The notes under the pieces: model-generated
Told to the model about the DNA's origin: nothing
Database searches by the model: none
Seen by the model: only the letters and a program-made list of their open reading frames with translations
Translations under genes and position numbers: made by a program
Source of the DNA: Candidatus Woesearchaeota archaeon
GTDB lineage: Archaea > Nanobdellota > Nanobdellia > Pacearchaeales > GW2011-AR1
Assembly (NCBI GenBank): GCA_964639615.1
Contig: CAZXHH010000003.1
Span: 18,294 to 82,293, forward strand
Length of the DNA: 64,000 bases
Direction of reading: 5' to 3'
Shown here: positions 1 through 64,000 of the stretch, piece after piece
Layout of the letters: every line of letters starts with the position of its first letter
How positions within the stretch are numbered: the first letter of the stretch is position 1

Positions 1-1703
1 TTTTCAACAGGATCTTCTGGCTTAATTTCATCATCTTGATCAAACTTCTTTATTTGCACAGGCTCACCATCAAAATCTTTATCTGCAAATTTATTTGTTA
101 CATTTCTAAAATCCATTATAGTAAAGAAATATTTTTTATAATCTGCATTAATTCTAGTTCCCCTTCCAATAATTTGTTTAAATTCAGTCATAGAACCAAT
201 ATTTGCATCTAAAACAATTAATTTACAAGTCTGTGCATCAACACCTGTATTCAAAAGTTTAGAAGTAGTTACAATAACAGGATATTTTTCAGCAGGATCA
301 ATAAATTTATCTAAATTTTTCTTGCCAATATTATCATCACCTGTAATTCTCATGATATATTTTTCATTTTCTTTAACTAAATCTTTATTCTCTTTTACTA
401 ATGCTTGTCTTAATCTTTCGGCATGCTCAATGTCTACACAAAAAACAATTGTTTTATCAAATCTATCTGTATTCTTCAAAAATTCAGTTATTTTTTTAGC
501 AACAACTTCTGTTCTTTCATCGATTACTAATTTTCTATCAAATTCTTTTGGAGTATAAATTTCATCGGGAATTTCATTACCATATTTATCTACTTCTCCT
601 TTTTTTGGTCTAAAACCTTGAACATCTTTATCTAAAGCAACTTTTATCACCCTATAAGGTGCTAAAAATCCATCTTCTATCCCTTGTCTTAATGAATAAG
701 TATAAACAGGTTTACCAAAATATTCCATGTTAGATATATCTCTTGTCTCTTTAGGGGTTGCAGTTAAACCTAGCTGAATCGCAGAATCAAAGTAATCTAA
801 AACTTCTCTCCAAGCAGAATCTGCCTTAGCACTTCCTCTATGACATTCATCAATAACAACTAAATCAAAAAATCCTTTAGAGAAATTTTTATAGATATTT
901 TTTCTTTCTTCTTCTCCAGAAACCCCTTGATAAATAGCAAAATAAATTTCATATGCAGGATCAGATTTTCTATGACTTACTTTGCAAGATACTTTTGTAA
1001 ATGGTTTGAAATCTTTATTCTTTGGATCATCAACTAGAATATTTCTATCAGATAGATAAAGAATTCTCTTTATTTTTTCAACTTTCTTCAATCTCCAAAT
1101 TGTTTGAAATGCAGTATAAGTTTTACCAGTTCCAGTAGCCATAACCAAAAGAATTCTTTTTTGGCCTTTTGCGATTGCTTCAATTACTCTATTTACTGCA
1201 ATTCTTTGATAATATCTAGGTTCTTTCCAATTTTGTTCAAAATAATAATCAGAAGTAATAAGTTTCTCCTCTTCTTCTTTAGTAATTCCTTTATATTTTT
1301 TATATTTCTCCCATAAAAATTCTGGTGAAGGAAATTTATCCAACTTTATCTCATTTTCATCTCCTGTAGTTTTATCATGAAAAATAAATTTATCACCATT
1401 AGAACTAAAAGCGAATGGTAAGTCCAAATCATTTGCATAATCTATTGCTTGCTGAAGTCCTTGTCCAGAAGTATGAGTATTATCTTTAGCCTCGATTACT
1501 CCCATTGGAAGACTTGGTTTATAATACAAAATGTAATCCACTTTTTTTGGATTTCCTCTTTTAATTGTTTTACCTGCAATAATTACTTTTCCAGCAGTAT
1601 AATAGAATTCTTCTCTGAATTTATCTTTCCAACCTGCCTTCATAATAGCAGGAGTAATAAATTGTGTCCTGATTTCAGTCTCAGTAAGTTGAGCCTTACT
1701 CAT
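1..1703 (-). CDS. hsdR: Type I restriction enzyme R subunit (HsdR), C-terminally truncated by the window edge
   Basis: Minus-strand ORF open from ATG at ~1703 to position 1, absent from the ORF track because there is no stop in the window. The translation starts MSKAQLTETEIRTQFITPAI, a typical HsdR N-terminus. It contains a helicase motif I (LLVMATGTGKTYTAFQ) and a DEAH-like motif II (VVIDECHRG). Confidence 0.8.
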   Translation of the reverse strand, partial: MSKAQLTETEIRTQFITPAIMKAGWKDKFREEFYYTAGKVIIAGKTIKRGNPKKVDYILYYKPSLPMGVIEAKDNTHTSGQGLQQAIDYANDLDLPFAFSSNGDKFIFHDKTTGDENEIKLDKFPSPEFLWEKYKKYKGITKEEEEKLITSDYYFEQNWKEPRYYQRIAVNRVIEAIAKGQKRILLVMATGTGKTYTAFQTIWRLKKVEKIKRILYLSDRNILVDDPKNKDFKPFTKVSCKVSHRKSDPAYEIYFAIYQGVSGEEERKNIYKNFSKGFFDLVVIDECHRGSAKADSAWREVLDYFDSAIQLGLTATPKETRDISNMEYFGKPVYTYSLRQGIEDGFLAPYRVIKVALDKDVQGFRPKKGEVDKYGNEIPDEIYTPKEFDRKLVIDERTEVVAKKITEFLKNTDRFDKTIVFCVDIEHAERLRQALVKENKDLVKENEKYIMRITGDDNIGKKNLDKFIDPAEKYPVIVTTSKLLNTGVDAQTCKLIVLDANIGSMTEFKQIIGRGTRINADYKKYFFTIMDFRNVTNKFADKDFDGEPVQIKKFDQDDEIKPEDPVE

Positions 1704-1752
1704 ATTTTTTATAAGAATTTACAATATAAAAGATTATCATTTCTTCTTAGAA

Positions 1753-2253
1753 TTATTTAGCAACTCCTTCATCATCAAATTTCATACCTTTATCTTTTGT
1801 TAACTCTTGAGGTATTCTATATTCTTCAAACTTAACCCTCTTCTTATCTATTGCTCCCTTAAGGTTCTTTTCTTGAGGGGAAATCTTAGCATTTCCAGAT
1901 TTAACTTCAACAAAAATAACTTCATCTATTTTCTTTTCATCCATTCCCTTGAAAACAATAAAATCGGTTGGCTTTCCTAAAAATCTGCATTCTGTTGGAA
2001 GATAAGGAAAATTAGGCAAATAAGGAGCAAGATTTTCTGAGAACTGCCCGCCTAAAACAGCTCTTGATTTCATTATAGCTTCTTTCCTATAATCAGGTAA
2101 AGCATCTTGCCATTCTTTTTCTTTTTGAAAAATTCCTGCCTTATGTCCCAGTCTATAAGCTATAAATAAACCTATTAAAAGAATTATGAAAAGAATTATT
2201 GTAATGAGTTCCATTTTAATATAATCCCAAAACACTAGCAATCCAACCTCCAA
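1753..2253 (-). CDS. Membrane-anchored PD-(D/E)xK nuclease, Holliday-junction-resolvase-like (COG4741-like)
   Basis: N-terminal TM helix followed by a D...EVK core (PTDFIVF...VIFVEVKSG...QEK). The real start may be the internal Met (MELITIIL) near 2214. Confidence 0.45.
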   Translation of the reverse strand: MEVGLLVFWDYIKMELITIILFIILLIGLFIAYRLGHKAGIFQKEKEWQDALPDYRKEAIMKSRAVLGGQFSENLAPYLPNFPYLPTECRFLGKPTDFIVFKGMDEKKIDEVIFVEVKSGNAKISPQEKNLKGAIDKKRVKFEEYRIPQELTKDKGMKFDDEGVAK

Positions 2254-2401
2254 ACCAAAATGCTAATCCAAAAAAAGTTAAATATCCTATAATAATTATC
2301 ATTCTCCACCAAGAATTAGCATGTTTCCAAACTAATTTATTTCTTTTGAACTTTTCTTCATTAATTTCTCTTTCTAATTTTTTTAATTTATCTTCTTTCA
2401 T
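2216..2401 (-). CDS. Small membrane protein
   Basis: 61-aa ORF with one hydrophobic helix. Its ATG lies one base from the stop of the upstream small ORF (TAAAATG). Confidence 0.3.
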   Translation of the reverse strand: MKEDKLKKLEREINEEKFKRNKLVWKHANSWWRMIIIIGYLTFFGLAFWFGGWIASVLGLY

Positions 2402-2402
2402 T

Positions 2403-2540
2403 TTAAATTGTAATTAATGCTATGATTATAAGTGCAATAAGTCCTGAAATCAAGGTAACAAATCCAAAAAGTCCTAAAACGATTATTAATTTAGACCATC
2501 CGTCAGCATATTTCCACATCAAATCAAAGCTTTTTTTCAT
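2403..2540 (-). CDS. Small membrane protein (45 aa), not in the ORF track
   Basis: My manual translation gives MKKSFDLMWKYADGWSKLIIVLGLFGFVTLISGLIALIIIALITI. It is translationally coupled to the 2216..2401 ORF. Confidence 0.22.
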   Translation of the reverse strand: MKKSFDLMWKYADGWSKLIIVLGLFGFVTLISGLIALIIIALITI

Positions 2541-2578
2541 AGATAATTAAACATTTCTTTAAATTTAAACTTTTTTAT

Positions 2579-2734
2579 TCAATCTTTCCAAATACCAATG
2601 GCTAAAGAAACAATTGCTAAAACAAAAAGCCACATTAAAATATCTCCAGAAGCATCTTTTCCAAAAACATATCTTGTTATAACCCCCAATAGAGTAGAAA
2701 TTATTGATATCCCCAATAACCATTTATTGACCAT
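2579..2734 (-). CDS. Small membrane protein (51 aa), not in the ORF track
   Basis: My manual translation gives MVNKWLLGISIISTLLGVITRYVFGKDASGDILMWLFVLAIVSLAIGIWKD, with two hydrophobic helices. Confidence 0.2.
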   Translation of the reverse strand: MVNKWLLGISIISTLLGVITRYVFGKDASGDILMWLFVLAIVSLAIGIWKD

Positions 2735-2769
2735 TATTTATTTAATATTAAATGTTTTATAAACACTGC

Positions 2770-3453
2770 TTACGCCCCAACAACCCTCAACAACTCCCTA
2801 ACATCCTCTATTTCGAAATCAGCTCCGCTTTTTCCGGGCGCAGGCGGTTTTGCAACACCATATCTTGCAAAACATGTCTTTAATCCAATCCTCTTTGCAG
2901 TATGAATATCTCTTTCTATTCTATCTCCAACCATCATTGCTTCTTCTGGTTTCAAATTCAATTGCTTCAGTGCAGAATTAAATGGAATAGGAGAATTCTT
3001 CTGTCTCTTAACATCACTCTTAGCTATAACAATATCAAAGAAACTATCAATCTTCATTGAAATCAATCTCATCCAAGCTTTCATACTTGGAGCATCACTT
3101 ACAACAGCTAATTTATACTTCTTTTTCAACTTAGTCAAAACAGGTATAACCCCAGAATAAGGAACAAGATAATTCTCCTTAGCTTTTCTATATGCAAGAA
3201 CACCAGAAGCTAATATCTTATAATCCAGTTTTCCATTTCCTTTCTTTATTATCTTTTCAAAAACATCTCTATACTCCATACTCCTTTTTTCATAAATACT
3301 ATAAATCTCTCTCATACCCTCTTCTTTCTTCATCTTCAATCCTTTAGAAATCATCATCTCAACAGCAGCCTCACAGCTCTTTTCTTTCATCTTAAAGAAA
3401 TCTATTAGTGTATTATCAATATCAAAAAGAATTGCTTTAATTTCCGAATGCAT
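2770..3453 (-). CDS. HAD-superfamily hydrolase (phosphatase-like)
   Basis: HAD motif I DxDxT (LFDIDNTL) at the N-terminus, with the expected downstream motifs (VSDAPS and GDRIERD). Confidence 0.7.
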   Translation of the reverse strand: MHSEIKAILFDIDNTLIDFFKMKEKSCEAAVEMMISKGLKMKKEEGMREIYSIYEKRSMEYRDVFEKIIKKGNGKLDYKILASGVLAYRKAKENYLVPYSGVIPVLTKLKKKYKLAVVSDAPSMKAWMRLISMKIDSFFDIVIAKSDVKRQKNSPIPFNSALKQLNLKPEEAMMVGDRIERDIHTAKRIGLKTCFARYGVAKPPAPGKSGADFEIEDVRELLRVVGA

Positions 3454-3524
3454 AAATAGAATAAGAGAAAGAGGAATTTAAATTTATCCAAAAAATTTTT
3501 AATCCCTTACATCCTGCAATTATT

Positions 3525-3917
3525 ATGGTAAAAGGATTTTACAAAGATAAAGATGGGCATATAATTCCAGATTGTCTAGTAGATGATGCCTACAAATATT
3601 TTGGAATGGATTACTTATCTAGAATGGAATATGAAGCAGATAGAGAGAAAGGAACAGAAAAATTAAACAAGCTTTTAGGAAAACCCCTTATTGAAATTGA
3701 ACCAATTAAACCTCTAATTGATTTTACTCCTAAGATAAACTTACCTCCTATTGAACCAATTAAACCTTTGATTGATTTTACTCCTAAAATAGATATTCCA
3801 TTAATTAATACAGATCCTTTACCAAAAATTACTCTAAAAGATAATTTTGATTATGATCCATTTAATCTAAATAAAAAGTCAAAGAAAAAACCTTGGGAAT
3901 TAGACTTAGATATCTAA
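3525..3917 (+). CDS. Hypothetical protein with tandem IEPIKPLIDFTPKI repeats
   Basis: Two near-identical 14-aa repeats. The underlying DNA is directly repeated at ~3697..3740 and ~3757..3800. Confidence 0.4.
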   Translation: MVKGFYKDKDGHIIPDCLVDDAYKYFGMDYLSRMEYEADREKGTEKLNKLLGKPLIEIEPIKPLIDFTPKINLPPIEPIKPLIDFTPKIDIPLINTDPLPKITLKDNFDYDPFNLNKKSKKKPWELDLDI

Positions 3918-4154
3918 TTACTTCTTTCTCTGTCTCTCACTTCTCAAGAAGAAAAGCAAAAGTGAAAGCGATAGTATAAATGAAGCAATACCAAGCAATC
4001 CAGTCTGATAATAACTAATATCTTCAATTACAAAAAATCCTGTTGTCTTTGATGTCATAAATGAAGCTCCAATAGATAAAAACAAAATTGATGCTGTTAG
4101 AGGAATAAAATCCTCAAGACTTCTTTTTTTAATTTTTTTATTGATTTTTTTCAT
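3918..4154 (-). CDS. Small membrane protein
   Basis: 78-aa ORF with two hydrophobic segments and a basic C-terminus. Confidence 0.3.
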   Translation of the reverse strand: MKKINKKIKKRSLEDFIPLTASILFLSIGASFMTSKTTGFFVIEDISYYQTGLLGIASFILSLSLLLFFLRSERQRKK

Positions 4155-4155
4155 C

Positions 4156-4413
4156 TTACTTTTTTTTGTTTTTACCTCTCTTTGGTCCAGTTCTCTGTCT
4201 TGAAAATATACTAACTAGTTTATCATCAATTTTTTCATCATAAATTGAAGTCTTCCACTGATTAATTGTGCTTCTTCTTAAGATATCTTCAATCTGCTCA
4301 GGAAGACTCATCATATTCTTCTTTGCTCTTTTCTCAAGATGATCAACTAACTCTTCACTTAAAAATAAAGTTACCATTTTCTTATCAGAATTATCTTGTT
4401 TTTTAGCCACCAT
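4156..4413 (-). CDS. Ribbon-helix-helix (CopG/Arc-like) DNA-binding protein
   Basis: An RHH-like strand-helix-helix core (MVTLFLSEELVDHLEKRAKKNMMSLPEQIEDILRR) followed by a basic tail. Confidence 0.4.
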   Translation of the reverse strand: MVAKKQDNSDKKMVTLFLSEELVDHLEKRAKKNMMSLPEQIEDILRRSTINQWKTSIYDEKIDDKLVSIFSRQRTGPKRGKNKKK

Positions 4414-4418
4414 TTTAA

Positions 4419-4676
4419 TTATTTATACTTCCCACTTTTATTCAAACACTCTGTTCTATTAACACTTGAGCTTGTAAAATGTTCACATTTCAAACTGACT
4501 GTGTTGCAAACTCCAGAAAAATTTCCACCATTTAAACTGCAATCTGCATCTGCAGTACAAGTTTTTTCATAATTAATTGAACAGATATGAATTTTAGATT
4601 TAGAACTTTCAATCTGCCATAATGCAATTGCAATTACAAAAATAATAATTAAGAAGATAATTGTGCCTTTTTTCAT
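4419..4676 (-). CDS. Small secreted cysteine-rich protein
   Basis: N-terminal signal or anchor helix followed by 8 Cys within ~60 residues and NxT/S sequons. Confidence 0.35.
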   Translation of the reverse strand: MKKGTIIFLIIIFVIAIALWQIESSKSKIHICSINYEKTCTADADCSLNGGNFSGVCNTVSLKCEHFTSSSVNRTECLNKSGKYK

Positions 4677-4677
4677 C

Positions 4678-4962
4678 TTATTTTTTACTTCCTACATACA
4701 CTTTCTGAACAGCAAAACTCTTATAGATTCCCTCTAAAATATCAGTTCCTGCATATCCTGCAAGAAGAGAAAGTCTAGCATCAAAATTAAATATTAATCC
4801 TGTAAATATCCCTATCACAACTGCAATAAGAACTGTAATAGCATAATATCCCCAGATGATTTTTCTCCTAAGAGAAAAAGCTTTCAGCAAACCAACTACT
4901 CCTCTTGTCAGACCTCCAACTCCTCCTAAAAGAGCAGGAAGAAACAATAATTCTGATACCAT
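4678..4962 (-). CDS. Small membrane protein
   Basis: 94 aa with three predicted TM helices and Gly-rich stretches. Confidence 0.3.
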   Translation of the reverse strand: MVSELLFLPALLGGVGGLTRGVVGLLKAFSLRRKIIWGYYAITVLIAVVIGIFTGLIFNFDARLSLLAGYAGTDILEGIYKSFAVQKVYVGSKK

Positions 4963-5064
4963 TTCACCTCTTTAATTATTATGAAAATGGATTTTATAAA
5001 TATTTAGAAAATATAATAACTTATTCTTACAATACTTTATATACACCAATTTGCTGAGCCTTTT

Positions 5065-5232
5065 ATGGGAAATAGAAAAAGATTAAGAAAGCATAAGCAA
5101 TATGCAATGAATAGACGAGCTATATCTGGAAAAAAACCAATGTCTGAAGAAGCAAAAGTAAATAGAAAGAAAATAAGCGATGCAGACAGAATAAGAACAA
5201 AAGCAGATTTGAATAAAAAATCAAAGAAGTAA
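5065..5232 (+). CDS. Small basic protein (55 aa), not in the ORF track
   Basis: My manual translation gives MGNRKRLRKHKQYAMNRRAISGKKPMSEEAKVNRKKISDADRIRTKADLNKKSKK, which is Lys/Arg-rich. Confidence 0.2.
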   Translation: MGNRKRLRKHKQYAMNRRAISGKKPMSEEAKVNRKKISDADRIRTKADLNKKSKK

Positions 5233-5282
5233 TATTATTATCTTCCAAATAGTTTTATATACCAATCTTCTTTAAACTAGAG

Positions 5283-5444
5283 ATGGCATCAACACCACCA
5301 GGCGCGCAAAAGATGAAGATTGACTACACTGTGGATAAAAAAGTCTATGACGATTTTGCAAAGAATTGTAGCAAAAAAGGATTTGCTCCTCAAATTGTAG
5401 TTGAAAGACTTATGAAGAAGTTCAATGAAACAGGACAGATGTAA
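5283..5444 (+). CDS. Small RHH-like protein (53 aa), not in the ORF track
   Basis: My manual translation gives MASTPPGAQKMKIDYTVDKKVYDDFAKNCSKKGFAPQIVVERLMKKF..., a strand-helix-helix pattern like CopG/ParD antitoxins. Confidence 0.22.
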   Translation: MASTPPGAQKMKIDYTVDKKVYDDFAKNCSKKGFAPQIVVERLMKKFNETGQM

Positions 5445-5452
5445 GAAAGTTC

Positions 5453-6379
5453 TTATTTATTATATCTTACAGATAAATTATAATTTGTATCTCCGTTCTG
5501 CGCAAAAATTAAAAAAGTATATCCAGGTTTAACTATAAATTCTTTTTCAAAATTAGTTTCAGAATTAAATGTCCAGATATCTTCCCCATTTAACTGTCTA
5601 TCAGCAGAAAGTCTTTTGGCATCATCAGGATCAGAACTTATAACAACTTTACAACTCTTTGAGGCTTCAAAATCTATTACTGCTTTAGTAGGATAATCTA
5701 TCCCAGAATCTTCAGGATACAAATTTATTGCATCTACTTTTCTGCTCTCTAAAAATTCATTTTCATAAACTAAAGCTATTTTTGCAAATATTACTACAGC
5801 ATAACAAGTATATTCTTCAGAGTTGTCTATTCTTTTACAGCTTAAACCAATACCCACATCACTAAATGTAGGAGGAATATTTGTATCTACAATAGGACCC
5901 CTTAATGCAGGATTTGCTAACCATCCATTAACAATATCTCTTGAAATAGGAGTATTTTTATTAACCTCTCCAGAATATAAGTTCTCTGTTGCTTCCCAAT
6001 AAAAAACAGCATTTTTTCCCAATCTATCATACACATCTTTTCCTGCAGGGTCTTTATGAGAAAAGAATCCTTCAGCAATCATTCTATCACTATACTGCTG
6101 AGCAACAGCATCAAGCAAAGCATTTCTATTCAAATCAACAATTTTTTTATTATGTCTCTCAGAATTCATTAAATTAAAAATTCCTTCTTTTGCATTTGAA
6201 ATATCCTCTTGTGTTAATTCAAAATTAAATTGAGGAGTTTCCTTATTAATCTCCTTATTAAGTATAACATTTGAAGTCAATGAATTTGAAGGCTTATGTA
6301 AAATAAAGAATAATGCTATTGCCAATAATACTCCTACAAAAGCAAAAAACATAATATCTTTAACAACTCTCTTCTCCAT
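5453..6379 (-). CDS. Membrane-anchored CAP/SCP (PR-1-like) domain protein
   Basis: N-terminal TM anchor, then a CAP-domain stretch (SERHNKKIVDLNRNALLDAVAQQYSDRMIAEGFFSHKDPAGKDVYDRL), then a C-terminal Cys-containing domain. Confidence 0.55.
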   Translation of the reverse strand: MEKRVVKDIMFFAFVGVLLAIALFFILHKPSNSLTSNVILNKEINKETPQFNFELTQEDISNAKEGIFNLMNSERHNKKIVDLNRNALLDAVAQQYSDRMIAEGFFSHKDPAGKDVYDRLGKNAVFYWEATENLYSGEVNKNTPISRDIVNGWLANPALRGPIVDTNIPPTFSDVGIGLSCKRIDNSEEYTCYAVVIFAKIALVYENEFLESRKVDAINLYPEDSGIDYPTKAVIDFEASKSCKVVISSDPDDAKRLSADRQLNGEDIWTFNSETNFEKEFIVKPGYTFLIFAQNGDTNYNLSVRYNK

Positions 6380-6415
6380 TATGTTTTAACAACACTCTTG
6401 TTTATATCTTTTTCT

Positions 6416-7045
6416 CTAATCTAAAAGTTGTTTCAATTTCTTAATAGGGTCTTTGGCCTTTGTAATAACAGAAGCAAATGCAACACCTTCAGCACCTAAT
6501 TTACACGCAATTTCAATATCTTCTTTTGTATTTATTCCTGCACCAACTAAAAATTTCATTTTAAGCTTCTTCTTAATATTCTTAATTAACTCTGGCTTTT
6601 CTTTAGAAACAGATTTTGTTCCTCCAACTAACTCAGGAGGCTCAATTGCTAAAAAATCTGGCTTTAATTTTTCAACTTTTTCTGCTTCTCTAACACTTGC
6701 AGCAAAAACTAAAGTCTTTAATTTAAGCTTCTTACATCTTTCAATTGTTTTCTTCAGTGTAACAAAATCTAACTTGTGTTCAGAATGATTCAAGAAAGTT
6801 CCAACAGCTCCATCTTTCTTTACAGCTTCAGGAAGAATATATCCTGTAGCCCTTCCAGTTTCAAAATAATCAACATGCTGAGCAAATATCTTGAGCTTTG
6901 TTTTCTTTGCAATTTCATAAACATCGCTTGCCTGAACTCCTAAAATTATATTCTTATCAACTTTCTCTATTTTCTTTGCAAGTTCAACTGCTTTTTTCCC
7001 TTGCTGATATGTTTTTAGATTTATTACAATTATTGGTTTTGTCAT
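6416..7045 (-). CDS. tpiA: Triosephosphate isomerase (archaeal short form)
   Basis: At 209 aa it matches the archaeal short form. It has the N-terminal IVINLKTY motif, LNHSEH and AIEPPELVGG. Confidence 0.8.
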   Translation of the reverse strand: MTKPIIVINLKTYQQGKKAVELAKKIEKVDKNIILGVQASDVYEIAKKTKLKIFAQHVDYFETGRATGYILPEAVKKDGAVGTFLNHSEHKLDFVTLKKTIERCKKLKLKTLVFAASVREAEKVEKLKPDFLAIEPPELVGGTKSVSKEKPELIKNIKKKLKMKFLVGAGINTKEDIEIACKLGAEGVAFASVITKAKDPIKKLKQLLD

Positions 7046-7443
7046 TTTTTATTCTTTCTTTTAATTCCTTTAGATTTATCATTTTTCCTTCTTTTCCAAT
7101 TTAAAATCCATAATACTCCTATAATAAATGCTGGTCCTGCAATTATAACAGACCAAGAGAGCATATACCATTCAAAGTTTGAACTAATAAATAAGTTTAC
7201 AATATAAATCAATCCTGCAAAAATAAATGCTATTCCTCCAATAATCTCATGTTTCCAAGAGATAATTAGTATAATTATTAATATAAAACTTGGAATAAGA
7301 TGCATAAATAATCCCAAGAGAGTTCCCCAGAATCCCAATTTTAGATCAAATATATCCAATGCAAAGAGACTTATGAATAAAATAAATATTATAGACAAAA
7401 TTCTAGGTGCCCAATATAAACATTTTCTCATTTTCATTTCCAA
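7042..7443 (-). CDS. Polytopic small membrane protein
   Basis: 133 aa with four hydrophobic helices and a basic C-terminal tail. It overlaps the tpiA start by 4 nt. Confidence 0.35.
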   Translation of the reverse strand: MEMKMRKCLYWAPRILSIIFILFISLFALDIFDLKLGFWGTLLGLFMHLIPSFILIIILIISWKHEIIGGIAFIFAGLIYIVNLFISSNFEWYMLSWSVIIAGPAFIIGVLWILNWKRRKNDKSKGIKRKNKK

Positions 7444-8198
7444 ACAATAGCTTTAATCTTCTTTGTAAGTTCTAATGGTTTCTCACTCTGCCAAACATTT
7501 CTTCCAACTGCAAGACCAATACATCCTGAATTCATAATCTCCTGAACTTTTTTTAAGAAAGCTTTTTCATCCTCTTTGCTTCCGCCAGCAACAACAACTT
7601 TTGTTTTTCCTGCAGCCTTAACAGCCCAACTCAAATCCTTTTCTGTTCCTGAAAATTGAATCTTAATAATATCCGCTCCAATCTCCAACCCAGTTCTTGC
7701 AGCATATTCCATTAACTTTGCTTTTTCTTTTTCATTTTTCAATTTCTTTTCAATAGATTTTCCTCTTGGATAAATCCAAACAATTACAGGAAGACCTTTT
7801 TTGTGTGCTTCTCTTTGAATATTTTCAAACTCCTGAAACATTTCATCCTCATAACTACTTCCAATGTAAATGGTATATCCAACAGCTTTAGCACCTAGAG
7901 AAATAGCTTCTTTAACTGTACACAATTGCCTGCTTATTGGTTCTCCTTTGACTAAGTTTGTCTTCCCATTCAGCTTTACAATTAATGGAATTTTACTTCT
8001 CTTAATTTCTTTCTGATATTTTTCAGCAATTCCTTTTTGAAAAACAACTCCACTATATTTTCCTTTTTTTGCAATATCAATTATATAATTAGGATCAACA
8101 TTGTCATCATTAAAATCAGTTGGACCATGCTCTAATCCCTGGTCATATGCAAGAAGAAGTGTTCTTCCTTTTTTTGTTAACTTATTTAGACTAATCAT
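7434..8198 (-). CDS. fba: Class I fructose-bisphosphate aldolase, archaeal DhnA/FbaB type
   Basis: About 254 aa with a TIM-barrel pattern. The Schiff-base region is ADIIKIQFSG, and it sits in an operon with the kinase and TIM genes. Confidence 0.7.
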   Translation of the reverse strand: MISLNKLTKKGRTLLLAYDQGLEHGPTDFNDDNVDPNYIIDIAKKGKYSGVVFQKGIAEKYQKEIKRSKIPLIVKLNGKTNLVKGEPISRQLCTVKEAISLGAKAVGYTIYIGSSYEDEMFQEFENIQREAHKKGLPVIVWIYPRGKSIEKKLKNEKEKAKLMEYAARTGLEIGADIIKIQFSGTEKDLSWAVKAAGKTKVVVAGGSKEDEKAFLKKVQEIMNSGCIGLAVGRNVWQSEKPLELTKKIKAIVWK

Positions 8199-9106
8199 TT
8201 CAATTTCATCCTCAATAAATTATTCTTAGCTCCAAAATGCTGAATAACAGATTCAGATTCTTTTAATCCTAGTTTCAAACTTTCATCAATTGACAATCCA
8301 ACAACTTGTCCTGCAACAAAACCAGAAGCAAATGCATCTCCAGCACCTGTTCTTTCAACAACTTTAATATCTTTATGCGGAACTAAAGAGTATTTTTGTT
8401 TTCCATCAAAACAACTAATTAATTTATTTTTATCAGTTATAACAACAATTCCATTAGTAAGTGCATAAAGTCCTCTCAATGTATCTTTTTCTCTTGGAAA
8501 ACTTTTCTTAACAAGCATTTCAGCTTCTTCTTTATTCAAAATCAAAACATCAATCAATTTCAACAACTTAGTCAAATTCAAATTCTTAATCTGATAACTG
8601 CTTGGATTAAATGCAATCTTAACTCCCTTTGCTTTCAATCTATATGCAAGTGCTTCCTGAGTTTCAAAGCTTTTTCCTAAAAGAGAACTCAAATACAACC
8701 ATTTAGTTTTGAATTTTTTAATATCATTCCAAGTTATTTCATCATTTGCACCTTTGTAAGTTAAAATTGTTCTATCTCCACCTTTACTATCAAGAATTAC
8801 AGAGTAACCACTCAATTCACCTTCAACAATTTTCCCTAAATATCTTACTCTTTCTCTATCAAGCAAATTAAGAATTCTTTTTCCATTTTCATCATTTCCT
8901 AATTCAGAGATGCAACCTGATTTTAATCCTAATCTTGCAAATGCAACAGAAGTGTTTGTTCCTGCTCCACCAACATCAAACTTAAGTTCTTTAATTAAGA
9001 CCTTATCTCCAACCTTATAATTCATAAAACCTTTTTTTTCAGCAACATCTGTATGTACAAATACATCAACTACAGCAGAACCAAAACTCACAACATCAAA
9101 TCTCAT
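8195..9106 (-). CDS. PfkB-family sugar kinase (ribokinase/phosphofructokinase-like)
   Basis: Carries the GAGDAF anion-hole motif and the N-terminal GG dipeptide (DVGGAGTN). Its context directly upstream of fba and tpi suggests a PfkB-type 6-phosphofructokinase. Confidence 0.65.
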   Translation of the reverse strand: MRFDVVSFGSAVVDVFVHTDVAEKKGFMNYKVGDKVLIKELKFDVGGAGTNTSVAFARLGLKSGCISELGNDENGKRILNLLDRERVRYLGKIVEGELSGYSVILDSKGGDRTILTYKGANDEITWNDIKKFKTKWLYLSSLLGKSFETQEALAYRLKAKGVKIAFNPSSYQIKNLNLTKLLKLIDVLILNKEEAEMLVKKSFPREKDTLRGLYALTNGIVVITDKNKLISCFDGKQKYSLVPHKDIKVVERTGAGDAFASGFVAGQVVGLSIDESLKLGLKESESVIQHFGAKNNLLRMKLK

Positions 9107-9348
9107 TTTCTTTTTTTATTTACCTCTTTATTCTTCTCAAATAAACTCCAGACTAGATAAATTAAGATTAATCCTGCCAAAGAATAGAGATTAGCAGTTG
9201 CATTTTCAAAAAGAGAAGGACAAGAAGGTTTTGCAATATTTGGTGGAAGTTGCCCATAGCTGCAAGTAAATACATTAAATAATATCGAAAGAATCAAGGT
9301 AATAACTATAATACAAATAATCTTCTTAACATTTAGTTTAAAATTCAT
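9103..9348 (-). CDS. Small Cys-containing membrane protein, paralog A
   Basis: Starts MNFKLNVKKIIC, has an N-terminal TM helix and Cys residues, and ends WSLFEKNKEVNKKRK, like its neighbour. Confidence 0.35.
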   Translation of the reverse strand: MNFKLNVKKIICIIVITLILSILFNVFTCSYGQLPPNIAKPSCPSLFENATANLYSLAGLILIYLVWSLFEKNKEVNKKRK

Positions 9349-9656
9349 TTTCTTTTATTAACTCCTTTCTTCTCTTTTTCAAATATGCTCCAGATTATAT
9401 ATAATAAAATAGCTGGAATAAAAATTATTATCAAGTCTCTAATTATTTTTGAAATTGAGGTAGGTAAAGGACATCCACATTGACAGGTAAGAGGAATTAC
9501 ATTAAGTGTAAAGACTTCTGGACAACTGTTAATATCGATATATTGACAAGTCTTACAATAAACATGACTAGGATATCCAAAATTAATAAATATATACCAA
9601 GCAATAATAACAACTATACTAATAATAACCTTCAACCTAGTTAACTTAAAATTCAT
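9345..9656 (-). CDS. Small Cys-containing membrane protein, paralog B
   Basis: Starts MNFKLTRLKVIIS and has the same architecture and C-terminal WSIFEKEKKGVNKRK as the adjacent ORF, indicating a tandem duplication. Confidence 0.35.
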   Translation of the reverse strand: MNFKLTRLKVIISIVVIIAWYIFINFGYPSHVYCKTCQYIDINSCPEVFTLNVIPLTCQCGCPLPTSISKIIRDLIIIFIPAILLYIIWSIFEKEKKGVNKRK

Positions 9657-9709
9657 CTTCTTTATCCTCTTTATGTTTTATAGAAAGATTTATTTAATTA
9701 AAAACTTTT

Positions 9710-10324
9710 GTGTTAGCTATGAAGGCAAAAAAAGAAGTTTTAGTTATTGTTGCGCATCCAGATGATGAAGTCATTTGGGCAGGAGGAACACTCATGAAAA
9801 TGGATTCTTCAAAGTTTAACAAAACACTAATTGTTTTGTGCAGAGGAAAAGATACAGATAGATATCCAAAATTCATGAAAGTTGCAGAATTCCTAAAAGT
9901 AACTCCCTATATTTTTGATATAGATGATTGTGAAACTGGAAAATATATTCAAATTCCTTCAGAAGATATAATAAATAAAATTTCACAGGTTACAAAAAAC
10001 AAAAAGTATGATATTCTTTACACTCATGGAAAAGAAGGAGAGTATAAACACATTAGACATCTTGATGTAAATAAAGCAGTCAACGAAATGCTTTCTAAAA
10101 AATTACTATCGGCAAAAAAAGTTTTTTACTTCTCTTATCATAAAATGAAAAACAATTTCCAGAACTACGCATTATACAATTCAAATGCAGATAAACTTAT
10201 AAAACTAAAAGAACCTTATCTTAGCATGAAGAAGAAGTTGATAGTTGATGTTTATGGGTTTCAGAAGGGAGGTTTTGAGGAAATTTCTAGCAATAATATA
10301 GAAGCGTTTGACTTAAGAAAATAA
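9710..10324 (+). CDS. PIG-L/LmbE-family N-acetylglucosaminyl deacetylase
   Basis: Signature HPDDE motif (LVIVAHPDDEVIWAGG) and a downstream His (YTHGKEGEYKHIRH). Confidence 0.7.
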   Translation: MLAMKAKKEVLVIVAHPDDEVIWAGGTLMKMDSSKFNKTLIVLCRGKDTDRYPKFMKVAEFLKVTPYIFDIDDCETGKYIQIPSEDIINKISQVTKNKKYDILYTHGKEGEYKHIRHLDVNKAVNEMLSKKLLSAKKVFYFSYHKMKNNFQNYALYNSNADKLIKLKEPYLSMKKKLIVDVYGFQKGGFEEISSNNIEAFDLRK

Positions 10325-10333
10325 AATAGTAAA

Positions 10334-11473
10334 ATGAAGTGCTTATTATTATATCCTTATCCTGTTGAACCAGATGGAGTTTCTCTTCAAGGATATTATC
10401 TCGCTCTAGGTTTGAAAAATCTCGGTGTGGAGGTTATTCAATGCCATTACAAAGACAGTATTCAAAAAGAATACTACTTAAAACATATAAAACCAGATTT
10501 TATTATAGGAATTGGATTCTGGGGAAATGTTCCAGACATACTTCTTGACCCACAAAGATACGGACATATTGTTGTTCCTTGGTTTAATGCAGATGGCTGG
10601 GTTGCAAATTACAAAGAAGAGTTTGATAAATTAAAATTAATGTTCACAACAAGCGACTGGGTAAAAAGCATTTATAGACGTGATGGTGTAGATGTATCAA
10701 AAATACTTCCAATGCACATTGGAATTGATACTGAGTTATTTAAACCAAATAATAATCCTGAAGCAAATTTAAATTTAAGAAGACTTTTAGGAGTTAAAGA
10801 CAATGAAGTTATGATTTTCACAATGGGAGGAGACGTTACTTCTAAAGGTGCTCAAGAAATGATGAAAGCTCTTGCTCAAATAAACAAAGAATTCAAAGAT
10901 TGGGTATATGTTTGTAAGTCTTGGCCAAGCGAATGTGCTGAGCAATGGAGAGAATATGAAGAAGCTCTTGCAGACGAATTAGAAATACGTGATAAAATAA
11001 TTTTCTTAGATGATACATTCTCTCCTGAATTTTGTGCAGATATGCTTAATGCATGTGATATTTATGCAGCACCTTCAAGAATAGAAGGATTTGGAATGAT
11101 TCAGGTTGAAGCAATGGCTTGTGGAAAACCAGTTATTTCTATTAACGTAGGTGGACCAGCAGAAACAATTGTTCACGGAAGAACAGGATTTTTAGCAGGC
11201 GTAGCAGAAGAAATAAAATTAACTGAAGAATGGGCTTATCCACATATGGGATTTGAAGTTCAGAAAAAAGTAAAATTTGAAACTCCAAAAACTTTTGGTT
11301 ATAGAGCAAATGTTGAAGATTTAGCAAAATATACACTAATGCTTCTTAAGGATAAATCTCTAAGAGAAACTATGGGAAGAGTTGGAAGAGAACATGCTGT
11401 TGCAAATTTTGATTACAATGTTATTGCAAAGAAAATGCTTGATATAATTAAGGAAAGATTTGAGTTGAAATAA
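10334..11473 (+). CDS. GT4 (GT-B, family 1) glycosyltransferase
   Basis: C-terminal GT1/GT4 motif (EGFGMIQVEAMACGKPVISINVGGPAETIVHGRTGFL). Confidence 0.75.
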   Translation: MKCLLLYPYPVEPDGVSLQGYYLALGLKNLGVEVIQCHYKDSIQKEYYLKHIKPDFIIGIGFWGNVPDILLDPQRYGHIVVPWFNADGWVANYKEEFDKLKLMFTTSDWVKSIYRRDGVDVSKILPMHIGIDTELFKPNNNPEANLNLRRLLGVKDNEVMIFTMGGDVTSKGAQEMMKALAQINKEFKDWVYVCKSWPSECAEQWREYEEALADELEIRDKIIFLDDTFSPEFCADMLNACDIYAAPSRIEGFGMIQVEAMACGKPVISINVGGPAETIVHGRTGFLAGVAEEIKLTEEWAYPHMGFEVQKKVKFETPKTFGYRANVEDLAKYTLMLLKDKSLRETMGRVGREHAVANFDYNVIAKKMLDIIKERFELK

Positions 11474-11618
11474 AAATTCTTTTAGTAAATAGTTATTGTT
11501 AACAGTTTTAAGTGATTATTATAATATTGTAGGTTGAGTTAAACAAGGTTTGATTTTACAGAGATAATTATTTTTTAAGGAGTTAATAATATTTTTTAAT
11601 TATAACAGAATAAAGAAA

Positions 11619-12722
11619 TTAAATCAAAACCTTCTTTGCTTTCAGTGATTCATATGCAAGAATATACATTCCAGCTTCCCAAGCTTGAAGAGTTCCGTTG
11701 TGAAACTTATTAATAGGATTTGTCCATTCAGGGAAATTAGCAGCTAAATTTCTCTCAGCTAATTTTTCAAGTTCAATTTCAGCTTTCTTTATTTTTCCTG
11801 TCTTGATTAATGCAAGAATGTAAAATCCACCAATATATCCCCAAATTCCTCCATTGCTATAATGATTTGGCTCTCCTGCTTCACAATCAAGGAAGTAACT
11901 ATGCCAGTTTTCATCTCCCTCTTCTATAGGAGGATAAATTGTTTTAAGAGGATAAGGTTGATTAATTCTTTTCTTTTCAATATAATTTAAAATTTGCTCT
12001 GCTTTTTTTCTATCAGCTAAATCAAAAACAATTGCAAGAACATTTCCTAAACTATCAAACCACTCTCCAATCTCCATATAGACACCATGATTTTTCCATC
12101 TATAAGGAAGATAATATTTTCCCCACCACAATCCATCATCTTTATCATTATTAATTAGATTTTTTAGTTTTTGAGCTTTATCTGTCTCTCCAACTAAATT
12201 CAAAACTTTGTAATAAAGCGCATGAGTATTGATAGTATATCCATATCTATGAGGAAATGCATCCTGCCAATCTGAAGTTGGGAGCTGCCCCAATAAACCA
12301 TTTTCTCCAACATCCTGGCAAGCTAACCAGCTTAATGCTTTTTTAACAGAATCATTTTTTGGATTAAAGAAAATATCTCCAAATCTTTCCTTGAACATAT
12401 AATTGCCTATTATATACCACATTGAAGAATCAATTGTCTTAAAATCAACATGTGGAGGCCTATTTGAATATTTATCAACGCAATTAGGAATTTGTCCATT
12501 CACACTCTGTCCTTCTTTAAGTGTGTTCATGCTTGCTTTAATCACTTCTTTAAATTTATTTTTTTTAACTAAACTTGCACCTAAAGAAGTAATCATAGAA
12601 TCTCTAGACCAAACAGCATTATAACCGTCTTTTCCACCTGATGCAAAGATTCCAGCTTTATTAGAACATCTTTCAATGCATTCGACTGCTTTTGTGTATG
12701 CCAAATCAGTTATATCTTTCAT
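11619..12722 (-). CDS. Six-hairpin (alpha/alpha)6 glycoside hydrolase, GDE_C/GH63-like
   Basis: WSRDSMIT and ENGLLGQLPTSDWQDA motifs resemble amylo-alpha-1,6-glucosidase / GH63-type enzymes. The exact family is uncertain. Confidence 0.45.
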   Translation of the reverse strand: MKDITDLAYTKAVECIERCSNKAGIFASGGKDGYNAVWSRDSMITSLGASLVKKNKFKEVIKASMNTLKEGQSVNGQIPNCVDKYSNRPPHVDFKTIDSSMWYIIGNYMFKERFGDIFFNPKNDSVKKALSWLACQDVGENGLLGQLPTSDWQDAFPHRYGYTINTHALYYKVLNLVGETDKAQKLKNLINNDKDDGLWWGKYYLPYRWKNHGVYMEIGEWFDSLGNVLAIVFDLADRKKAEQILNYIEKKRINQPYPLKTIYPPIEEGDENWHSYFLDCEAGEPNHYSNGGIWGYIGGFYILALIKTGKIKKAEIELEKLAERNLAANFPEWTNPINKFHNGTLQAWEAGMYILAYESLKAKKVLI

Positions 12723-12723
12723 T

Positions 12724-13800
12724 TTATTTTAATTGTCCAAATGAAGCCATAATCTCTTTTAATGAAATTTTTCTTACACTTGTTACAACATCTCCTCCAC
12801 CAGAGTAGATTAAAACAGATTCACTATCTTTATCTTCAACAATTCCTGTTGGAAAAATAATTCTTTTCTGTTGATATAATTTCATTTCATAATCTTGTGC
12901 AGGAACTAAGACATTTTCTGCTTTTGCAATTAATTTTTTTGGATTTTTTAAATCAAATAATGCAAATGAACCACAGTAAGTATAAATTTGTCCTGGAATT
13001 TCTTCAACAGTATGATAAATTAAAAGCCATCCTTTATCTGTTTTAATTGGAGGGCATCCCGGACCAATTCTTCCATAAGATTCATCGCCTTTCTTAAGAA
13101 GATTTATTGCTTTCAAATTGCCCCAAGAAATCAGATTGTCTGAATATGCAATCCATATATGTGGCGGACTAAATTGAAAATTTCCTTCAGGCCTATCATA
13201 TGCAACATATTTTCCATTTATTTTTTCAGGAAAAATTACAACATCTTTATCTTGCTCTCCAAAAATTATTCCTTTTCTCTCCCAATCCTCAAGATTTTTT
13301 GAAAATGCAATAGATGTTGAAATATTCTCTTTTCTTGATAAAGAAACGTAAGTCATTACATACTTATCTTCTATCTTTATTATTCTTGGATCTTCAACTC
13401 CTAATTCTGCATCATTTACTGTTCCATAAAATGTTGGCCTCTTATCAATTGAAAGAATCTTGAAACCACTTTCATCTAAAAGAACTTTTCTTAAATGAGA
13501 AACAAAAGTTAATCTCTTTGTCCCATCTTTAAAATTTATATCAAAATCAGAATTTTTTGTAACAATTGCTTTGTCAAATTTGTCTATTTTTAATTTATAT
13601 CTATTTTTTCCAACCATCCTTGGAGAATAACAATATCTTTTATCCTCTAATTTAATTAATTGTTCAATTACTCTAACATACAAAACTATTTTTCCATCCT
13701 TTCTCCTAGCAGCAGCAGGATTAATTGTTCCAATTATTTTCAACTGCTTAGAAGATGGTTTAATCATCTCTGGTTTAATCAATAATGCCTCTTTTACCAT
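12724..13800 (-). CDS. GH130-family glycoside phosphorylase (beta-mannoside phosphorylase-like)
   Basis: Five-bladed beta-propeller signatures with the EDPRI motif (GVEDPRIIKIEDKYVMTY) and a second conserved Asp region. About 358 aa, typical for GH130. Confidence 0.6.
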   Translation of the reverse strand: MVKEALLIKPEMIKPSSKQLKIIGTINPAAARRKDGKIVLYVRVIEQLIKLEDKRYCYSPRMVGKNRYKLKIDKFDKAIVTKNSDFDINFKDGTKRLTFVSHLRKVLLDESGFKILSIDKRPTFYGTVNDAELGVEDPRIIKIEDKYVMTYVSLSRKENISTSIAFSKNLEDWERKGIIFGEQDKDVVIFPEKINGKYVAYDRPEGNFQFSPPHIWIAYSDNLISWGNLKAINLLKKGDESYGRIGPGCPPIKTDKGWLLIYHTVEEIPGQIYTYCGSFALFDLKNPKKLIAKAENVLVPAQDYEMKLYQQKRIIFPTGIVEDKDSESVLIYSGGGDVVTSVRKISLKEIMASFGQLK

Positions 13801-13955
13801 GTTTATATTATATACTCGAATATAGTTTTTAAATTTATAGAATAATACCTTAATTTTATTATATTTTTTAATGGATTAATTAGTTGAACAAGATTTTTAT
13901 TAATGGTTTATCAATATTGATTAAATATTTGGTAATCTAACTCTATAAAGAAAAA

Positions 13956-14639
13956 CTATATCAAACTTCCAGCTTTTTTATCTACAATTACAACAACATT
14001 CTTGTGTTTTCTTAAAAAGCTTGCAGGGAGATTTTCAGTTATTTTTCCATTCATCATTTCAGCTATTGCTTTTGCTTTTTTCCTTCCAAATGCAAGAAGT
14101 ATAATCTTCTTTGATTTCATAATTGTTGAAATTCCCATTGTAAGGCCTTTTCCTTCAATATGAGTTAATTGAACTAATCTAGTAACAGAATTTAATTTGC
14201 TTCCAGGTTCATTAAACCCAATATGCCCGTTCACACCTATTCCTAAAATCTGTAAATCAATTGTATTTTTCCTTATCTTTGTTTCATATTCTTTACACTC
14301 TTTTTTCCAGTCTCTTTTATTTCCATCAAGCAAATTTATGTTTTCTTTTTTTATATTTAATTTATCAAATACTCTTTTATACATATAATAAGCATAATTC
14401 TTTTTTTCATTTTTGCTCTTAGAAGGAGGATAAAACTCGTCTAAATTAAAAGTTTTGATTTTTGAAAAATCTACTTTTCCATTTTTGTAAGCATTTGCCA
14501 ATCTTTTGTATGTTCTTAATGGAGTTTTCCCAGTTGCAAATCCTAAAACAAGTCTCGGATTTTTATTTATCTCACTTATTATAAGCTCTGATGCTCTTTC
14601 TGCCATCTCTCTTTTATTTTTTACTTTAATTAATTCCAT
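13956..14639 (-). CDS. NagB/Pgl-family sugar-phosphate isomerase or 6-phosphogluconolactonase-like protein
   Basis: Carries GIGVNGHIGFNEPGS, the glucosamine-6-P deaminase / 6PGL signature, and LDEFY. Confidence 0.6.
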   Translation of the reverse strand: MELIKVKNKREMAERASELIISEINKNPRLVLGFATGKTPLRTYKRLANAYKNGKVDFSKIKTFNLDEFYPPSKSKNEKKNYAYYMYKRVFDKLNIKKENINLLDGNKRDWKKECKEYETKIRKNTIDLQILGIGVNGHIGFNEPGSKLNSVTRLVQLTHIEGKGLTMGISTIMKSKKIILLAFGRKKAKAIAEMMNGKITENLPASFLRKHKNVVVIVDKKAGSLI

Positions 14640-14640
14640 T

Positions 14641-15762
14641 TTATTTTAATACTTCTAATCCAGGAAGTTTTTCTCCTGCAATAAAACTAAGCAAAGCCCC
14701 TCCACTTAAACTAATATGTCCAAATTTTTTAATATTGATTCCTGAAGCTTTAATAGCATCACTCAAATGCCCTCCCCCAATAACTGAAAATGCTTTGCTA
14801 TTTGCAACTGCTTTCAAAATTGCGAATGTTCCTTTTGAAAATTCTTTTTTGCTACAATCCCCTGCAGGACCCTTCATGTAAATTGCTTTAGCTTTTTTTA
14901 TTTCAGCTAAATAATGTTTCTGAGTTTTCTCTCCAATATCAAATATCTCACACTTATCGCATGGAAATCTATCTAATAATTTTTCTACTCTTTTTCCATT
15001 TACTTCAACTGCAAAATCAAGAGGTGTTTCAACCTTCTTTAGTTTACTCTTATCTATTTTAATTAGAATATGTTTACTTTCAAGAAACTTATTTTGAAAA
15101 CCGAGAGCTTTTCCTTTATTTATCAAACAAACTTGTCCGAATAATCCACAACTAAGAACTTTATTTTTTCCAAGAAGTTTTATATTATCTTCTGGTTTTG
15201 CTCCACCTAAAATATAAAGTGTATTCTTCAATTTCAATTTTTTCAGTGCGTTAACTTCTCTTTCTAAAATTCTTCCTGCACAGCTCTTCTTAATATACTT
15301 TGGAAGAAGAATAGAAGTCTGCGCTCTATGACAAACAGAAAATGCATCATTTACATAAATTTCACAATGCTTTGAAAAAAATTCAGTTAATTTATTTGGC
15401 TTATCTTCTTTTTCTTCATCTAAAAATCTAATATTCTCCAAGAGTATTGCTTCTCCTTCTTTCAAATTTTTAATTGCTTCTTCTGCTTTCTTTCCAATTA
15501 TATCTTCTACAAACTTAACTTTAGAATATTTGCTTAGCTGTTCAGAGTGTTGCTTTAAAGAAATAAAATCCTCCTCTCCTTTTCTTCCCTGGTGTGCAAT
15601 TATGACAAGCTTTACTTTTTTCTTCTTTAGCTCATTTATTGTTAAAGCTGCTTCTTTAATTCTCTCAGACTTCAATAATTTTTTATTTTGAACATCAGAA
15701 TTTAAATCAGTTCTTAAAAGAACTATTTTTCCAGTAAAATCAAAAGAATCTAAAGTTTTCAT
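14641..15762 (-). CDS. pgk: Phosphoglycerate kinase
   Basis: 373 aa. The N-terminal substrate-binding pattern is KIVLLRTDLNSDV, and there is a C-terminal Gly-rich nucleotide-binding region (FSVIGGGHLSDAI). It is adjacent to gap. Confidence 0.7.
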   Translation of the reverse strand: MKTLDSFDFTGKIVLLRTDLNSDVQNKKLLKSERIKEAALTINELKKKKVKLVIIAHQGRKGEEDFISLKQHSEQLSKYSKVKFVEDIIGKKAEEAIKNLKEGEAILLENIRFLDEEKEDKPNKLTEFFSKHCEIYVNDAFSVCHRAQTSILLPKYIKKSCAGRILEREVNALKKLKLKNTLYILGGAKPEDNIKLLGKNKVLSCGLFGQVCLINKGKALGFQNKFLESKHILIKIDKSKLKKVETPLDFAVEVNGKRVEKLLDRFPCDKCEIFDIGEKTQKHYLAEIKKAKAIYMKGPAGDCSKKEFSKGTFAILKAVANSKAFSVIGGGHLSDAIKASGINIKKFGHISLSGGALLSFIAGEKLPGLEVLK

Positions 15763-16742
15763 TTTAGAAGTTTGATTAAATCAATAATTCTATTTGAATA
15801 ACCATACTCGTTATCGTACCAGGAAAGAACTTTAATCATCTTTCCATTTGCTTGTGTTAATTTAGAATCAAAAATTGAAGAATAAGAATTTTTAATTATA
15901 TCAGATGAAACAAGCTCTTCTTCAGAATACTGTAATATCCATTTCAATTCTTTTTGTGATGCTTTTTTCAAAGCTGCATTAATTTGTTCTTTTGTAACCT
16001 CTTTTTTTAATGTAGCAACGAAGTCAATTATACTTCCGCATGCAACAGGTGCACGAATTGCTAACCCATCCATTTTTCCTTTTAATTCTGGAATTACTTC
16101 TCCAACAGAAGTTGTTGCTCCAGAAGTTGTTGGAATAAGATTTATTGCTCCTGCTCTCCCTCTTCTTAATTTTTTATGAGGAACATCTAAAATAACCTGG
16201 TCATTAGTATATGCGTGAACTGTAGTCATAAATCCTTTTTCAATTCCAAATTCATCGTTAAGAATTTTAACAATTGGAGCTAAACAATTTGTTGTACAAG
16301 AAGCCATTGAAATTATTTTATCTTCTTTCTTAAGTTCTTTTTCATTTACTCCTAAAACAATTGTTGCATCAACATTTTTTCCTGGAGCAGAAATTATAAC
16401 TTTTTTTGCACCAGCCTTAATATGTTTTCCAGCTCCTTCTTTATCTGTAAATACTCCTGTTGATTCTACAACAACATCTACACCTAATTTTTTCCAAGGA
16501 AGTTTTTCAGGGTCCTTTTCAGCGAAAACTGCAATTTTCATATTATTAATTTTCAAAAAACCTTTTCCACCTTCAACAGTTCCATTAAAATTTCCATAAA
16601 CAGAATCATACTTAATCAGATAGACTAAACTTTCAATTGAACCCAAATCATTTATAGCTACAACATCTAATTTTTTTTCAAGTGCTAGCTTCAAAACAGC
16701 TCTTCCAATTCTACCTAAACCATTAATTGCGATTTTCACCAT
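15759..16742 (-). CDS. gap: Glyceraldehyde-3-phosphate dehydrogenase, type I (bacterial/eukaryotic-like)
   Basis: NAD-binding KIAINGLGRIGR and the catalytic-cysteine motif ASCTTNCLAP. Confidence 0.85.
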   Translation of the reverse strand: MVKIAINGLGRIGRAVLKLALEKKLDVVAINDLGSIESLVYLIKYDSVYGNFNGTVEGGKGFLKINNMKIAVFAEKDPEKLPWKKLGVDVVVESTGVFTDKEGAGKHIKAGAKKVIISAPGKNVDATIVLGVNEKELKKEDKIISMASCTTNCLAPIVKILNDEFGIEKGFMTTVHAYTNDQVILDVPHKKLRRGRAGAINLIPTTSGATTSVGEVIPELKGKMDGLAIRAPVACGSIIDFVATLKKEVTKEQINAALKKASQKELKWILQYSEEELVSSDIIKNSYSSIFDSKLTQANGKMIKVLSWYDNEYGYSNRIIDLIKLLK

Positions 16743-16779
16743 CTTTATACTAAAAAAAGGATTATTGATTTAATAAATC

Positions 16780-17148
16780 TTACTTCTTTTTATTTTTGTT
16801 ATTTTTTTCTTCTTTTTCTCTTTTCTTTCTTATTTTCTTTAACATCTTCAATCCTTCTATAAGAAGTATTATTACCAAAATTATAATTATTAAATTTATC
16901 AAGAATAAAACTATCTTTCCAAAGAAAGTATTATCTTTTGCAGGAATTATTTCAAATTGTGCACTTGCAGGACTAACTCCATCAGGATAAATCAATTCAA
17001 TTTCTATGATATATTTCCCTAAAGGCAAAACACCTGTATCAAAATTTCTCTTAAAAGTTATTTGCTTATCAATCAGAATTCTTTCACTCTTCTCTAAGTA
17101 AGTTCTTCCATCATAATCTTTAAGATAATAATTAATAGTTACATTCAT
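16780..17148 (-). CDS. Hypothetical protein with a C-terminal TM anchor
   Basis: 122 aa. The hydrophobic helix is near the C-terminus and is followed by a Lys-rich tail. An in-frame open region without a start codon continues upstream. Confidence 0.3.
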   Translation of the reverse strand: MNVTINYYLKDYDGRTYLEKSERILIDKQITFKRNFDTGVLPLGKYIIEIELIYPDGVSPASAQFEIIPAKDNTFFGKIVLFLINLIIIILVIILLIEGLKMLKKIRKKREKEEKNNKNKKK

Positions 17149-17426
17149 TCTTTTTTTATGTTCAATTGGGATTAAAGTAATTGAAGTTTTTAATTTGCTT
17201 CCACTATTAACAAGAGAATTATCGTTTAAGACTCTAATATTTGCATCAAATAAATATAATTGTTCTCCTTCAACACTCTCATTTTCTTCACCTTCTTCTT
17301 TGCTTTCAAGTCTAAGACTACATTCCCAACTATTCGAACCCTTCCCATTGCGTACTTATTATATATGTAAATATGCCTTATAAATATACCTATTATATAT
17401 GTATTATAGATTGAGTAGTTATTAAA

Positions 17427-17434
17427 AAAATTTA
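17427..17434 (+). promoter_or_regulatory. Putative TATA box for glyS
   Basis: TTTATAAA preceded by an A-rich BRE-like stretch, ~26 nt upstream of the ATG at 17460. This would give a leaderless or short-leader transcript. Confidence 0.3.
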
Positions 17435-17459
17435 TAAACTAAATGTAGTTATTAATAGA

Positions 17460-19127
17460 ATGGCTTACATTGTGAAACAAAAAATTGGTGGAAAAGATTA
17501 TTTTTACATGAGAGAAAGTGTAAGAAAAGGAACAAAAGTAATTAGCAAACATATTGCATACTTGGGAAGCAACAAAGAAGAAGCAGACAAAAAATTCGCA
17601 GAAATAATTAAAAACAGAGAAAAGAAAGAAAATAATATGACTGAAGAAACTCCAAAAAAAGAAGAAACAGCTCAAAACACTCCACTTTTACAGAAAAAAA
17701 TTTCAATAGATGAACTTGCAAAGTTCTGCAAAGAAAAAGGATTCATTTTTAGAAGTTCAGACATTTATGGGGGTTATTCTGGTTTCTGGGATTATGGTCC
17801 TTTAGGTGTTGAAATGGTTAATAATATTAAAAAAGATTGGTGGAGCTTTTTTGTTCAAAGAAGAGATTACATGGCAGGTATAGAAGCAAGTATTATCTCA
17901 CACCCAAAAACTTGGAAAGCCTCTGGACATATTGCAAATTTTAATGATGTGGCAGTAGTTTGTAAGAAATGCAAGAACGCAACAAAAATTGACAAAAGTG
18001 AAGTTGGGAAAGTTCAGTGCTCTAAATGCGGAGGAGAGTATGATATAATAGGAGAATTCAGCTTAATGTTCAAAACAAAAGTTGGAGCAATGGATGCAAC
18101 AGATGCTTATTTAAGAGGAGAAACAGCTCAAGGAATGTTCTTAGATTTCAAATTAATTTCTCAGAATTCAAGAATGCAGTTACCTTTTGGAATTGCTCAG
18201 ATTGGAAGATGTTTTAGAAATGAAATAGCTCCAAGAGACTTTTTATTTAGAAGCAGGGAATTTAATATTGCAGAATTTGAATTTTTTATAAATCCTGAAG
18301 AAAAGAAATGCGCTCTATTGAAAAAAGAACATTTAGACTTAAAACTTAATCTTCTTGATGCTGAAACACAAGTACAAGGAAAAGAAGAATTAAGAGAAAC
18401 AACAATTGGCAAAATGCTTTCTGAAAACAAGCTTGAAGAATGGCATGCTTACTGGCTTGCAGAACAATTAAAATGGTATTATCAACTAAATTTATTTGAA
18501 ATAAAAATAAGAGAGCATAAGAAAGATGAATTGAGCCATTATTCTTCTGCTACATTTGATGTAGATTATTCTTATCCTTTTGGAAGTGTGGAATTAGGTG
18601 GAAATGCCAACAGAGGACAATATGATTTAACTCAACACTCTAAAGAAAGCGGACAAAGCATGGAAGTATTTGATGAAAAATATAAAAATAAAGTAATTCC
18701 TAAGGTAATTGAACCGACATTTGGTGTTGAAAGAGTTTTCCTTGCATTACTAACAAAAGCTTACTCGGATGATGGAAGAGGAAATATTACCTTAAATCTT
18801 CCTCCAAGAATTGCTCCTGTAAAAGCAGCAGTTTTTCCACTAGTAAAAAGGGATGACTTTGAAAAAATTTCAGACGAAATTGTAGCAGACTTAAGACAAG
18901 AGTTCAATATTTCTTATGATAAAACAGGGAGTATTGGAAGAAGATATGCAAGAAATGATGAAATAGGAACTCCTTTTTGTATAACTGTTGATGATACTTC
19001 TCTTACTGCTAAAGATGTTACACTAAGAGATAGAAATTCTAGAGTTCAAAAGAGAGTAAAAATAAAAGACTTAAGAGATACATTAAGACGATTAATTAAC
19101 CAAGAAATTAGTTTTGAAAAAATTTAA
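17460..19127 (+). CDS. glyS: Glycyl-tRNA synthetase, archaeal/eukaryotic alpha2 type
   Basis: Class II motifs including FIFRSSDIYGGYSGFWDYGPLGVEMVNNI, a C-terminal anticodon-binding domain, and a Zn-like CxxC...CxxC insertion. The N-terminal ~60 aa may be an extension or a mis-called start. Confidence 0.85.
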   Translation: MAYIVKQKIGGKDYFYMRESVRKGTKVISKHIAYLGSNKEEADKKFAEIIKNREKKENNMTEETPKKEETAQNTPLLQKKISIDELAKFCKEKGFIFRSSDIYGGYSGFWDYGPLGVEMVNNIKKDWWSFFVQRRDYMAGIEASIISHPKTWKASGHIANFNDVAVVCKKCKNATKIDKSEVGKVQCSKCGGEYDIIGEFSLMFKTKVGAMDATDAYLRGETAQGMFLDFKLISQNSRMQLPFGIAQIGRCFRNEIAPRDFLFRSREFNIAEFEFFINPEEKKCALLKKEHLDLKLNLLDAETQVQGKEELRETTIGKMLSENKLEEWHAYWLAEQLKWYYQLNLFEIKIREHKKDELSHYSSATFDVDYSYPFGSVELGGNANRGQYDLTQHSKESGQSMEVFDEKYKNKVIPKVIEPTFGVERVFLALLTKAYSDDGRGNITLNLPPRIAPVKAAVFPLVKRDDFEKISDEIVADLRQEFNISYDKTGSIGRRYARNDEIGTPFCITVDDTSLTAKDVTLRDRNSRVQKRVKIKDLRDTLRRLINQEISFEKI

Positions 19128-20524
19128 TTTCTCTTTTTACCCTTCTTAGCTTTTTTAACAGATTTCTTTTCAAGTTGATGAGTTTTTCTTACAAGTCTTA
19201 TTATTACAAAAGACATTACCAAAATTACAAGAGCTACAACAGCAACAGCAATGCTTCCTGCTTGAACACCTTCAAAGATTACAAATCCCCCAACTTTTGA
19301 ACTAAGAGAGATAGGTTCCTGAACAGAATTTGAATAAGATTCTGAATTAAAATCGACTTCTAAAGTTAAATTACCTTGAAGCGTTTCATCAACAGCAAAA
19401 GAAGTTTTGTATTTCTTCACTTTATTTGCATCTATCTCTTGATTTACAGAAAAGTTTGTAATTTCTTCACCATCAGAATCAAATAAAGAAAACTGAAGTT
19501 CAACCTCTTGATCTTCACCAGCCAATTCTTCTAATGAATAACTTATTTTAACTTTATCTTCTGATACTCTATCTATCTCAATTATGTTTACATCTAATTT
19601 TTTCTTAATAACTTCAATTACAAATTGCTTGGAAGTTGATGCTCCAGAACATTCTGCAACTAAATCAAAAGTATAATTGCCTTCTTCAGAATCTTCAGGT
19701 ATTGAGACATTAATTTCTAATTCTTTTTCTCTGCTCTCCCTTATTGAAAAAGTCTGATTATCAAAAATTAACCAGGAAGAAAAATTACTAAATGTTTTTA
19801 ATTGGCAATTTTCCAACTCAATATTTCCCGTATTTTCTATACTCCAATTAATTAATTGACTATATCCAGCAATTAAATTTAAGTTTTCTATTTCTGCAGA
19901 ACTCAATTCTTTGTTAACTTCAGTTTCTTCTTCAGTTTCACTCATTAAAACTATTTCCTCTTCTTCAACAAGTTCTTCTTCTACAGCAGCTGCTGCTTCA
20001 CTTTCTTCATCTACTTCGCATGCATGAGCTGTACAAATTAATCCATCTCCACAATCTTCATCAGTAGAACATTCATACTGATTACAAATATTATTATACC
20101 AATAACCATCATAGTCGTCACAACTATCTTCATTTGTACATAAACTCAAATGACTTGCATCACAAACATCACCAGTACACTGACCTCCAATAACGGTAGT
20201 TGTGCAATTTTGAGTAGTTGTACAGGTTTGATTTTCACTCACACATTGAGTCCAACTAGTGCAATTTCCTTGTGTACCATTTAAATCTTCATATTCTAAA
20301 CAGGGTTCACAATCGTAAGTTAAATTTACACAAGAAGTTACATTTTCACAAGTTTGATTAGTAAAGTTCTCCCAATCATATCCTGCAGCAACACAAGAAG
20401 TTTCATTTGGATACTGGCTAAAAACAGCAAATCCTGTTGTATGATTTCCAAAGAAATAATTTCCGAATATTGCTAAAATTAAAACAACAAATGTAGCAAT
20501 ATATATTCTCACTCCTCTTTCCAT
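19124..20524 (-). CDS. Cys-rich, N-glycosylation-rich surface protein with an acidic linker and C-terminal TM anchor
   Basis: Signal peptide, many NxT/S sequons and Cys, an EEELVEEEE acidic stretch, and a C-terminal hydrophobic helix with a KKK tail. This layout is typical of archaeal surface proteins. Confidence 0.45.
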   Translation of the reverse strand: MERGVRIYIATFVVLILAIFGNYFFGNHTTGFAVFSQYPNETSCVAAGYDWENFTNQTCENVTSCVNLTYDCEPCLEYEDLNGTQGNCTSWTQCVSENQTCTTTQNCTTTVIGGQCTGDVCDASHLSLCTNEDSCDDYDGYWYNNICNQYECSTDEDCGDGLICTAHACEVDEESEAAAAVEEELVEEEEIVLMSETEEETEVNKELSSAEIENLNLIAGYSQLINWSIENTGNIELENCQLKTFSNFSSWLIFDNQTFSIRESREKELEINVSIPEDSEEGNYTFDLVAECSGASTSKQFVIEVIKKKLDVNIIEIDRVSEDKVKISYSLEELAGEDQEVELQFSLFDSDGEEITNFSVNQEIDANKVKKYKTSFAVDETLQGNLTLEVDFNSESYSNSVQEPISLSSKVGGFVIFEGVQAGSIAVAVVALVILVMSFVIIRLVRKTHQLEKKSVKKAKKGKKRN

Positions 20525-20578
20525 AATTTAAATTATGATTTTCTATTTTAAAAATCTTATTATAAAATAAAAGATATA

Positions 20579-20650
20579 AGCACAGGGTGGGAGTCGAACC
20601 CACGAAAATTCGCTCTGCAGGCGAACGCAGTACCGTTGTGCCACCTGTGC
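20579..20650 (-). tRNA. tRNA-Cys (GCA)
   Basis: Hand-folded cloverleaf. Acceptor GCACAGG/CCTGTGC, anticodon stem TTCGC/GCGAA with loop CTGCAGA, and T-arm GTGGG-TTCGACT-CCCAC. No CCA is encoded. Confidence 0.75.
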
Positions 20651-20709
20651 ATAAATATTCAGATTTAATGAACCTTATAAAACTTCTTAAATACTTAATG
20701 CCCCGCAGA

Positions 20710-22338
20710 CTAGCTTTTTAAGTGACTTAATGCTTTCTCTACAGAACTAAATATATCTTCTTTAGAAATAAGGGAATTAAATTCTTTATTTTTCATAAGT
20801 TTCTCTTTAACTCCTGGCCAGAATTCAGTAAATAAAACTCTTCCATTCTTGCTTTTTCTAGATTTTATGAAATTAATAAGCTGAATTTCTCCTGTTCCAT
20901 CAACAAAAGGAACATGCTTCATTCTAATTATAATTACTGGTTTTTGCATATTTATGTGCTCTTTAATTTTCTGTTCAAAAATATTCATTGCTCCAAAGAA
21001 GAAAGGACCGTGAATTGTATAAATAGAAACATTCTCTTTAAGGAATTTATCTGAATTTAAAAGAGAATTAATTTCCCCTTTAGAATCATACTCTTCCATA
21101 TTTTTTATACTAATTATGCTAGTAAGCCTGTAAAATAATAAGAAGATTGCAAATAGCATTCCAATTTGAACAGCTAAAACCAAATTAGTAACAACTGTAA
21201 GAATTAAAGTTAATAAAAAAGTTAAAAGTTCTAACTTGCCTGTATAATAAATTGTTTTTATCTCACCAATATTTATCATTCTTAGAGAAACAACCATCAA
21301 AACTCCTGCTAAAAATGCTTTAGGAATAAATAATGCAAGCGGTGCAAGGAAAAGCATAATTGCTAACAAAATTAAAGCATGGTAAATTCCAGCCATTCTT
21401 GTTTTTGCTCCTTCTCTAATATTAACAGCAGTTCTTGCAATTGCAGCAGTTGCTGGAATTCCTCCAAAAAAAGGAAGTACAACATTTGCAATTCCCTGTC
21501 CAACTAATTCTTTATTACTGCTATGCTTTGTACTCGTCATACCATCAGCAACCACAGCACATAAAAGAGCTTCTATACTTCCAAGTAAAGCAATTGTAAA
21601 TGATGCAGGTAAAACAGCCTCAACTAATTGAAGATTAAAATTAAGCCAATTTATTTTTGGTAAAGAACGAGGAATAACTCCAACTGTTGGAACTGAAAGT
21701 GAGAAAACAGCTACTGCAATAGTTGAAGCTAAAAGTGCAATTATTGAAGGTGGAACATCCTTAAGATATTTTACTCTCTTAAAAAATCTGGGATAAAAAA
21801 CTAAAACAAGTATTGTAAATAGAGAAATTGAAATTGCAAGGATATTAACACCACTAAGATTATGAAGCGATTCCCAAATTGAACTAAAGACATTTTCTTG
21901 TGCAGGAAGAATTAATCCTAAAAAATTATTTAATTGACCAAGAAAAATTAAAATTCCTATTCCTGCTGTAAATCCTGCAATTATAGGTATTGGAATAAAT
22001 TTTACAAATTTCCCAAATCTTAAAACCCCAAATAAAATTTGGAAAATACCTGCTAAAAATCCTGCGAGCAATAATCCTTCAAGACCATTTTTATTTAAAG
22101 TGGATAAAATAATTACAGCCATTGCTCCTGTTGGTCCAGTAATAGAATATCTTGAACCTCCAATAGCAGAACCCAAAATACCAGCAATAATTGCAGTATA
22201 AATTCCATAAACAGGATTTACTCCAGAAGCTATTGCAAATGCTATAGCTAAAGGCAATGCAACAATTGCAGTAATAAATCCAGCTTTCAAATCTCCTGCA
22301 AGTCCCTCTTTTATGTACCTCTTAAATTCCATAAGCAA
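20710..22338 (-). CDS. SulP-family anion (sulfate) permease with C-terminal STAS domain
   Basis: N-terminal SulP signature (ITAIVALPLAIAFAIASGVNPVYGIYTAIIAGILGSAIGGSRYSITGPTGAMAVII), multiple TM helices, and a C-terminal STAS-like domain. Confidence 0.8.
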   Translation of the reverse strand: MLMEFKRYIKEGLAGDLKAGFITAIVALPLAIAFAIASGVNPVYGIYTAIIAGILGSAIGGSRYSITGPTGAMAVIILSTLNKNGLEGLLLAGFLAGIFQILFGVLRFGKFVKFIPIPIIAGFTAGIGILIFLGQLNNFLGLILPAQENVFSSIWESLHNLSGVNILAISISLFTILVLVFYPRFFKRVKYLKDVPPSIIALLASTIAVAVFSLSVPTVGVIPRSLPKINWLNFNLQLVEAVLPASFTIALLGSIEALLCAVVADGMTSTKHSSNKELVGQGIANVVLPFFGGIPATAAIARTAVNIREGAKTRMAGIYHALILLAIMLFLAPLALFIPKAFLAGVLMVVSLRMINIGEIKTIYYTGKLELLTFLLTLILTVVTNLVLAVQIGMLFAIFLLFYRLTSIISIKNMEEYDSKGEINSLLNSDKFLKENVSIYTIHGPFFFGAMNIFEQKIKEHINMQKPVIIIRMKHVPFVDGTGEIQLINFIKSRKSKNGRVLFTEFWPGVKEKLMKNKEFNSLISKEDIFSSVEKALSHLKS

Positions 22339-22398
22339 ATTTGAAAATTTTTGTACTTTTAAATCTTATTAGTCAAGGATAAAATTTTAAAAAAAAAG

Positions 22399-22473
22399 TG
22401 CCCCGGACAGGATTTGAACCTGCGACCCCTAACTTAGAAGGCTAGTGCTCTATCCAGGCTGAGCTACCAGGGC
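22399..22473 (-). tRNA. tRNA-Arg (TCT)
   Basis: Hand-folded. Acceptor GCCCTGG/CCGGGGC, D-arm GCTC-AGCCTGGATA-GAGC, anticodon stem CTAGC/GTTAG with loop CTTCTAA, and a TTCAAAT T-loop. Confidence 0.75.
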
Positions 22474-22522
22474 TTATTATCTTGCCAAAGAGTTCAGGGT
22501 GGATTGTGCATTAAAGCACTAT

Positions 22523-22546
22523 ATCCAGGCTGAGCTACCAGGGCTT
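22523..22546. repeat. 24-bp direct repeat duplicating the 5' end of tRNA-Arg
   Basis: ATCCAGGCTGAGCTACCAGGGCTT occurs at 22452..22475 (inside the tRNA) and again at 22523..22546. Similarity is lost after the D-loop. Confidence 0.6.
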
Positions 22547-22602
22547 GGTTTGTTTAATACGTATTTTCAAGAAAAAGTTCTATTTAAAATCTTTCTATAT
22601 TG

Positions 22603-23517
22603 TTAAATCTCAAACTGGTCAAAATCTTCTGCAATTAAAGTATTCTTAAAAGACTTCTTTGCATCAAGTAAAACAGAGCGCAAATTATTATCATATCTCT
22701 GAGAAATATGAGTTAAATACAATTTTTTTGATTTAGACTTCTTTGCAATTTCTCCACACTGTTCTGAAGTTAAGTGCATGTGTTCTTTTGCTTCTTCTTT
22801 GTTTTCTGAACTAAAACTTGATTCACAAATTAAAACATCTGAATCTTTTACGAAAGGGATTACCTTATCATTCATTACAGTATCTAAAACAATTGAAACT
22901 TTTTTACCCTTTTGTTCATAAACAAAATCTTTAGCTTTGTATTTTTTTCCATTGAATGTTATATCTTTTCCTTCTTTAAGTTTCCCTAGCAAAGGGCCAG
23001 AAGGAAGTTTAGACTTTTCAATTTTCTTTTTATCTAGTCTTAATGTATCCTTCACTACAAAAGAATATGCGTTTGTTGGAATTCCGTGTTGCATCTTTTC
23101 AGCTTCTAAATAAAAATTCTCATTCTCAAAAAATTTTCCACCTGAAGTTTCTTCAACAACAATTTTGTATTCTTTTTGAAAATTAAAGACCTTAAGCAAA
23201 TCCCTCATAAATTCAGTTGTTCCTTTCGGCCCATAGATATAAAGTGTTTTATTATATCCACTTAAAGCTAAAGTAGATAAAAGTCCTGGGATACCTAAAA
23301 CATGATCTGAATGCCAGTGAGTAATTAATAATCTTGTAATTTTTCCAGGATTTAATTTTGCAATTCTAAACTGCCTTTGAGTCCCTTCTCCGCAATCAAC
23401 TAAAATATTTTCTCCTTCATAAACTAAAAGAATTGAACTATGATTTCTTTTCGCACTTGGAATTTGTGCTGAGGTTCCTAGAAAATCTATTGCTATTGTT
23501 GATACCATGATTATCAA
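22603..23517 (-). CDS. rnz: Ribonuclease Z (tRNA 3' endonuclease), short form
   Basis: Metallo-beta-lactamase HxHxDH motif (LITHWHSDH), 304 aa, with downstream His/Asp residues. It sits next to two tRNA genes. Confidence 0.8.
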   Translation of the reverse strand: MIIMVSTIAIDFLGTSAQIPSAKRNHSSILLVYEGENILVDCGEGTQRQFRIAKLNPGKITRLLITHWHSDHVLGIPGLLSTLALSGYNKTLYIYGPKGTTEFMRDLLKVFNFQKEYKIVVEETSGGKFFENENFYLEAEKMQHGIPTNAYSFVVKDTLRLDKKKIEKSKLPSGPLLGKLKEGKDITFNGKKYKAKDFVYEQKGKKVSIVLDTVMNDKVIPFVKDSDVLICESSFSSENKEEAKEHMHLTSEQCGEIAKKSKSKKLYLTHISQRYDNNLRSVLLDAKKSFKNTLIAEDFDQFEI

Positions 23518-23557
23518 AGTAATTATGTATTTTTATTTATATCTTTTTATAAAAATC

Positions 23558-23615
23558 AAAAAAAGCTCTCGCTAGAGATAAAAGCTGAGAATGCCCTGCG
23601 TAAAAATAAAGGCAT
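23558..23615 (-). terminator. Probable transcription terminator downstream of the Sm gene
   Basis: On the minus strand there is a hairpin ATGCC(N15)GGCAT, then a short hairpin, then a T7 run (plus-strand A-run 23558..23564). Archaeal termination at oligo-T is expected. Confidence 0.3.
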
Positions 23616-23630
23616 AAACGCTATTCAAAT

Positions 23631-23879
23631 TTAGTTTTTAAGTGCAGTCGAAGCAGGAGAGATATAGATAATTGTATCTCCTCTCAAAAAAGTCAATCCA
23701 AGGCTTTTTTTCACCTCACCATTTTGCATTTCTTTTACATTATCCAACACCAAGTTGATGTGGATATCAAAAGCTAATAATGTACCTACAATGTACTTTT
23801 CGCCTTTCAAATGCACTAAAACTTCTTTACCTTTAGATGTATTCAATAAATCCAAAGGTCTTTCAATTCCATTAGCCAT
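23631..23879 (-). CDS. Sm-like archaeal protein (SmAP/LSm)
   Basis: Sm1/Sm2 pattern: PLDLL...EVLVHLKGEKYIVGTLLAFDIHINLVLDNVKEM...LGLTFLRGDTIIYIS. Confidence 0.8.
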   Translation of the reverse strand: MANGIERPLDLLNTSKGKEVLVHLKGEKYIVGTLLAFDIHINLVLDNVKEMQNGEVKKSLGLTFLRGDTIIYISPASTALKN

Positions 23880-23980
23880 GATTTAGTTATGCAAAAAATG
23901 ATTTTTAAACTTTTCTTCAATTTATCACATAAAACGAAGAGAAAAGATTTATAAACAAAAAATCAGCTTATTCTTATACA

Positions 23981-24346
23981 ATGAAACTAGGAAGAAAAAT
24001 TTCAGGCGGAAAATACATCAAAAGTAGAAAGAAAAAGAAGTATGCACTGACTGGACAAAATAAAATTGTAAAACTTTCTGCAGAAGAAAAAAGAAAGACC
24101 ACAAGAACTATGGGTGGAAATATGAAAAGTTATCTTCTTAGAGGTAAATTTGTGAACATTCAGGAAAAAGGCAAAAAATCAAAAAAAGCTGAAATAAAAA
24201 ATGTTCTTGAAACTCCTTCAAATAAATTCTTAGCAAGACAAAACATTCTTACAAAAGGAACAATTGTTCTTACAGATTTAGGCAAAGTTAAAATAACTAA
24301 TAGACCAGCACAAGAAGGAATGATTAACGGTGTGCTTGTTGAATAA
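23981..24346 (+). CDS. rps8e: 30S ribosomal protein S8e
   Basis: RKISGGKY...RKKKKYALTG N-terminus and C-terminal NILTKGTIVLTDLGKVKITNRPAQEGMINGVLVE match S8e. Confidence 0.75.
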   Translation: MKLGRKISGGKYIKSRKKKKYALTGQNKIVKLSAEEKRKTTRTMGGNMKSYLLRGKFVNIQEKGKKSKKAEIKNVLETPSNKFLARQNILTKGTIVLTDLGKVKITNRPAQEGMINGVLVE

Positions 24347-24400
24347 AAACATATTTCTTAATATAATAATCTTTAAAATTAGTTTTCTCTTAGAAAGAAT

Positions 24401-24709
24401 ATGGATACAACAGCTAAATTAAGTGAAGAAGAACGATATAACTTAATGGATGCTTCAGATATAATTAAAGAAGGTATGCAAATAAATTGGCCTTCTGCAG
24501 TTTATATTGCATTTAATACTACAAACCAGATAATTTCAGCTGGAAGATATCAAGATTATTTGCCAAATTCTGCTTATATTAAAGCAGTAAGTAGAGGATG
24601 CACTTGTCCTATTATTTGTACTGCACAAAGAAGTTTAACAAAAGAACAAATTGAAACACATAATAATCTTCTTGAAAAATCACTTTTAGAAAGAAAGTCT
24701 AAAAATTAA
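24401..24709 (+). CDS. Hypothetical protein
   Basis: 102-aa ORF between rps8e and tfb. It has a CTCPIIC motif but I recognise no family. Confidence 0.3.
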   Translation: MDTTAKLSEEERYNLMDASDIIKEGMQINWPSAVYIAFNTTNQIISAGRYQDYLPNSAYIKAVSRGCTCPIICTAQRSLTKEQIETHNNLLEKSLLERKSKN

Positions 24710-24779
24710 AAACACTAATTCACTACTTTTATCCTCTACGGCATGCGAAAGCTTTATAAATACAAAAACTTTATAAAGG

Positions 24780-24788
24780 ATATTATAA
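24780..24788 (+). promoter_or_regulatory. Putative TATA box for tfb
   Basis: CTTTATAAA ~30 nt upstream of the tfb ATG. A second TTTATAAA copy lies 20 nt further upstream. Confidence 0.3.
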
Positions 24789-24816
24789 AAACCCCTTAAA
24801 AATAACAAATTCTAAT

Positions 24817-25752
24817 ATGGCTGGAATAAGAAAATGCCCGGAGTGCGGAAGTATAAATCTAACTTATGATTCTCATTTAGGAGAAATAATTTGCAATGAT
24901 TGTGGTCTTGTTATCGAAGAGAAAATGGTCGATACTGGAATGGACCTTTCTGGAAAATTTGATAAAACAGAGAAAAAAGGAAGAGGCGGAGCACCTATTT
25001 CCATGCAGAAATTCGATAAAGGTTTAACTACAAACGTTGGTGAAATTTCAGATATTTACAAATTAGAACCAAAGCAAACAAGAAAATTCTTAAGATTAAA
25101 AAAATGGCAGGAAAGAGTTTCGACTTCTATTGAAAGAAATTTAAGACTTGCTATGGCTGAATTAAGAGTTATAGCTTCTTATTTGAATCTTCCAAATGTA
25201 GTTAGAGATGAAGCTTCAAGAATCTACAATTATGTTCTTCAGAGAGGATTAGTAAGAGGAAGAAGTATGGAATCAGTTATTGCGGCTTGTTTATATGCTG
25301 CTTGTCGTTCTTACAATATTCCAAGAACACTTGATGAAATGGCAACAGCATCTGATGTTGAAAGAAAAGAAATTGGAAGAACATACAGATTTATTATAAG
25401 AAAACTTGGAATAAAAGTAAATCAATCTTCTCCAAAAGATTATGTTTCAAGATTCTCATCAGTATTGAAGTTAAGTCCTAAAACTCAGAATGATGCTTTG
25501 AAAGTTTTGAAACAGGCAGAGGAAGTTGAATTAACTTCAGGAAGAGGTCCTGCAGGAATTGCAGCTGCAGCACTTTATGTTGCTGCTTTAATGAATGATG
25601 AAAAGAAAACTCAAAGAGAAGTTGCAGATATAGCAGGTATAACAGAAGTTACAATCAGAAATAGATATAAGGAATTGATTGAAAGATTAAAACTTGAAGA
25701 AAAAATAAAACAAAAAGAAGCTGAATCTAAAAAGAAAAAGCAAGATAATTAA
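24817..25752 (+). CDS. tfb: Transcription initiation factor IIB (TFB)
   Basis: N-terminal Zn ribbon (CPECGS...CNDCG), B-finger/linker, two cyclin-fold repeats and a C-terminal basic tail. Confidence 0.9.
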   Translation: MAGIRKCPECGSINLTYDSHLGEIICNDCGLVIEEKMVDTGMDLSGKFDKTEKKGRGGAPISMQKFDKGLTTNVGEISDIYKLEPKQTRKFLRLKKWQERVSTSIERNLRLAMAELRVIASYLNLPNVVRDEASRIYNYVLQRGLVRGRSMESVIAACLYAACRSYNIPRTLDEMATASDVERKEIGRTYRFIIRKLGIKVNQSSPKDYVSRFSSVLKLSPKTQNDALKVLKQAEEVELTSGRGPAGIAAAALYVAALMNDEKKTQREVADIAGITEVTIRNRYKELIERLKLEEKIKQKEAESKKKKQDN

Positions 25753-25816
25753 TCATTAACTATATTTCTAAATCATAAAGCTTTTTATAGCATAGTTATC
25801 TAAAAATTTAGACCTT

Positions 25817-25899
25817 GCGGGGGTGCCGGAGTGGTCAAACGGGTCAGATTTAGGCTCTGATAGCTTATGCTTACCTAGGTTCGAATCCTAGCCCTCGCA
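25817..25899 (+). tRNA. tRNA-Leu (TAG)
   Basis: Acceptor GCGGGGG/CCCTCGC, anticodon stem TCAGA/TCTGA with loop TTTAGGC, a 14-nt variable arm, and T-arm CTAGG-TTCGAAT-CCTAG. It is followed by an oligo-T run. Confidence 0.75.
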
Positions 25900-25908
25900 C
25901 TTTTTTTA
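25900..25908 (+). terminator. Oligo-T terminator after tRNA-Leu
   Basis: CTTTTTTT immediately 3' of the tRNA. Confidence 0.3.
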
Positions 25909-25914
25909 AGTAAT

Positions 25915-28900
25915 TTAGGCTGTTGCAGGTTTTCCAATTGCATAAACTACATAATCTGCTGTTGGAGATTCATCAAATTTAAGATTCAATTGAACTTCTC
26001 TAAACACTCTTCTATTAACTCTTAAATTCTCAAATGCACTTGGGAATAAATTTGCATCTCCAAATCCAATCCAATCAAATACTTCTGCTTTTCCTGAAGT
26101 TTTGTCAACCCAGTTTAAGAAAACAACACTATGAATTTCATTTCCAGGCCAAGTTATAGAAAGTATATCTCCTTCCTCAATTGTATCTTTATTAATATCA
26201 GTATTTTTACTGCACAAATCAGTATCTCTCTTTACTATTCCATCTTTTAAACAATATGTAAACGAACCCCAAGCAACATTTGCTGAAAGATAAAGATGCT
26301 GAGTACTATCAAAACAATTAGGATATGATGTTCCGCTATCATAATCCCTAACAACAGGGATTCCTTTCCATACCCAAATCGAACTACTCTTATCAATCTC
26401 TGCTCTCTGAGAAGAAGTTAAAGTATCATATTTTACAAAAGGTGTCCCTTTCAATTCTTCTGCAGCATTAAGAATTCTATTCCTAGTGCTTTGACTACTT
26501 AAATAATCGCACTTGTTATTAATTACTCCGCCGCTTATCCATTTATTGTTAACACAATTCAGAGTTAAAGTTCCAACACATTTATTTTCTCCACTTGTAC
26601 AAGTTCCAAAAACATATCCGCACTTTCCATCAATTTGTCCCTTATTTAACCAAGAAGTTCCAGAGCAAGTATAATAATTTGTTCCGTCACATTTCTCTTG
26701 ATTTGTTGTGCAAGTTAGTGTTGATGTAGAGGGAGGAGTAATTGGAACAAGAGGAGTAACATACCCGCATTTTCCATTGACCTTTCCTTTATTTACCCAA
26801 GCGTTATTTGTACATTGATAATAAGTTGTTCCATCACATTTCTCTTGATTTGTTGTGCAAGTTAGTGTTGAAGATAAAATAATTGGATTTCCATCTTTCA
26901 TTACTGCTCCTTTGTCTTTAAGTATTTTTTTACCCTCTTCATAATTTTTATCTTTGAGAGCAAGAATTAGATAATTATTTTCATTAATTGATTTAACAAT
27001 GTCGCTATTTTTATTATACTCTTCCATTAACCCGCTATCTATTGGCCCTACTGGATTATAAGCAGTCCCACCTATACTCCAATACCATCCATTATTTTGT
27101 TTAAGATATTTATAATAGATTGTATATTTATCTAAAAACTTAAAAACAAAAACGCTTGTAGCTGCACTTGGATCTGAAGAATCAGTAGATAATTTATTTG
27201 TCGTAGTTGTTGAAATTATTTTTTCATCACAGCTTCCAATAAATGCTTGCTCTGTATAAACACAATCTTTCTTTAATTTCATCTCAATAGCTTTACATTC
27301 TTCTCTATCGCAAAAATTAAGTAAACCTGTTCCACATTCAGAACAAGATTTTACATAAAGGAAAATATTTCTTTCAGCAGTTGTAAACATAGACAGTAAA
27401 ACATCCTTATCATAATTTGTACATGGAGGATTTATTTTTTCATAATCACAATCAGAAGAAATTATAGTGCTTATAGGAGTTTGTGTAGTAGAAGTAGATG
27501 TACTACTTGATGTTGTAGAACTTGATGATGAACTAGTAGAAGTTGAAGAACTTGAAGTTCCAGTATTAGTAGAAGTAGTGCTACTTGAAGAAGTTGTTGT
27601 GACAGATTCTAAAACAATTTTACTTCCATCTTCCATTTCAGCATCATTATTATTCAATATCTTTTTTCCTTCAGAATAACTCTTTCCATTAATTAAACTG
27701 ATAACTTCTGAAATGCTAGATGATGGAGTTTTACCCGAATATTTTCCACTAGCAACTGTTGTAGTAGAAGAAGGCATCCAAGTTGAATAATCAGAATAAG
27801 GAGTCCATTTCCAACCAGAATCATATTTAAAGTATATATTTGAACCTCCAGTAAGTCTTACAAATATGTTTCTTTTAATTACAAAAATTTCTGTTTTTTG
27901 CTGCGAAGACAAAGGTGTTGTAGTTGTAGTTTGTGTTACTGGTGAAGATTCCAAAATTATTTCGCTTCCATCTTCCATCATAGCACCATTAATTTTTAAG
28001 ATTGATTTACCCTCGGAATAACTTTTTCCATTAATTGAATTTATTATCTCGAGATTATCTGATCTAGGACTTTCTCCTTTATACTCTCCTGTAGTTACTT
28101 CTGTTTGAGAACTATCCATCCAATTTGTTTTATCTGGAGACCATTTCCATCCATTGTTATATTTATAATATAATCTATCTCCACTAAAATCAAATAATCT
28201 AGTTGTAAAGAAAACTTCAACTTTTTGCTGTGAACTCGAAGTTGCTGGAGCAGATAAACTCTTACCATTGTATAAATCAACTAATTCATAATAAATTTTT
28301 TCAACATTTTCAACATAATTATTATCTCCTGTACATCCCCAACCATTGTATCCTCTTAATGCAGCTTCCCATCCAGAATAACTTCCTATAATCAATCCAT
28401 TACACATAAAATTCCTAGTTCCAGAAGAAGGTTTATAATTTTGTTTCAAAATTTTAGCACCAACATTAATATTTTGCTGTTCATCTTCTAATAAAACTCC
28501 TTTACATTTTGTTAAATCAATAGGCAAACCTAAAGCAAGACTTCCTTTACCACAATGAACTTTTGCATTCACTTGCATTAAACCAATATCTCCTCCAGCA
28601 GATTCTACAGATTTACAATTGCTTTCATGCATCATAATTGCCAACAAAAGAAGCTGATCTGGAATATCATTATTTGTAGAAGCATCAGTAATCCATCTTG
28701 CATAATCCTCACACTTTGTACCACAATAACATTTGTAATTTGAATTGAATACGCTTGTTGAAAGAGATTTCATTAAATCTGCTAATCTATAAGTATTTCT
28801 TTCTTCAAAAGATTTTTCAAGAGTGTTTAGTTTTCCTTCATCATAAACTTTCTTAAAATAAGCTGATTTGTAATCAAATAAGATTGCTGCTCCTTGATAT

Positions 28901-31900
28901 AAATCAGTCAATTCTAGCAATTTTGCAACTTCAATTTGGTCTTGATTAAATTCTTTATTCTCTCCATACACACTATTCCAATCTGTGCTATACTTATCTT
29001 TTAACTTCCACTCCCATCTAGAATATTCTTGATTATATTTATAATAAATTGTTCTCATAGATTTCTCTGAATGGTCAGAAAATTCTACTGTAAATAATCC
29101 AGTATTATCCATCAAAGTTAATTCATTTGTTTTATCTGAAAGTTCAGCACTATCATCTTTTTGAAGCTCATCAATTAATACCTGCATTCCACCAATATAA
29201 TCTCCGTTTTTATTCTGGAGATATTTAATTATTTTAAGATAATTTTCTTCTGTAACTGGATTGGTATATCCCTTTCCAAGCTCTTCAACATTATACCATG
29301 CACCTTCAGCTTTTTGGCATCCATTAGCAAATTGCCACTTTCCATCTTTAAATCTAAAGCAACGATCATTTAATGAAAAAATATTCTTATCATTAAAGAA
29401 TAATTTGGGAGAATTATAATTGTCATTAAATTCTTTATCAAATTCTGGCTTTATAATTTCAGCATTTTTGCCTATTGGAACATCTTCATTGTTTATATTT
29501 AATGTAATATCTTCCATACAAATTCCAAGATCCACATCACATCCTTTTTCACATTTTTTTCTAACAATAGGACCTTTCTCACAAACTCCTGTCTCAGGGT
29601 CTTGCATTCCAAAATAAGTATTTGAAACATAAGGGTCATTAGCATCTATTCCACAAAAATCTCTACATGGAAATTCTACTTTAACTTTTGTTAAAGCCAT
29701 ATCTGAATAAGATTTTCCTCTTAAAAAGAAAAGCTGTCCTTTTTGATTGCTAAAAAATACTTTCTCAATTATTGCATTAATTAATTCTATTTTCTTTAAT
29801 GGAGATCCTTCAGCGTTTATCTCTTCAAGCTTAAGATTAAATGCTTCCTCACTTAGATAATCCTCAGACAAATATTGAAATGATTCTTGTCCAACTTCAT
29901 CTAAAGCTTTTTGTTCTAAATTCATTGCTTTAATAACACTCTTAACGCTATCAGTATCTATCCAACATCCGATATTATCATTTCCACAAGAACCAACTCT
30001 TTTCCATTTTGCATTCTCTAATCCAGCATTTATATCTGTTCCTTGCCCAGGGTCATCGGTCGCACAAATTCTTGTTATTCCTTGAGCATAAATTTGTGGG
30101 TCAATTAAATTATTAGCTGCGCTTTCAAGATTTAGATTTAACAAGCTGTACAAACTTGCACTTCCAGAAATACATTCCTTTTCAGTTTTAATATCTGTTT
30201 GTGAAGCTTGCTGTGTAAGATATAAATCATCCAAATAATTTAAACCAAATGAAGTTGAAACTTCCTTAAACCCACATTCTAATTGTCCGTTTACCTCAAC
30301 GCATAATTCACTATATCCAGAAGGTGCAGTAAAGTCAGTTGTATTTGAAGTGTACCCTCCCTTAGCAATATATCCTGAAGCAACTATCCTGTTTTGAACA
30401 GTATCAAGATAATATGAACTTCCTGAACCTCTTAAATAAACCTTGTAATATGCTCCAGTATCTTTCCCTGCATAAATATGGAAATAAACTTTATAATGTG
30501 ATGTTGGTGGATTTGTAACTGTTGTTAATTGATTTTCATCAAATTTAGCTGTAAATTGTACAGGAGAATCTGGTTCAACTAAATTATCTAAGAAGCTTCC
30601 ACTTCCAGGATAACTTGCTGAAACAAATGTTCCACACAATTCGCTTCCAACCTCTTCAGTTGAACGTACCTTAAATGCTCTATAAGAATCTTCAGCATAA
30701 TATTGTTTGAAATAATCTATTGAATTCTGAGCTGTTTCAAAAGCAGATGAAATTGCTTGATACTCTCCTCCGCCTTTTTTATTCTCTCCAGTTATAACAC
30801 CCAATAATTTTGGAAGAGCAGTTTTTATTATAGGCAATGATTGCTTCCAGAAAAATTCACAAGTGTAAATACTATTAATCTCATCGCATATTCCTATTGT
30901 TTCTCCTGTTTCAATACTTCTTTGCAAACAATCTTTGTAAGATTTCTGAATTGAAAGCCAACTATCAATACCAGTATAAATTCCAGACAAACAGAATGGA
31001 ACATAAACATCTCCTCCTGCCCACTTTGCATTTGGATAACAAAGAGCAATACTCCCAATTATTCCAGATTGAATTACATTTTGAACAGGATATTTTCCTC
31101 CCAAATCACATCTTGAACTTGGACAAATTACAGGATCACATAAATTAAATAATGTAGCACAATCTTTTGCAGACATGAAATCAGTACATTGCGTTGCAGG
31201 ATTTTGTACAGCAGGTTCTCCAACCTTCATCTTTCTTCCATTAATCTTAACATAATTTACATTCTCTTGAGAAGCTCTAGCATTTTGTGCAGCTTGAATT
31301 GCATTGTCTGCTTTTACAACCAATTGATAACTTTCATCTTCTTTTAATCCAGGGAAATTAGTATATTTCTGACCAGTATTCAAATTGAACAATTGGCAGA
31401 TATCATCTCCAAAATCTTGAAGAGAAAATTCTTCTATTCCATTTGCTCCAACATTACATACCCAGAAGCTTGTAACTCTTCCAGATAAATCATATGAAGT
31501 CTCAGGATGTTTAATTCCAGCGTACCATCCATCTTTAACATCGAAGGGTACAACAGCAGGCAATCCCTTATATGGAGAGGTTTCATAATATTTCAATAGA
31601 ATATCTTTATTTCCATAAGAAGATTTGTAAGTATTCTTATAAGATAACTCATTGTATAATTTAAAATGTAAATCAAATGGATTCTGTTTGCCTTTTTCTT
31701 TATCAACTATCTTCAATTCTTCAACACCATTATTAATAACAATTTCATATGTTTGTAAAACAACTCCATCTTTTGGATTATCATAAATAACAAGGTACTC
31801 TTTTGCACTATTTGAAGTCTTTAATGCAAAAGCATAATTTTCTGGAGAAATTGGAGTTTCATCAAATTTCTCAATATTTACATTTGCATAATGAGTTGAT

Positions 31901-34900
31901 TTAAGTTGAACAGGATTAGTCACTTGTATTTCCTGCATTTTTACAATTTTATCAAATGACCCAACCAATGTGTTATCTCCCATACCTGTTCTCTGCTCAA
32001 AGGTATTTTGGACAACAAATTCTTTTGCATTATTTGCAACATCTGCCAAAGAAGAAGTTAATCTTGTTTGTACAACTTCATTAGTAGGGCTATTCTTTAA
32101 AGCTAAAGCATACAATTCTATTTCTCTCAATTGTTCAATAGTATACTTGTTATTCTCCCATCCATCAGTTGTTAAAATTTTATTTAAATTTTCAATTTGA
32201 AGTTCCTTTTTCTGATCATCTGTTAGAGAATTTAATGTGGTCCTTACACTTTCTGAATAATCATCAACAAATCCTTTTTGATTAACATAATTTTGAGCAA
32301 TTCCTTTTTCATCATTCATATTAGCATTTTCAAATTTCTTAATTTCTTCATCCTGATATTTCATTAAAGAATAATAGCTATTAACATCTGATTCAATTGC
32401 ATCTGCATTATCCAAGAAACATGCGTCCATTGATTTATACTGCTTTTCAGAATACATCTCATTACATCTTTCATTCCATCCTCCAGCACCATTCATAACT
32501 TCCTGTCTTGCAATTGATTTTCCACCAACATTTGCAATTAAATTTTTGAAAGTCAAAACAGCTCCTGCTCCCATACAAGCAGACTTCATTGTCTTAACAA
32601 CACTATAAAGAGCATCGGAAGCCTTTTGCCAGTTTTCAATTGATTTATTTAATTGATTGATTCTATCTTTTGTCATTTCTGGAGAAAACTTAAATGGAGA
32701 AACTCTTTTTTCAATACCAATTTTATAACTAAAAGTACTATTACTCTTTGCAAATTTTATTTCTGGAGTTACAGATACTTTTGCTATTTTATTTAAATGA
32801 GTCTCTGTAATTGTAAAACTATATCCACCATGCGTTTCAGACATTCCCTTTTTAAGAGTATAACTATTTGTTTCAAAAGCTTTACTCAATGTTGACCTAT
32901 CTCCCAAATTTAATTTTAATTCAACTGAATCCCCATCAATAGATTGAAGCATAATGAATTCTGGAGTTTCTGCTTCTTTCTCTCTAAATCCTTTAAGAAT
33001 AATTTGTTTATCTTTCATCAAATCGAAAACTTCAGTTTTTCCGTTAGGCCCAGTCACTAAAATTTTAGCACTATAATCTCTTAAACTTGGTTCTTTAATT
33101 TCTTCCAAAGAAATAACCTTTGTAATTCCATTGATTGTTATATCCTTAGAAGAAATTTGAGAATTTGAAAGATGCAATTCGTCTGCACACATATATAAGC
33201 TTCTATAAGAAAATGGATAACTCTCTTCATATTTTTTACATAATTCAAGCATACTCTTTCTCTGTCCAGCCCAACTTGCAAGATAAATTTCTTCATACAA
33301 TGCTTTTTGCCCTAATGTCTCCTCTGAATTTTCTTTTTCGAGTTCTCCAGAAAATCTATTAATCACTGTTTCAAAATCATCCATTGCATTTTGATAGTAT
33401 GTATTAAATTCTTCGTCTTTAATTTCTAAATTTTCAGCATTTGCAAATCCCCCAAGAATAACGAAATTTCCTTCAACATTTTCTTCTTTTTGATTGTAAT
33501 ATAAATCATAAAAAGATTCACCTTTAATTACCCACTTTCCAAATTGCATTGTTTTTCCTGCAATATAATTTGCAAATTTACTTGTTGCGTCTAATGCTGA
33601 TGCTCCGCTTGATGAAACATGTTTAACAGTATTTGCATGAGAGGCTACTGACTCAAGTTCATCATCAGTTAACACCTCCTTATGTACTGGTAAAGCAACA
33701 AGATAAGCATACAATTTATTAAAATCAGTAGAATCATCTTCTGTTCCAACATACCCTAAATAAACTGATTTTGTTCCATCAGCTGTTTTATACAACCAAT
33801 CTCCAACATTATATACTCCTTCTTTTCCATTGATTGTTAAATTAATCTGAGGGAAAACTCTTAAAGTAAATGCTTTTCTTTCACTTGCTTCATCTGCTCC
33901 ACTACATCTTATTGTTACATCAGAATTAACTCCATTTTTATTCATATCAATTACCTTACATTTATTATCATAGAACATTTCATCTTCTGCAACTTCAGAA
34001 TAATCTTCATTTACTTTTAGACTCGCTCTTGTTTGCGGGTCTTCAACACCATTAAGAGTTAATTTCAAACTTGAAAGACATGGGCTTATTCCTGGAAGAT
34101 AGATTTTATCTGCTGTTGATTCACCTTCTTTCAATTTTATATTAGAGGCGTATTTCGCAAGGCTAAATTCTCTATCTCGCTTAGACAATCCACTTGCAAC
34201 TTCACTATCAGAATAAATTGAAATAGTTGCTGTTTTATCATCCCCGTCAACAGACTCTGCTCTTAAATATCCTCTTCCCTGCCAGAAACTGTAATGTTTA
34301 TAATTGTCTTGCCACTCTTCATCATCCTCAAATACTGGAAGATAAAATACTGCTTTTCCTATTCCATAACTATTCTCAACATCGTAAGTTAGCTCTGCAG
34401 TTAAATTTCCTTCAACCCAACAAACCTCTCCTCCTAATCCTCCTGCTGCTTTTTTACAATTTTTTAATGCAGATTCATTTGGTTGCTGTCTTAGAGTAAT
34501 CATTACATATCCGAGATTTTGCAAAGTTGCTGGATTTTCTAATTTTTGCACATTATATGAAGAACCTAATGCTGCTTGTGCAGGCTGATAGCCCAAGTTT
34601 AATACTTCTTTTGGATGCTGACCAGAAAAAGTAATCCAATCAATTGCTTTAACGTCTACAAAAGGATTGATTTGCAAAGCGTTTAATTGACAAAAAACAC
34701 GTACATTTTCTTCCTCCAATAAATCGCTTCTAACAACAGCTGGAGTACAACTCAATGGGGCTATTTGCATTATAAAATCTGTTCCCTGAGTACACATCTC
34801 GTCGTTAATTCTCAAACTTTGCGAATTTGAGAAAATACCAAGACCCATTGCATTGTTATACTGACTTGAATAATAAGATTGAACATAAGCTGAAGTAAAT

Positions 34901-34965
34901 ACTAAAGAAAATAAGAATACAGCCAAAAACAAAATACTAATAACTAATTTTTTAGAAAAATTCAT
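25915..34965 (-). CDS. Giant (3016 aa) secreted multidomain surface protein carrying an SLT lytic-transglycosylase domain
   Basis: Signal peptide (MNFSKKLVISILFLAVFLFSLVFTSAYVQ), ~2000 aa of unassigned N-terminal region, an SLT domain, three ~95-aa repeat modules, a Ser/Thr-rich linker, Cys-rich modules and a C-terminal Cys/His domain. Its start ATG overlaps the upstream gene's stop. Confidence 0.8.
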   Translation of the reverse strand: MNFSKKLVISILFLAVFLFSLVFTSAYVQSYYSSQYNNAMGLGIFSNSQSLRINDEMCTQGTDFIMQIAPLSCTPAVVRSDLLEEENVRVFCQLNALQINPFVDVKAIDWITFSGQHPKEVLNLGYQPAQAALGSSYNVQKLENPATLQNLGYVMITLRQQPNESALKNCKKAAGGLGGEVCWVEGNLTAELTYDVENSYGIGKAVFYLPVFEDDEEWQDNYKHYSFWQGRGYLRAESVDGDDKTATISIYSDSEVASGLSKRDREFSLAKYASNIKLKEGESTADKIYLPGISPCLSSLKLTLNGVEDPQTRASLKVNEDYSEVAEDEMFYDNKCKVIDMNKNGVNSDVTIRCSGADEASERKAFTLRVFPQINLTINGKEGVYNVGDWLYKTADGTKSVYLGYVGTEDDSTDFNKLYAYLVALPVHKEVLTDDELESVASHANTVKHVSSSGASALDATSKFANYIAGKTMQFGKWVIKGESFYDLYYNQKEENVEGNFVILGGFANAENLEIKDEEFNTYYQNAMDDFETVINRFSGELEKENSEETLGQKALYEEIYLASWAGQRKSMLELCKKYEESYPFSYRSLYMCADELHLSNSQISSKDITINGITKVISLEEIKEPSLRDYSAKILVTGPNGKTEVFDLMKDKQIILKGFREKEAETPEFIMLQSIDGDSVELKLNLGDRSTLSKAFETNSYTLKKGMSETHGGYSFTITETHLNKIAKVSVTPEIKFAKSNSTFSYKIGIEKRVSPFKFSPEMTKDRINQLNKSIENWQKASDALYSVVKTMKSACMGAGAVLTFKNLIANVGGKSIARQEVMNGAGGWNERCNEMYSEKQYKSMDACFLDNADAIESDVNSYYSLMKYQDEEIKKFENANMNDEKGIAQNYVNQKGFVDDYSESVRTTLNSLTDDQKKELQIENLNKILTTDGWENNKYTIEQLREIELYALALKNSPTNEVVQTRLTSSLADVANNAKEFVVQNTFEQRTGMGDNTLVGSFDKIVKMQEIQVTNPVQLKSTHYANVNIEKFDETPISPENYAFALKTSNSAKEYLVIYDNPKDGVVLQTYEIVINNGVEELKIVDKEKGKQNPFDLHFKLYNELSYKNTYKSSYGNKDILLKYYETSPYKGLPAVVPFDVKDGWYAGIKHPETSYDLSGRVTSFWVCNVGANGIEEFSLQDFGDDICQLFNLNTGQKYTNFPGLKEDESYQLVVKADNAIQAAQNARASQENVNYVKINGRKMKVGEPAVQNPATQCTDFMSAKDCATLFNLCDPVICPSSRCDLGGKYPVQNVIQSGIIGSIALCYPNAKWAGGDVYVPFCLSGIYTGIDSWLSIQKSYKDCLQRSIETGETIGICDEINSIYTCEFFWKQSLPIIKTALPKLLGVITGENKKGGGEYQAISSAFETAQNSIDYFKQYYAEDSYRAFKVRSTEEVGSELCGTFVSASYPGSGSFLDNLVEPDSPVQFTAKFDENQLTTVTNPPTSHYKVYFHIYAGKDTGAYYKVYLRGSGSSYYLDTVQNRIVASGYIAKGGYTSNTTDFTAPSGYSELCVEVNGQLECGFKEVSTSFGLNYLDDLYLTQQASQTDIKTEKECISGSASLYSLLNLNLESAANNLIDPQIYAQGITRICATDDPGQGTDINAGLENAKWKRVGSCGNDNIGCWIDTDSVKSVIKAMNLEQKALDEVGQESFQYLSEDYLSEEAFNLKLEEINAEGSPLKKIELINAIIEKVFFSNQKGQLFFLRGKSYSDMALTKVKVEFPCRDFCGIDANDPYVSNTYFGMQDPETGVCEKGPIVRKKCEKGCDVDLGICMEDITLNINNEDVPIGKNAEIIKPEFDKEFNDNYNSPKLFFNDKNIFSLNDRCFRFKDGKWQFANGCQKAEGAWYNVEELGKGYTNPVTEENYLKIIKYLQNKNGDYIGGMQVLIDELQKDDSAELSDKTNELTLMDNTGLFTVEFSDHSEKSMRTIYYKYNQEYSRWEWKLKDKYSTDWNSVYGENKEFNQDQIEVAKLLELTDLYQGAAILFDYKSAYFKKVYDEGKLNTLEKSFEERNTYRLADLMKSLSTSVFNSNYKCYCGTKCEDYARWITDASTNNDIPDQLLLLAIMMHESNCKSVESAGGDIGLMQVNAKVHCGKGSLALGLPIDLTKCKGVLLEDEQQNINVGAKILKQNYKPSSGTRNFMCNGLIIGSYSGWEAALRGYNGWGCTGDNNYVENVEKIYYELVDLYNGKSLSAPATSSSQQKVEVFFTTRLFDFSGDRLYYKYNNGWKWSPDKTNWMDSSQTEVTTGEYKGESPRSDNLEIINSINGKSYSEGKSILKINGAMMEDGSEIILESSPVTQTTTTTPLSSQQKTEIFVIKRNIFVRLTGGSNIYFKYDSGWKWTPYSDYSTWMPSSTTTVASGKYSGKTPSSSISEVISLINGKSYSEGKKILNNNDAEMEDGSKIVLESVTTTSSSSTTSTNTGTSSSSTSTSSSSSSTTSSSTSTSTTQTPISTIISSDCDYEKINPPCTNYDKDVLLSMFTTAERNIFLYVKSCSECGTGLLNFCDREECKAIEMKLKKDCVYTEQAFIGSCDEKIISTTTTNKLSTDSSDPSAATSVFVFKFLDKYTIYYKYLKQNNGWYWSIGGTAYNPVGPIDSGLMEEYNKNSDIVKSINENNYLILALKDKNYEEGKKILKDKGAVMKDGNPIILSSTLTCTTNQEKCDGTTYYQCTNNAWVNKGKVNGKCGYVTPLVPITPPSTSTLTCTTNQEKCDGTNYYTCSGTSWLNKGQIDGKCGYVFGTCTSGENKCVGTLTLNCVNNKWISGGVINNKCDYLSSQSTRNRILNAAEELKGTPFVKYDTLTSSQRAEIDKSSSIWVWKGIPVVRDYDSGTSYPNCFDSTQHLYLSANVAWGSFTYCLKDGIVKRDTDLCSKNTDINKDTIEEGDILSITWPGNEIHSVVFLNWVDKTSGKAEVFDWIGFGDANLFPSAFENLRVNRRVFREVQLNLKFDESPTADYVVYAIGKPATA
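26545..26900 (-). repeat. Three tandem Cys-rich ~37-aa modules within the giant protein
   Basis: LTCTTNQEKCDGTTYYQCTNNAWVNKGKVNGKCGYV occurs twice near-identically and a third time diverged. The DNA repeat CCGTCACATTTCTCTTGATTTGTTGTGCAAGTTAGTGTTGA occurs at ~26685 and ~26835. Confidence 0.6.
27465..27612 (-). repeat. Ser/Thr-rich low-complexity linker within the giant protein
   Basis: Translates to TTTSSSSTTSTNTGTSSSSTSTSSSSSSTTSSSTSTSTTQTP, a likely O-glycosylated stalk. The DNA is GTAGAAGT-like repeats. Confidence 0.6.
28276..28715 (-). other. SLT (family-1 lytic transglycosylase / lysozyme-like) domain within the giant protein
   Basis: Motifs AIMMHESNCKSVESAGGDIGLMQVN (ES...GLMQ), NINVGAKILKQNY and ALRGYNGWG match the SLT catalytic-Glu, N..GA.YL and AYNAG blocks. 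This spans about protein residues 2085..2230. Confidence 0.7.
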
Positions 34966-36800
34966 TTAAATGTTACCCCCAATTCTTTTGTTTCAAACAA
35001 CAAATAATTTTCTTGTATTTTTTCAAGTGTATCTGGTGATGGAAGACTTTCTGCATTTATTATTAATGTCTTTCCAGAGTTAAGTTTATCTTCACTAAAA
35101 CTAGAATTTACTTTTCCGCCTCCAGCCAAAGCATTTGAAATTATTTGCGCTGGAATCTTAACATCGAAACACTCTTTTTTAGTCAATCCCAAAATTCCTC
35201 CTATTGAAGACTGAGGAACATCAACGCACTGTCTTTCTGAGCTTTCCCCTAATTCTAAACTTGAATTCTTGTAAATATATACTTGAACTTCATACTCTCC
35301 TTCAGCTAATTCGACTTCTTTCTGCTCAGGATATGAAACTACTCTTGAAAAATCATCTGAAGTAAAATAAATTACTGCATTCTTAGCATAATTCTGATTA
35401 TCTAATTTAAGCTGTAGAGGAATTGTGTAAATCTTTGATAGATAAATTGAAACACTTCCTCCATTAACTGTTGAATACAAAACATTTGCTTCTTTATATC
35501 CATCTGCTTTTGCTGTTAAATATCCATTAATACATTGAGGGAAATCATCAGTTAACTTACCTTTTTCAGTTTCTCCTATAAAGCATTCAGTTCCAAGACA
35601 TTCATAAGATACTTGTGCATTTAATGGATTTAAATCAGAATCAAAGACTGCAACATTAACTTGAGTATTTTTTTCTTTACATAATTCGTTATCCCCTAAA
35701 TCTGCTGTTTCTGGATTTGCAGTTTCTCTTGGCATATTTCTTTGTATTATTACTGCTAATGGAAATTGGAATATTTCGTCTTTATCACTAACTTGAACAA
35801 GAATAGGATACTTAACATTGTAAACAAAATGATAAGAAACATAACAAAATCCTAATATTCCTAGTCCTTGCTGATTTCCAACAGGATTTGCAATCATAAC
35901 TCCATTATCTTCAGAAGGTAAAACTTCAAAACTATAAGTCCAATCACGAGAATTTATGAAATTTACTTGATGTTCTGAAGGGATATTTGGCACTCCAACA
36001 TTAAAATATTCATCAACTGAATTTTCATTCTTTAAATTTTGAGTATTCAATTCAATTGCCTCACTTAAATCAGAAAAAATATTATTTGCTCTCCAGACCA
36101 TAGGAGAACAAGTCATTTCAACTCCATCTACAGGAGCATACAATCTAAGTGTATCAATAGCATAATTTTCAAGGAATAATTTTTCCTGTTCATAATTATA
36201 TACCTCTAATGCAGAATCATAAAGAGCTCCCAATTCTGAATTTATAATTATCTTGTGCTCATCTATAGAATAACTTTGCTCTTCATTTCTTGCTGCAAAA
36301 TTCATATTTAAATTAAGAACAATATCATGGGAATTTATTGTTATATCTGAATTAGGTTCATCCATCACAATTTCATAACCTTTATCGTAAAATTCATCAA
36401 ACAAACAATTTCTAACTCTTAATTCAATAAATCTCTCAAGTTGATTTTGCATTTCTTCTTTTGTGGGCACCTGTTCTCTTTCAATATTGTTTCCAGAAAC
36501 ATAATACCAATAAGGAATTGGATTTCCTAAAAAGTTCAATTGAGAACCAAAAGGCATGTATTCTGAACCTGCTTGATATTCTGGTAGATAAATATACCCC
36601 CCTTGGCTTTCAAGCAAATTTGCTCCTAACTCCAAATCTTGTTCAAGACAAGAACTAAATGTTCTATAAACGGGGGTTATCTGAGAAGGCATCCTATTAC
36701 TTTTTATTTCATCCTTAAATGCAAAAACCAAAACTGCTAAGGCTACAATTAATATTGCAATTATAATAAAAACAGTTACTTGCCCCTTTTTATTTATCAT
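34962..36800 (-). CDS. Secreted or membrane-anchored hypothetical protein (~612 aa), operon partner of the giant protein
   Basis: N-terminal signal anchor (QVTVFIIIAILIVALAVLVFAF). The ORF track starts at a TTG (36821), but the ATG at 36800 (MINKKGQVT) has a strong GGGGGAAAAG Shine-Dalgarno-like site. Its stop overlaps the giant gene's start. Confidence 0.6.
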   Translation of the reverse strand: MINKKGQVTVFIIIAILIVALAVLVFAFKDEIKSNRMPSQITPVYRTFSSCLEQDLELGANLLESQGGYIYLPEYQAGSEYMPFGSQLNFLGNPIPYWYYVSGNNIEREQVPTKEEMQNQLERFIELRVRNCLFDEFYDKGYEIVMDEPNSDITINSHDIVLNLNMNFAARNEEQSYSIDEHKIIINSELGALYDSALEVYNYEQEKLFLENYAIDTLRLYAPVDGVEMTCSPMVWRANNIFSDLSEAIELNTQNLKNENSVDEYFNVGVPNIPSEHQVNFINSRDWTYSFEVLPSEDNGVMIANPVGNQQGLGILGFCYVSYHFVYNVKYPILVQVSDKDEIFQFPLAVIIQRNMPRETANPETADLGDNELCKEKNTQVNVAVFDSDLNPLNAQVSYECLGTECFIGETEKGKLTDDFPQCINGYLTAKADGYKEANVLYSTVNGGSVSIYLSKIYTIPLQLKLDNQNYAKNAVIYFTSDDFSRVVSYPEQKEVELAEGEYEVQVYIYKNSSLELGESSERQCVDVPQSSIGGILGLTKKECFDVKIPAQIISNALAGGGKVNSSFSEDKLNSGKTLIINAESLPSPDTLEKIQENYLLFETKELGVTFK

Positions 36801-36930
36801 CTTTTCCCCCTTCCTTTTCAACTTTTTTCTTTATCAATTCTATAATCTCAGTATTAATATCTTTCTCAATAAGATCTTTAAATTTCTTCCAGATTTTTTC
36901 ATCCTCTATTAGAAGCAGGTATTTTTTCAT
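36790..36930 (-). CDS. Small RHH-like protein (46 aa), first gene of the giant-protein operon, not in the ORF track
   Basis: My manual translation gives MKKYLLLIEDEKIWKKFKDLIEKDINTEIIELIKKKVEKEGGKDDK. A GAGGGA RBS lies 6 nt upstream, and the stop overlaps the next ATG (ATGATAAATAA). Confidence 0.35.
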   Translation of the reverse strand: MKKYLLLIEDEKIWKKFKDLIEKDINTEIIELIKKKVEKEGGKDDK

Positions 36931-36980
36931 TTATCCCTCTTTTTACCCCGGTACTTAAGCTAGTAAAGAAAGGTGTGCTA

Positions 36981-36989
36981 TATAAATGT
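36981..36989 (-). promoter_or_regulatory. Putative TATA box of the giant-protein operon
   Basis: ATTTATATA on the minus strand ~50 nt upstream of the small-ORF ATG. This would give a ~25-30-nt leader carrying the GAGGGA RBS. Confidence 0.3.
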
Positions 36990-37158
36990 TTCTTATTAAG
37001 TTAATAAATTACTTACTTAGTTACTAAGTATTTAATAATAATTATATTATTAAGAATTTTTTAAATGTATAAATTAACAGATACTTACAAACAATGAAAT
37101 ACTTATTAGATAACTACAATTTTCAAGAAAACAAACATAAAACTAATAAATTACGAAC

Positions 37159-37371
37159 TTAACCAGTAAATCTTTTCAATCTTAAGAAATTAATTCCGCC
37201 AAGAATCATTAAAATTCCACCAACAAAAATTATCCATTTGTCTATTGTAGCAAAAGCTGCAGGAATTTTTATAAATTGCAATCCAAAATTAATAAAATAT
37301 ACTCCTAATATTAAATACAATACAAAAAATGCTCCACCACCACTTCTTACCATATCTAAAAGAAAGTACAA
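37159..37371 (-). CDS. Small membrane protein
   Basis: 70 aa with two hydrophobic helices and Gly-rich segments. Confidence 0.3.
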   Translation of the reverse strand: MYFLLDMVRSGGGAFFVLYLILGVYFINFGLQFIKIPAAFATIDKWIIFVGGILMILGGINFLRLKRFTG

Positions 37372-37411
37372 GTATATTTAAATATTTCCAAGATTTTTTT
37401 AGAATCTATTA

Positions 37412-37483
37412 GGTCCCATAGTCCAATGGCTAAGACGTGTCCTTGACGTGGACAAGATCCAGGTCCGATTCCTGGTGGGACCA
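37412..37483 (+). tRNA. tRNA-Val (GAC)
   Basis: Acceptor GGTCCCA/TGGGACC, anticodon stem TGTCC/GGACA with loop TTGACGT, and T-arm CCAGG-TCCGATT-CCTGG. Oligo-T follows. Confidence 0.75.
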
Positions 37484-37484
37484 T

Positions 37485-37751
37485 TTAGTTTTTCCCACCT
37501 TTACTCTGTCCCCAATGTTCATCTAAAACCTGAATATCAAACTCCTTCTTATTTAATCCACTTACTTCTAACAATTCATTAAACAATTCTTCAGAAATGC
37601 ACCTTTCTTCTACAAAATAATTCTTTAATGTAGAATAATTCAAATTCAATCTGTTTCCAAGTTCCCTTAGAGAAGGGCAATTTATCTTTTCAAGTACATT
37701 CTGGATAAATTTTCTTTGCTCTCCCTGCTTAAACTTAATTCTATTAGGCAT
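37485..37751 (-). CDS. Small HTH-like protein
   Basis: 88 aa. LRELGNRLNLNYSTLKNYF resembles a helix-turn-helix. It lies directly next to tRNA-Val at the edge of the giant-protein island. Confidence 0.3.
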   Translation of the reverse strand: MPNRIKFKQGEQRKFIQNVLEKINCPSLRELGNRLNLNYSTLKNYFVEERCISEELFNELLEVSGLNKKEFDIQVLDEHWGQSKGGKN

Positions 37752-37811
37752 ATACTAACTGCGGGACCACAATATAAAAAACTTTTTAAACCAACTTAAA
37801 CACACAATCTT

Positions 37812-38123
37812 ATGAAAATTCCTAAAGTAACAAAAAGGTTTTGCCCTTATTGTAAAAAAAAGACAGAACAAAAAATAAAATTAGTAGGTACAGGTTTCCA
37901 GAGAGGAACACTAACTAGAGGATCAAAATACAGAGCTAAATTAAGAGGCTTAGGAAGAGGAATTGGAAATAAAGGAAAATGGGGCTCTAAACCTGCAGCT
38001 TCAAAATTCAAAAGAAAATCAAAAACAACTAAAAAGACAAATATAATGTATACTTGTAAAGTATGCAATAAGTCAAAATACCAGAAAAAAGGTATAAGAT
38101 TGTCAAAACAAATACAGGAGTAA
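37812..38123 (+). CDS. rpl44e: 50S ribosomal protein L44e
   Basis: C4 zinc ribbon (CPYCKKKT...CKVCNK), basic composition, and ~100 aa. Confidence 0.7.
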   Translation: MKIPKVTKRFCPYCKKKTEQKIKLVGTGFQRGTLTRGSKYRAKLRGLGRGIGNKGKWGSKPAASKFKRKSKTTKKTNIMYTCKVCNKSKYQKKGIRLSKQIQE

Positions 38124-38132
38124 ATAATAAAC

Positions 38133-38747
38133 ATGGCACAACAAAAAAAGAAAAAAAGATTTTTCGATGTAGATATGCCAATAATAAGCAAACAAACTCA
38201 ATTGTTAGCTTTTGAACTTCCAGAGCTAGAAGGAAAATATATCAAATACGATTTGACAAGAATATTGAGAGGAAAAAGCATTCTTTTACAACTTAAAGTT
38301 TCTGTAAATGAACAAGAACATAAGGCTACAGCAACTCCAAGAGGAATAGTTCTAATGCCTTACTTTTTAAGAAGAATGATTAGAAAAGGAACAGATTATG
38401 TTGAAGATTCTTTTACTGCTGAAAGTAAAAACGCTGTTGTTAAAATAAAACCTTTCTTAATTACAAGAAGAAAAGTTTCAAACAGAGTTAGAAGAGGATT
38501 AAGAGATAAAGCAAAAGAAGAATTAAAAAAATACATTAAAGAAAAAAATACAGAAAGATTATTTGAAGAGATTTTAAAGAACAAATTACAAAAAGAATTA
38601 AGTTCAACTTTGAAAAAGATTTATCCTCTTTCTCTTTGTGAAATAAAATCTTTTGAAATAGAAAAAGATTTAGAAATTAAAGAAGTTGCTCCAAAGAAAG
38701 TTGAAAAAAAGGCTAAAGAAGAATCTTCTGAAAAAACAAAAGAGTAA
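38133..38747 (+). CDS. rps3ae: 30S ribosomal protein S3Ae
   Basis: About 204 aa. The C-terminal KKIYPLSLCEIKSFEI matches the S3Ae KIYPLRRVEIRK block, and the N-terminal half has a basic KKKKRFFDVDMP start. Confidence 0.65.
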   Translation: MAQQKKKKRFFDVDMPIISKQTQLLAFELPELEGKYIKYDLTRILRGKSILLQLKVSVNEQEHKATATPRGIVLMPYFLRRMIRKGTDYVEDSFTAESKNAVVKIKPFLITRRKVSNRVRRGLRDKAKEELKKYIKEKNTERLFEEILKNKLQKELSSTLKKIYPLSLCEIKSFEIEKDLEIKEVAPKKVEKKAKEESSEKTKE

Positions 38748-38814
38748 TATTTCTTACTGGGTTATAATTAACAACAAATCTTTTAAATCATTAATTCATG
38801 AAATTTCTATATAC

Positions 38815-38886
38815 GCCTGTATAGCTCAGTGATAGAGCAACTCACTTGTAATGAGTAGGTCGGGGGTTTGAATCCCTCTACAGGCT
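38815..38886 (+). tRNA. tRNA-Thr (TGT)
   Basis: Acceptor GCCTGTA/TACAGGC, D-arm GCTC-AGTGATA-GAGC, anticodon stem ACTCA/TGAGT with loop CTTGTAA, and a TTTGAAT T-loop. Confidence 0.75.
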
Positions 38887-38942
38887 TTTGATTCTTTTAG
38901 GGCCCTCATAAAATTTAAATAAAACAAGATTCATATTATAGG

Positions 38943-39491
38943 ATGAAAGGATGGGGTCATTTTTCAATTTCATTAATTATCATCTTTCTTTCATTTCTTC
39001 TTTTAATGAATCAAATCGATTTACATAAATTATCTAATCCGGGATTTTTCATTTTTATTTCTATATTCCTTTTTCTCTTAGGATCTTTACTTCCAGATTC
39101 GGATTCAAACAACAAAGGATCTCTTATTTTTGTATTTGTTCCTGCGGTATCAAAAAAGAAGCACAAAGAAACGGATAAACAAATAGGTCAAATTATTTTA
39201 ATCATTTTGGGAATAATAATGTTTCCTATTGCACTTATAACAAATCAATTAGAAAAAATAATAATGAAATATACTAAAAGAAAAAGAGGGCACAGGGAAT
39301 CTTTACACACTCTTTTTGGAATAATAATTATATCTCTATTCTGGGGGATTATCTTTAATATATTATTTTTCTGTATAACAAAATCACAAGATTATTTTTT
39401 AATACCAATATTTCCAATATTATTATTTTTTAGTCAATTTTTACACCTATTAGAAGATTTACAAAAAGATTGGAAAATTAAATGGAAATAA
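38943..39491 (+). CDS. Polytopic membrane protein, possibly a DUF457/YdjM-like membrane-bound metal-dependent hydrolase
   Basis: 182 aa with ~5 TM helices and conserved His residues (GWGHF, RGHRESLHTLFG). The family assignment is tentative. Confidence 0.3.
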   Translation: MKGWGHFSISLIIIFLSFLLLMNQIDLHKLSNPGFFIFISIFLFLLGSLLPDSDSNNKGSLIFVFVPAVSKKKHKETDKQIGQIILIILGIIMFPIALITNQLEKIIMKYTKRKRGHRESLHTLFGIIIISLFWGIIFNILFFCITKSQDYFLIPIFPILLFFSQFLHLLEDLQKDWKIKWK

Positions 39492-39494
39492 TTC

Positions 39495-39821
39495 TCATTT
39501 CAACTTAACAGCAGTACCATAAGATAAAATCTCTGCAGAAGCTTGCATAACTGTAGAACTGGTAAATCTAAACCCAATAATTGCGTCTGCCCCCATCTTT
39601 ATTGCATCATTTACCATCCTGTTAAATGATTCATCTCTGGATTGGGCAGTCATTTCAGTATAAGTTCTAATTTCTCCCCCCATCAAATTCTTAAATCCAG
39701 CAGCAATATCTCTTCCAAGATTTCTTGATCTAACAGTATTACCTCTTGCAATTCCCAATACTTTTGAGATTTTTCTGCCAGGAACATCAAAAGCAGTTGT
39801 TACAATTATTTCTTTAGCCAT
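39495..39821 (-). CDS. YbjQ/UPF0145-family protein
   Basis: IIVTTAFDVPGRKISKVLGIARGNTVRSRNLGRDIAAGFKNLMGGEI...AIIGFRF matches the UPF0145 (DUF74) consensus. Confidence 0.65.
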   Translation of the reverse strand: MAKEIIVTTAFDVPGRKISKVLGIARGNTVRSRNLGRDIAAGFKNLMGGEIRTYTEMTAQSRDESFNRMVNDAIKMGADAIIGFRFTSSTVMQASAEILSYGTAVKLK

Positions 39822-39822
39822 A

Positions 39823-40023
39823 TTATTTTCTATACCTCTTTTCTTTTAAATCCTTTCTCTTTTCAATTTTATCTTCATGCTTATTAAACAAGATTAATAA
39901 TCCTAAAACAAAAAGAATAATTCCATAAAATACAAACCACCAAGCAGTAGAAATTGCTAAAATAATAAAAATTATTCCAATTATTAATAAAAATAACCCT
40001 GTAATTAATCTACCCAAATTCAT
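39823..40023 (-). CDS. Small membrane protein
   Basis: 66 aa with two TM helices and a basic tail. Confidence 0.3.
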   Translation of the reverse strand: MNLGRLITGLFLLIIGIIFIILAISTAWWFVFYGIILFVLGLLILFNKHEDKIEKRKDLKEKRYRK

Positions 40024-40054
40024 ATTTTATAAAAGATTGGAAAGTTAATAAAAT

Positions 40055-40627
40055 TTACTTTTCAATAATCTGGGCCTTCCCGCCATCAGATAAAATTTTG
40101 GCAATTTCCTTGGGGATATTTGCTATATCTCCTTTTATATATGGGCCCATTTTATCTCCCTCTACCCCTAAAAATTCTTCAACATCCTCTAAGAATACAA
40201 TTAAATCATTATTCCTCACAACTTCTTCTCCCTTTCCGCCATTAAAAGATTCATTCAATTTTTTTTCTGATGCATCCATACAATTCATCAATTCCTGAAA
40301 CAAATCCTTTTCAATTGAAAGCATATTTTCAAAATCCTGCTTTGAAATTCCAGTTTCTGTTGCAACAAGAACAAGATTCAAAATTTTCTTTCTTCTTCTT
40401 ATAATTAATTCCTTAAATAGGGTGGTTGCATTTTCAAGTTGCTTTTTAGTTTTAATAATCACATCAGAAAAATCTTCACTATCTTTAGATATAACTTCTT
40501 TCTTCTCCTTCATATACTTTGAAACTTCAGAGACAAAATTTTTTGGAATTTGCTGTAATTGCTCAGAATATCTCTCCTTTCTTGCTGCTTCATAAATATC
40601 ATTATAAGTTATCATCAAATAAATCAA
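40055..40627 (-). CDS. gins51: GINS complex subunit Gins51 (Gins15)
   Basis: N-terminus ITYNDIYEAARKERYSEQLQQIPKNFVSEV matches the archaeal Gins51 start pattern (YEELxxxWxxExxSxELQxLPxDFY). At ~190 aa it has a helical N-domain and a beta C-domain. Confidence 0.55.
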   Translation of the reverse strand: MIYLMITYNDIYEAARKERYSEQLQQIPKNFVSEVSKYMKEKKEVISKDSEDFSDVIIKTKKQLENATTLFKELIIRRRKKILNLVLVATETGISKQDFENMLSIEKDLFQELMNCMDASEKKLNESFNGGKGEEVVRNNDLIVFLEDVEEFLGVEGDKMGPYIKGDIANIPKEIAKILSDGGKAQIIEK

Positions 40628-40666
40628 GAAACAATGTTTTTAATAATTGTTGTAATTATATTGCAA

Positions 40667-40984
40667 TTATATAGAAATAGCTTCTTCATTTAGTAATGCT
40701 TGATATTCAAAATAATGCGTTAGATACATTCTTGCATTATGCATCTCCATATCTTTTGGATTGGAAGAGCTAAACATAGGGCTTCCTGCTTTTTTATTTA
40801 TAAAATAACTTTCAATCTGAATTAATGTAAATTCCCTGCCGTCAGGAAGAATAACTTTATCTCCAAAAACTCCAAATCCAAGCTCTTCTAATTTTTTACA
40901 CTTTTCAATTTTATCTTTTTGAAATAATTCGTCTTTTACTCCATTTGTCCAGAAAAATTTTGTTAATCCTCCTTCACTGTCCAT
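40667..40984 (-). CDS. Hypothetical protein
   Basis: 105-aa ORF in the same operon orientation as gins51. I recognise no family. Confidence 0.3.
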   Translation of the reverse strand: MDSEGGLTKFFWTNGVKDELFQKDKIEKCKKLEELGFGVFGDKVILPDGREFTLIQIESYFINKKAGSPMFSSSNPKDMEMHNARMYLTHYFEYQALLNEEAISI

Positions 40985-40997
40985 ATCTTCCTCCAGA

Positions 40998-41396
40998 TTA
41001 TAAATCGATAACTCCTTCTTTAGTCAATGCAGCAAATCTTATTCCAACAGGAAGATTAATCAAAGCAGAAATTAAAGCCATATGTTCTTTACCATCCCCA
41101 CTTGCAATAGACAATGCAACTTCAGTTCCATTAATTTTTCCCTTCAATTTTTTTTGAAATTCCTCTTTAAGCTCTTTAATTTTAGCCTGCAAATCGATTT
41201 TTATGAATTCAAATTTTTTCTCATGAGTAAATCCAGTACCAAACTCATCGCCAAGAACAATTATGTTATCCCATTCACCATGTTTCATTAATCCTGAAAC
41301 CTGTCCCCAACTTCCTTTCCCAGAAGATAATAATGCAACTAGCTCCATAGCACAAAAACCTAAACTCAATTTATAAGCATTATTGTAATATTTCAT
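40998..41396 (-). CDS. Hypothetical protein
   Basis: 132-aa ORF. I recognise no family. Confidence 0.3.
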   Translation of the reverse strand: MKYYNNAYKLSLGFCAMELVALLSSGKGSWGQVSGLMKHGEWDNIIVLGDEFGTGFTHEKKFEFIKIDLQAKIKELKEEFQKKLKGKINGTEVALSIASGDGKEHMALISALINLPVGIRFAALTKEGVIDL

Positions 41397-41475
41397 ATAC
41401 CCTAAGGTTTAAAAACTCGAAAAAACATAAAAAATCAGCCGATTGAACCATATCGTTGCAAAATAAGTTCTATGT

Positions 41476-42144
41476 TTGTGGCGAATAATGTGGGAGGCTA
41501 AAAACACGAAAATGGCAGAATTAGAAGACCAGTTAAAGAAAGGTTTAACTGAACTAAGAAAAGAAAAGCAAAGAAAATTTGATCAGACAGTTGACTTAAT
41601 TGTAAATCTTCAAAAATTTGATGTTAAAAAAAGCAATGTAAATCTATTTGTGAGTATACCTCATAAAGTTAAAGAAAAGAAAATTGCAGGATTCTTAGAA
41701 ATTAAAAATCCAAATGTAGATACAATAACTCCAGATGAATTCAAAAAATATACTGCTAAAGGAGCCTTAAAAGGATTAGTAAACAAATATGATTTCTTTA
41801 TTTCACAGGCAAGTCTAATGCCAAGTGTAGCTACTTCATTCGGTAGAGCACTTGGTCCAACAGGAAAAATGCCTTCTCCACAACTAGGAATTTTAATGAA
41901 TGCTGATGAAAAAACATTAAAAGAATTAAAAAATAAAATCAATACAAGTGTAAAAATCAAAGTTAAAGAACCAAGCATTAAAATTTCAATTGGAAAACAA
42001 AGTATGAAAGATGATGAAATTATTGAAAATATAATGACTGTTTATTCTACACTTCTTAAAACACTTCCAAGAAACAAAGAAAATGTGAAAAATATTGAAA
42101 TAAAATTCACTATGACTAAACCCTATAAAGTTACAATAAAATAA
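41476..42144 (+). CDS. rpl1: 50S ribosomal protein L1
   Basis: Carries KRKFDQTVDLIVNLQKFD and GKMPSPQLGIL, both L1 signatures. The true start is probably the MAELEDQ Met at 41512. Confidence 0.85.
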   Translation: MWRIMWEAKNTKMAELEDQLKKGLTELRKEKQRKFDQTVDLIVNLQKFDVKKSNVNLFVSIPHKVKEKKIAGFLEIKNPNVDTITPDEFKKYTAKGALKGLVNKYDFFISQASLMPSVATSFGRALGPTGKMPSPQLGILMNADEKTLKELKNKINTSVKIKVKEPSIKISIGKQSMKDDEIIENIMTVYSTLLKTLPRNKENVKNIEIKFTMTKPYKVTIK

Positions 42145-42145
42145 A

Positions 42146-43009
42146 ATGAAAACAAAAACTGACACAATCAAAAAAACAAAACCAGTAAAAGGTTCAAAAA
42201 CTGCACACGTTTCAGATAGAAAGAAAAAGGCAGTTACAGAATTAACAAAACTTATTCAAGAAAAGAAAACTCTCTTAATTGCATCAATAAAGAACATTCC
42301 TGGCTCACAATTTCAAGAGATAGTTAAAAAATTAAGAGGAAAAGCAGTTGTTAAAGTCCCAAAGAAAAATTTAATGATTAAAGCAATTGATTCTTCAAAA
42401 GATGAAGAGATAAGAAAATTAAAAGAAAGCATAACAAGTGATTTTGCAATTCTATTCTCAGATCTTGACTGTTTCGAACTTGCAATTGATTTAATAAGAA
42501 AAAAAAGCCCTGCAAAAGCAAAGGTTGGACAAATAGCTCCAGAAGATATAGAAATTCCAGCAGGACCAACAGATTTAGTTCCAGGACCAGCAATTAGTGA
42601 ATTGGGTGCATTAGGAATACAAATTCAAATTGAAGGTGGAAAAATTACAATCAAAGCTCCTAAAGTAATTGCAAAAAAAGATACAAAAATTACTCAACAA
42701 GCTGCAGATATGATGAGTAAACTTGATATCAAACCATTTTCAATAGGATTAATTCCTGTAGCAGCTTTTGATAATTTAACAAAAACATTATACCCTGTAA
42801 TTGATATTCAACCTGAAAAGACTCTTGAAGATTTAAAATATGCATTCGGAAAAGCATTGCCATTCGCTGTTCAGATTGGTTATACTACACCGGATACAAT
42901 AACTTTCTTAATTGGAAAAGCAGGAAGACAAAAATTAGCAATTGAAAACTTAATGAACAAATCATCATCTAATACTCCTGAAGTAAATTCTGAAGGAGAA
43001 GGAAATTAA
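42146..43009 (+). CDS. rpl10: 50S ribosomal protein L10 (P0)
   Basis: P0 N-domain ([39 protein letters not shown]). It sits in the canonical L1-P0-P1 order. Confidence 0.85.
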
Positions 43010-43010
43010 A

Positions 43011-43301
43011 ATGGAATACATATATGCGGCACTTTTGTTGCACAAACTTGGAAAAGAAGTTAATGAAAAGAATGTAAAAAGTGTTGTTGTAGCTGCTGGC
43101 GGAGAAGCGGACGATTCAAAAATCAAATCGCTTGTCGCTAGTTTAAATGGTGTAGACATTGCAAATGAATTGGCTAATGCTAGTTTAGTTGCTGCTGCTC
43201 CTGCTGGAGGATCTGCTCCTGCTGAAGCAAAGAAAGAAGAAGCACCTAAAGAAGAGAAACACGAAGCTGCAGCAGAGGGACTTAGTGCACTTTTCGGTTA
43301 A
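43011..43301 (+). CDS. rpl12: 50S ribosomal stalk protein P1 (L12)
   Basis: Starts [11 protein letters not shown] and has an Ala/Glu/Lys-rich hinge ending GLSALFG. Confidence 0.85.
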
Positions 43302-43490
43302 ATTTAAATTTTTTTAAAAGTAACTAAGCACCCTTTACACTTTTCTAGTTTCACAAACTTCAAAGAAGGATTAACGGCAAGCATAAATGTATTTTTATTT
43401 ATCTTATAATTTAAATCAATTTAGTTAAGTCGAAGATTCATCAATTAACTGTTTTTATTGATAACTTGATTAATATAAAAAAGAATAACT

Positions 43491-44735
43491 TCACTTCACA
43501 AATCCAACTTTCTGCAATAATTCAAATCCATTAACTCTTCCAAATTCTCCTTTTCTGCATTCTTTTTCACAAAACTTCTTTGCAACAGGAACAGGTCTGC
43601 AATCATAAAACAAAACTGGAACAGGGTCAGCTGAATGACCGTGAAGTTTACATGGAGTTGAATGATCTCCTGTAACAACAATTTTTATTTTATATTGAGG
43701 AGCAATGCTTCTTAGATATTTGAACAAAGTTATATCAATATATTCGAGCATGAGTTTTTTCTCTTCTGGTTTATTATCATGTCCTGGTAAATCTGTTTCT
43801 TTTATATGAATATATGCGTAATCTGCTCTTTTCATATTTTTTTTAATAACATTGATTGAATGCTTGCATGCTTTTCTTAATCCTTTCCATAAATTTTCAT
43901 AAGCGTCTATTCCTTCTAACGGCGGATATTCAAAAGCATAATTTTTCATTCCACACACATTTGAAAAACCAATTTCCAAAGGCATATAATTTGCAGAAAC
44001 CCATTTTTTATACTGCTTTAATTTTGGAGGTTCAATTCCAGCCCCTCTTAACAATAAAAAATTTGCAGGAAGAAGCCCTTTCTTTACTCTTTCTAAATTA
44101 ATTGGATGAATATTAAGTACATTGAATGCTTTTTCCAAAAATTCATTTACTAAATTTGCAGTAAACAATGAATTTTCATCATCATACAACGCTTTTATTT
44201 TAGAAACTTTTGTTGAAGTCAAACTTTTACCTTCAAAATAAGTAGTTTCATTTCCGGAAATATTATCAGAAAATCCTCCTCTAAAAACTAAAGAGGCTCT
44301 ATGCTGGATTGTTGGCTTGAAAATAAATTTGCAAGACATTTTTATATTGTTCAATGCTTTTGCTAAAGCATTTGCTTCAATAGTTGTTAATGTTCTTCCT
44401 GCCCTTCTGTCAAGAATATTTCCTTTTTCATACGAATCTATAGTACCAAAATTAACTCTAAAAGCTAAATCTCCACGAGTTAATTTCAAATCACTTCCTC
44501 TTGCTTCAAGTTGTCCTCTTGTACTTGAAATTAATTCATTTCCAAAAATAGAAACAATTGCTTCATCTGATTCTGGAACAAACGCAGGCTTAACACTATA
44601 CATATATCCTAATTGTCCTCTTGCTGCTAAAAAATCCATATTAGGAGTCTGAGCAGCTTCTAGAGGAGTTCTTTCACTAAGTTGAGAATTAGGCAAATCT
44701 CCTAATCCATCTAAAATAACTAATATCCCCTTCAT
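43491..44735 (-). CDS. apgM: 2,3-bisphosphoglycerate-independent phosphoglycerate mutase, archaeal type (ApgM)
   Basis: N-terminal ILVILDGLGDLP and a C-terminal TGDHSTP metal-binding block, at ~414 aa. Confidence 0.8.
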   Translation of the reverse strand: MKGILVILDGLGDLPNSQLSERTPLEAAQTPNMDFLAARGQLGYMYSVKPAFVPESDEAIVSIFGNELISSTRGQLEARGSDLKLTRGDLAFRVNFGTIDSYEKGNILDRRAGRTLTTIEANALAKALNNIKMSCKFIFKPTIQHRASLVFRGGFSDNISGNETTYFEGKSLTSTKVSKIKALYDDENSLFTANLVNEFLEKAFNVLNIHPINLERVKKGLLPANFLLLRGAGIEPPKLKQYKKWVSANYMPLEIGFSNVCGMKNYAFEYPPLEGIDAYENLWKGLRKACKHSINVIKKNMKRADYAYIHIKETDLPGHDNKPEEKKLMLEYIDITLFKYLRSIAPQYKIKIVVTGDHSTPCKLHGHSADPVPVLFYDCRPVPVAKKFCEKECRKGEFGRVNGFELLQKVGFVK

Positions 44736-44824
44736 ACATTAAATAAACCTCTTTTCTTTATAAAAATTTGGGATGAATACATTTAAACCAAAACCTTAAT
44801 AACTATTTCTTTACTTCTAAAAAC

Positions 44825-46006
44825 ATGTTTGATAAATTCAAAGAAAAGCTCAAAAACTGGACACAGGGATTAATTAAAAAAGCAGTTGTTGAAGAAGTTA
44901 AAGAAGTTGCAAAGAAAGAAAAAACAAAAAAACCTGCAAAAATTAAGAAGCCTTCAGTCAAAGAAAAAACAAAAAAAGAAGCTAAGAAAGAGATTAAAGA
45001 AGAAATTAAGCCTATTGAAGAGCACGAGTATATTGAAGCAAAACCAAAAGAATTTGATAAAAGTGAAAGAGAATTAACTGAAAAAGTCATTGCAGATATA
45101 AAAACAGAAGAAGAAGAGAAAAAAGGATTTTTTAGTAAGATATTTACAAAGATTTCAAAAATTAAGATATCTGAAGAAGATTTTGAAGCTTATTCAAATG
45201 ATTTGGAAATGATTCTTCTTGAAAACAATGTTGCAATTGAAGTTTCTGAAAAGATAATAAAACAATTAAGAGAAAATATTGTTGGAAAAGAATTCTTAAA
45301 AAAAGAAATAGAAGGTCAGATAAAAGATTCTCTTAAAGATATAATCTACAAGATATTGATTGAACCTTTTGATATAGTTGAAAAAATAAAAGACAAAAAA
45401 CTTTCTAAAAATAAACCCTATATAATATTATTCTGTGGAATAAATGGTACAGGAAAAACAACTTCTATAGCAAAATTTGGAAATATGCTAAAAGAAAAAA
45501 AATTATCTTGCGTATTTGCAGCAGGAGATACTTTTAGAGCAGCTTCAATAGAACAATTGAAAAAACATGGAGCTAAGTTGAATATACCTGTAATTGCTCA
45601 GGAATATGGTTCTGACCCCGCTTCTGTGGGATTTGATGCAATAAAATACGCAGAAAAGAATCATATTGATGTCGTGTTAATTGATACTGCTGGAAGAATG
45701 CACACTGAAAAAAATCTAATGGCTCAAATTGAAAAAGTTGCAAGAGTTTGCGCTCCAGATTTAAAATTATTTGTAGGGGAGAGTATAACAGGTAATGATA
45801 TAATTGAACAAATTAAATCTTTTAATCAATTTGTTTCTATTGATGGGATAATTCTAAGTAAAGCAGATATTGATGATAAAGGTGGAACAGCCCTATCTGT
45901 AGGATATACTACAGGAAAACCAATACTTTACCTTGGAATGGGACAAGAATACAAGGATATTCAAAAATTTGATAAGAGTAAATTTGTTGAAAGTTTGGGA
46001 TTGTAA
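44825..46006 (+). CDS. ftsY: Signal recognition particle receptor FtsY
   Basis: Lys/Glu-rich N-terminal region followed by an NG domain (ILFCGINGTGKTTSIAKF, DTAGRMH, LSKADIDDKGG). Confidence 0.85.
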   Translation: MFDKFKEKLKNWTQGLIKKAVVEEVKEVAKKEKTKKPAKIKKPSVKEKTKKEAKKEIKEEIKPIEEHEYIEAKPKEFDKSERELTEKVIADIKTEEEEKKGFFSKIFTKISKIKISEEDFEAYSNDLEMILLENNVAIEVSEKIIKQLRENIVGKEFLKKEIEGQIKDSLKDIIYKILIEPFDIVEKIKDKKLSKNKPYIILFCGINGTGKTTSIAKFGNMLKEKKLSCVFAAGDTFRAASIEQLKKHGAKLNIPVIAQEYGSDPASVGFDAIKYAEKNHIDVVLIDTAGRMHTEKNLMAQIEKVARVCAPDLKLFVGESITGNDIIEQIKSFNQFVSIDGIILSKADIDDKGGTALSVGYTTGKPILYLGMGQEYKDIQKFDKSKFVESLGL

Positions 46007-46051
46007 TTGAGTATAATAATTCTTATAAATGAGATTTAATCAAAGAAGATT

Positions 46052-46354
46052 ATGAAGATAAACTTAGAAAAAATAACATTCGAACCTATGGAAGAGAATT
46101 TAAAACAAGAAATTAAAAAAGATGTCTCTAATTTTGAATTAGAATTATATGAAGATAAAATGAGTGCACATCTTTATCTAAAAAGTAAGGATAATATTAT
46201 ATTGAATTGTGGAGATATAATGAGCTTTGAATATCCAAAAGACTCTCAAGAGCAGAATATAGTAAATCCAGGAATATCCACAGGAAATACTCGAGCAATA
46301 AAGATTAATTTTTTATATAATAACAAAAGATATACTATACAAAGTCATATCTAA
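46052..46354 (+). CDS. Hypothetical protein
   Basis: 100-aa ORF between ftsY and srp54. I recognise no family. Confidence 0.3.
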   Translation: MKINLEKITFEPMEENLKQEIKKDVSNFELELYEDKMSAHLYLKSKDNIILNCGDIMSFEYPKDSQEQNIVNPGISTGNTRAIKINFLYNNKRYTIQSHI

Positions 46355-46411
46355 TTCTAAAACCACAAATTTATTAACCCCCATTAAACTCGTTCTTATA
46401 GGTGTCTTACA

Positions 46412-47794
46412 ATGTTAGAAAGATTAGGAGAAGCACTAAGAAAAGCAAGAGATAAACTAGCAAATGCTCTTTTTCTGGATAAGAATATTGTTGAAAGTGT
46501 AGTTAAGGAGCTTCAAAGAGCACTAATTGAAGCAGATGTAAATATTCTTCTTGTAAAAGAAATATCAGATAAAATAAAGAAAGCTGCCTTTGATGAAAGA
46601 ATAAAAGAAATTGAAAAAAAAGAGCATATAATAAAACTGCTACATGATGAACTTGTAAAAATTCTTGGAGAATATAAAAATCTTGAATTACCCTCAGGAA
46701 AACAAGCAAGAATAATGCTTTTAGGCTTATATGGTGCAGGTAAAACAACTACAATTGCAAAACTAGGAAATTGGTATGCAAAAAGAGGGAAAAAAGTGCT
46801 CCTTGTTGGATTAGATGTTCACAGACCTGCTGCAAAAGAACAATTAGAACAATTGGCAAAGAAAAACAACCTAAATTATTTTGTAGACTTTAAAGAGACA
46901 GATGCTGTAAAGACTTGGAAAAAACTTGAGAAAGAAGAAGATTTGAAAAAATATGATTTAATTTTAATAGATACAGCAGGACGTCATACATTGGATAAGG
47001 AATTGATTAAAGAGATAAAAGAATTGAACAAAGAAACAAAACCAACAGAAACAATTTTGATTATGCCTGCAGATATTGGACAAGCTGCAAAAAAACAAGC
47101 AGCAGAATTTCAAGATGCATTAAAAATATCTGGAGTAATAATTTCAAGAATGGATTCTACTGCAAAAGGCGGAGGGGCTTTAACTGCCTGTGCAGAAACA
47201 AAAGCAGGAGTTTATTTTATTACAAATGGGGAAAAAATTAATGATATTGAAGAATTCAATCCAGAAAGTTTTTTATCAAGGCTTTTGGGAATGGGAGATT
47301 TACAAGCATTAATAGAAAAAATAAGAAATGTTACAGATGAAAGAGAACAAGAGAAAATACAAAAAAAATTGGAAGAAGGAAAACTATCTCTTGAGGATGT
47401 TATAGAACAAGTTAAATCAATGAATCAAATTGGAGGATTTGATAAAATAAAAAATATGATTCCAGGAATGGGAAAAGCAAAGCTTCCTGAAAATCTTCTT
47501 GAAAATCAACAGGAAAAAGTAGCAAAATGGGAACACATAATAAAATCAATGACTAAAGAAGAAAGAGAAAATCCTGAAATATTTGATAAACAAACCTCAA
47601 GAATATCCAGAGTTGCTGAAGGTGCAGGAGTAAATAACAGTGATGTTCGTGCTCTACTTAAACAATACAAAATGCTACAAGATATGCTTAAAGGGGGAAT
47701 GACTGATATGGATATGTCAAATGGTCTCTCTCAAAAGCAGATGATGAAAATGATGAAAAGATTTGGAAAGAAAAAGATGATGAAATTTAGATAA
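46412..47794 (+). CDS. srp54: Signal recognition particle protein SRP54
   Basis: NG domain (LLGLYGAGKTTTIAKL, DTAGRH, ISRMDSTAKGG) and a Met-rich M-domain C-terminus (MMKMMKRFGKKKMMKF). Confidence 0.9.
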   Translation: MLERLGEALRKARDKLANALFLDKNIVESVVKELQRALIEADVNILLVKEISDKIKKAAFDERIKEIEKKEHIIKLLHDELVKILGEYKNLELPSGKQARIMLLGLYGAGKTTTIAKLGNWYAKRGKKVLLVGLDVHRPAAKEQLEQLAKKNNLNYFVDFKETDAVKTWKKLEKEEDLKKYDLILIDTAGRHTLDKELIKEIKELNKETKPTETILIMPADIGQAAKKQAAEFQDALKISGVIISRMDSTAKGGGALTACAETKAGVYFITNGEKINDIEEFNPESFLSRLLGMGDLQALIEKIRNVTDEREQEKIQKKLEEGKLSLEDVIEQVKSMNQIGGFDKIKNMIPGMGKAKLPENLLENQQEKVAKWEHIIKSMTKEERENPEIFDKQTSRISRVAEGAGVNNSDVRALLKQYKMLQDMLKGGMTDMDMSNGLSQKQMMKMMKRFGKKKMMKFR

Positions 47795-47842
47795 AATTGA
47801 ACTTATCAAAACCCTTTTAAAACTATTTTTTCTAATATACTT

Positions 47843-48253
47843 ATGTCTGCTAAAACAAAATATGTTGTGCTAATTGCAATATTCTTTATCTCGCTTGTAG
47901 CATCTGCAATACTAACATTCATCCCTGCAGAACAAGCATGCGGAGGAGTTCAAACAAGTTGCTATATTGTTCAAACTTCACAATATGAAAAAACTCTTGG
48001 AATAAATAACAGCTATTTCGGACTTATTGCTTTTACAATTTTACTTGGATTCTCACTAGCTCATATTAAGAAACCAAAAAAATACAAAAAAACAATAATT
48101 ATGCTTGGTATAGTAGCAGGTGCAGCAATGGCAATTTATTTCTTTTATCTTCAAATTTTTGTGATTAAAGCCCTATGCAAATATTGCACAGTAGTAGATG
48201 CTGGAGCATTGTTAAGTCTAATTATATTTTTTGCATGGAAAGAAAAACATTAA
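47843..48253 (+). CDS. VKOR-family (DsbB-like) membrane thiol-disulfide oxidoreductase
   Basis: Four TM helices, a loop Cys pair (AEQACGGVQTSC) and CxxC at the start of the last helix (KALCKYCTVVDAG). About 136 aa. Confidence 0.6.
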   Translation: MSAKTKYVVLIAIFFISLVASAILTFIPAEQACGGVQTSCYIVQTSQYEKTLGINNSYFGLIAFTILLGFSLAHIKKPKKYKKTIIMLGIVAGAAMAIYFFYLQIFVIKALCKYCTVVDAGALLSLIIFFAWKEKH

Positions 48254-48945
48254 TCTTCTTTTAATATTCCCTCAATAGTATTTACTCTTTTATTTCTCAC
48301 ATTTAATGATTTAGTGAAGAATTTGGAAGGAATAAATTTTCCATTTTCTTTTTTTCCAATAACCTCTGCAGGATACGGAAAAATAATAAAATCTCCTGGC
48401 TCTTGTTTAATTGCTCCGCCTAAATTACCAAAATAAATTATCTTATCTTTTTCTTCGATTTTATTTATCCCAACAGAATAAGGTAAACCAAAAATAAAAA
48501 TATGAACACTATCTTTTAAATTCCCATTTTCAAAATCATTAAAAACCTCAATTAAAGTTTTATATTTTTTATCTAAAGTTACACCCTTCAAAGCTTCTTT
48601 CTCTTTTCTTGGCTCTCCTCCAACTACAGAATAATCCTTTAAGGTATACTTAGAATCCTTTAAAATATAAGTAAAAAATTCTTCTTTTGAAGTTATAATA
48701 TAATTATCCTTAACAATCTCCTGATAAGTAGAATCATTCAATTTTTTGAGGTTTATTGAATAAAGATTAAATAAGAAAGAAAAATCAACTTCCTTGGGAG
48801 TAACATTAACAGAACCCGTATTTAGCCTTATACTAGGAAAATTTTCTCCTTTTGTATATATCTCGAAATGCCTTGGATTTTGTGAAAAAGCTAAATTGCT
48901 TGCTAAAAAAAAGGCACTTGTAAGAAAAATGTCCTTAAGTTTCAT
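48250..48945 (-). CDS. Secreted hypothetical protein
   Basis: Signal peptide MKLKDIFLTSAFFLASNLAFS. I recognise no family. Confidence 0.35.
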   Translation of the reverse strand: MKLKDIFLTSAFFLASNLAFSQNPRHFEIYTKGENFPSIRLNTGSVNVTPKEVDFSFLFNLYSINLKKLNDSTYQEIVKDNYIITSKEEFFTYILKDSKYTLKDYSVVGGEPRKEKEALKGVTLDKKYKTLIEVFNDFENGNLKDSVHIFIFGLPYSVGINKIEEKDKIIYFGNLGGAIKQEPGDFIIFPYPAEVIGKKENGKFIPSKFFTKSLNVRNKRVNTIEGILKED

Positions 48946-49033
48946 CTAAACAAATATTTGAAAGCATATAAAAGGATTTAGATGCAATATTTTATATAAT
49001 AAAACTTAAAACAGCAGGTTCAATAAAAATAAA

Positions 49034-49645
49034 ATGAAAAAACTAATCCAACAAGGAGCAGAAGCAAAAATATATTTGAAAGAAAAAGAAAACATTGTTC
49101 TAAAGGATAGAATATCAAAATCGTATAGAAACCAAGAATTAGATAAAAAAATAATAAAGCAAAGAACAAAGGCTGAAAAAAAGCTTCTTGAAAAAGCATC
49201 AAAAATAATAAATGCACCAAATCCATTTCCACCAAAGGAAACAAACATAATTGAAATGCCATATATCAATGGACAAAAGCTCTCAAATTCTTTAAATAAT
49301 TTCCCTCTTCAAAAACAAAAAGAGATAATGAAAAGGCTTGGAGAAGAAATTTCAAAACTTCATAAGGCAGATATAATTCATGGAGATTTAACAACAAGCA
49401 ATATGATTTTAGTTGATAAAAAAATATTCATAATAGATTTTGGTCTCGGTTACATTTCAAAAAAAATAGAGGACAAAGCAGTAGATTTGCATTTGCTAAA
49501 ACAAGCTCTTGAAGCAAAACATTTTGAAAATTGGACAGAATTATTTGAAGAATTCAAAGAAGCTTATTTAAAGGACTATCCAGAATCAAAACAAATATTT
49601 GAAAGAATAACTGCTGTTGAAAGAAGAGGCAGATATAGACATTAG
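49034..49645 (+). CDS. bud32: KEOPS-complex kinase Bud32 (PRPK)
   Basis: Starts GAEAKIY, has the catalytic loop IIHGDLTTSNMIL and IIDFGLG, at ~200 aa. Confidence 0.75.
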   Translation: MKKLIQQGAEAKIYLKEKENIVLKDRISKSYRNQELDKKIIKQRTKAEKKLLEKASKIINAPNPFPPKETNIIEMPYINGQKLSNSLNNFPLQKQKEIMKRLGEEISKLHKADIIHGDLTTSNMILVDKKIFIIDFGLGYISKKIEDKAVDLHLLKQALEAKHFENWTELFEEFKEAYLKDYPESKQIFERITAVERRGRYRH

Positions 49646-49687
49646 ATCTTAAAAAACATTTAAATAATAAGAAAAAAGATTTATTTA

Positions 49688-50635
49688 ATGATAAAAATTT
49701 TCTCATTCTATAAAGGGAAACTAAATGAAATAAGACCTGAAGAAATTGAAAGAAATAGCAAATCTATTTATTGGGTAGACTTAGCTTGTTCCAATGTTGA
49801 AGAAATAAAACTTGTAACATCTAATTTTAATATACATCCAACAACAGAAGAAGATATACTTTCGAATCAGACAAGAACAAAATATGAAGAATTTGACGAA
49901 AACACTGCAGTAATTATGCAAGGAATCAAAGGACTTGAAACTACTAACATAAAAACGTATAATCTTTCTTTTATTTTAGGGGAAAATTATCTAATAACTT
50001 CTCATTTCGAATTAAATGAAAACATTGACTCTTTAATTAACAATCAAAAAAAATTAGAAAATTTAATGAAAAAAGGAATAGGCCATATTTTTCATTATAT
50101 TCTTGATAAGGAAGTGGACAAATGCATGCAAATAAAAGGTATACTTCTTGAAGAGTTTAAAAAATTAGAAAGAGAATTTATTGGTAATCCTGAAAAAGAA
50201 GTCCTATCAGAATTATTTCAAAAAGAATTAACTCTTTTGGATATGAGACAAATTATGGAATCGCTAACAGATTTGTGCTTGGGACTTACTAAACCAACAG
50301 ATAATTATCTAGATAATGAACTTTTGCCATATTTTAGAGATATTTATGACCATTCTTTTAAAATAACTGAATCTCTGAGGAGCATGTTAGGTAGAATTAA
50401 TGGAATGAGAAATGCTTATCAGACAATTACTTCAAATAGGTTAAATCAAACAATGAAACTCCTTACAGTTATAATGGCTATGATGATGCCTTTAACTGTT
50501 ATAACAGGATTTTATGGGATGAATGTCTCTTTGCCATTTATGACCCATGAAAGTTCTTGGATAGTAATTTTAGGAATAATGTTCTTCGCAACACTAATTA
50601 TGTATCTTGTTTTTAGAAGAATTAAAATAAATTAA
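49688..50635 (+). CDS. corA: CorA-family magnesium transporter
   Basis: Two C-terminal TM helices with the YGMNV signature (FYGMNVSLPFM). Confidence 0.8.
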   Translation: MIKIFSFYKGKLNEIRPEEIERNSKSIYWVDLACSNVEEIKLVTSNFNIHPTTEEDILSNQTRTKYEEFDENTAVIMQGIKGLETTNIKTYNLSFILGENYLITSHFELNENIDSLINNQKKLENLMKKGIGHIFHYILDKEVDKCMQIKGILLEEFKKLEREFIGNPEKEVLSELFQKELTLLDMRQIMESLTDLCLGLTKPTDNYLDNELLPYFRDIYDHSFKITESLRSMLGRINGMRNAYQTITSNRLNQTMKLLTVIMAMMMPLTVITGFYGMNVSLPFMTHESSWIVILGIMFFATLIMYLVFRRIKIN

Positions 50636-50696
50636 TTGTACAAAATATATTTATTTTCTTAATAATTTATATAAATAAAGTTAAAATAAACAAATA

Positions 50697-51524
50697 ATGT
50701 CTTACATAAAAAATGGACTAATAGGTTTATTGGTACCATTTTTAATTATTGGTGATAATTCAAAAATAATCAACCAAGTTGAAAAGAATAGTCCTATAAG
50801 TAATAGAATGCAAACAGAGATATTAGCAGAAGATACTTCAATTGAAAATCTAGTTGAATATGATTCTTTTATTAAAGCAAATATAAACAAATTTTATATT
50901 TCTGATATAGAAGAAGTTTACAATTTTTTTAATATTAAAAGAGATCTCCCAAAATATGGTTTTAAAGCTAATAAAAGACAATTTATTTACTCTGATTGTG
51001 AAGGAGCAGTATATCTTGCATCCGATTCAATTTATTTTTATTCCAGTTGTAATGAAGAAATTTTTTTAAGATATAAAAAAATGATGGAGAGTGAAAAAGA
51101 AAAATTAGTTAGTAGACTTCATCATAACATAAAACATGAAGCAGCACACGCATTTTATTATAATCTTGCAAAGGAAATCAACAAAGAAGAAAAAGTTAAA
51201 AAAATACCCGATAACATTTCTTTTGAGGAATTGCTAAAAGAAACGCTAGTTAGCGAGGGAGTTGCAGAATATATCGCATATAAAGGAGAGTTAACCAGAG
51301 AAGCTTCTATGCTCTCAAATGAGAACTTAAAAAGTATAACTGAAAGAGACGAATACAATATGTATAATCTAGGATTTATACTGGTTAAACCAATTTTAGA
51401 TATAAATTTTACAGAAGGTGTAAAAACATTAATTGAAAACTCTTTAACTTCAGAAGATTTGAATAATTTAATAAGATATCAAGAAAAAATTCTAGCAAAA
51501 TTAAATGGACCAAGCAATAACTAA
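50697..51524 (+). CDS. Hypothetical protein with HExxH motif (putative zinc metallopeptidase)
   Basis: N-terminal hydrophobic segment and an HEAAH motif (NIKHEAAHAFYYN). The 3' end overlaps the convergent gene by ~24 nt. Confidence 0.3.
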   Translation: MSYIKNGLIGLLVPFLIIGDNSKIINQVEKNSPISNRMQTEILAEDTSIENLVEYDSFIKANINKFYISDIEEVYNFFNIKRDLPKYGFKANKRQFIYSDCEGAVYLASDSIYFYSSCNEEIFLRYKKMMESEKEKLVSRLHHNIKHEAAHAFYYNLAKEINKEEKVKKIPDNISFEELLKETLVSEGVAEYIAYKGELTREASMLSNENLKSITERDEYNMYNLGFILVKPILDINFTEGVKTLIENSLTSEDLNNLIRYQEKILAKLNGPSNN

Positions 51525-51974
51525 AACTATTCCTGCTCCAATTAAACATCCTGCGAGTTTGCCAATTGCAACAGTCAATGCAGTCCTCTTATCTTTAAAT
51601 TTAGATAGTTTTAATTTTTGCCATTCATATCCCTCAAAGACTCCTGCAATTCCATCAGTGATAGCATTTCCAACTAATGCCCCAACAACTGCACCTAAAA
51701 TTCCAAAAAATTCTGCACCCGATAAAGTAAATATTGCAAGGATTCCATTATCAATTACTCCAAATAAAACATCTCCCTTCAAAATACTAAAAGGAATTTT
51801 AAAGAAAAAAATTGGAAGAAAAGAAAGAATTCCTAACCCAATTAGAGCAAATCCAATTAAAAATTTATTATTCAAAGAAAAATAACTTACAAAGAAGATT
51901 ATAGAAATTAGTATAAGAATATTGATTAAAGCAAAAGATAATCCTTTTCTATTTATGTTAAATTTCATTTTCAC
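51501..51974 (-). CDS. Glycine-zipper membrane protein
   Basis: 157 aa with several TM helices and GxxxG repeats (GILGAVVGALVGNAITDGIAGV). Confidence 0.3.
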   Translation of the reverse strand: MKMKFNINRKGLSFALINILILISIIFFVSYFSLNNKFLIGFALIGLGILSFLPIFFFKIPFSILKGDVLFGVIDNGILAIFTLSGAEFFGILGAVVGALVGNAITDGIAGVFEGYEWQKLKLSKFKDKRTALTVAIGKLAGCLIGAGIVLVIAWSI

Positions 51975-51987
51975 CTTTATTTATCAT

Positions 51988-52101
51988 AGCCCCACCAGGA
52001 TTCGAACCTGGGTCCCGGCCTCTCCTTGCATAAGCGAGATGTGAAAAATGCTCGCATTTTACACCAAAGGGCCGTATACTTGACCACTGTACTATGGGGC
52101 T
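51988..52101 (-). tRNA. tRNA-Gln (TTG) with a ~42-nt intron after position 37
   Basis: Exons fold as acceptor AGCCCCA/TGGGGCT, anticodon stem CGGCC/GGCCG and loop CTTTGG^A, with T-arm CCAGG-TTCGAAT-CCTGG. The intron TGTAAAATGCGAGC...CTCGCTTATGCAAGGAG forms a GCGAG/CTCGC helix. The ORF-track entry 51977..52174 is spurious. Confidence 0.65.
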
Positions 52102-52221
52102 GAGTAAGTTCACGAGTTAACCCGATCGCTCTGATGCGAGTGGGCTTGCGAACTGAATGTACATAAAAAAACAAGAAACAATTCTTTTTAAAACGTTTCT
52201 ATAGCAAGAAATTAATTTTAA

Positions 52222-53016
52222 TTATCCGAAAACTCTTTCATAGAATAGTGTTCTGTTAACATCTTGTCTTTTTGGATGCATCCATCTCAAAAAATGCCTT
52301 AATTTAATAGGCTTGTATTTTTCCCCGATTAATGTAGCAGCTAATCTTTTGTATTCTTCACTCGATTCTGAATTTGGTTTAAAATCTATTGTTGTTTTAA
52401 ATTCAGAAAGAGCCTTCAAAAAATCTAAATCATGAGGGATTACAGCCATTATAGGAATTTCCAAAGTTTCTTCAATATGTTCTTGAGCAATTTCAAAATT
52501 CTTATTATGGACTTTGTTCAAAATCAATCCAGAAATTGGAGTTCCTCTCTGTTTTGCAAGCTTTAATGCTTTAATTGTTGTACTCAGAGTTGGATGGTCA
52601 GGAGTTGTGACAATTAACATCTCATCTGATGCAAGCATCGCCCCTAAAGTTTCCTCATTTAATGCAGGAGAAGAATCAATTATTATATAATCATAATTTC
52701 TCTTCAAATTTTTTATTCTTTCTTTCATAAGCAAAGGATTTGTTTTAAAGTCTGTAAAAATTGAAGCAGGCATAACGTCAAGATTATTTACAGTATAAAT
52801 TGCTTGATTTGGATTTACTTTTTTCTCAAGAACTTCCTGAACTGAAAATTCTGGCTGAACTATTTTAAGGTGGATGCCTAATGTGGGCGAGGAGATATTT
52901 CCATCTACAAGTAAAACCTTCTTTCCAAAGCCTGCAATAGCAGAACCTAGGGAAATAACAGCAGTTGTCTTTCCCACACCCCCTTTTAGGGAAAAAATCC
53001 CTATGGATACTCCCAT
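52222..53016 (-). CDS. MinD/ParA-family P-loop ATPase
   Basis: Deviant Walker A KGGVGKTT near the N-terminus, at 264 aa. Confidence 0.7.
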   Translation of the reverse strand: MGVSIGIFSLKGGVGKTTAVISLGSAIAGFGKKVLLVDGNISSPTLGIHLKIVQPEFSVQEVLEKKVNPNQAIYTVNNLDVMPASIFTDFKTNPLLMKERIKNLKRNYDYIIIDSSPALNEETLGAMLASDEMLIVTTPDHPTLSTTIKALKLAKQRGTPISGLILNKVHNKNFEIAQEHIEETLEIPIMAVIPHDLDFLKALSEFKTTIDFKPNSESSEEYKRLAATLIGEKYKPIKLRHFLRWMHPKRQDVNRTLFYERVFG

Positions 53017-53119
53017 AATATCATGAATTAAACTTGATTTAAATAACTTATTGATAATACAAAATGCCCTAAAAATTGCTTACAGCAAGCTTTAAAAAAC
53101 CCCTTTACGAAATAGTTAG

Positions 53120-53482
53120 ATGCCAAAAAAAGCAACTGAAAAAGAAGAAATTAAAGAAGAAAAAATAGAAGAAAGACCAAAAAAGCTTAGTCAAGAAGAA
53201 TATGAAAAGAAAGTAATAGAGCTTGGAGCTAAAGGACTGACTTCTGAAAAAATAGGAGAAGAATTGAAAAAACAGAATATTCATTCAAAAGATTATAATA
53301 AAAAAATTTCTAAGATTTTAGGAAGCAAATATATTAATCCTGACTTAAAAAATACTGAAGAAAAGCTTCGAAAAATAGAAGCACATATGGAAAAAAACAA
53401 ACAAGATAAAAAAGCAATGAGAGAAAGAAGCAGAGTATTTTCGCAAGTAAGAAAAGTCAAGAAATATCTTAAACAATTATAA
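53120..53482 (+). CDS. rps15: 30S ribosomal protein S15 (S13e), short form
   Basis: The pattern LTSEKIGEELKK...KKISKIL...NPDLKNTEEKLRKIEAHMEKNKQDKKAMRERSRVFSQVRKVKKYLK parallels S13e. It sits in the conserved archaeal neighbourhood directly upstream of the RecJ-like gene. Confidence 0.55.
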   Translation: MPKKATEKEEIKEEKIEERPKKLSQEEYEKKVIELGAKGLTSEKIGEELKKQNIHSKDYNKKISKILGSKYINPDLKNTEEKLRKIEAHMEKNKQDKKAMRERSRVFSQVRKVKKYLKQL

Positions 53483-53496
53483 CTCTTTATATTAAA

Positions 53497-54837
53497 ATGA
53501 GAAAAGAGGATGAAATTTTAGAAGAAAGAATTAAGTCTTTTATGCAGGAATTCATAAACAAACTTGATAACAAGGAGGCAATTATAGTAAGTCATTTTGA
53601 TACAGATGGGATTACTTCTGCAGCAATAATGATTCAGAGTCTAAAAAAATTAGATAAAAAATTTTCATTAAAAATAGTTAAAAGCCTTGAAGAAAAATTT
53701 ATCTCAGAATTACCAAAAGATAAATTAATTTTATTCTTAGATTTAGCTTCTGGAAGTTTTTCTCACATTAAAAATGCTGGGCTTTCCGATGTTTTTATTA
53801 TAGATCATCACGAAGTTTCAAATGAATTGCCTGAAAACGTAAGAATAATTAATCCTCACTTAATTAATAATCAAAAAATAAGCAGCTCCGGTTTAACTTA
53901 TCTCTGCTGCAAACAAATAAATCCTGAAATAAAAGAACTTGCAAAACTTGCAATACTTGGGATGATTGGAGATTGCTTAGAAAAAGAGATTGATTCTCTA
54001 AACAATGGAATTTTAGAAGAAAGCGGAGTTCAAAGAAAAAGAGGATTGCTTATTTATCCATCAACTCGGCCATTAAATAGAGTTCTTGAATATTCTTCAA
54101 ATCCTTATATCCCTGAAGTTACAGGAAATTTAAAAGGGGTTTTAGAATTACTGAGAGAAACAGGATTAGTTCCAGAAAATGGAAAATACAAAAGCTTAAT
54201 GGAATTGGATGAAAAAGAAATGAAAAGTCTAACCACAGCAATACTATTAAGAAATCCAAAAATAAAAAGCAAAGACCTAATTGGAGACATATTCTTAATA
54301 AAGATGTTTAATAAAATAGAAGATGCAAGAGACTTAAGCGCAGTAATAAATGCCTGCTCTCGTTCTGGAAAATCAGAATTAGCAGTACAATATTGTTTAG
54401 AAATCTCTTCTTCAAAAAAGAATGTTGAACTAGCTCACATAAAATATAAACAAAACATTATTTCTGGTTTAAATTTTGTTTCTGAAACAGAGAAAATACA
54501 AGGAAGGGGATTTGTTATCATTAATGCACAAGACAATATTAAAGATACTATGATTGGAACAATTGCAAGTATAATTTCAAATTCTTCTCTTTATGAAGAA
54601 GGAACTATTGTAACAACAATGGCTTATTATTCTAATAAAATAAAGGTTTCATCAAGAATTGTAGGAAAAAGTGGAGGAAGAAACCTTCGAGAATTATTAA
54701 GCAAAATTGTAAATGATACTGGTGGAGAAATAGGTGGACACGAACATGCTGCAGGTTGCATAATTAGTAAAGAAAAAGAAAAAGAATTTATTGACCTTTT
54801 CAAAAAAAATCTAGAAATTGAGATGATTCAGATTTAA
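53497..54837 (+). CDS. DHH-family phosphoesterase, RecJ/Cdc45-like (GAN, GINS-associated nuclease)
   Basis: DHH motif I (IVSHFDTDGITSAAIM) and motif III (FIIDHHEV), with a DHHA1-like C-terminus ending GGHEHAAG. Confidence 0.7.
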   Translation: MRKEDEILEERIKSFMQEFINKLDNKEAIIVSHFDTDGITSAAIMIQSLKKLDKKFSLKIVKSLEEKFISELPKDKLILFLDLASGSFSHIKNAGLSDVFIIDHHEVSNELPENVRIINPHLINNQKISSSGLTYLCCKQINPEIKELAKLAILGMIGDCLEKEIDSLNNGILEESGVQRKRGLLIYPSTRPLNRVLEYSSNPYIPEVTGNLKGVLELLRETGLVPENGKYKSLMELDEKEMKSLTTAILLRNPKIKSKDLIGDIFLIKMFNKIEDARDLSAVINACSRSGKSELAVQYCLEISSSKKNVELAHIKYKQNIISGLNFVSETEKIQGRGFVIINAQDNIKDTMIGTIASIISNSSLYEEGTIVTTMAYYSNKIKVSSRIVGKSGGRNLRELLSKIVNDTGGEIGGHEHAAGCIISKEKEKEFIDLFKKNLEIEMIQI

Positions 54838-54880
54838 CTGATTCCATAACCTTTAAAATGCCTTATATTCTCTAATTTTT

Positions 54881-55591
54881 ATGGCATTAGAAGAAGGAGA
54901 TTTAATTTTATGCACAGTAGACAGGATAGCAGGGACTGTCGTTTTTGTCAAAATTGATGGGGAAGATAAAGAAGGAAGCATAATTTTAAGTGAAATTGCC
55001 CCTGGTAGAATTAGAAATCTAAGAGAATATGTAATACCTAAGAAAAAAATTGTCTGTAAGGTCCTTAAAACTGAAGGAGGGACAATAAGTCTTTCTTTAA
55101 GAAGAGTAAGCCTCAAAGAAAAAAAAGAAGTTCTTGATGAATATAAACAGGAAAAAAGCTATGAAAGTATTTTAAAAAATATTCTTGGTGAAAAAGCAGA
55201 TAGTGCTCTAGAAAAGATAAATTCAACAGGGAAGATTTATGCTTTTTTTGAAGAAGCCAGAACAAATTCCAAAAAACTTGAAGAACTAATTGGCAAGGAA
55301 AATGCAAAAAAGATTCTAGATATGATTCTAGAACAGAAGAAAAAAAAGAAGCTAATTAAAAAAACAATATCCTTAAAAACTCAGGAGCCTAATGGTTTAT
55401 ATTTGATAAAAGACGTTTTGGAAAATCCTGGACAAATAGAGATTGTTTATATCTCTGCAGGAAAATACTCTCTGAAACTAGAAACTGAAGATGGGAAGAA
55501 AGGAGAACAGGAACTAAAAACGTTTTTAGATAAAGTAGAAAAAAAATCAAAGGAGACAGGAATTCAATTTGAATTAAAAGAAAACAAGTAA
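54881..55591 (+). CDS. eif2a: Translation initiation factor 2 alpha subunit (aIF2-alpha)
   Basis: N-terminal S1 domain (GDLILCTVDRIAGTVVFVKI...GSIILSEIAPGRIRNLREYVIPKKKIVCKVLK), then helical and alpha-beta domains. Confidence 0.75.
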   Translation: MALEEGDLILCTVDRIAGTVVFVKIDGEDKEGSIILSEIAPGRIRNLREYVIPKKKIVCKVLKTEGGTISLSLRRVSLKEKKEVLDEYKQEKSYESILKNILGEKADSALEKINSTGKIYAFFEEARTNSKKLEELIGKENAKKILDMILEQKKKKKLIKKTISLKTQEPNGLYLIKDVLENPGQIEIVYISAGKYSLKLETEDGKKGEQELKTFLDKVEKKSKETGIQFELKENK

Positions 55592-55592
55592 A

Positions 55593-55982
55593 ATGACAGA
55601 CAAATTTAATGTAAAAATCATAGGAATTTTATTTAATCCTTCAGCAAAGAAAATATTAATTGGGAAAAATAATGGAGATAAAAACTTAAGTTTTCTTGAA
55701 GGAGATTTGATGTATGATGAAGAACTAGATGTGGGATTAAAAAGGGTTGCAAAAGAAAAAACAGGATATATTATACATAATCTTGGTGCAGTTTATGCAG
55801 AAAACAGATTAAAAGATAAACAAGCTCTTAGAATCTATTTTTTATGTGAAGCAACAGAAGGGAAAGAGACTCCAGGGAAAAAAGTTGCTGAGTTAAAATG
55901 GATAAACCCTAAAGAAATTGAAAAGCATTTAAACAAGAAGCTTCCAACTAGGCTTAAAGAATATGTATTTGGCTTAGGATGA
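55593..55982 (+). CDS. Nudix-like hydrolase (degenerate Nudix box)
   Basis: GDLMYDEELDVGLKRVAKEKTGY approximates Gx5Ex7REUxEExGU, with the second Glu position substituted. Confidence 0.3.
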   Translation: MTDKFNVKIIGILFNPSAKKILIGKNNGDKNLSFLEGDLMYDEELDVGLKRVAKEKTGYIIHNLGAVYAENRLKDKQALRIYFLCEATEGKETPGKKVAELKWINPKEIEKHLNKKLPTRLKEYVFGLG

Positions 55983-56174
55983 AATTAAAATTTTATATTA
56001 ATTCTGAAAATAAAAAGATTTATACTTTAAAAGAAGAAATTAATTCTGAAAAAACAAAAGAAGCACATTACAAATTTTTAGGATTAAGAGATGCTCCCAC
56101 AATGCATAGGGATTAAGATTAATATCTTTCTGAATAATAATTTTTAAAAAGAAGTAATTCATTAAAAATCTAAA

Positions 56175-56468
56175 ATGAAGACTGAGGCGAATTATTCTAG
56201 GAAATATAAGAAAAAAGAAGAGAACAGTTATTATTCTCTCATAGGGGAAATCAGAAAAAATTCTATAGAAGAGACGACAGATCCAAGAAAATTTTTACTT
56301 TTTGATGGAGATTTTTTATTGCGCCTCTCTTCAGATTTAGGGTTTATTGGAAATAGTTATACTGCCAGAGTAAAAATTGAAAAATGGGGTAAAAATTTGG
56401 AACAACAATCAGAAATTGAAAAAATATTAATTGAAAAAAAATTTAAATTAGATAGAAACTCAAAATAA
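56175..56468 (+). CDS. Hypothetical protein
   Basis: 97-aa ORF. I recognise no family. Confidence 0.25.
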   Translation: MKTEANYSRKYKKKEENSYYSLIGEIRKNSIEETTDPRKFLLFDGDFLLRLSSDLGFIGNSYTARVKIEKWGKNLEQQSEIEKILIEKKFKLDRNSK

Positions 56469-57680
56469 TCTTTTTTGTTTTTCATTTTCTTCAATCTCAC
56501 CATATTTTCCATCATATCCAGGTTTAACTTTTATTTTTCCTTCACGATTATCTAAGATAAGTTGAATTAATTTTGTGTTCTTTTCAAGTTCAGGAAGTAA
56601 ATCCTCTTTTTTAACATTTAAAAGAATTTCAAATTCATTTCCAAATTTAGCAATAAGTGCATCATAAACCTCCCAAGTTTTTTTGCTTTCCAATCTTGAA
56701 GAGATACTAAAAGCAATTAACTCGTGAAGAGGCAATAGCGTAAAGTACTTTTTTCTGTTTCTATTCTCTTCAATTATCTGATCTTTAATTTCTTCAATTC
56801 TATTTGCAACACCTATTGTAAGAGATTTTCCACAAACAGGACAAACTCCATTAATTTTCTTTGTTTCTTCTGGAGAACTTGAAAAATTACAATCCTTATG
56901 TCCATCAAAATGATAAATTCCATATCCCGGATCAGTTTCAATTGTTCCCAAAATTTTATTTTCTCTTATTGAATTTAGAACATCAGAATAACTTTCAACT
57001 TTTTCTAAAATTGTTGCTTCTCTTCCAATTCTCCAAGGCCAAAAACTATGACTATCTGAAAAACTCACTATTGCTCTTTTATTTAATTCAGACAAATGCC
57101 AATTCATTTCGGGGTCAGAACTCATTCCTGTTTCAATTGCATGAATATTTTTTTCCTGTTCTCCAAAAGCTTCTTTCAAACTATCAAAACCAGATTTGCT
57201 TCCAAATACTCCAAAATAGGGGGTCCATACATGTGCAGGAATTACTTCAATCTCTTTTGAAATTTCAAGCATATCTTTTACAAATTGTTCACAGGAAATT
57301 TTGAATATTGGCCTACCATCATAATCTCTTCTTCCTTTCTTATCTAAATACTCATTAATTTTATCTGCAGTTTCAAAATTAGGAATTAAAAGAACCAAAT
57401 GAACTCTTCTTCCTCTTCCCTGAGTGTACATTAAACTTATTTCTCCTGTTAATAAAAATTTAAATCCTGTTTTAGAATACAAAATTCCATTTTTTTCAGT
57501 TAAATTTTCTTTTAACTCTTTAAGCCAAAGCGGATGACTAAAATCTCCTGTTCCTAAAAGACCTAAGCCCTTAATTCTAGCCCATTTTTCCAAATTTGCA
57601 ATTGTTATATCCTTAGAACACGCTCTTGAAAATCTTGAATGAATATGCAAATCCGCAAAAACTCCAGTTATTTTTTCCAT
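56460..57680 (-). CDS. endoQ: Endonuclease Q (EndoQ, PHP-domain deaminated-base endonuclease)
   Basis: N-terminal ADLHIHSRFSRACS PHP motif, further His-rich metal sites, and a C-terminal Zn finger (CPVCGKSL), at ~406 aa. Confidence 0.65.
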   Translation of the reverse strand: MEKITGVFADLHIHSRFSRACSKDITIANLEKWARIKGLGLLGTGDFSHPLWLKELKENLTEKNGILYSKTGFKFLLTGEISLMYTQGRGRRVHLVLLIPNFETADKINEYLDKKGRRDYDGRPIFKISCEQFVKDMLEISKEIEVIPAHVWTPYFGVFGSKSGFDSLKEAFGEQEKNIHAIETGMSSDPEMNWHLSELNKRAIVSFSDSHSFWPWRIGREATILEKVESYSDVLNSIRENKILGTIETDPGYGIYHFDGHKDCNFSSSPEETKKINGVCPVCGKSLTIGVANRIEEIKDQIIEENRNRKKYFTLLPLHELIAFSISSRLESKKTWEVYDALIAKFGNEFEILLNVKKEDLLPELEKNTKLIQLILDNREGKIKVKPGYDGKYGEIEENEKQKRLF

Positions 57681-57681
57681 T

Positions 57682-58035
57682 TTACAAATATTTACTAAAA
57701 TTTTTAGTTTCTAGAATTTTATCCAAATCGTCAACATCTTTTTCTTTTCCAGGACCATAGATATCTTTAATCTTCAAAACAATTATTTTATTTCTATTAA
57801 TATTGAATTTTTTAATTAAATCTTCTTTCATATAATCTTCCATAACAAAAATCCAGTCCATTTTAGCTAACATCCTCTTATTAACTTTTTTTCCTAAAAT
57901 CATAGAAATTAATCCAAGGCCAGCAGAAGAAACATTACCCTCTTTCTTTTTGCCTTTCAAAAAACCTCGAAAAAACTCTGCTCCATATCTACTTCTTATA
58001 AAGTTATGCTGACATATAAAAAGGTAATTTTTCAT
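57682..58035 (-). CDS. Low-molecular-weight protein-tyrosine phosphatase / ArsC-like protein
   Basis: CX5R P-loop at the N-terminus (LFICQHNFIRSRYGAEFF), at ~117 aa. Confidence 0.5.
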   Translation of the reverse strand: MKNYLFICQHNFIRSRYGAEFFRGFLKGKKKEGNVSSAGLGLISMILGKKVNKRMLAKMDWIFVMEDYMKEDLIKKFNINRNKIIVLKIKDIYGPGKEKDVDDLDKILETKNFSKYL

Positions 58036-58088
58036 AACAAGAAAAACAAATAAAACTTTTTAAACTCTGTTGTAAAAATATATTTACA

Positions 58089-58541
58089 ATGACAACTGAA
58101 AAAGTTTTAGTTTTGATAAAACCAGATGCAATGGCAAAACAACTTGCAGGAATAATAATTCATGATATTTCAAAATTAAATCTAAAAATGATTGGATTAA
58201 AACTAGTAAATGTTCAGAAGCATCTTGCTGAAAAGCACTATGAAGAACACAAAGAAAAACCATTCTATCCAGATTTGTTAAAATATATCATGGGAGAATT
58301 CCATAATGTTAAATCTATTATTGCAATTGCTTATGAAGGAGAAGATGCAATAAAACGCCTCAGAGAATATGCTGGAAAAACAAATCCAGACGATGCAAAC
58401 CCTTTAACCTTAAGAGGAAAATATGGAAAAGTAAATTCAAAAACAAATAATTTTGATAATGTTATGCACATCTCAGATTCTCCGCAAAATGGTGAAAAAG
58501 AAATAGCAATCTGGTTTTCTAAAGAAGAATTAGTTGAATAA
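58089..58541 (+). CDS. ndk: Nucleoside diphosphate kinase
   Basis: Matches the NDK pattern: VLVLIKPDAM, EKPFYPDLLKYIMGE, NPLTLRGKYG, and the NVMHISDS active-site His. Confidence 0.8.
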   Translation: MTTEKVLVLIKPDAMAKQLAGIIIHDISKLNLKMIGLKLVNVQKHLAEKHYEEHKEKPFYPDLLKYIMGEFHNVKSIIAIAYEGEDAIKRLREYAGKTNPDDANPLTLRGKYGKVNSKTNNFDNVMHISDSPQNGEKEIAIWFSKEELVE

Positions 58542-58555
58542 GTTATTTTAATATT

Positions 58556-58843
58556 TTATTTTCCATAACATCCAATATAAAATTGTAAATTTTCAACACA
58601 ATATTTTTGTCCAATGCTTTTTATTTCTCTTTCGTAATTATTTTCTCCAGATAATTTTCTACCTTGTAAATCTGGAATTATATTAAATCCGGTATCAATT
58701 TTAAAAGATTTAATTTTTATTCCTGCAATTTCATGTTTGTCAAAAAAATCAGATAATTCCCTTTCTAATTTTTCCAATTTAGGAACTTGTTTAACTTCAA
58801 TATGGAGATATGTATCAATTAGAGGTATGTTAAGAATTCCCAT
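58556..58843 (-). CDS. Hypothetical protein
   Basis: 95-aa ORF downstream of radA. I recognise no family. Confidence 0.25.
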   Translation of the reverse strand: MGILNIPLIDTYLHIEVKQVPKLEKLERELSDFFDKHEIAGIKIKSFKIDTGFNIIPDLQGRKLSGENNYEREIKSIGQKYCVENLQFYIGCYGK

Positions 58844-58844
58844 T

Positions 58845-59072
58845 TTATTTTTTAACTTCAGTTTCTAAATTATTTTCTTTTTCAAGAGGAACTTTTACAG
58901 TTAATTCTTGTTGAGAATATAAATAGCATTTTTTATAATTCATACATACACAAACAGTCTCATTCCCTTCATCTTTTGGAGATTGACATCTTCCTTGTTG
59001 ATTTACATAATCACAATTTAGGCTCATTTTATTTTCTAAAAGGGATAAATTTACCTTGATACTTTTCTTCAA
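58845..59072 (-). CDS. Small Cys-containing hypothetical protein
   Basis: 75 aa with 6 Cys. It overlaps the next ORF by 44 nt. Confidence 0.2.
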   Translation of the reverse strand: MKKSIKVNLSLLENKMSLNCDYVNQQGRCQSPKDEGNETVCVCMNYKKCYLYSQQELTVKVPLEKENNLETEVKK

Positions 59073-59325
59073 AATCTTTCATCTGCTTTCTTGTAATTAC
59101 AGAATTCCACCCTTTAGTTAAAGTATTTTCTTTACCTTTTTCTACAAAAGGTATTTCTGAAACAAATAATCCCTCTAAAGAACCAATAGTTCTAGAAGAT
59201 TCATTCCAAGGTTGGGCATAAACTATTACATCCCAATTGTCTTCATCTTTTGGTAGACTAACTCTTGAAGCATCATAGAATTTACCATATGGATAAATAT
59301 TTTTATTCACACTAATCTCAACCAT
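59029..59325 (-). CDS. Hypothetical protein
   Basis: 98-aa ORF immediately downstream of radA. Confidence 0.25.
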   Translation of the reverse strand: MVEISVNKNIYPYGKFYDASRVSLPKDEDNWDVIVYAQPWNESSRTIGSLEGLFVSEIPFVEKGKENTLTKGWNSVITRKQMKDFEEKYQGKFIPFRK

Positions 59326-59326
59326 T

Positions 59327-60361
59327 TTACTCTTCCTTATCGCTCAATCCACCTGTTGTAACATAATAAACAGTTTCATTATCAGGCAAATTAGGACTAT
59401 CGATAAGTTTTGCAACTCTTGAACCTTGTTTTCCTCTTCTTAAATATAATCTATAAGTTGATGCATGTCCAACAATATTTCCCCCAATAGCAGTTGTTGG
59501 GTCTCCAAACATTTGTGCAGGATTTGCCATTACTTGATTTGTAACATAAACTGCAAGATTGTAAGTTTCAGCAATCTTCATTAAATCATGCATGTATCTA
59601 TTAAGCTTCTGTTGTCTGTCTGCTAACTGTCCTCTTCCTGAAAATTCTGCTCTAAAATGTGCAGTCAATGAATCTATAATCATTAACTTAATTGGTTCTC
59701 CGGCTTTTATCATCTCGTTTACTTTTTCTAAAAGAAGCATTTGATGGTCTGAGTTAAAAGCTCTTGCAACAAAAATATTTTTCAAAACTTTTTCAGGATT
59801 TGCTCCAATTCCCTCTGCAATCTGCTTTATTCTGGCAGGTCTGAAAGTTCCTTCAGTATCTATGAAAACACACTTTCCATTTGCACCTCCATTCTCAACT
59901 GGCAACTGAACTCTAACAGCTAAAGTCAATCCCAGCTGAGTTTTTCCACTACCGTAGGCGCCAAAGGCTTCTGTAATAGCTCTACTTTCAACTCCTCTTC
60001 CACCCAAAAGATCATCAAAATTTTTACTTCCAGTAGTAATATAAGAAATATTCTGTCTTTTTTGTGCAAACTCCAAACCATCAGTAAATCCCAAATCAAG
60101 CATTTCTCGTGCAGCCTGAATTGCTTTTCTTGCAACAGCAGGACTCACACCAGACATGTCAGATATTGAAGCAGGACTAGCAACAGCTAATGACATTAAA
60201 TCAAAAATTCCTCCACTTTCTAGCTTTGCAGCAACAGCAGGTCCAATTCCAGGTAAATCAGTTAAACTTAATTCTTTTTCACCTTTCTTTTTAGATTTTT
60301 TTTCTTCTTTTTCCTCTTTTTCTTCCAATTCTTCTTCGTCTTTTTCTTTAGGCATACTCAC
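59327..60361 (-). CDS. radA: DNA repair and recombination protein RadA
   Basis: N-terminal HhH (LTDLPGIGPAVAAKLESGG), Walker A (GAYGSGKTQL) and Walker B (LMIIDSLTAHFRAEF), at 344 aa. Confidence 0.9.
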   Translation of the reverse strand: MSMPKEKDEEELEEKEEKEEKKSKKKGEKELSLTDLPGIGPAVAAKLESGGIFDLMSLAVASPASISDMSGVSPAVARKAIQAAREMLDLGFTDGLEFAQKRQNISYITTGSKNFDDLLGGRGVESRAITEAFGAYGSGKTQLGLTLAVRVQLPVENGGANGKCVFIDTEGTFRPARIKQIAEGIGANPEKVLKNIFVARAFNSDHQMLLLEKVNEMIKAGEPIKLMIIDSLTAHFRAEFSGRGQLADRQQKLNRYMHDLMKIAETYNLAVYVTNQVMANPAQMFGDPTTAIGGNIVGHASTYRLYLRRGKQGSRVAKLIDSPNLPDNETVYYVTTGGLSDKEE

Positions 60362-60449
60362 TCAAACTTCATCCTCTTTATAAAGATTATTTGTGTAATA
60401 AATATATATTAAAAATCTCCAAAATCCTTTTAATAACTAATTTTAAAAA

Positions 60450-61397
60450 TTAATTTTTTTCTAAATTTGTAATAAGTTCATCCAAATTAACTTCTTTTAA
60501 AGAATCAACAATAAATTCTTCATTATTAAAAAAATTATTTTTTCTTACATTACCAGAAAAAATCATTTCTTTGCCTAAGAGTCCTTCAATTTGAAGAGCT
60601 AACCTCTCAGGATTATCAAAATCTCTTATCCCCAATGCAGAAAGATTTTCATTAAATAAAACTGCTCTTATAGTTTCTGTTCCATCATCTAAAACGATAT
60701 TAATTAAGGCTCTTCTTTCAGCTTCAACTCCTTTTTCTTTTTCACTCTCAGTCATCTTTCTTCCAGTTTCTTTGCTTACTTCAAAAAATTTAGGCTGAAA
60801 AGATTGAACAACAAATGCTCGTACAGAAAGCTGATCTCCAATTCTAAACTCAGAAATCTTTTTTTCTTTTGATATTTTTTCGGTTTTCACCCCTTCAATT
60901 TTCTGAGTACTTTTTTTAAATTCAGAAAAGCTTCCAAGATGCATTTCATTCTCCCTCATAGATGCATTGCCAATTTCAATAACATCGTCTTCTTTTATTT
61001 CACCTTTCTCAACTAATGCAATATGATTTGTATCCCACAAAACAACTTTGATATTTGAAGTTTCATCTGCAAGAATTAAATTTAAAACTTTTCCATCATC
61101 TCCTTTTTGAGTTTTAAACGACCTAACTGGAAAAAGCTTGATTATCTTCCCACAAATATTTATTTTTCTCATTCCAGGAAGCAACTCGTCAATCTTTAAT
61201 TTTTCATTTTCAAAATTAATTCCCAATTCAGCAGCAACAATCTGCGCAGCACCTTCCTGACTAATTAATCCAGAAAGTTTAGCTCTCTTAGCTTCAATTC
61301 TCCTATTAACTTCTTCAGGATTTAATCCAGAAAATTTAGCTATCTTCTCAATAATCTTTTCATAATTTCCCATCACCATAATTGAAAAAAATTTCAA
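60450..61397 (-). CDS. Replication protein A (RPA)-like single-stranded DNA-binding protein
   Basis: OB-fold signature ELLPGMRKINICGKIIKLFPVRSFKTQKGDDGKVLNLILADETSNIKVVLWD, with a second OB-like region and the N-terminal RPA helix. Confidence 0.6.
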   Translation of the reverse strand: MKFFSIMVMGNYEKIIEKIAKFSGLNPEEVNRRIEAKRAKLSGLISQEGAAQIVAAELGINFENEKLKIDELLPGMRKINICGKIIKLFPVRSFKTQKGDDGKVLNLILADETSNIKVVLWDTNHIALVEKGEIKEDDVIEIGNASMRENEMHLGSFSEFKKSTQKIEGVKTEKISKEKKISEFRIGDQLSVRAFVVQSFQPKFFEVSKETGRKMTESEKEKGVEAERRALINIVLDDGTETIRAVLFNENLSALGIRDFDNPERLALQIEGLLGKEMIFSGNVRKNNFFNNEEFIVDSLKEVNLDELITNLEKN

Positions 61398-61477
61398 TAT
61401 TTTATAAGTATTGCTATACTAAAAGAGAATACATAATTTCTCAAAATATTTATAAACTAACTTTTTTACATAAGATT

Positions 61478-61750
61478 ATGGTAGGAATAAACGGAGTAAA
61501 ATACAAATTGATGCCAGAATCTTCAGATGTAGATTTAAAAGAAATAGAAGGGGCTGCAAAAAAAATTGTTGAAGAGTTTGGAGGAAACAACAAGGAATAC
61601 TCAATTGAGGATATTGCATTTGGATTAAAAGCTGTAATTGTATTTTTCTTTTACACAGACGATAAAAACATTGATGTAATGGAAGAGAGACTAGCAAAAA
61701 TACAAAATGTTGCTTCTGCTCAACTAATTGATATGAGGAAAATTGCATAA
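61478..61750 (+). CDS. ef1b: Translation elongation factor aEF-1 beta
   Basis: MVGINGVKYKLMPESSDVDLKEIE...IAFGLKAVIVFF...SAQLIDMRKIA matches aEF-1beta (~91 aa). The ORF track extends it upstream to 61382 via an unlikely start. Confidence 0.7.
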   Translation: MVGINGVKYKLMPESSDVDLKEIEGAAKKIVEEFGGNNKEYSIEDIAFGLKAVIVFFFYTDDKNIDVMEERLAKIQNVASAQLIDMRKIA

Positions 61751-61781
61751 ACCTTATTAATATTCATTCTATTCTATTAAA

Positions 61782-62447
61782 ATGGAAATCTCAGATGAGC
61801 AAATAGAAGAATTCAAGAAGCAGATAATTAATCAGATACAATCTACTTTTCCAGAAGATAGAAAAAATTCTGCAATAGAGAACATTAATTCTATGTCTAA
61901 AGAAGAGTTTATCGATTTCTTAAAAAGAAATAATTTAATTGCAACTTCTGAAGATTCTAACTCTGAATTTGCAGAAATCAAAAATTCCGAAACAAAAGAA
62001 TCTCCATTTAGACTAATCATTGAAGGAAAAATTCCTGCATATTTAATTGAAGAAAACAAACAAGCCCTGGCAGTTCTAGAAATCCGCCCAGTTTCAAAAG
62101 CACACACTATAATAATCTCGAAGAAGCCTTTAACAGAAACAGATAAAATTCCAAAGACCCTGTTTACACTTGCAAAAAGGATAGCAAGTAGAATTAAAGA
62201 AAAGTTTAATCCTAAAGAAGTTGCAATCTCATCTTCCTTAACCTTAGGAGAGATAATAATTAATATTTTACCTGTTTATTCAAATGAATCCCTAAGTTCA
62301 CAAAGAAACCCTGCATCAAAAGAAGAGCTCGAAAGCATTAAATCTATGCTTGAAAAAAAGAAAAAAGAAAAAGTAGTTTCATTAAAACCAGCAAAAGTTA
62401 AGAAATTAGACGATACAAAAATGTGGATTCCAAGAAGAATACCTTAA
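61782..62447 (+). CDS. HIT-like domain protein (degenerate histidine triad) with a Lys-rich C-terminus
   Basis: IPAYLIEENKQALAVLEIRPVSKAHTIIISKKP resembles the HIT fold, but only one His of the HxHxHxx triad is present. Confidence 0.3.
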   Translation: MEISDEQIEEFKKQIINQIQSTFPEDRKNSAIENINSMSKEEFIDFLKRNNLIATSEDSNSEFAEIKNSETKESPFRLIIEGKIPAYLIEENKQALAVLEIRPVSKAHTIIISKKPLTETDKIPKTLFTLAKRIASRIKEKFNPKEVAISSSLTLGEIIINILPVYSNESLSSQRNPASKEELESIKSMLEKKKKEKVVSLKPAKVKKLDDTKMWIPRRIP

Positions 62448-62454
62448 ATTTTAT

Positions 62455-63276
62455 TTATTGAGTGAAATAAATGTAAATTAAAACAACATATCCTATAAGA
62501 AAAACTGGGCTAAAGGGAATACCTTGCCTTATCAAAACCTCTTTTTTATTTTTCCTTAAAAGTTTTATTTCTTCTTTGTTTAATCCTTCCCACTTTGCCT
62601 TAATCAACTTCCTAGAAACTTTTATATTTTCATACAACCAATCTCCTTCAGTTAGATTGCTAGTCTTGATCTTTTTTATCATGCACGCTTCATCAATAGC
62701 CTTTGCAGAAATATAAAGATAAGGCAAGATAAAAAATACTATTGCTAAGTAGATTACAAGATTTACAAAAAAGGATAAAATTATGAATAAGGCTACAAAT
62801 CCCCATGAAAGATAAAATAATTTCTTTTTTCTATTAAATTGTTTTGAAAACTCTTTTGCAAAATTCTTTTTGTTTTTTAATGCTAATAAAAGACTAAATG
62901 CTATTCCATATAATGCACCTGCAATTAAGAATGCTGCAAAAAATAAGATTATGAGATTTATATTTAAAAAAAAGCTTTCAGAGAAGGGAATAACTGCGCC
63001 TAATCCAATCATAAGTTTTGCATCTCCTCCTGCAAAAACCTTTCCATAATAAAGAAGATTTCCAAGTATAAAGAAGAGTATAAATCCCATTACACCTTGT
63101 ATAAAGAAACTATATCCAGAATTACCAAATAAACAATAAAAAAATCTAAATGTCAATGCGAAGATAACTAATGAAAAATTAAGCCAGTTAGCGATTTCTC
63201 TCTTCTTTAAGTCTTGTATAACTGCAAAGAGAATCCAGATTAAACCAAGAACAATCAAGAAAATATCACCTAACAT
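62455..63276 (-). CDS. Type IV prepilin / preflagellin peptidase (A24 family)
   Basis: Polytopic membrane protein with two catalytic Asp motifs (IQDLKKREI and GGDAKLMIGLG). Confidence 0.65.
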   Translation of the reverse strand: MLGDIFLIVLGLIWILFAVIQDLKKREIANWLNFSLVIFALTFRFFYCLFGNSGYSFFIQGVMGFILFFILGNLLYYGKVFAGGDAKLMIGLGAVIPFSESFFLNINLIILFFAAFLIAGALYGIAFSLLLALKNKKNFAKEFSKQFNRKKKLFYLSWGFVALFIILSFFVNLVIYLAIVFFILPYLYISAKAIDEACMIKKIKTSNLTEGDWLYENIKVSRKLIKAKWEGLNKEEIKLLRKNKKEVLIRQGIPFSPVFLIGYVVLIYIYFTQ

Positions 63277-63431
63277 AATTTAACTAAGAGAAGATGTTTT
63301 ATAAATTAAATGATTAATTCTTCTTTAAATCAACAACTCTATATTTTCCGCCTTTTTGATATGGATGTTTTTTATTTTCCTTAAACTTATCTTTTCTTTT
63401 ATTTCTTCTTTCAGAATCAGCTTTAGACATT

Positions 63432-63785
63432 TTATGGAGTTGCAGGAGCAGGGCATAATTCAGGACATACTTCTATGCCATATCCTCTTGAAGTTAAGGT
63501 TAAATTTGTTGAAAGATCTTGACAGGTTGTTTTAAATTTAACATTTGTACCATCTTTAACTTCTCTTTGTACTGTGCAGAAATCATATTGATTATTTGTT
63601 GAACAAGCAGCATTACAAGAAGTTTTTATTGTATCAACATTATTTGTATTTATCCAGGGTGTAATTTTGTTCCATCCCAAACTAAAACCTAAAACTAAAA
63701 CAACTAAAATTACAAGGCCCAATATAAGCAAGATAATTGTACTTGTACTCATCCCTTGAGCTTTTTTATTCTGCCTCTTTTCCAT
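63432..63785 (-). CDS. Type IV pilin-like protein with class III signal peptide, Cys-rich
   Basis: KKAQGMSTSTIILLILGLVILVVL resembles a class III (prepilin) signal, followed by 8 Cys. It lies next to the prepilin peptidase gene. Confidence 0.4.
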   Translation of the reverse strand: MEKRQNKKAQGMSTSTIILLILGLVILVVLVLGFSLGWNKITPWINTNNVDTIKTSCNAACSTNNQYDFCTVQREVKDGTNVKFKTTCQDLSTNLTLTSRGYGIEVCPELCPAPATP

Positions 63786-64000
63786 ATTGAGATAATGAAT
63801 ATTTTGTTTAAAAATCTTTCTTTTACGGATTATATATAACAGAGAAAGTTACTTTTTCCTTAAATAAAGAGAGACTTCCTGATTTAAAGTTTGGAGAAAA
63901 CTTGTTTACAACAATATTCATCTCTAAATGATCCAATTTATCTTTTTCTATTCGACTATTTGCTTTTTCCATTAAATTTACGCCATCAAATGATTTATGC

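Follow-up and report, generated by a model that had tools for sequence, protein, structure and literature searches.

Why would an archaeon, which makes no murein, encode a giant protein with a peptidoglycan-cleaving domain, and is that domain the core of the system or an accessory? Within the window, meaning the whole 64,000-nucleotide stretch of DNA analysed here (~30% GC), tRNA-Leu and tRNA-Val enclose three overlapping minus-strand genes encoding proteins of 46, 612 and 3016 aa, and the ORF and tRNA coordinates bear out the layout given in the original prediction. The giant ATG overlaps the stop codon of the 612-aa partner gene by 4 nt, and the overlap between orf46 and the partner ATG is 11 nt. 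On reading the sequence, this ATG is preceded by a Shine-Dalgarno-like run, GGAAGGGGG, and a TATA-box-like element lies ~50 nt upstream of the orf46 ATG, where it may serve as promoter of the operon. The features of the locus are as follows.

25817-25900, plus strand: tRNA-Leu(tag), flank
25915-34965, minus strand: giant gene, ORF of 3016 aa
34962-36821, minus strand: partner gene as longest ORF, 619 aa from TTG
34962-36800, minus strand: partner gene from its likelier start, ATG at 36800, 612 aa
36790-36930, minus strand: orf46, 46-aa conserved protein
36979-36986, minus strand: candidate operon promoter, archaeal TATA-box-like TTTATATA
37159-37371, minus strand: orf70, between orf46 and tRNA-Val; likely ATG at 37353, giving 64 aa
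37412-37483, plus strand: tRNA-Val(gac), flank

The tRNA genes on both sides of the cluster, together with the general knowledge that phage tape-measure and Gram-positive conjugation proteins can end in SLT, M23 or NlpC/P60 domains, would suit the earlier suggestion of a horizontally acquired lysin module from a phage or mobile element (tail, tape-measure or conjugation-type). However, a PHROG search returned no match, and no integrase or phage genes were found in the neighbourhood of the cluster. GC content is uniform across the window (~0.30), and the comparison with flanking genes that had been proposed as a check found the operon native in both GC3 (0.16 versus 0.18 +/- 0.035) and codon usage, which falls inside the flanking range. 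The window also holds the archaeal genes for TFIIB, S8e, S3Ae, Gins51 and RadA, and the same gene order, with tRNA-Leu(tag), tRNA-Val(gac), TFIIB, S8e and S3Ae around the pair, recurs in distant relatives whose giants are only ~40% identical. The giant family is limited to one archaeal lineage. In view of its synteny and native composition, the locus was judged not to be an insertion of a phage or island, and the mobile origin is effectively refuted; on this evidence the operon is chromosomal, vertically inherited and typical of Pacearchaeota/Woesearchaeota-type DPANN archaea.

The giant itself divides into a predicted signal peptide, a long conserved core and a C-terminal tail, with these parts, all on the minus strand.

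34888-34965, minus strand: Sec-type signal peptide, aa 1-26, cleavage predicted between TSA and Y
29716-34887, minus strand: family-defining core, aa 27-1750, conserved across the family
30565-31203, minus strand: most conserved core segment, aa ~1255-1467, Cys-rich and moderately hydrophobic
28867-29388, minus strand: repeat copies 1 and 2, degenerate, aa 1860-1939 and 1967-2033 (second-round HMM, E 3.7e-9 and 1.7e-7)
28261-28713, minus strand: SLT/GH23 lytic transglycosylase domain, aa ~2085-2235 (PF01464)
27607-28203, minus strand: repeat copies 3 and 4, aa 2255-2339 and 2364-2453 (HMM E 2e-29 and 3e-26)
27466-27606, minus strand: Ser/Thr-rich linker, aa ~2454-2500 (sequence)
27211-27459, minus strand: 8-Cys module, aa 2503-2585 (Cys positions)
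26875-27147, minus strand: repeat copy 5, aa 2607-2697 (HMM E 1.6e-18)
26500-26865, minus strand: three tandem 4-Cys modules, aa 2701-2822 (sequence)
25918-26475, minus strand: C-terminal Cys/His/Asp domain, aa 2831-3016 (alignment)

The signal peptide is the only stretch of the giant with a 19-residue Kyte-Doolittle mean above 1.5, in agreement with the secretion originally predicted, and export is thus likely. The N-terminal ~1750 aa matched no known family or fold in sequence and structure searches, as the first reading of this region had anticipated, yet the core is kept in 119/119 giant homologues, with ~17 invariant Cys in aa 1101-1760. Its most conserved segment reaches an identity of 0.5-0.8 per 25-aa block and contains an invariant GGGEY motif, although despite this conservation it is modelled at pLDDT <50, with helices predicted at very low confidence.

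The lytic transglycosylase domain, predicted as a family-1 member, was confirmed: PF01464 matches aa 2097-2207 at 25.9-27.1 bits (gathering cut-off 21.3 bits), and the catalytic motifs E2114-S2115, G2128-L-M-Q2131 and Y2206-N-G2208 are present, the E-S, GLMQ and YNG motifs being 94-100% conserved across 78 family SLT domains. Around it, the three repeats expected at ~95 aa were recovered as a ~90-aa family motif (YYKY..GWxW), to which the HMM adds the two degenerate copies, giving five in total; this repeat is a candidate wall-binding module. The Cys-rich modules, Ser/Thr-rich stretch (Ser+Thr = 55% of aa 2401-2500) and C-terminal Cys/His domain described earlier can likewise all be seen. The 8-Cys module is detectable by BLAST in 20/237 giants, while the 4-Cys modules (LTCTTNQEKCDGTxYYxC...GKCGY) gave nothing significant against Pfam. 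The C-terminal domain, found in 23/237 giants and at times twice, has the invariant residues C2884, G2932-D2933, H2945 and D2964 and is a candidate papain-like (NlpC/P60-type) hydrolase; it had no significant Pfam or PDB match, and only its GD...H motif aligns with MepS (hhalign probability 2.4%).

Comparison across the family suggests that the hydrolase is not what unites these proteins. Tails range from 13 to 918 aa in relatives, versus 1266 aa in the window giant, and some members are nearly tailless (13-34 aa). Among 50 scanned tails (the window's and 49 from GTDB species genomes), 16 contain SLT, others carry Amidase_3, VanY/M15 or glucosaminidase, and ~60% are without a recognisable hydrolase; precomputed Pfam annotations place M23 and VanY in further giant members. 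Judged by these domain assignments, only about one member in three has SLT, the core is the defining part of the family, and the C-terminal tails are swappable cassettes of murein-specific hydrolases or binding repeats. As many tails are without a recognisable hydrolase and the tail is nearly missing in some members, the conserved core must presumably have a function of its own.

Several classes of murein-specific enzyme have been recruited convergently, which suggests that the target is murein. Remodelling of the archaeon's own wall polymer is a conceivable use of such enzymes, as pseudomurein exists in some archaea and the giant is universal in the lineage and vertically inherited, but SLT, Amidase_3 and VanY act on murein containing MurNAc and D-Ala, both of which pseudomurein lacks, no mur-type genes were seen within the 64-kb window, and only part of the family carries enzymes, making this use very improbable. 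Since the archaeon makes no murein and relatives carry other murein-specific enzymes, the substrate is more plausibly bacterial peptidoglycan.

The partner protein has at least 1986 homologues, and the 120 listed share 50-66% identity, are nearly all full length and contain no Pfam domain. As originally described, it appears to be signal-anchored: a class III (prepilin-like) signal/anchor motif, MINKKG followed by QVTVFIIIAILIV, with its helix, is predicted at the N-terminus, where Q7, F11 and I13 are invariant in the homologue alignment. The FlaFind-type motif is present in 93/120 listed homologues, and the partner is the only true case within the window. Next come an alpha/beta region and, at the C-terminus, three beta-sandwich domains. 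AF2 models were of moderate confidence (pLDDT 64 and 69; 68.6 for the partner), and Foldseek matched the partner model to a TIE protein, an ancillary pilin and SlaB (8qox_B, E 6e-6), suggesting a resemblance of its C-terminal half to surface stalk proteins, SlaB and Gram-positive pilins among them. The giant adjoins the partner directly, usually with overlap, in ~74/80 species-level loci, and from this linkage, which is the evidence for it, we infer that the two proteins interact physically.

This pairing raises the possibility that the two proteins mainly form a structural, S-layer-like envelope, with the partner as stalk, the core as canopy and the hydrolases as decoration. The pair turns up in at least 388 species genomes, its chromosomal position is fixed, its genes are tightly coupled, and the core persists even where the tail is absent. 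SlaA/SlaB of Sulfolobales likewise come from neighbouring genes, one for a very large secreted protein and the other for a smaller, membrane-anchored protein with tandem beta-sandwich domains. In contrast, there is no sequence homology to SlaA/SlaB, the two genes stand in the opposite order, the giant bears enzymes, and the partner anchor is N-terminal whereas SlaB has a C-terminal TM helix; the core showed neither sequence nor fold similarity to S-layer proteins, and the TM-score of the SlaB match is low (0.12-0.16), with many unrelated beta-sandwich arrays giving such a match too. In archaea, S-layer proteins usually carry many N-glycans, and sequons are enriched in SlaA/SlaB. Here, N-X-S/T sequons are strongly depleted, with 7 in the giant versus 34.4 +/- 4.9 expected and none in its tail versus 17.8 expected; the ratio is 0.34 in giant homologues (n = 119) and 0.49 in partner homologues, versus 1.07 in other window proteins (n = 46), which fits exposure to external glycosylation machinery. 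A mainly structural role therefore seems unlikely, and is in part compatible with a complex that presents hydrolases.

The giant could alternatively be a diffusible bacteriolytic toxin, resembling bacteriocins or polymorphic toxins and shed into the medium for competition or nutrient scavenging, with the partner as secretion or maturation helper. Its Sec signal is predicted to be cleavable and it lacks its own anchor, and a conserved trunk with variable C-terminal enzyme cassettes is typical of polymorphic toxins; CwlT, PrgK and SLT/M23 tape-measure proteins share this design and also combine a glycosidase with a putative peptidase. Archaeal peptidoglycan hydrolases are, according to the title of PMC12352652, reported to kill bacteria. 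However, a 1750-aa trunk and an obligatory stalked membrane partner exceed the needs of a diffusible lysin, many members are without any enzyme, and no immunity, secretion or export genes were linked to the pair in the loci examined. Unlike polymorphic toxins, CwlT and PrgK, this archaeal system is chromosomal and passed on vertically, and its trunk has no homology to theirs. We consider a free toxin decidedly unlikely.

Two small genes accompany the pair. The 46-aa ORF, earlier described as RHH-like, is a genuine conserved gene: it is kept in 39/84 related loci, in every case abutting the partner start, and its mismatch rate by codon position (0.20/0.05/0.38) is that of coding sequence. The other half of the claim was not confirmed, as Pfam gave no RHH match and hhalign against CopG a probability of 0.8%; the beta-alpha-alpha pattern of its consensus (MKKYLLLIEDEKLWxKFKxxIxKDINTEIxxLIKKK) is compatible with ribbon-helix-helix as a candidate identity. 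A conserved gene overlooked earlier, orf70, encodes a small protein with two hydrophobic helices (2-TM) and has its own TATA-like box, TTTAAATA. It was found on the same strand in 68/84 related loci (tblastn E<1e-3), mostly 50-400 nt and in a few loci much further upstream of the partner, and had no Pfam match.

Giant SLT proteins were reportedly noted by Rinke in 2013 and Castelle in 2015. Castelle et al. 2021 (PMC8204110) describe Pacearchaeota/Woesearchaeota proteins that reach 3000 aa and contain a lytic-transglycosylase domain, and propose a role in binding or degrading the walls of bacteria, a hypothesis for which PMC9723730 (Vigneron et al. 2022, on GH23 proteins) and PMC10936187 are likewise cited. 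Since the giant family had already been noted, the claim that no precedent exists was too strong, although the trio itself is uncharacterised. Compared by description, the proteins of PMC8204110 (fam00969) and PMC9723730 share with the giant its lineage, size class (up to ~3000 aa), SLT, predicted secretion and proposed wall-binding or wall-degrading role. As far as the searched passages of these two papers go, they define the family by SLT alone, whereas here an SLT-less 1750-aa core defines it, and no description of the paired, modular design was found in the literature searched. SPEARE of Nanohaloarchaeota, the Archaeovorins of Omnitrophota (bioRxiv 10.1101/2023.11.21.568195), some of which also have SLT domains, and the giants of Vampirococcus (PMC8080830) are similarly secreted multidomain proteins of very large size, come from organisms with reduced genomes and are implicated in attack on another cell's envelope. 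They differ in being unrelated in sequence, with other domain sets; the direction proposed here is archaeon against bacterium, with a conserved partner.

New here are the core as defining part, with SLT in about a third of members and other murein hydrolases in the tails, and the obligatory partner gene with two small upstream genes. We know of no demonstrated bacterial host of Pacearchaeota. The cell-surface device against bacterial peptidoglycan originally proposed gains from the conserved SLT domain and the family's other murein enzymes and agrees with the hypothesis published for this family, its function staying a prediction, and we consider it reasonably probable that the locus encodes a vertically inherited two-component surface complex presenting murein hydrolases to bacteria. 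The partner would stay in the membrane through its hydrophobic prepilin-like helix and project a stalk of beta-sandwich domains, and the giant, exported by Sec and lacking an anchor of its own, would therefore probably be held by the partner. Its core would act as scaffold and its tail as a lineage-variable cassette, here with five repeats, a GH23 domain whose catalytic Glu is intact, a linker of Ser/Thr, Cys-rich modules and a Cys-His-Asp domain, possibly a second wall hydrolase of papain-like type. With such a complex the cell would attach to the walls of bacterial hosts or neighbours, breach them or scavenge them.

The three genes of the cluster, encoding the small protein orf46, the anchored partner protein and the giant secreted protein, were all located where they had been predicted, as minus-strand ORFs with overlapping stops and starts between two tRNA genes, and are arranged with their neighbours as follows:

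25817-25900, tRNA-Leu(tag), bracketing the cluster
25915-34965, minus strand, giant ORF, 3016 aa
34962-36821, minus strand, partner ORF, 619 aa counted from TTG
36790-36930, minus strand, orf46, 46 aa
37159-37371, minus strand, orf70, small two-helix membrane protein between orf46 and tRNA-Val
37412-37483, tRNA-Val(gac), bracketing the cluster on the opposite side
37485-37751, minus strand, orf88, 88 aa

The partner more likely starts at the ATG of position 36800, for a length of 612 aa, behind a Shine-Dalgarno-like run (GGAAGGGGG). This ATG is overlapped by the orf46 stop (11 nt), while the partner stop and the ATG of the giant overlap by 4 nt, and a TTTATATA box ~50 nt upstream of orf46 is consistent with a single orf46-partner-giant transcription unit. 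Where orf46 occurs (39 of 84 related loci) it abuts the partner in every case, and variation at its third codon positions is eight times that at its second ones; it is evidently a genuine conserved gene. Its proposed identity as an RHH protein was not confirmed: Pfam gave no RHH match at E ≤ 1 and hhalign of its profile against a CopG sequence returned a probability of 0.8%; its beta-alpha-alpha pattern was read by eye. The original prediction had also overlooked orf70, which is conserved ahead of the partner (68 of the 84 related loci) and might be part of the partner-giant system. Across tRNA-Val from the operon, orf88 (...CPSLRELGNRLNLNYSTLKNYF...) appears helix-turn-helix-like by eye, had no match in Pfam and is conserved in 17 related loci.

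The operon is compositionally native, with a GC3 of 0.16 against 0.18 ± 0.035 in the 46 other genes of the window, codon usage within range and a uniform window GC of ~0.30. Its neighbours are housekeeping genes, and the archaeal markers TFIIB, S8e, S3Ae, Gins51, RadA, SRP54 and L1/L10 are encoded in the window. The order S8e, TFIIB, tRNA-Leu, giant, partner, orf70, (tRNA-Val), orf88, S3Ae recurs in distant relatives with giants of only ~40% identity. Among 80 GTDB species loci, a subset of the 388 species matches retrieved with the partner, a giant-core ORF directly follows the partner in ~74, mostly overlapping it, and in the remaining loci the sequence ends shortly after the partner (0-1.7 kb) or may contain a frameshift. 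A PHROG search of the giant found no match at E ≤ 0.1. The suggestion that the giant is a horizontally acquired tail or tape-measure-like lysin, or that the locus is an island, is rejected on this lack of a PHROG match, the native composition and the conserved gene order, and the operon is by all appearances chromosomal and vertically inherited.

The sole strongly hydrophobic stretch of the giant is its N-terminal signal (aa 1-26), which rules out a second transmembrane segment. BLAST matches from 119 homologues divide the remainder sharply: aa 1-~1750 were covered in 119/119, while aa 1750-3016 were covered in just 6-38. Conservation is highest in the block aa 1126-1675. A region spanning it (aa 1101-1760), with ~17 invariant cysteines and an invariant GGGEY, was modelled with AF2, giving confident beta-rich domains and a pLDDT below 50 for the most conserved Cys-rich region; full-length giant alignments comprised at most 45 sequences, so MSA depth was limited. 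This Cys-rich region (aa ~1255-1467; 30565-31203, minus strand), which holds invariant Cys and the GGGEY, is moderately hydrophobic and is the most conserved part of the giant, yet is modelled with pLDDT <50, a possible sign of an element that oligomerises or switches conformation. As had been suspected, the N-terminal region has no recognisable relative: a fold search with the model of aa 1101-1760 gave no match, a profile of the whole giant family found no relative among PDB sequences, and in Pfam, NCBIfam, PHROG and PDB sequence searches with the three whole proteins the SLT domain was the single match.

The family of the giant is large and sharply bounded: an exhaustive HMMER search with aa 1101-1760 retrieved 1070 clusters at 50% identity, 915 of them at E ≤ 1e-30. 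Among the matches listed, lengths reach 3779 aa, and wherever the length suffices for a complete protein the region occupies the same relative position. The source MAGs of the homologues are named Pacearchaeota, Woesearchaeota, Nanoarchaeota or Nanobdellota. One partner-giant contig (L034, DATKUW010000047.1) is labelled 'Bacillota bacterium' in its record, which is probably a binning or labelling error rather than a bacterial occurrence. In the relative with the M23-bearing giant (L003), further large unannotated proteins of 894 aa, 672 aa and ≥1279 aa are encoded nearby (L003 2355-5039 and 20769-24148), and a genome may carry more than one surface giant.

In the giant itself, the tail (1266 aa) carries a ~90-aa repeat (YYKY..GWxW) five times, twice in degenerate form ahead of the SLT domain and three times in clear form behind it, together with a Ser/Thr-rich linker, one 8-Cys module and three 4-Cys modules, and ends in a C-terminal Cys/His domain. 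The three repeat modules of the original prediction are confirmed and are joined by the two degenerate copies, found by HMM, while the Cys-rich modules, S/T-rich stalk and C-terminal domain were each located in the tail. The lytic-transglycosylase assignment also stands: PF01464 scored 25.9 bits with the whole giant and 27.1 bits with the tail (cut-off 21.3), and the SLT domains of relatives reach E-values down to 7.9e-20. Searched alone against the PDB, the SLT segment gave only a weak C-type lysozyme match (E 0.15). GH23 family-1 lytic transglycosylases are recognised by a catalytic Glu in E-S, followed by G-L-M-Q and A/G-Y-N-x-G. The corresponding E2114-S2115, G2128-L-M2130-Q2131 and Y2206-N2207-G2208 are each 94-100% conserved across 78 SLT domains of the family, and the domain therefore looks functional. 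The C-terminal domain (186 aa) has C2884, G2932-D2933, H2945 and D2964 invariant in 12 sequences, and its residue order, Cys ... GD-x(n)-His ... polar third residue, is at the motif level that of NlpC/P60-type papain-like hydrolases, with the GD...H stretch aligning with that of MepS. Neither the domain (Pfam and PDB) nor its profile (PDB) found a significant match, one member matched Amidase_5 at E 0.1, and hhalign of the profile against E. coli MepS was not significant (probability 2.4%). We put forward an NlpC/P60-type papain-like hydrolase as a hypothesis for this domain.

The SLT domain is not what defines the family, being present in 28 of 120 listed members (precomputed Pfam), 16 of 50 and 78 of 237; the defining elements are the 1750-aa core, of unmatched fold, and its obligatory, putatively anchored partner. 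Tails range from 13 to 918 aa among 51 complete giants from GTDB species genomes, and a Pfam scan of 50 tails identified Amidase_3, VanY/Peptidase_M15, glucosaminidase, LRR, DUF1615 and APP_N domains besides SLT, with M23, VanY, ankyrin and LRR domains in further members (precomputed Pfam). The 90-aa repeat occurs in 141 of 237 giants, mostly as two copies immediately after the core. In a few members (P0289, P0311 and P0276), the SLT domain lies within the N-terminal core (aa ~620-850) instead of the tail, so its insertion has occurred at more than one site. The tails behave as swappable effector cassettes. Recruitment to this one position has involved several unrelated classes of murein-specific enzyme; bacterial peptidoglycan is the suggested target, and this recruitment is the strongest sequence-level argument for it.

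A conserved N-terminal trunk with variable C-terminal effectors is also the organisation of polymorphic toxins, and the giant could accordingly be a released toxin, the next rival after the S-layer-like role considered below. However, no cognate immunity gene lies immediately downstream, where tRNA-Leu and TFIIB are found, though none would be needed, since the organism has no murein.

The partner is more conserved than the giant. It has at least 1986 homologues and, among the 120 listed, identities are 50-66%, the length is complete in nearly all and Pfam domains are absent from every one. The N-terminus of the partner (KKG|QVTVFIIIAILIV) fits a FlaFind-type class III signal, defined as [KRDE][GA][ALIFQMVED][ILMVTAS]x3 followed by a hydrophobic helix at the N-terminus; the motif was present in 93 of the 120 homologues, with Q7, F11 and I13 invariant, and the partner is its only true case in the window. 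The protein thus fits an archaeal class III (prepilin-like) signal protein with putative processing at G|Q. No prepilin peptidase (A24) was matched among the ~40 window proteins scanned at the thresholds used. The AF2 model (pLDDT 68.6) has a long N-terminal helix (aa 4-32), an alpha/beta region and three C-terminal beta-sandwiches. In Foldseek, the sandwiches matched B. anthracis TIE (E 2e-6), a streptococcal ancillary pilin (E 5e-6), the SpaA and SpaC pilins and Sulfolobus SlaB (8qox_B; E 6e-6), the last suggesting the main rival explanation, an S-layer-like structural role for the partner-giant pair. However, the TM-scores to SlaB are 0.12-0.16, and with scores this low the likeness to stalk proteins is architectural and not evidence of homology; a partner profile found nothing significant in the PDB. 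In the SlaA/SlaB S-layer, moreover, the transmembrane anchor of SlaB is C-terminal, whereas that of the partner is N-terminal, and the core of the giant had no SlaA or other S-layer relative in the profile search of PDB sequences or the fold search of aa 1101-1760.

N-glycosylation sequons provide a further argument. The giant contains 7 N-X-S/T sequons against 34.4 ± 4.9 expected from shuffles, and its tail has 0 against 17.8 expected. The sequon ratio is 0.34 in 119 giant homologues and 0.49 in 119 partner homologues, compared with 1.07 in 46 other window proteins, a depletion of ~3-5-fold for the giant and ~2-fold for partner homologues (25915-36800, minus strand; homologues P0002-P0240). 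Such a pattern would be expected if exported proteins were selected to escape N-glycosylation, and the depletion in both proteins independently supports their extracellular exposure. Archaeal S-layer proteins are typically heavily N-glycosylated, and the depletion therefore argues against a classical S-layer protein of this kind.

Elsewhere in the window, a protein of 308 aa that carries a CAP (cysteine-rich secretory protein) domain (5453-6379, minus strand) is a possible further secreted protein of this small genome. A sugar-handling cluster (9710-16742) encodes a PIG-L-type GlcNAc deacetylase, a GT4 glycosyltransferase, a GDE_C/GH100-like enzyme, a GH130 phosphorylase and a NagB-like glucosamine-6-P isomerase, adjoins the lower-glycolysis genes GAPDH and PGK, and would be compatible with the use of scavenged amino sugars. 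A sixth tRNA of 115 nt (51987-52101, minus strand), found by Rfam and absent from the ARAGORN output, may be an intron-containing archaeal tRNA.

Large extracellular proteins with LT domains, a predicted signal peptide and up to ~3000 aa have been described from Pacearchaeota and Woesearchaeota as fam00969 by Castelle et al. 2021 (PMC8204110), who cite prior sightings (Rinke 2013, Castelle 2015) and propose bacterial-wall attachment or degradation. The giant matches this published description in its length (3016 aa), SLT domain, N-terminal signal and the naming of its homologues (Pacearchaeota/Woesearchaeota/Nanoarchaeota), and probably belongs to this uncharacterised but previously noted family. 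The bacterial-wall idea is restated by Vigneron et al. 2022 (PMC9723730) and in later surveys, and a 2025 PLoS Biology article, 'Archaea produce peptidoglycan hydrolases that kill bacteria' (PMC12352652), reports that Nanoarchaeota are rich in peptidoglycan hydrolases. A device aimed at bacterial walls, the main interpretation of the original prediction, is therefore a rediscovery, supported by the murein hydrolases in the family tails but not new. The view that no characterised system has this gene trio holds, although the giant family has a precedent; the searchable literature was silent on the partner, on the core-plus-cassette architecture, on the small genes and on the depletion of sequons.

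Our best model, which we hold to be probable, is a vertically inherited two-component surface complex in which giant and partner would present murein hydrolases to bacteria. A more speculative extension, which we consider rather unlikely, is that core, partner, orf70 and orf46 form a lineage-specific surface organelle of new fold, displaying interchangeable murein-cutting or murein-binding modules and used to attach to and open bacteria, with aa ~1255-1467 engaging the target envelope. If this surface-organelle reading were true, bacteria, not archaea, would be the hosts of a major DPANN radiation.

To our knowledge, cultured DPANN all live on other archaea, which puts the hosts of Pacearchaeota and Woesearchaeota in question. 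The giant family occurs in hundreds of species genomes, is vertically inherited and has repeatedly been fitted with different murein-specific enzymes, making it one of the strongest genomic hints of physical DPANN-bacteria interaction, and the chemistry of the host wall might be predictable from tail type. Widespread and with a core of unmatched fold, the system is directly relevant to the question of whether bacteria are what a major DPANN radiation lives on.

Follow-up and report, generated by a model that had tools for sequence, protein, structure and literature searches.

Woesearchaeota and Pacearchaeota encode giant proteins with an SLT lytic transglycosylase domain, for which a role in the binding or degradation of bacterial walls has been put forward (PMC8204110, PMC9723730). 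In both studies the SLT domain alone is described in these proteins; the first contains none of the terms NlpC, amidase and endopeptidase, and the second contains neither NlpC nor endopeptidase. That archaeal peptidoglycan hydrolases can kill bacteria has been demonstrated by experiment (PMC12352652). We asked whether one such giant protein, encoded in a stretch of 64,000 nucleotides of archaeal DNA (hereafter the window), also carries a papain-fold enzyme of the CHAP or NlpC/P60 kind at its C-terminus, as had been suggested from the position of a Cys and a His in its last residues (hereafter the original prediction).

Layout and genomic setting of the giant protein

The giant ORF (Table 1) is ordered as an N-terminal signal or anchor, a conserved core of ~1,760 aa and a variable C-terminal enzyme region. 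The hydrophobic segment at the N-terminus suggests that the protein is exported. The core recurs (E=0) in 15 further giant proteins, which are some 1,900-2,700 aa long; it is without a homolog in a known system, and a PDB sequence search with aa 1-2050 of the giant protein returned no relative. The SLT domain, whose presence in the same protein had been assumed in the original prediction, was indeed found, matching PF01464 above the gathering score (E 8e-6, 25.9 bits, cut-off 21.3) and showing the motifs ES, GLMQ and YNGWG. As a presumably extracellular SLT protein of ~3,000 aa in a Woesearchaeota/Pacearchaeota genome, it can be likened by description (~3,000 aa, SLT, DPANN) to the fam00969 'murein-like lytic transglycosylase' giants (Castelle et al. 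2021, PMC8204110). The Cys-rich repeats that precede the C-terminal domain follow the pattern 'CTTNQEKCDGT.YY.C....W.NKG...GKCGY' and are possibly a binding or spacer module; a similar 'DGKCGYTS' element stands before the Cys/His domain in two relatives (P0011 and P0012).

Table 1. Position of the giant gene and of its features in the window (residues are numbered from the start of the protein, domain numbering in brackets).
Feature	Residues	Nucleotides	Strand	Remarks
Giant ORF	3,016 aa	25915..34965	(-)	stop codon 25915-25917
N-terminal hydrophobic signal peptide or membrane anchor		34876..34965	(-)	MNFSKKLVISILFLAVFLFSLVFTSAYVQS; direct sequence reading
SLT lytic transglycosylase domain	2097-2207	28345..28677	(-)	Pfam PF01464
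Three Cys-rich repeats of ~33 aa	2703-2821	26503..26859	(-)	adjoin the Cys/His domain, upstream
Divergent NlpC/P60/CHAP-like papain-fold domain (predicted)	2822-3016 (195 aa)	25918..26502	(-)
Predicted nucleophile	Cys2884 (C63)	26314..26316	(-)	motif N-C-[FW]-[DE]-[SA]
Cys pair of a family-specific insertion	Cys2905 + Cys2918 (C84, C97)	26212..26253	(-)	probable disulfide
Predicted general base	His2945 (H124)	26131..26133	(-)	motif 'GD.LS.....H.V.F..W'
Candidate third residue	Asp2964 (D143)	26074..26076	(-)	'FDWIG'; strand 138-147

The gene is chromosomal and belongs to a DPANN archaeon, not to a phage or a plasmid. Its neighbours are tRNA-Leu, TFIIB, S8e, a tRNase Z-like gene, SulP, S3Ae and a class II aminoacyl-tRNA synthetase, the GC content is uniform (0.27-0.31), and tblastn found no relative in 50,697 phage records or 72,556 plasmid records; on the archaeal neighbours, the even composition and these null searches, a phage or plasmid origin was rejected. 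TFIIB shares 90% identity and synteny with its counterpart in a Ca. Woesearchaeota MAG, the synteny is conserved in two other contigs, and a related-locus search with a 4-sequence alignment found one Woesearchaeota locus. The original prediction had compared the two-enzyme layout to that of phage tail lysins and of T4SS- and T7SS-associated wall hydrolases; this stands as an analogy of domain pairing, but the gene itself does not lie in a phage, conjugative or secretion-system locus.

Conserved residues and predicted fold of the C-terminal domain

Both peptides on which the earlier reading was built (DYDSGTSYPNCFDSTQHLYLSANVAWGSF and GNEIHSVVFLNWVDKTSGKAEVFDWIG) were found in the translation of the ORF, and the C-terminal domain proved to be a real, independently folding unit that begins with the helix 'TRNRILNAAEELKGTPFV' and is somewhat larger than the ~180 residues first proposed. 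The arrangement described there, a Cys after a run of small residues and a His in a hydrophobic beta-strand, was also recovered, with Cys2884 following 'SGTSYPN' and His2945 lying in 'EIHSVVFLNW'.

A profile search among 1.84 billion proteins gave 37 cluster representatives at E<=1e-3, in almost all of which the domain forms the C-terminal end of a giant protein homologous to this one. Across 33 aligned domains, with an identity to the query of only 21-35%, the His is conserved in all 33 and the position of the predicted nucleophile is Cys in 31 of the 32 domains aligned there, the sole exception being the second of the copies in a bacterial protein, which is degenerate. G111, F128 and W131 are invariant, and D112 is kept in 30/33. 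With a family of 37 members and with the Cys and the His retained in its aligned domains at such low identity, the pattern is more than chance, and this near-invariance over deep divergence would be the signature of a maintained active site.

The column of the candidate third residue, D143, holds D 27, N 2, E 1 and S 2 times (of 32), the bacterial relatives having Ser, and by DSSP register the side chain may not directly face H124. The His-to-Asp spacing of 19 residues resembles the His-to-Glu spacing of CHAP enzymes. H69 was rejected as a catalytic residue because its invariance is limited to the closest subfamily, other members having Tyr, Phe or a different residue there. As for the Cys pair, C97 is kept in 30/31 aligned domains, and C84 is retained in the close subfamily, other members having a nearby Cys in 'C.YSD'.

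A structure prediction had been suggested as the check on the fold, and AlphaFold2 on the 33-domain alignment gave a papain-like alpha+beta fold, as in NlpC/P60 enzymes, with a pLDDT of 90; with only 4 sequences the model was poor (pLDDT 43). Argued from DSSP positions only, the Cys and the His take up the canonical places: C63, which comes before the His in sequence, is the first residue of helix 63-73 and caps its N-terminus, and H124 is the third residue of strand 122-133, following a 'GD-hydrophobic' strand (113-118). A cupredoxin reading of the domain was discarded because the Cys precedes the His and sits at the helix cap. The model also showed structural similarity to solved CHAP domains. 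Foldseek returned nothing at E<1e-3 from the PDB and one match from BFVD (E 8.7e-4), the rest being weak matches to CHAP and endolysin proteins.

A sequence bridge to bacterial proteins and to known hydrolases

Direct searches with the window domain found no match to Pfam NLPC_P60, CHAP or Amidase_6 or to NCBIfam, even at E<=1; the whole 3,016-aa protein had no NLPC_P60 match at E<=1, and a PHROG scan with both the domain and the whole protein gave nothing for the C-terminus. Within the family, one of the 33 members matched PF00877 weakly (E 0.045) and none of the 33 matched PF05257 (CHAP) at E<=1. PDB sequence searches, run with the single sequence and with three profiles, returned chance matches only, the look-alikes being an antibody VH framework 2, the plastocyanin 'GD..HNVIF' and anthrax EF.

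Bacterial proteins provided the bridge. The window-subfamily profile recovered two of them among 1.84 billion proteins (P0022, E 1.6e-5; P0025, E 2.8e-5), and hhalign joined the window subfamily (A1) to the bacterial family (A3) at 96.4% (E 1.1e-9), placing Cys on Cys and His on His. One bacterial member, P0039, matches Pfam NLPC_P60 over its Cys-to-His segment (E 6.3e-7, 29.8 bits, cut-off 23), six other members of the bacterial family match the same model below threshold, and two relatives bear the UniRef names 'CHAP domain-containing' and 'Peptidase C51 domain-containing'. Comparisons with E. coli enzymes were non-significant throughout: when aligned by hhalign to a small NlpC/P60 profile of 5 sequences, the archaeal-rich alignment reached a probability of 6.5% and the bacterial family one of 47.6%, and both here and against E. 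coli MepS alone the match covered the GD...H motif only, the local alignments setting H124 on the catalytic His of MepS ('GDLVLF..GRHVGIY'). The family to which the domain belongs, which has a bacterial sister group, is missed by current Pfam and NCBIfam models and is a very divergent addition to the NlpC/P60/CHAP superfamily. The bacterial bridge and the canonical positions of Cys and His in the model support the papain-fold call, and at the level of fold we are highly confident that aa 2822-3016 form a very divergent member of the NlpC/P60/CHAP branch of the papain-fold (clan CA) cysteine hydrolases.

The nearest non-giant relatives are bacterial hypothetical proteins of Psychrobacter and other Gammaproteobacteria (P0039-P0155, 'GSCWDY...EHSGIFVxWVDK...LSYxGE'), which are small (170-330 aa), secreted and often made of 2-3 tandem copies. 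They share the Cys, GD, His, F, W and G positions with the archaeal domain but lack the Cys-pair insertion and carry Ser-Tyr in place of the archaeal Asp-Trp.

The known NlpC/P60 enzymes (PF00877, MEROPS C40) include Trichomonas NlpC1 (6bim) and C. difficile Acd24020 (7cfl), as well as CwlO and LytE of B. subtilis and MepS of E. coli. Compared with them, the window domain, which has no PF00877 match, is ~90 residues longer, owing to two insertions (25-61 and 85-110) and to an extension at the C-terminus; it also has a conserved Cys pair and shows N-C-F/W-D-S at the nucleophile instead of D-C-S-G. Its post-His hairpin is also much longer, and therefore no obvious equivalent of the canonical His/Asn/Gln at His+10-12 is seen. 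With the CHAP enzymes (PF05257, MEROPS C51), such as LysIME-EF1 (6ist), LysGH15 CHAP (4olk), PlyC (4f88) and PlyPy (5udm), there is no HMM match, and sequence identity in the structural alignments is 10-14%.

Partner domains, proposed substrate and role

We also looked at the domains that accompany the Cys/His domain in its relatives. Fusion to SLT was found in the window protein and in P0001, P0012, P0017, P0021 and P0036, and in reverse order in a Ca. Woesearchaeota MAG; the pairing recurs in at least eight relatives, in both orders, so that the combination of SLT with a CHAP-like domain put forward in the original prediction is a recurrent one. P0009, named 'NlpC/P60 family protein [Nanobdellota archaeon]' by NCBI, joins the Cys/His domain to SLT and to a canonical NLPC_P60 domain (which found no homologs when used as query in a protein search), and P0007 joins it to Peptidase_M23. 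The domain is likewise retained in homolog L001, where ankyrin repeats replace SLT. Several giant homologs carry no partner domain that can be recognised as wall-degrading, and among giant-protein homologs the Cys/His domain is commoner than SLT.

Wall hydrolases of conjugation systems, such as PrgK of pCF10 (LytM+SLT+CHAP) and TraG of pIP501 (SLT+CHAP), and phage tail lysins are built on a comparable plan. As is predicted for the window protein, they unite a glycan cutter (SLT) and a peptide cutter in one exported protein for local breaching of the wall, their peptide cutter being a papain-fold Cys hydrolase, sometimes M23, and the module set of the giant-protein family (SLT, M23 and NlpC/P60-like) is the same. 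In contrast to these enzymes, the modules of the window protein hang on the ~1,760-aa core, and the gene is chromosomal and archaeal.

We propose that the giant protein is secreted or anchored at the surface of a tiny symbiotic DPANN archaeon of the Woesearchaeota type and would display the domain at its tip, with Cys2884 at the helix N-terminus acting as nucleophile, His2945 on the adjacent beta-sheet as general base and Asp2964 as a possible orienting residue. It would most likely cut amide bonds of peptidoglycan (in the stem peptide, in the cross-link or at MurNAc-L-Ala), the cutting of the glycan strands would be left to the SLT domain upstream, and the two together would make a local opening in the wall of a bacterium that serves as host or prey. 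We infer catalytic competence, a peptidoglycan substrate and this biological role from the evidence above, and the specificity may be that of an amidase or of an endopeptidase. Taken as a whole, the statement that the domain is an active peptidoglycan peptidase or amidase is the one that we favour, with some reserve.

As for the substrate, the ankyrin swap in L001 and the homologs without a wall-degrading partner mean that peptidoglycan is not forced by context. An active Cys-His pair on the same papain-like fold could serve another chemistry, which we consider rather unlikely: a transglutaminase or acyltransferase would cross-link the archaeon to the host surface, a protease would act on host envelope proteins, and a self-processing domain would free modules of the giant protein. 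Equally tentative is the idea that the Cys/His domain, rather than SLT, would be the effector that stays constant in a giant-protein apparatus specific to DPANN archaea, composed of the conserved ~1,760-aa core and a fast-evolving, shuffled C-terminal enzyme cassette. The substrate would then be other than classical murein stem peptide and could be a host envelope protein or lipoprotein, or the reaction could be a transamidation tethering the archaeon covalently to its host, and the domain would represent a new papain-fold functional class serving inter-domain episymbiosis.

The pseudomurein endoisopeptidases PeiW and PeiP also have a Cys-His-Asp arrangement, as would be expected if the target were an archaeal envelope polymer, for example the pseudomurein of methanogen partners, and not bacterial murein. 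This target, which would also fit with the frequency of archaeal hosts among DPANN archaea (PMC8204110), seems improbable to us. Less probable again is a non-catalytic pseudo-enzyme, a wall-binding or adhesion module on an NlpC/P60 scaffold: the archaeal giant proteins, for all their deep divergence, show next to no change at the Cys and the His, which speaks against it, even if the family is very divergent with insertions of ~90 residues, no third residue stands out, the Cys is lost from later tandem copies in bacterial relatives, and P0009 has DSSG in place of DCSG in its canonical NlpC/P60 domain. Finally, it is hardly credible to us that the papain-fold assignment is spurious, with a Cys and a His that are there by coincidence or have a structural task such as binding a metal or forming a disulfide, although this would agree with the missing direct HMM match, the non-significant Foldseek search of the PDB, the poor first model and the chance plastocyanin likeness of 'GD..HNVIF'.

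We therefore retain wall cutting as the preferred reading, in which the Cys/His domain probably cooperates with the SLT domain in cutting bacterial walls. As judged from sequence, it is a hitherto unannotated, conserved part of these giant proteins. Its 195 aa make a compact construct, C2884 and H2945 are the sites for point mutants, and the family profile can be used for metagenome annotation. No member of Woesearchaeota or Pacearchaeota is in culture and no host of theirs is known, and the giant 'murein transglycosylase' proteins are among the few genomic signs that some of them live on bacteria or prey on them; if these proteins carry a papain-fold hydrolase too, they would be complete two-activity wall-breaching enzymes, acting on both glycan and peptide.

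The giant ORF and its chromosomal setting

The interval singled out in the original prediction (25915-26500) is the 3' end of a single very long ORF encoding a giant protein, and both peptides quoted there, with their Cys (aa 2884) and His (aa 2945), were found in it, confirming that the Cys/His domain lies at the end of the ORF. At its N-terminus the protein has a hydrophobic stretch, a signal or an anchor, and its SLT domain (ES, GLMQ and YNGWG motifs; E 8e-6, above the gathering score) is the sole Pfam domain in its whole length. The modules between SLT and the C-terminal domain have no Pfam match and are possibly wall-binding or spacer elements. The core is common to 16 giant proteins, 15 at E=0 and the family member P0021 at E 3.4e-303, and Pfam and PDB sequence searches returned no relative of it; a hydrophobic, Cys-rich stretch within it, 'CDPVICPSSRCDLGGKYPVQNVIQSGIIGS...CEFFWKQSLP', is strikingly conserved. 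In proteins sharing this core, the Cys/His domain sits at the C-terminal end or nearby. The 619-aa ORF directly upstream, without a Pfam match, overlaps the start of the giant gene by 4 nt, and the two are probably co-transcribed.

Features of the giant gene and its surroundings
Feature	Window position	Strand	Residues	Remark
Giant ORF	25915-34965	minus	1-3016	3,016 aa
Stop codon of giant ORF	25915-25917	minus
Cys/His domain	25918-26502	minus	2822-3016	195 aa
His2945	26131-26133	minus	2945	H124 of the domain
Cys2884	26314-26316	minus	2884	C63 of the domain; candidate nucleophile
Region between SLT and Cys/His domain	26503-28344	minus	2208-2821
Three Cys-rich repeats			2703-2820	~33 aa each; between SLT and C-terminus
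Ser/Thr-rich linker			~2455-2500	between SLT and C-terminus
Three 'YYKY..GWKWS' modules			near 2266, 2378, 2617	between SLT and C-terminus
SLT domain			2097-2207
N-terminal core	28816-34965	minus	1-2050	~1,760 aa
Upstream ORF	34962-36821	minus		619 aa
tRNA	51987-52101	minus		115 nt

The combination of SLT with a CHAP-like domain had initially been compared with phage tail lysins and secretion-system-associated wall hydrolases. This setting, or that of a plasmid, was rejected: the giant gene is surrounded by archaeal housekeeping genes (TFIIB, ribosomal proteins S8e and S3Ae, a class II aminoacyl-tRNA synthetase, tRNAs), GC is uniform (0.27-0.31), and tblastn of the Cys/His domain found no match among phages (50,697 records) or plasmids (72,556 records). 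The order giant gene, TFIIB, S8e is the same in a Candidatus Woesearchaeota MAG, whose S8e is 69% identical, and on a second metagenomic contig TFIIB adjoins the 3' end of the giant gene. Archaeal neighbours, uniform GC and conserved synteny therefore place the giant gene on the chromosome of a Woesearchaeota-type DPANN archaeon. Between the window and that MAG (locus L003, 200-5116), TFIIB is 90% identical, against 38% for the giant core and 33-34% for the Cys/His domain. In the MAG protein, SLT follows the Cys/His domain, the reverse of the window order. The giant gene is evolving much faster, and in a more modular way, than the genes beside it. A tRNA at 51987-52101, found by Rfam (52.4 bits) and unreported by ARAGORN, is probably an intron-containing archaeal tRNA.

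Conservation and predicted fold of the Cys/His domain

The domain has no match in Pfam, NCBIfam or PHROGs and no sequence match in the PDB, and a word-indexed search gave three relatives only. With a profile of these relatives, an exhaustive HMMER search of 1.84 billion cluster representatives retrieved 37 proteins at E<=1e-3, most of about 1,900-2,700 aa. In an alignment of 33 trimmed domains, identity to the window domain falls to 21-35%, while H124, G111, F128 and W131 are kept in all 33, C63 in 31/32, D112 in 30/33 and W144 in 30/32, and position 143 is D, N or E in 30/32. The single sequence without Cys comes from a bacterial protein, where it is a degenerate second copy. Such fixed positions despite the divergence are far beyond chance and look like a maintained active site, as judged from the alignment.

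AlphaFold2 failed with four sequences (pLDDT 43) and gave a confident, papain-like model with the 33-sequence alignment (pLDDT 90.1, pTM 0.88). In the model, a helix (3-17) and a short strand ('PFVK') precede an insertion, then come a helix (63-73) opened by C63, a strand after the G-D pair (113-118, 'ILSITW'), a strand with H124 as its third residue (122-133), a strand carrying D143, W144 and G146 (138-147), and a further helix and two strands. This predicted order of helix, nucleophile helix and beta-meander with His on the second strand is that of NlpC/P60, supporting at the fold level the papain-fold assignment made in the original prediction. Foldseek matches were non-significant against the PDB and barely significant against viral models; the weak matches were enriched for families listed with CwlO, MepS, LytE, RipA/B, SagA, PlyC and LysGH15. 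The aligned structural core covers only ~105 of 195 residues, the remainder being a family-specific insertion with a conserved Cys pair, C84/C97, probably a disulfide, which would suit an extracellular protein. The canonical third residue, at His+10-12, lacks a counterpart owing to the longer hairpin; D143, at His+19, resembles CHAP spacing and is replaced by Ser in the bacterial relatives. Two resemblances within aa ~2943-2992 (window 25990-26140, minus strand) were discarded as chance look-alikes: 'WVDKTSGKAEVFDWIG' to the antibody VH framework 2 'WVKQSHGKSLEWIG' (E ~0.1-0.5), and 'GD.LS....HNVIF' to the plastocyanin copper-site strand (E ~0.5).

A bacterial bridge to NlpC/P60

In the same library, the profile of the window subfamily matched two bacterial proteins (E about 1e-5). 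A broader profile then collected 341 proteins; the majority are 'hypothetical proteins', small and secreted, from Psychrobacter and other Gammaproteobacteria, and share the motif GSCWDY...GDWLYY...EHSGIFVxWVDK...LSYxGE. Aligning the four closest archaeal sequences with 12 bacterial domains in hhalign (96.4% probability, E 1.1e-9) brought the Cys and the His of the two families into register. In P0039, a bacterial member, exactly the segment from Cys to His scores above the gathering cut-off of Pfam NLPC_P60 (E 6.3e-7, 29.8 bits; cut-off 23); six others match NLPC_P60 below threshold, some match Amidase_6 weakly, and UniRef names two relatives 'CHAP domain-containing' and 'Peptidase C51 domain-containing'. 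When either family was aligned directly with E. coli MepS, MepH, NlpC and YafL in hhalign, the result was non-significant and covered only the 'GD...H' motif; at the sequence level the window domain is therefore tied to NlpC/P60 by the transitive link, together with structure. Sequence and model describe a new, very divergent family inside the known NlpC/P60/CHAP superfamily.

Three bacterial members (P0022, P0025, P0040) carry two or three tandem copies; the first keeps 'SCWDY' and later ones have Ser for Cys (GTSRNY, GTSQNY, GSSPDY, GTSLDY), which suggests a catalytic copy paired with pseudo-enzymes.

Partner domains and proposed mechanism

The proposed pairing with SLT holds in the window protein and recurs in P0001, P0012, P0017, P0021 and P0036. 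P0009, annotated by NCBI as 'NlpC/P60 family protein [Nanobdellota archaeon]' (MGM5480168.1), joins the Cys/His domain to a canonical NLPC_P60 (E 1.6e-13) and an SLT that narrowly misses Pfam's gathering score (21.0 bits, cut-off 21.3; E 2.5e-4); P0007 joins it to Peptidase_M23, the homolog L001 has ankyrin repeats in place of SLT, and several giant homologs gave no Pfam domain at all. Across these fusions, the Cys/His domain is the recognisable module that stays most constant while the C-terminal cassette is shuffled, and every partner of known function is a murein hydrolase. The canonical NLPC_P60 of P0009 (aa 268-376) reads 'GFDSSGW' where 'DCSG' is expected, with Ser at the nucleophile position, whereas its divergent C-terminal domain keeps its Cys.

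We infer that C2884 and H2945 would form the thiolate-imidazolium pair of a cysteine hydrolase, with D2964 (D143) or another residue orienting the His. The enzyme may cut amide bonds in the peptides of bacterial peptidoglycan, and SLT would cut the glycan strands, both displayed on a giant surface protein contacting a bacterial host or prey. Giant DPANN proteins as a class were already noted, and both the kind of enzyme and its pairing with SLT are classical. Published proposals on these proteins mention only the SLT domain (PMC8204110; PMC9723730): the first has no NlpC, amidase or endopeptidase term and the second no NlpC or endopeptidase term, and no paper linking Woesearchaeota with NlpC or CHAP came up in a literature search. 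The proposed mechanism extends these SLT-only proposals and is in line with experiments showing bacteria killed by archaeal peptidoglycan hydrolases (PMC12352652). It would complete the two-enzyme picture for an uncultured group, and possibly identifies the constant effector of giant DPANN proteins.
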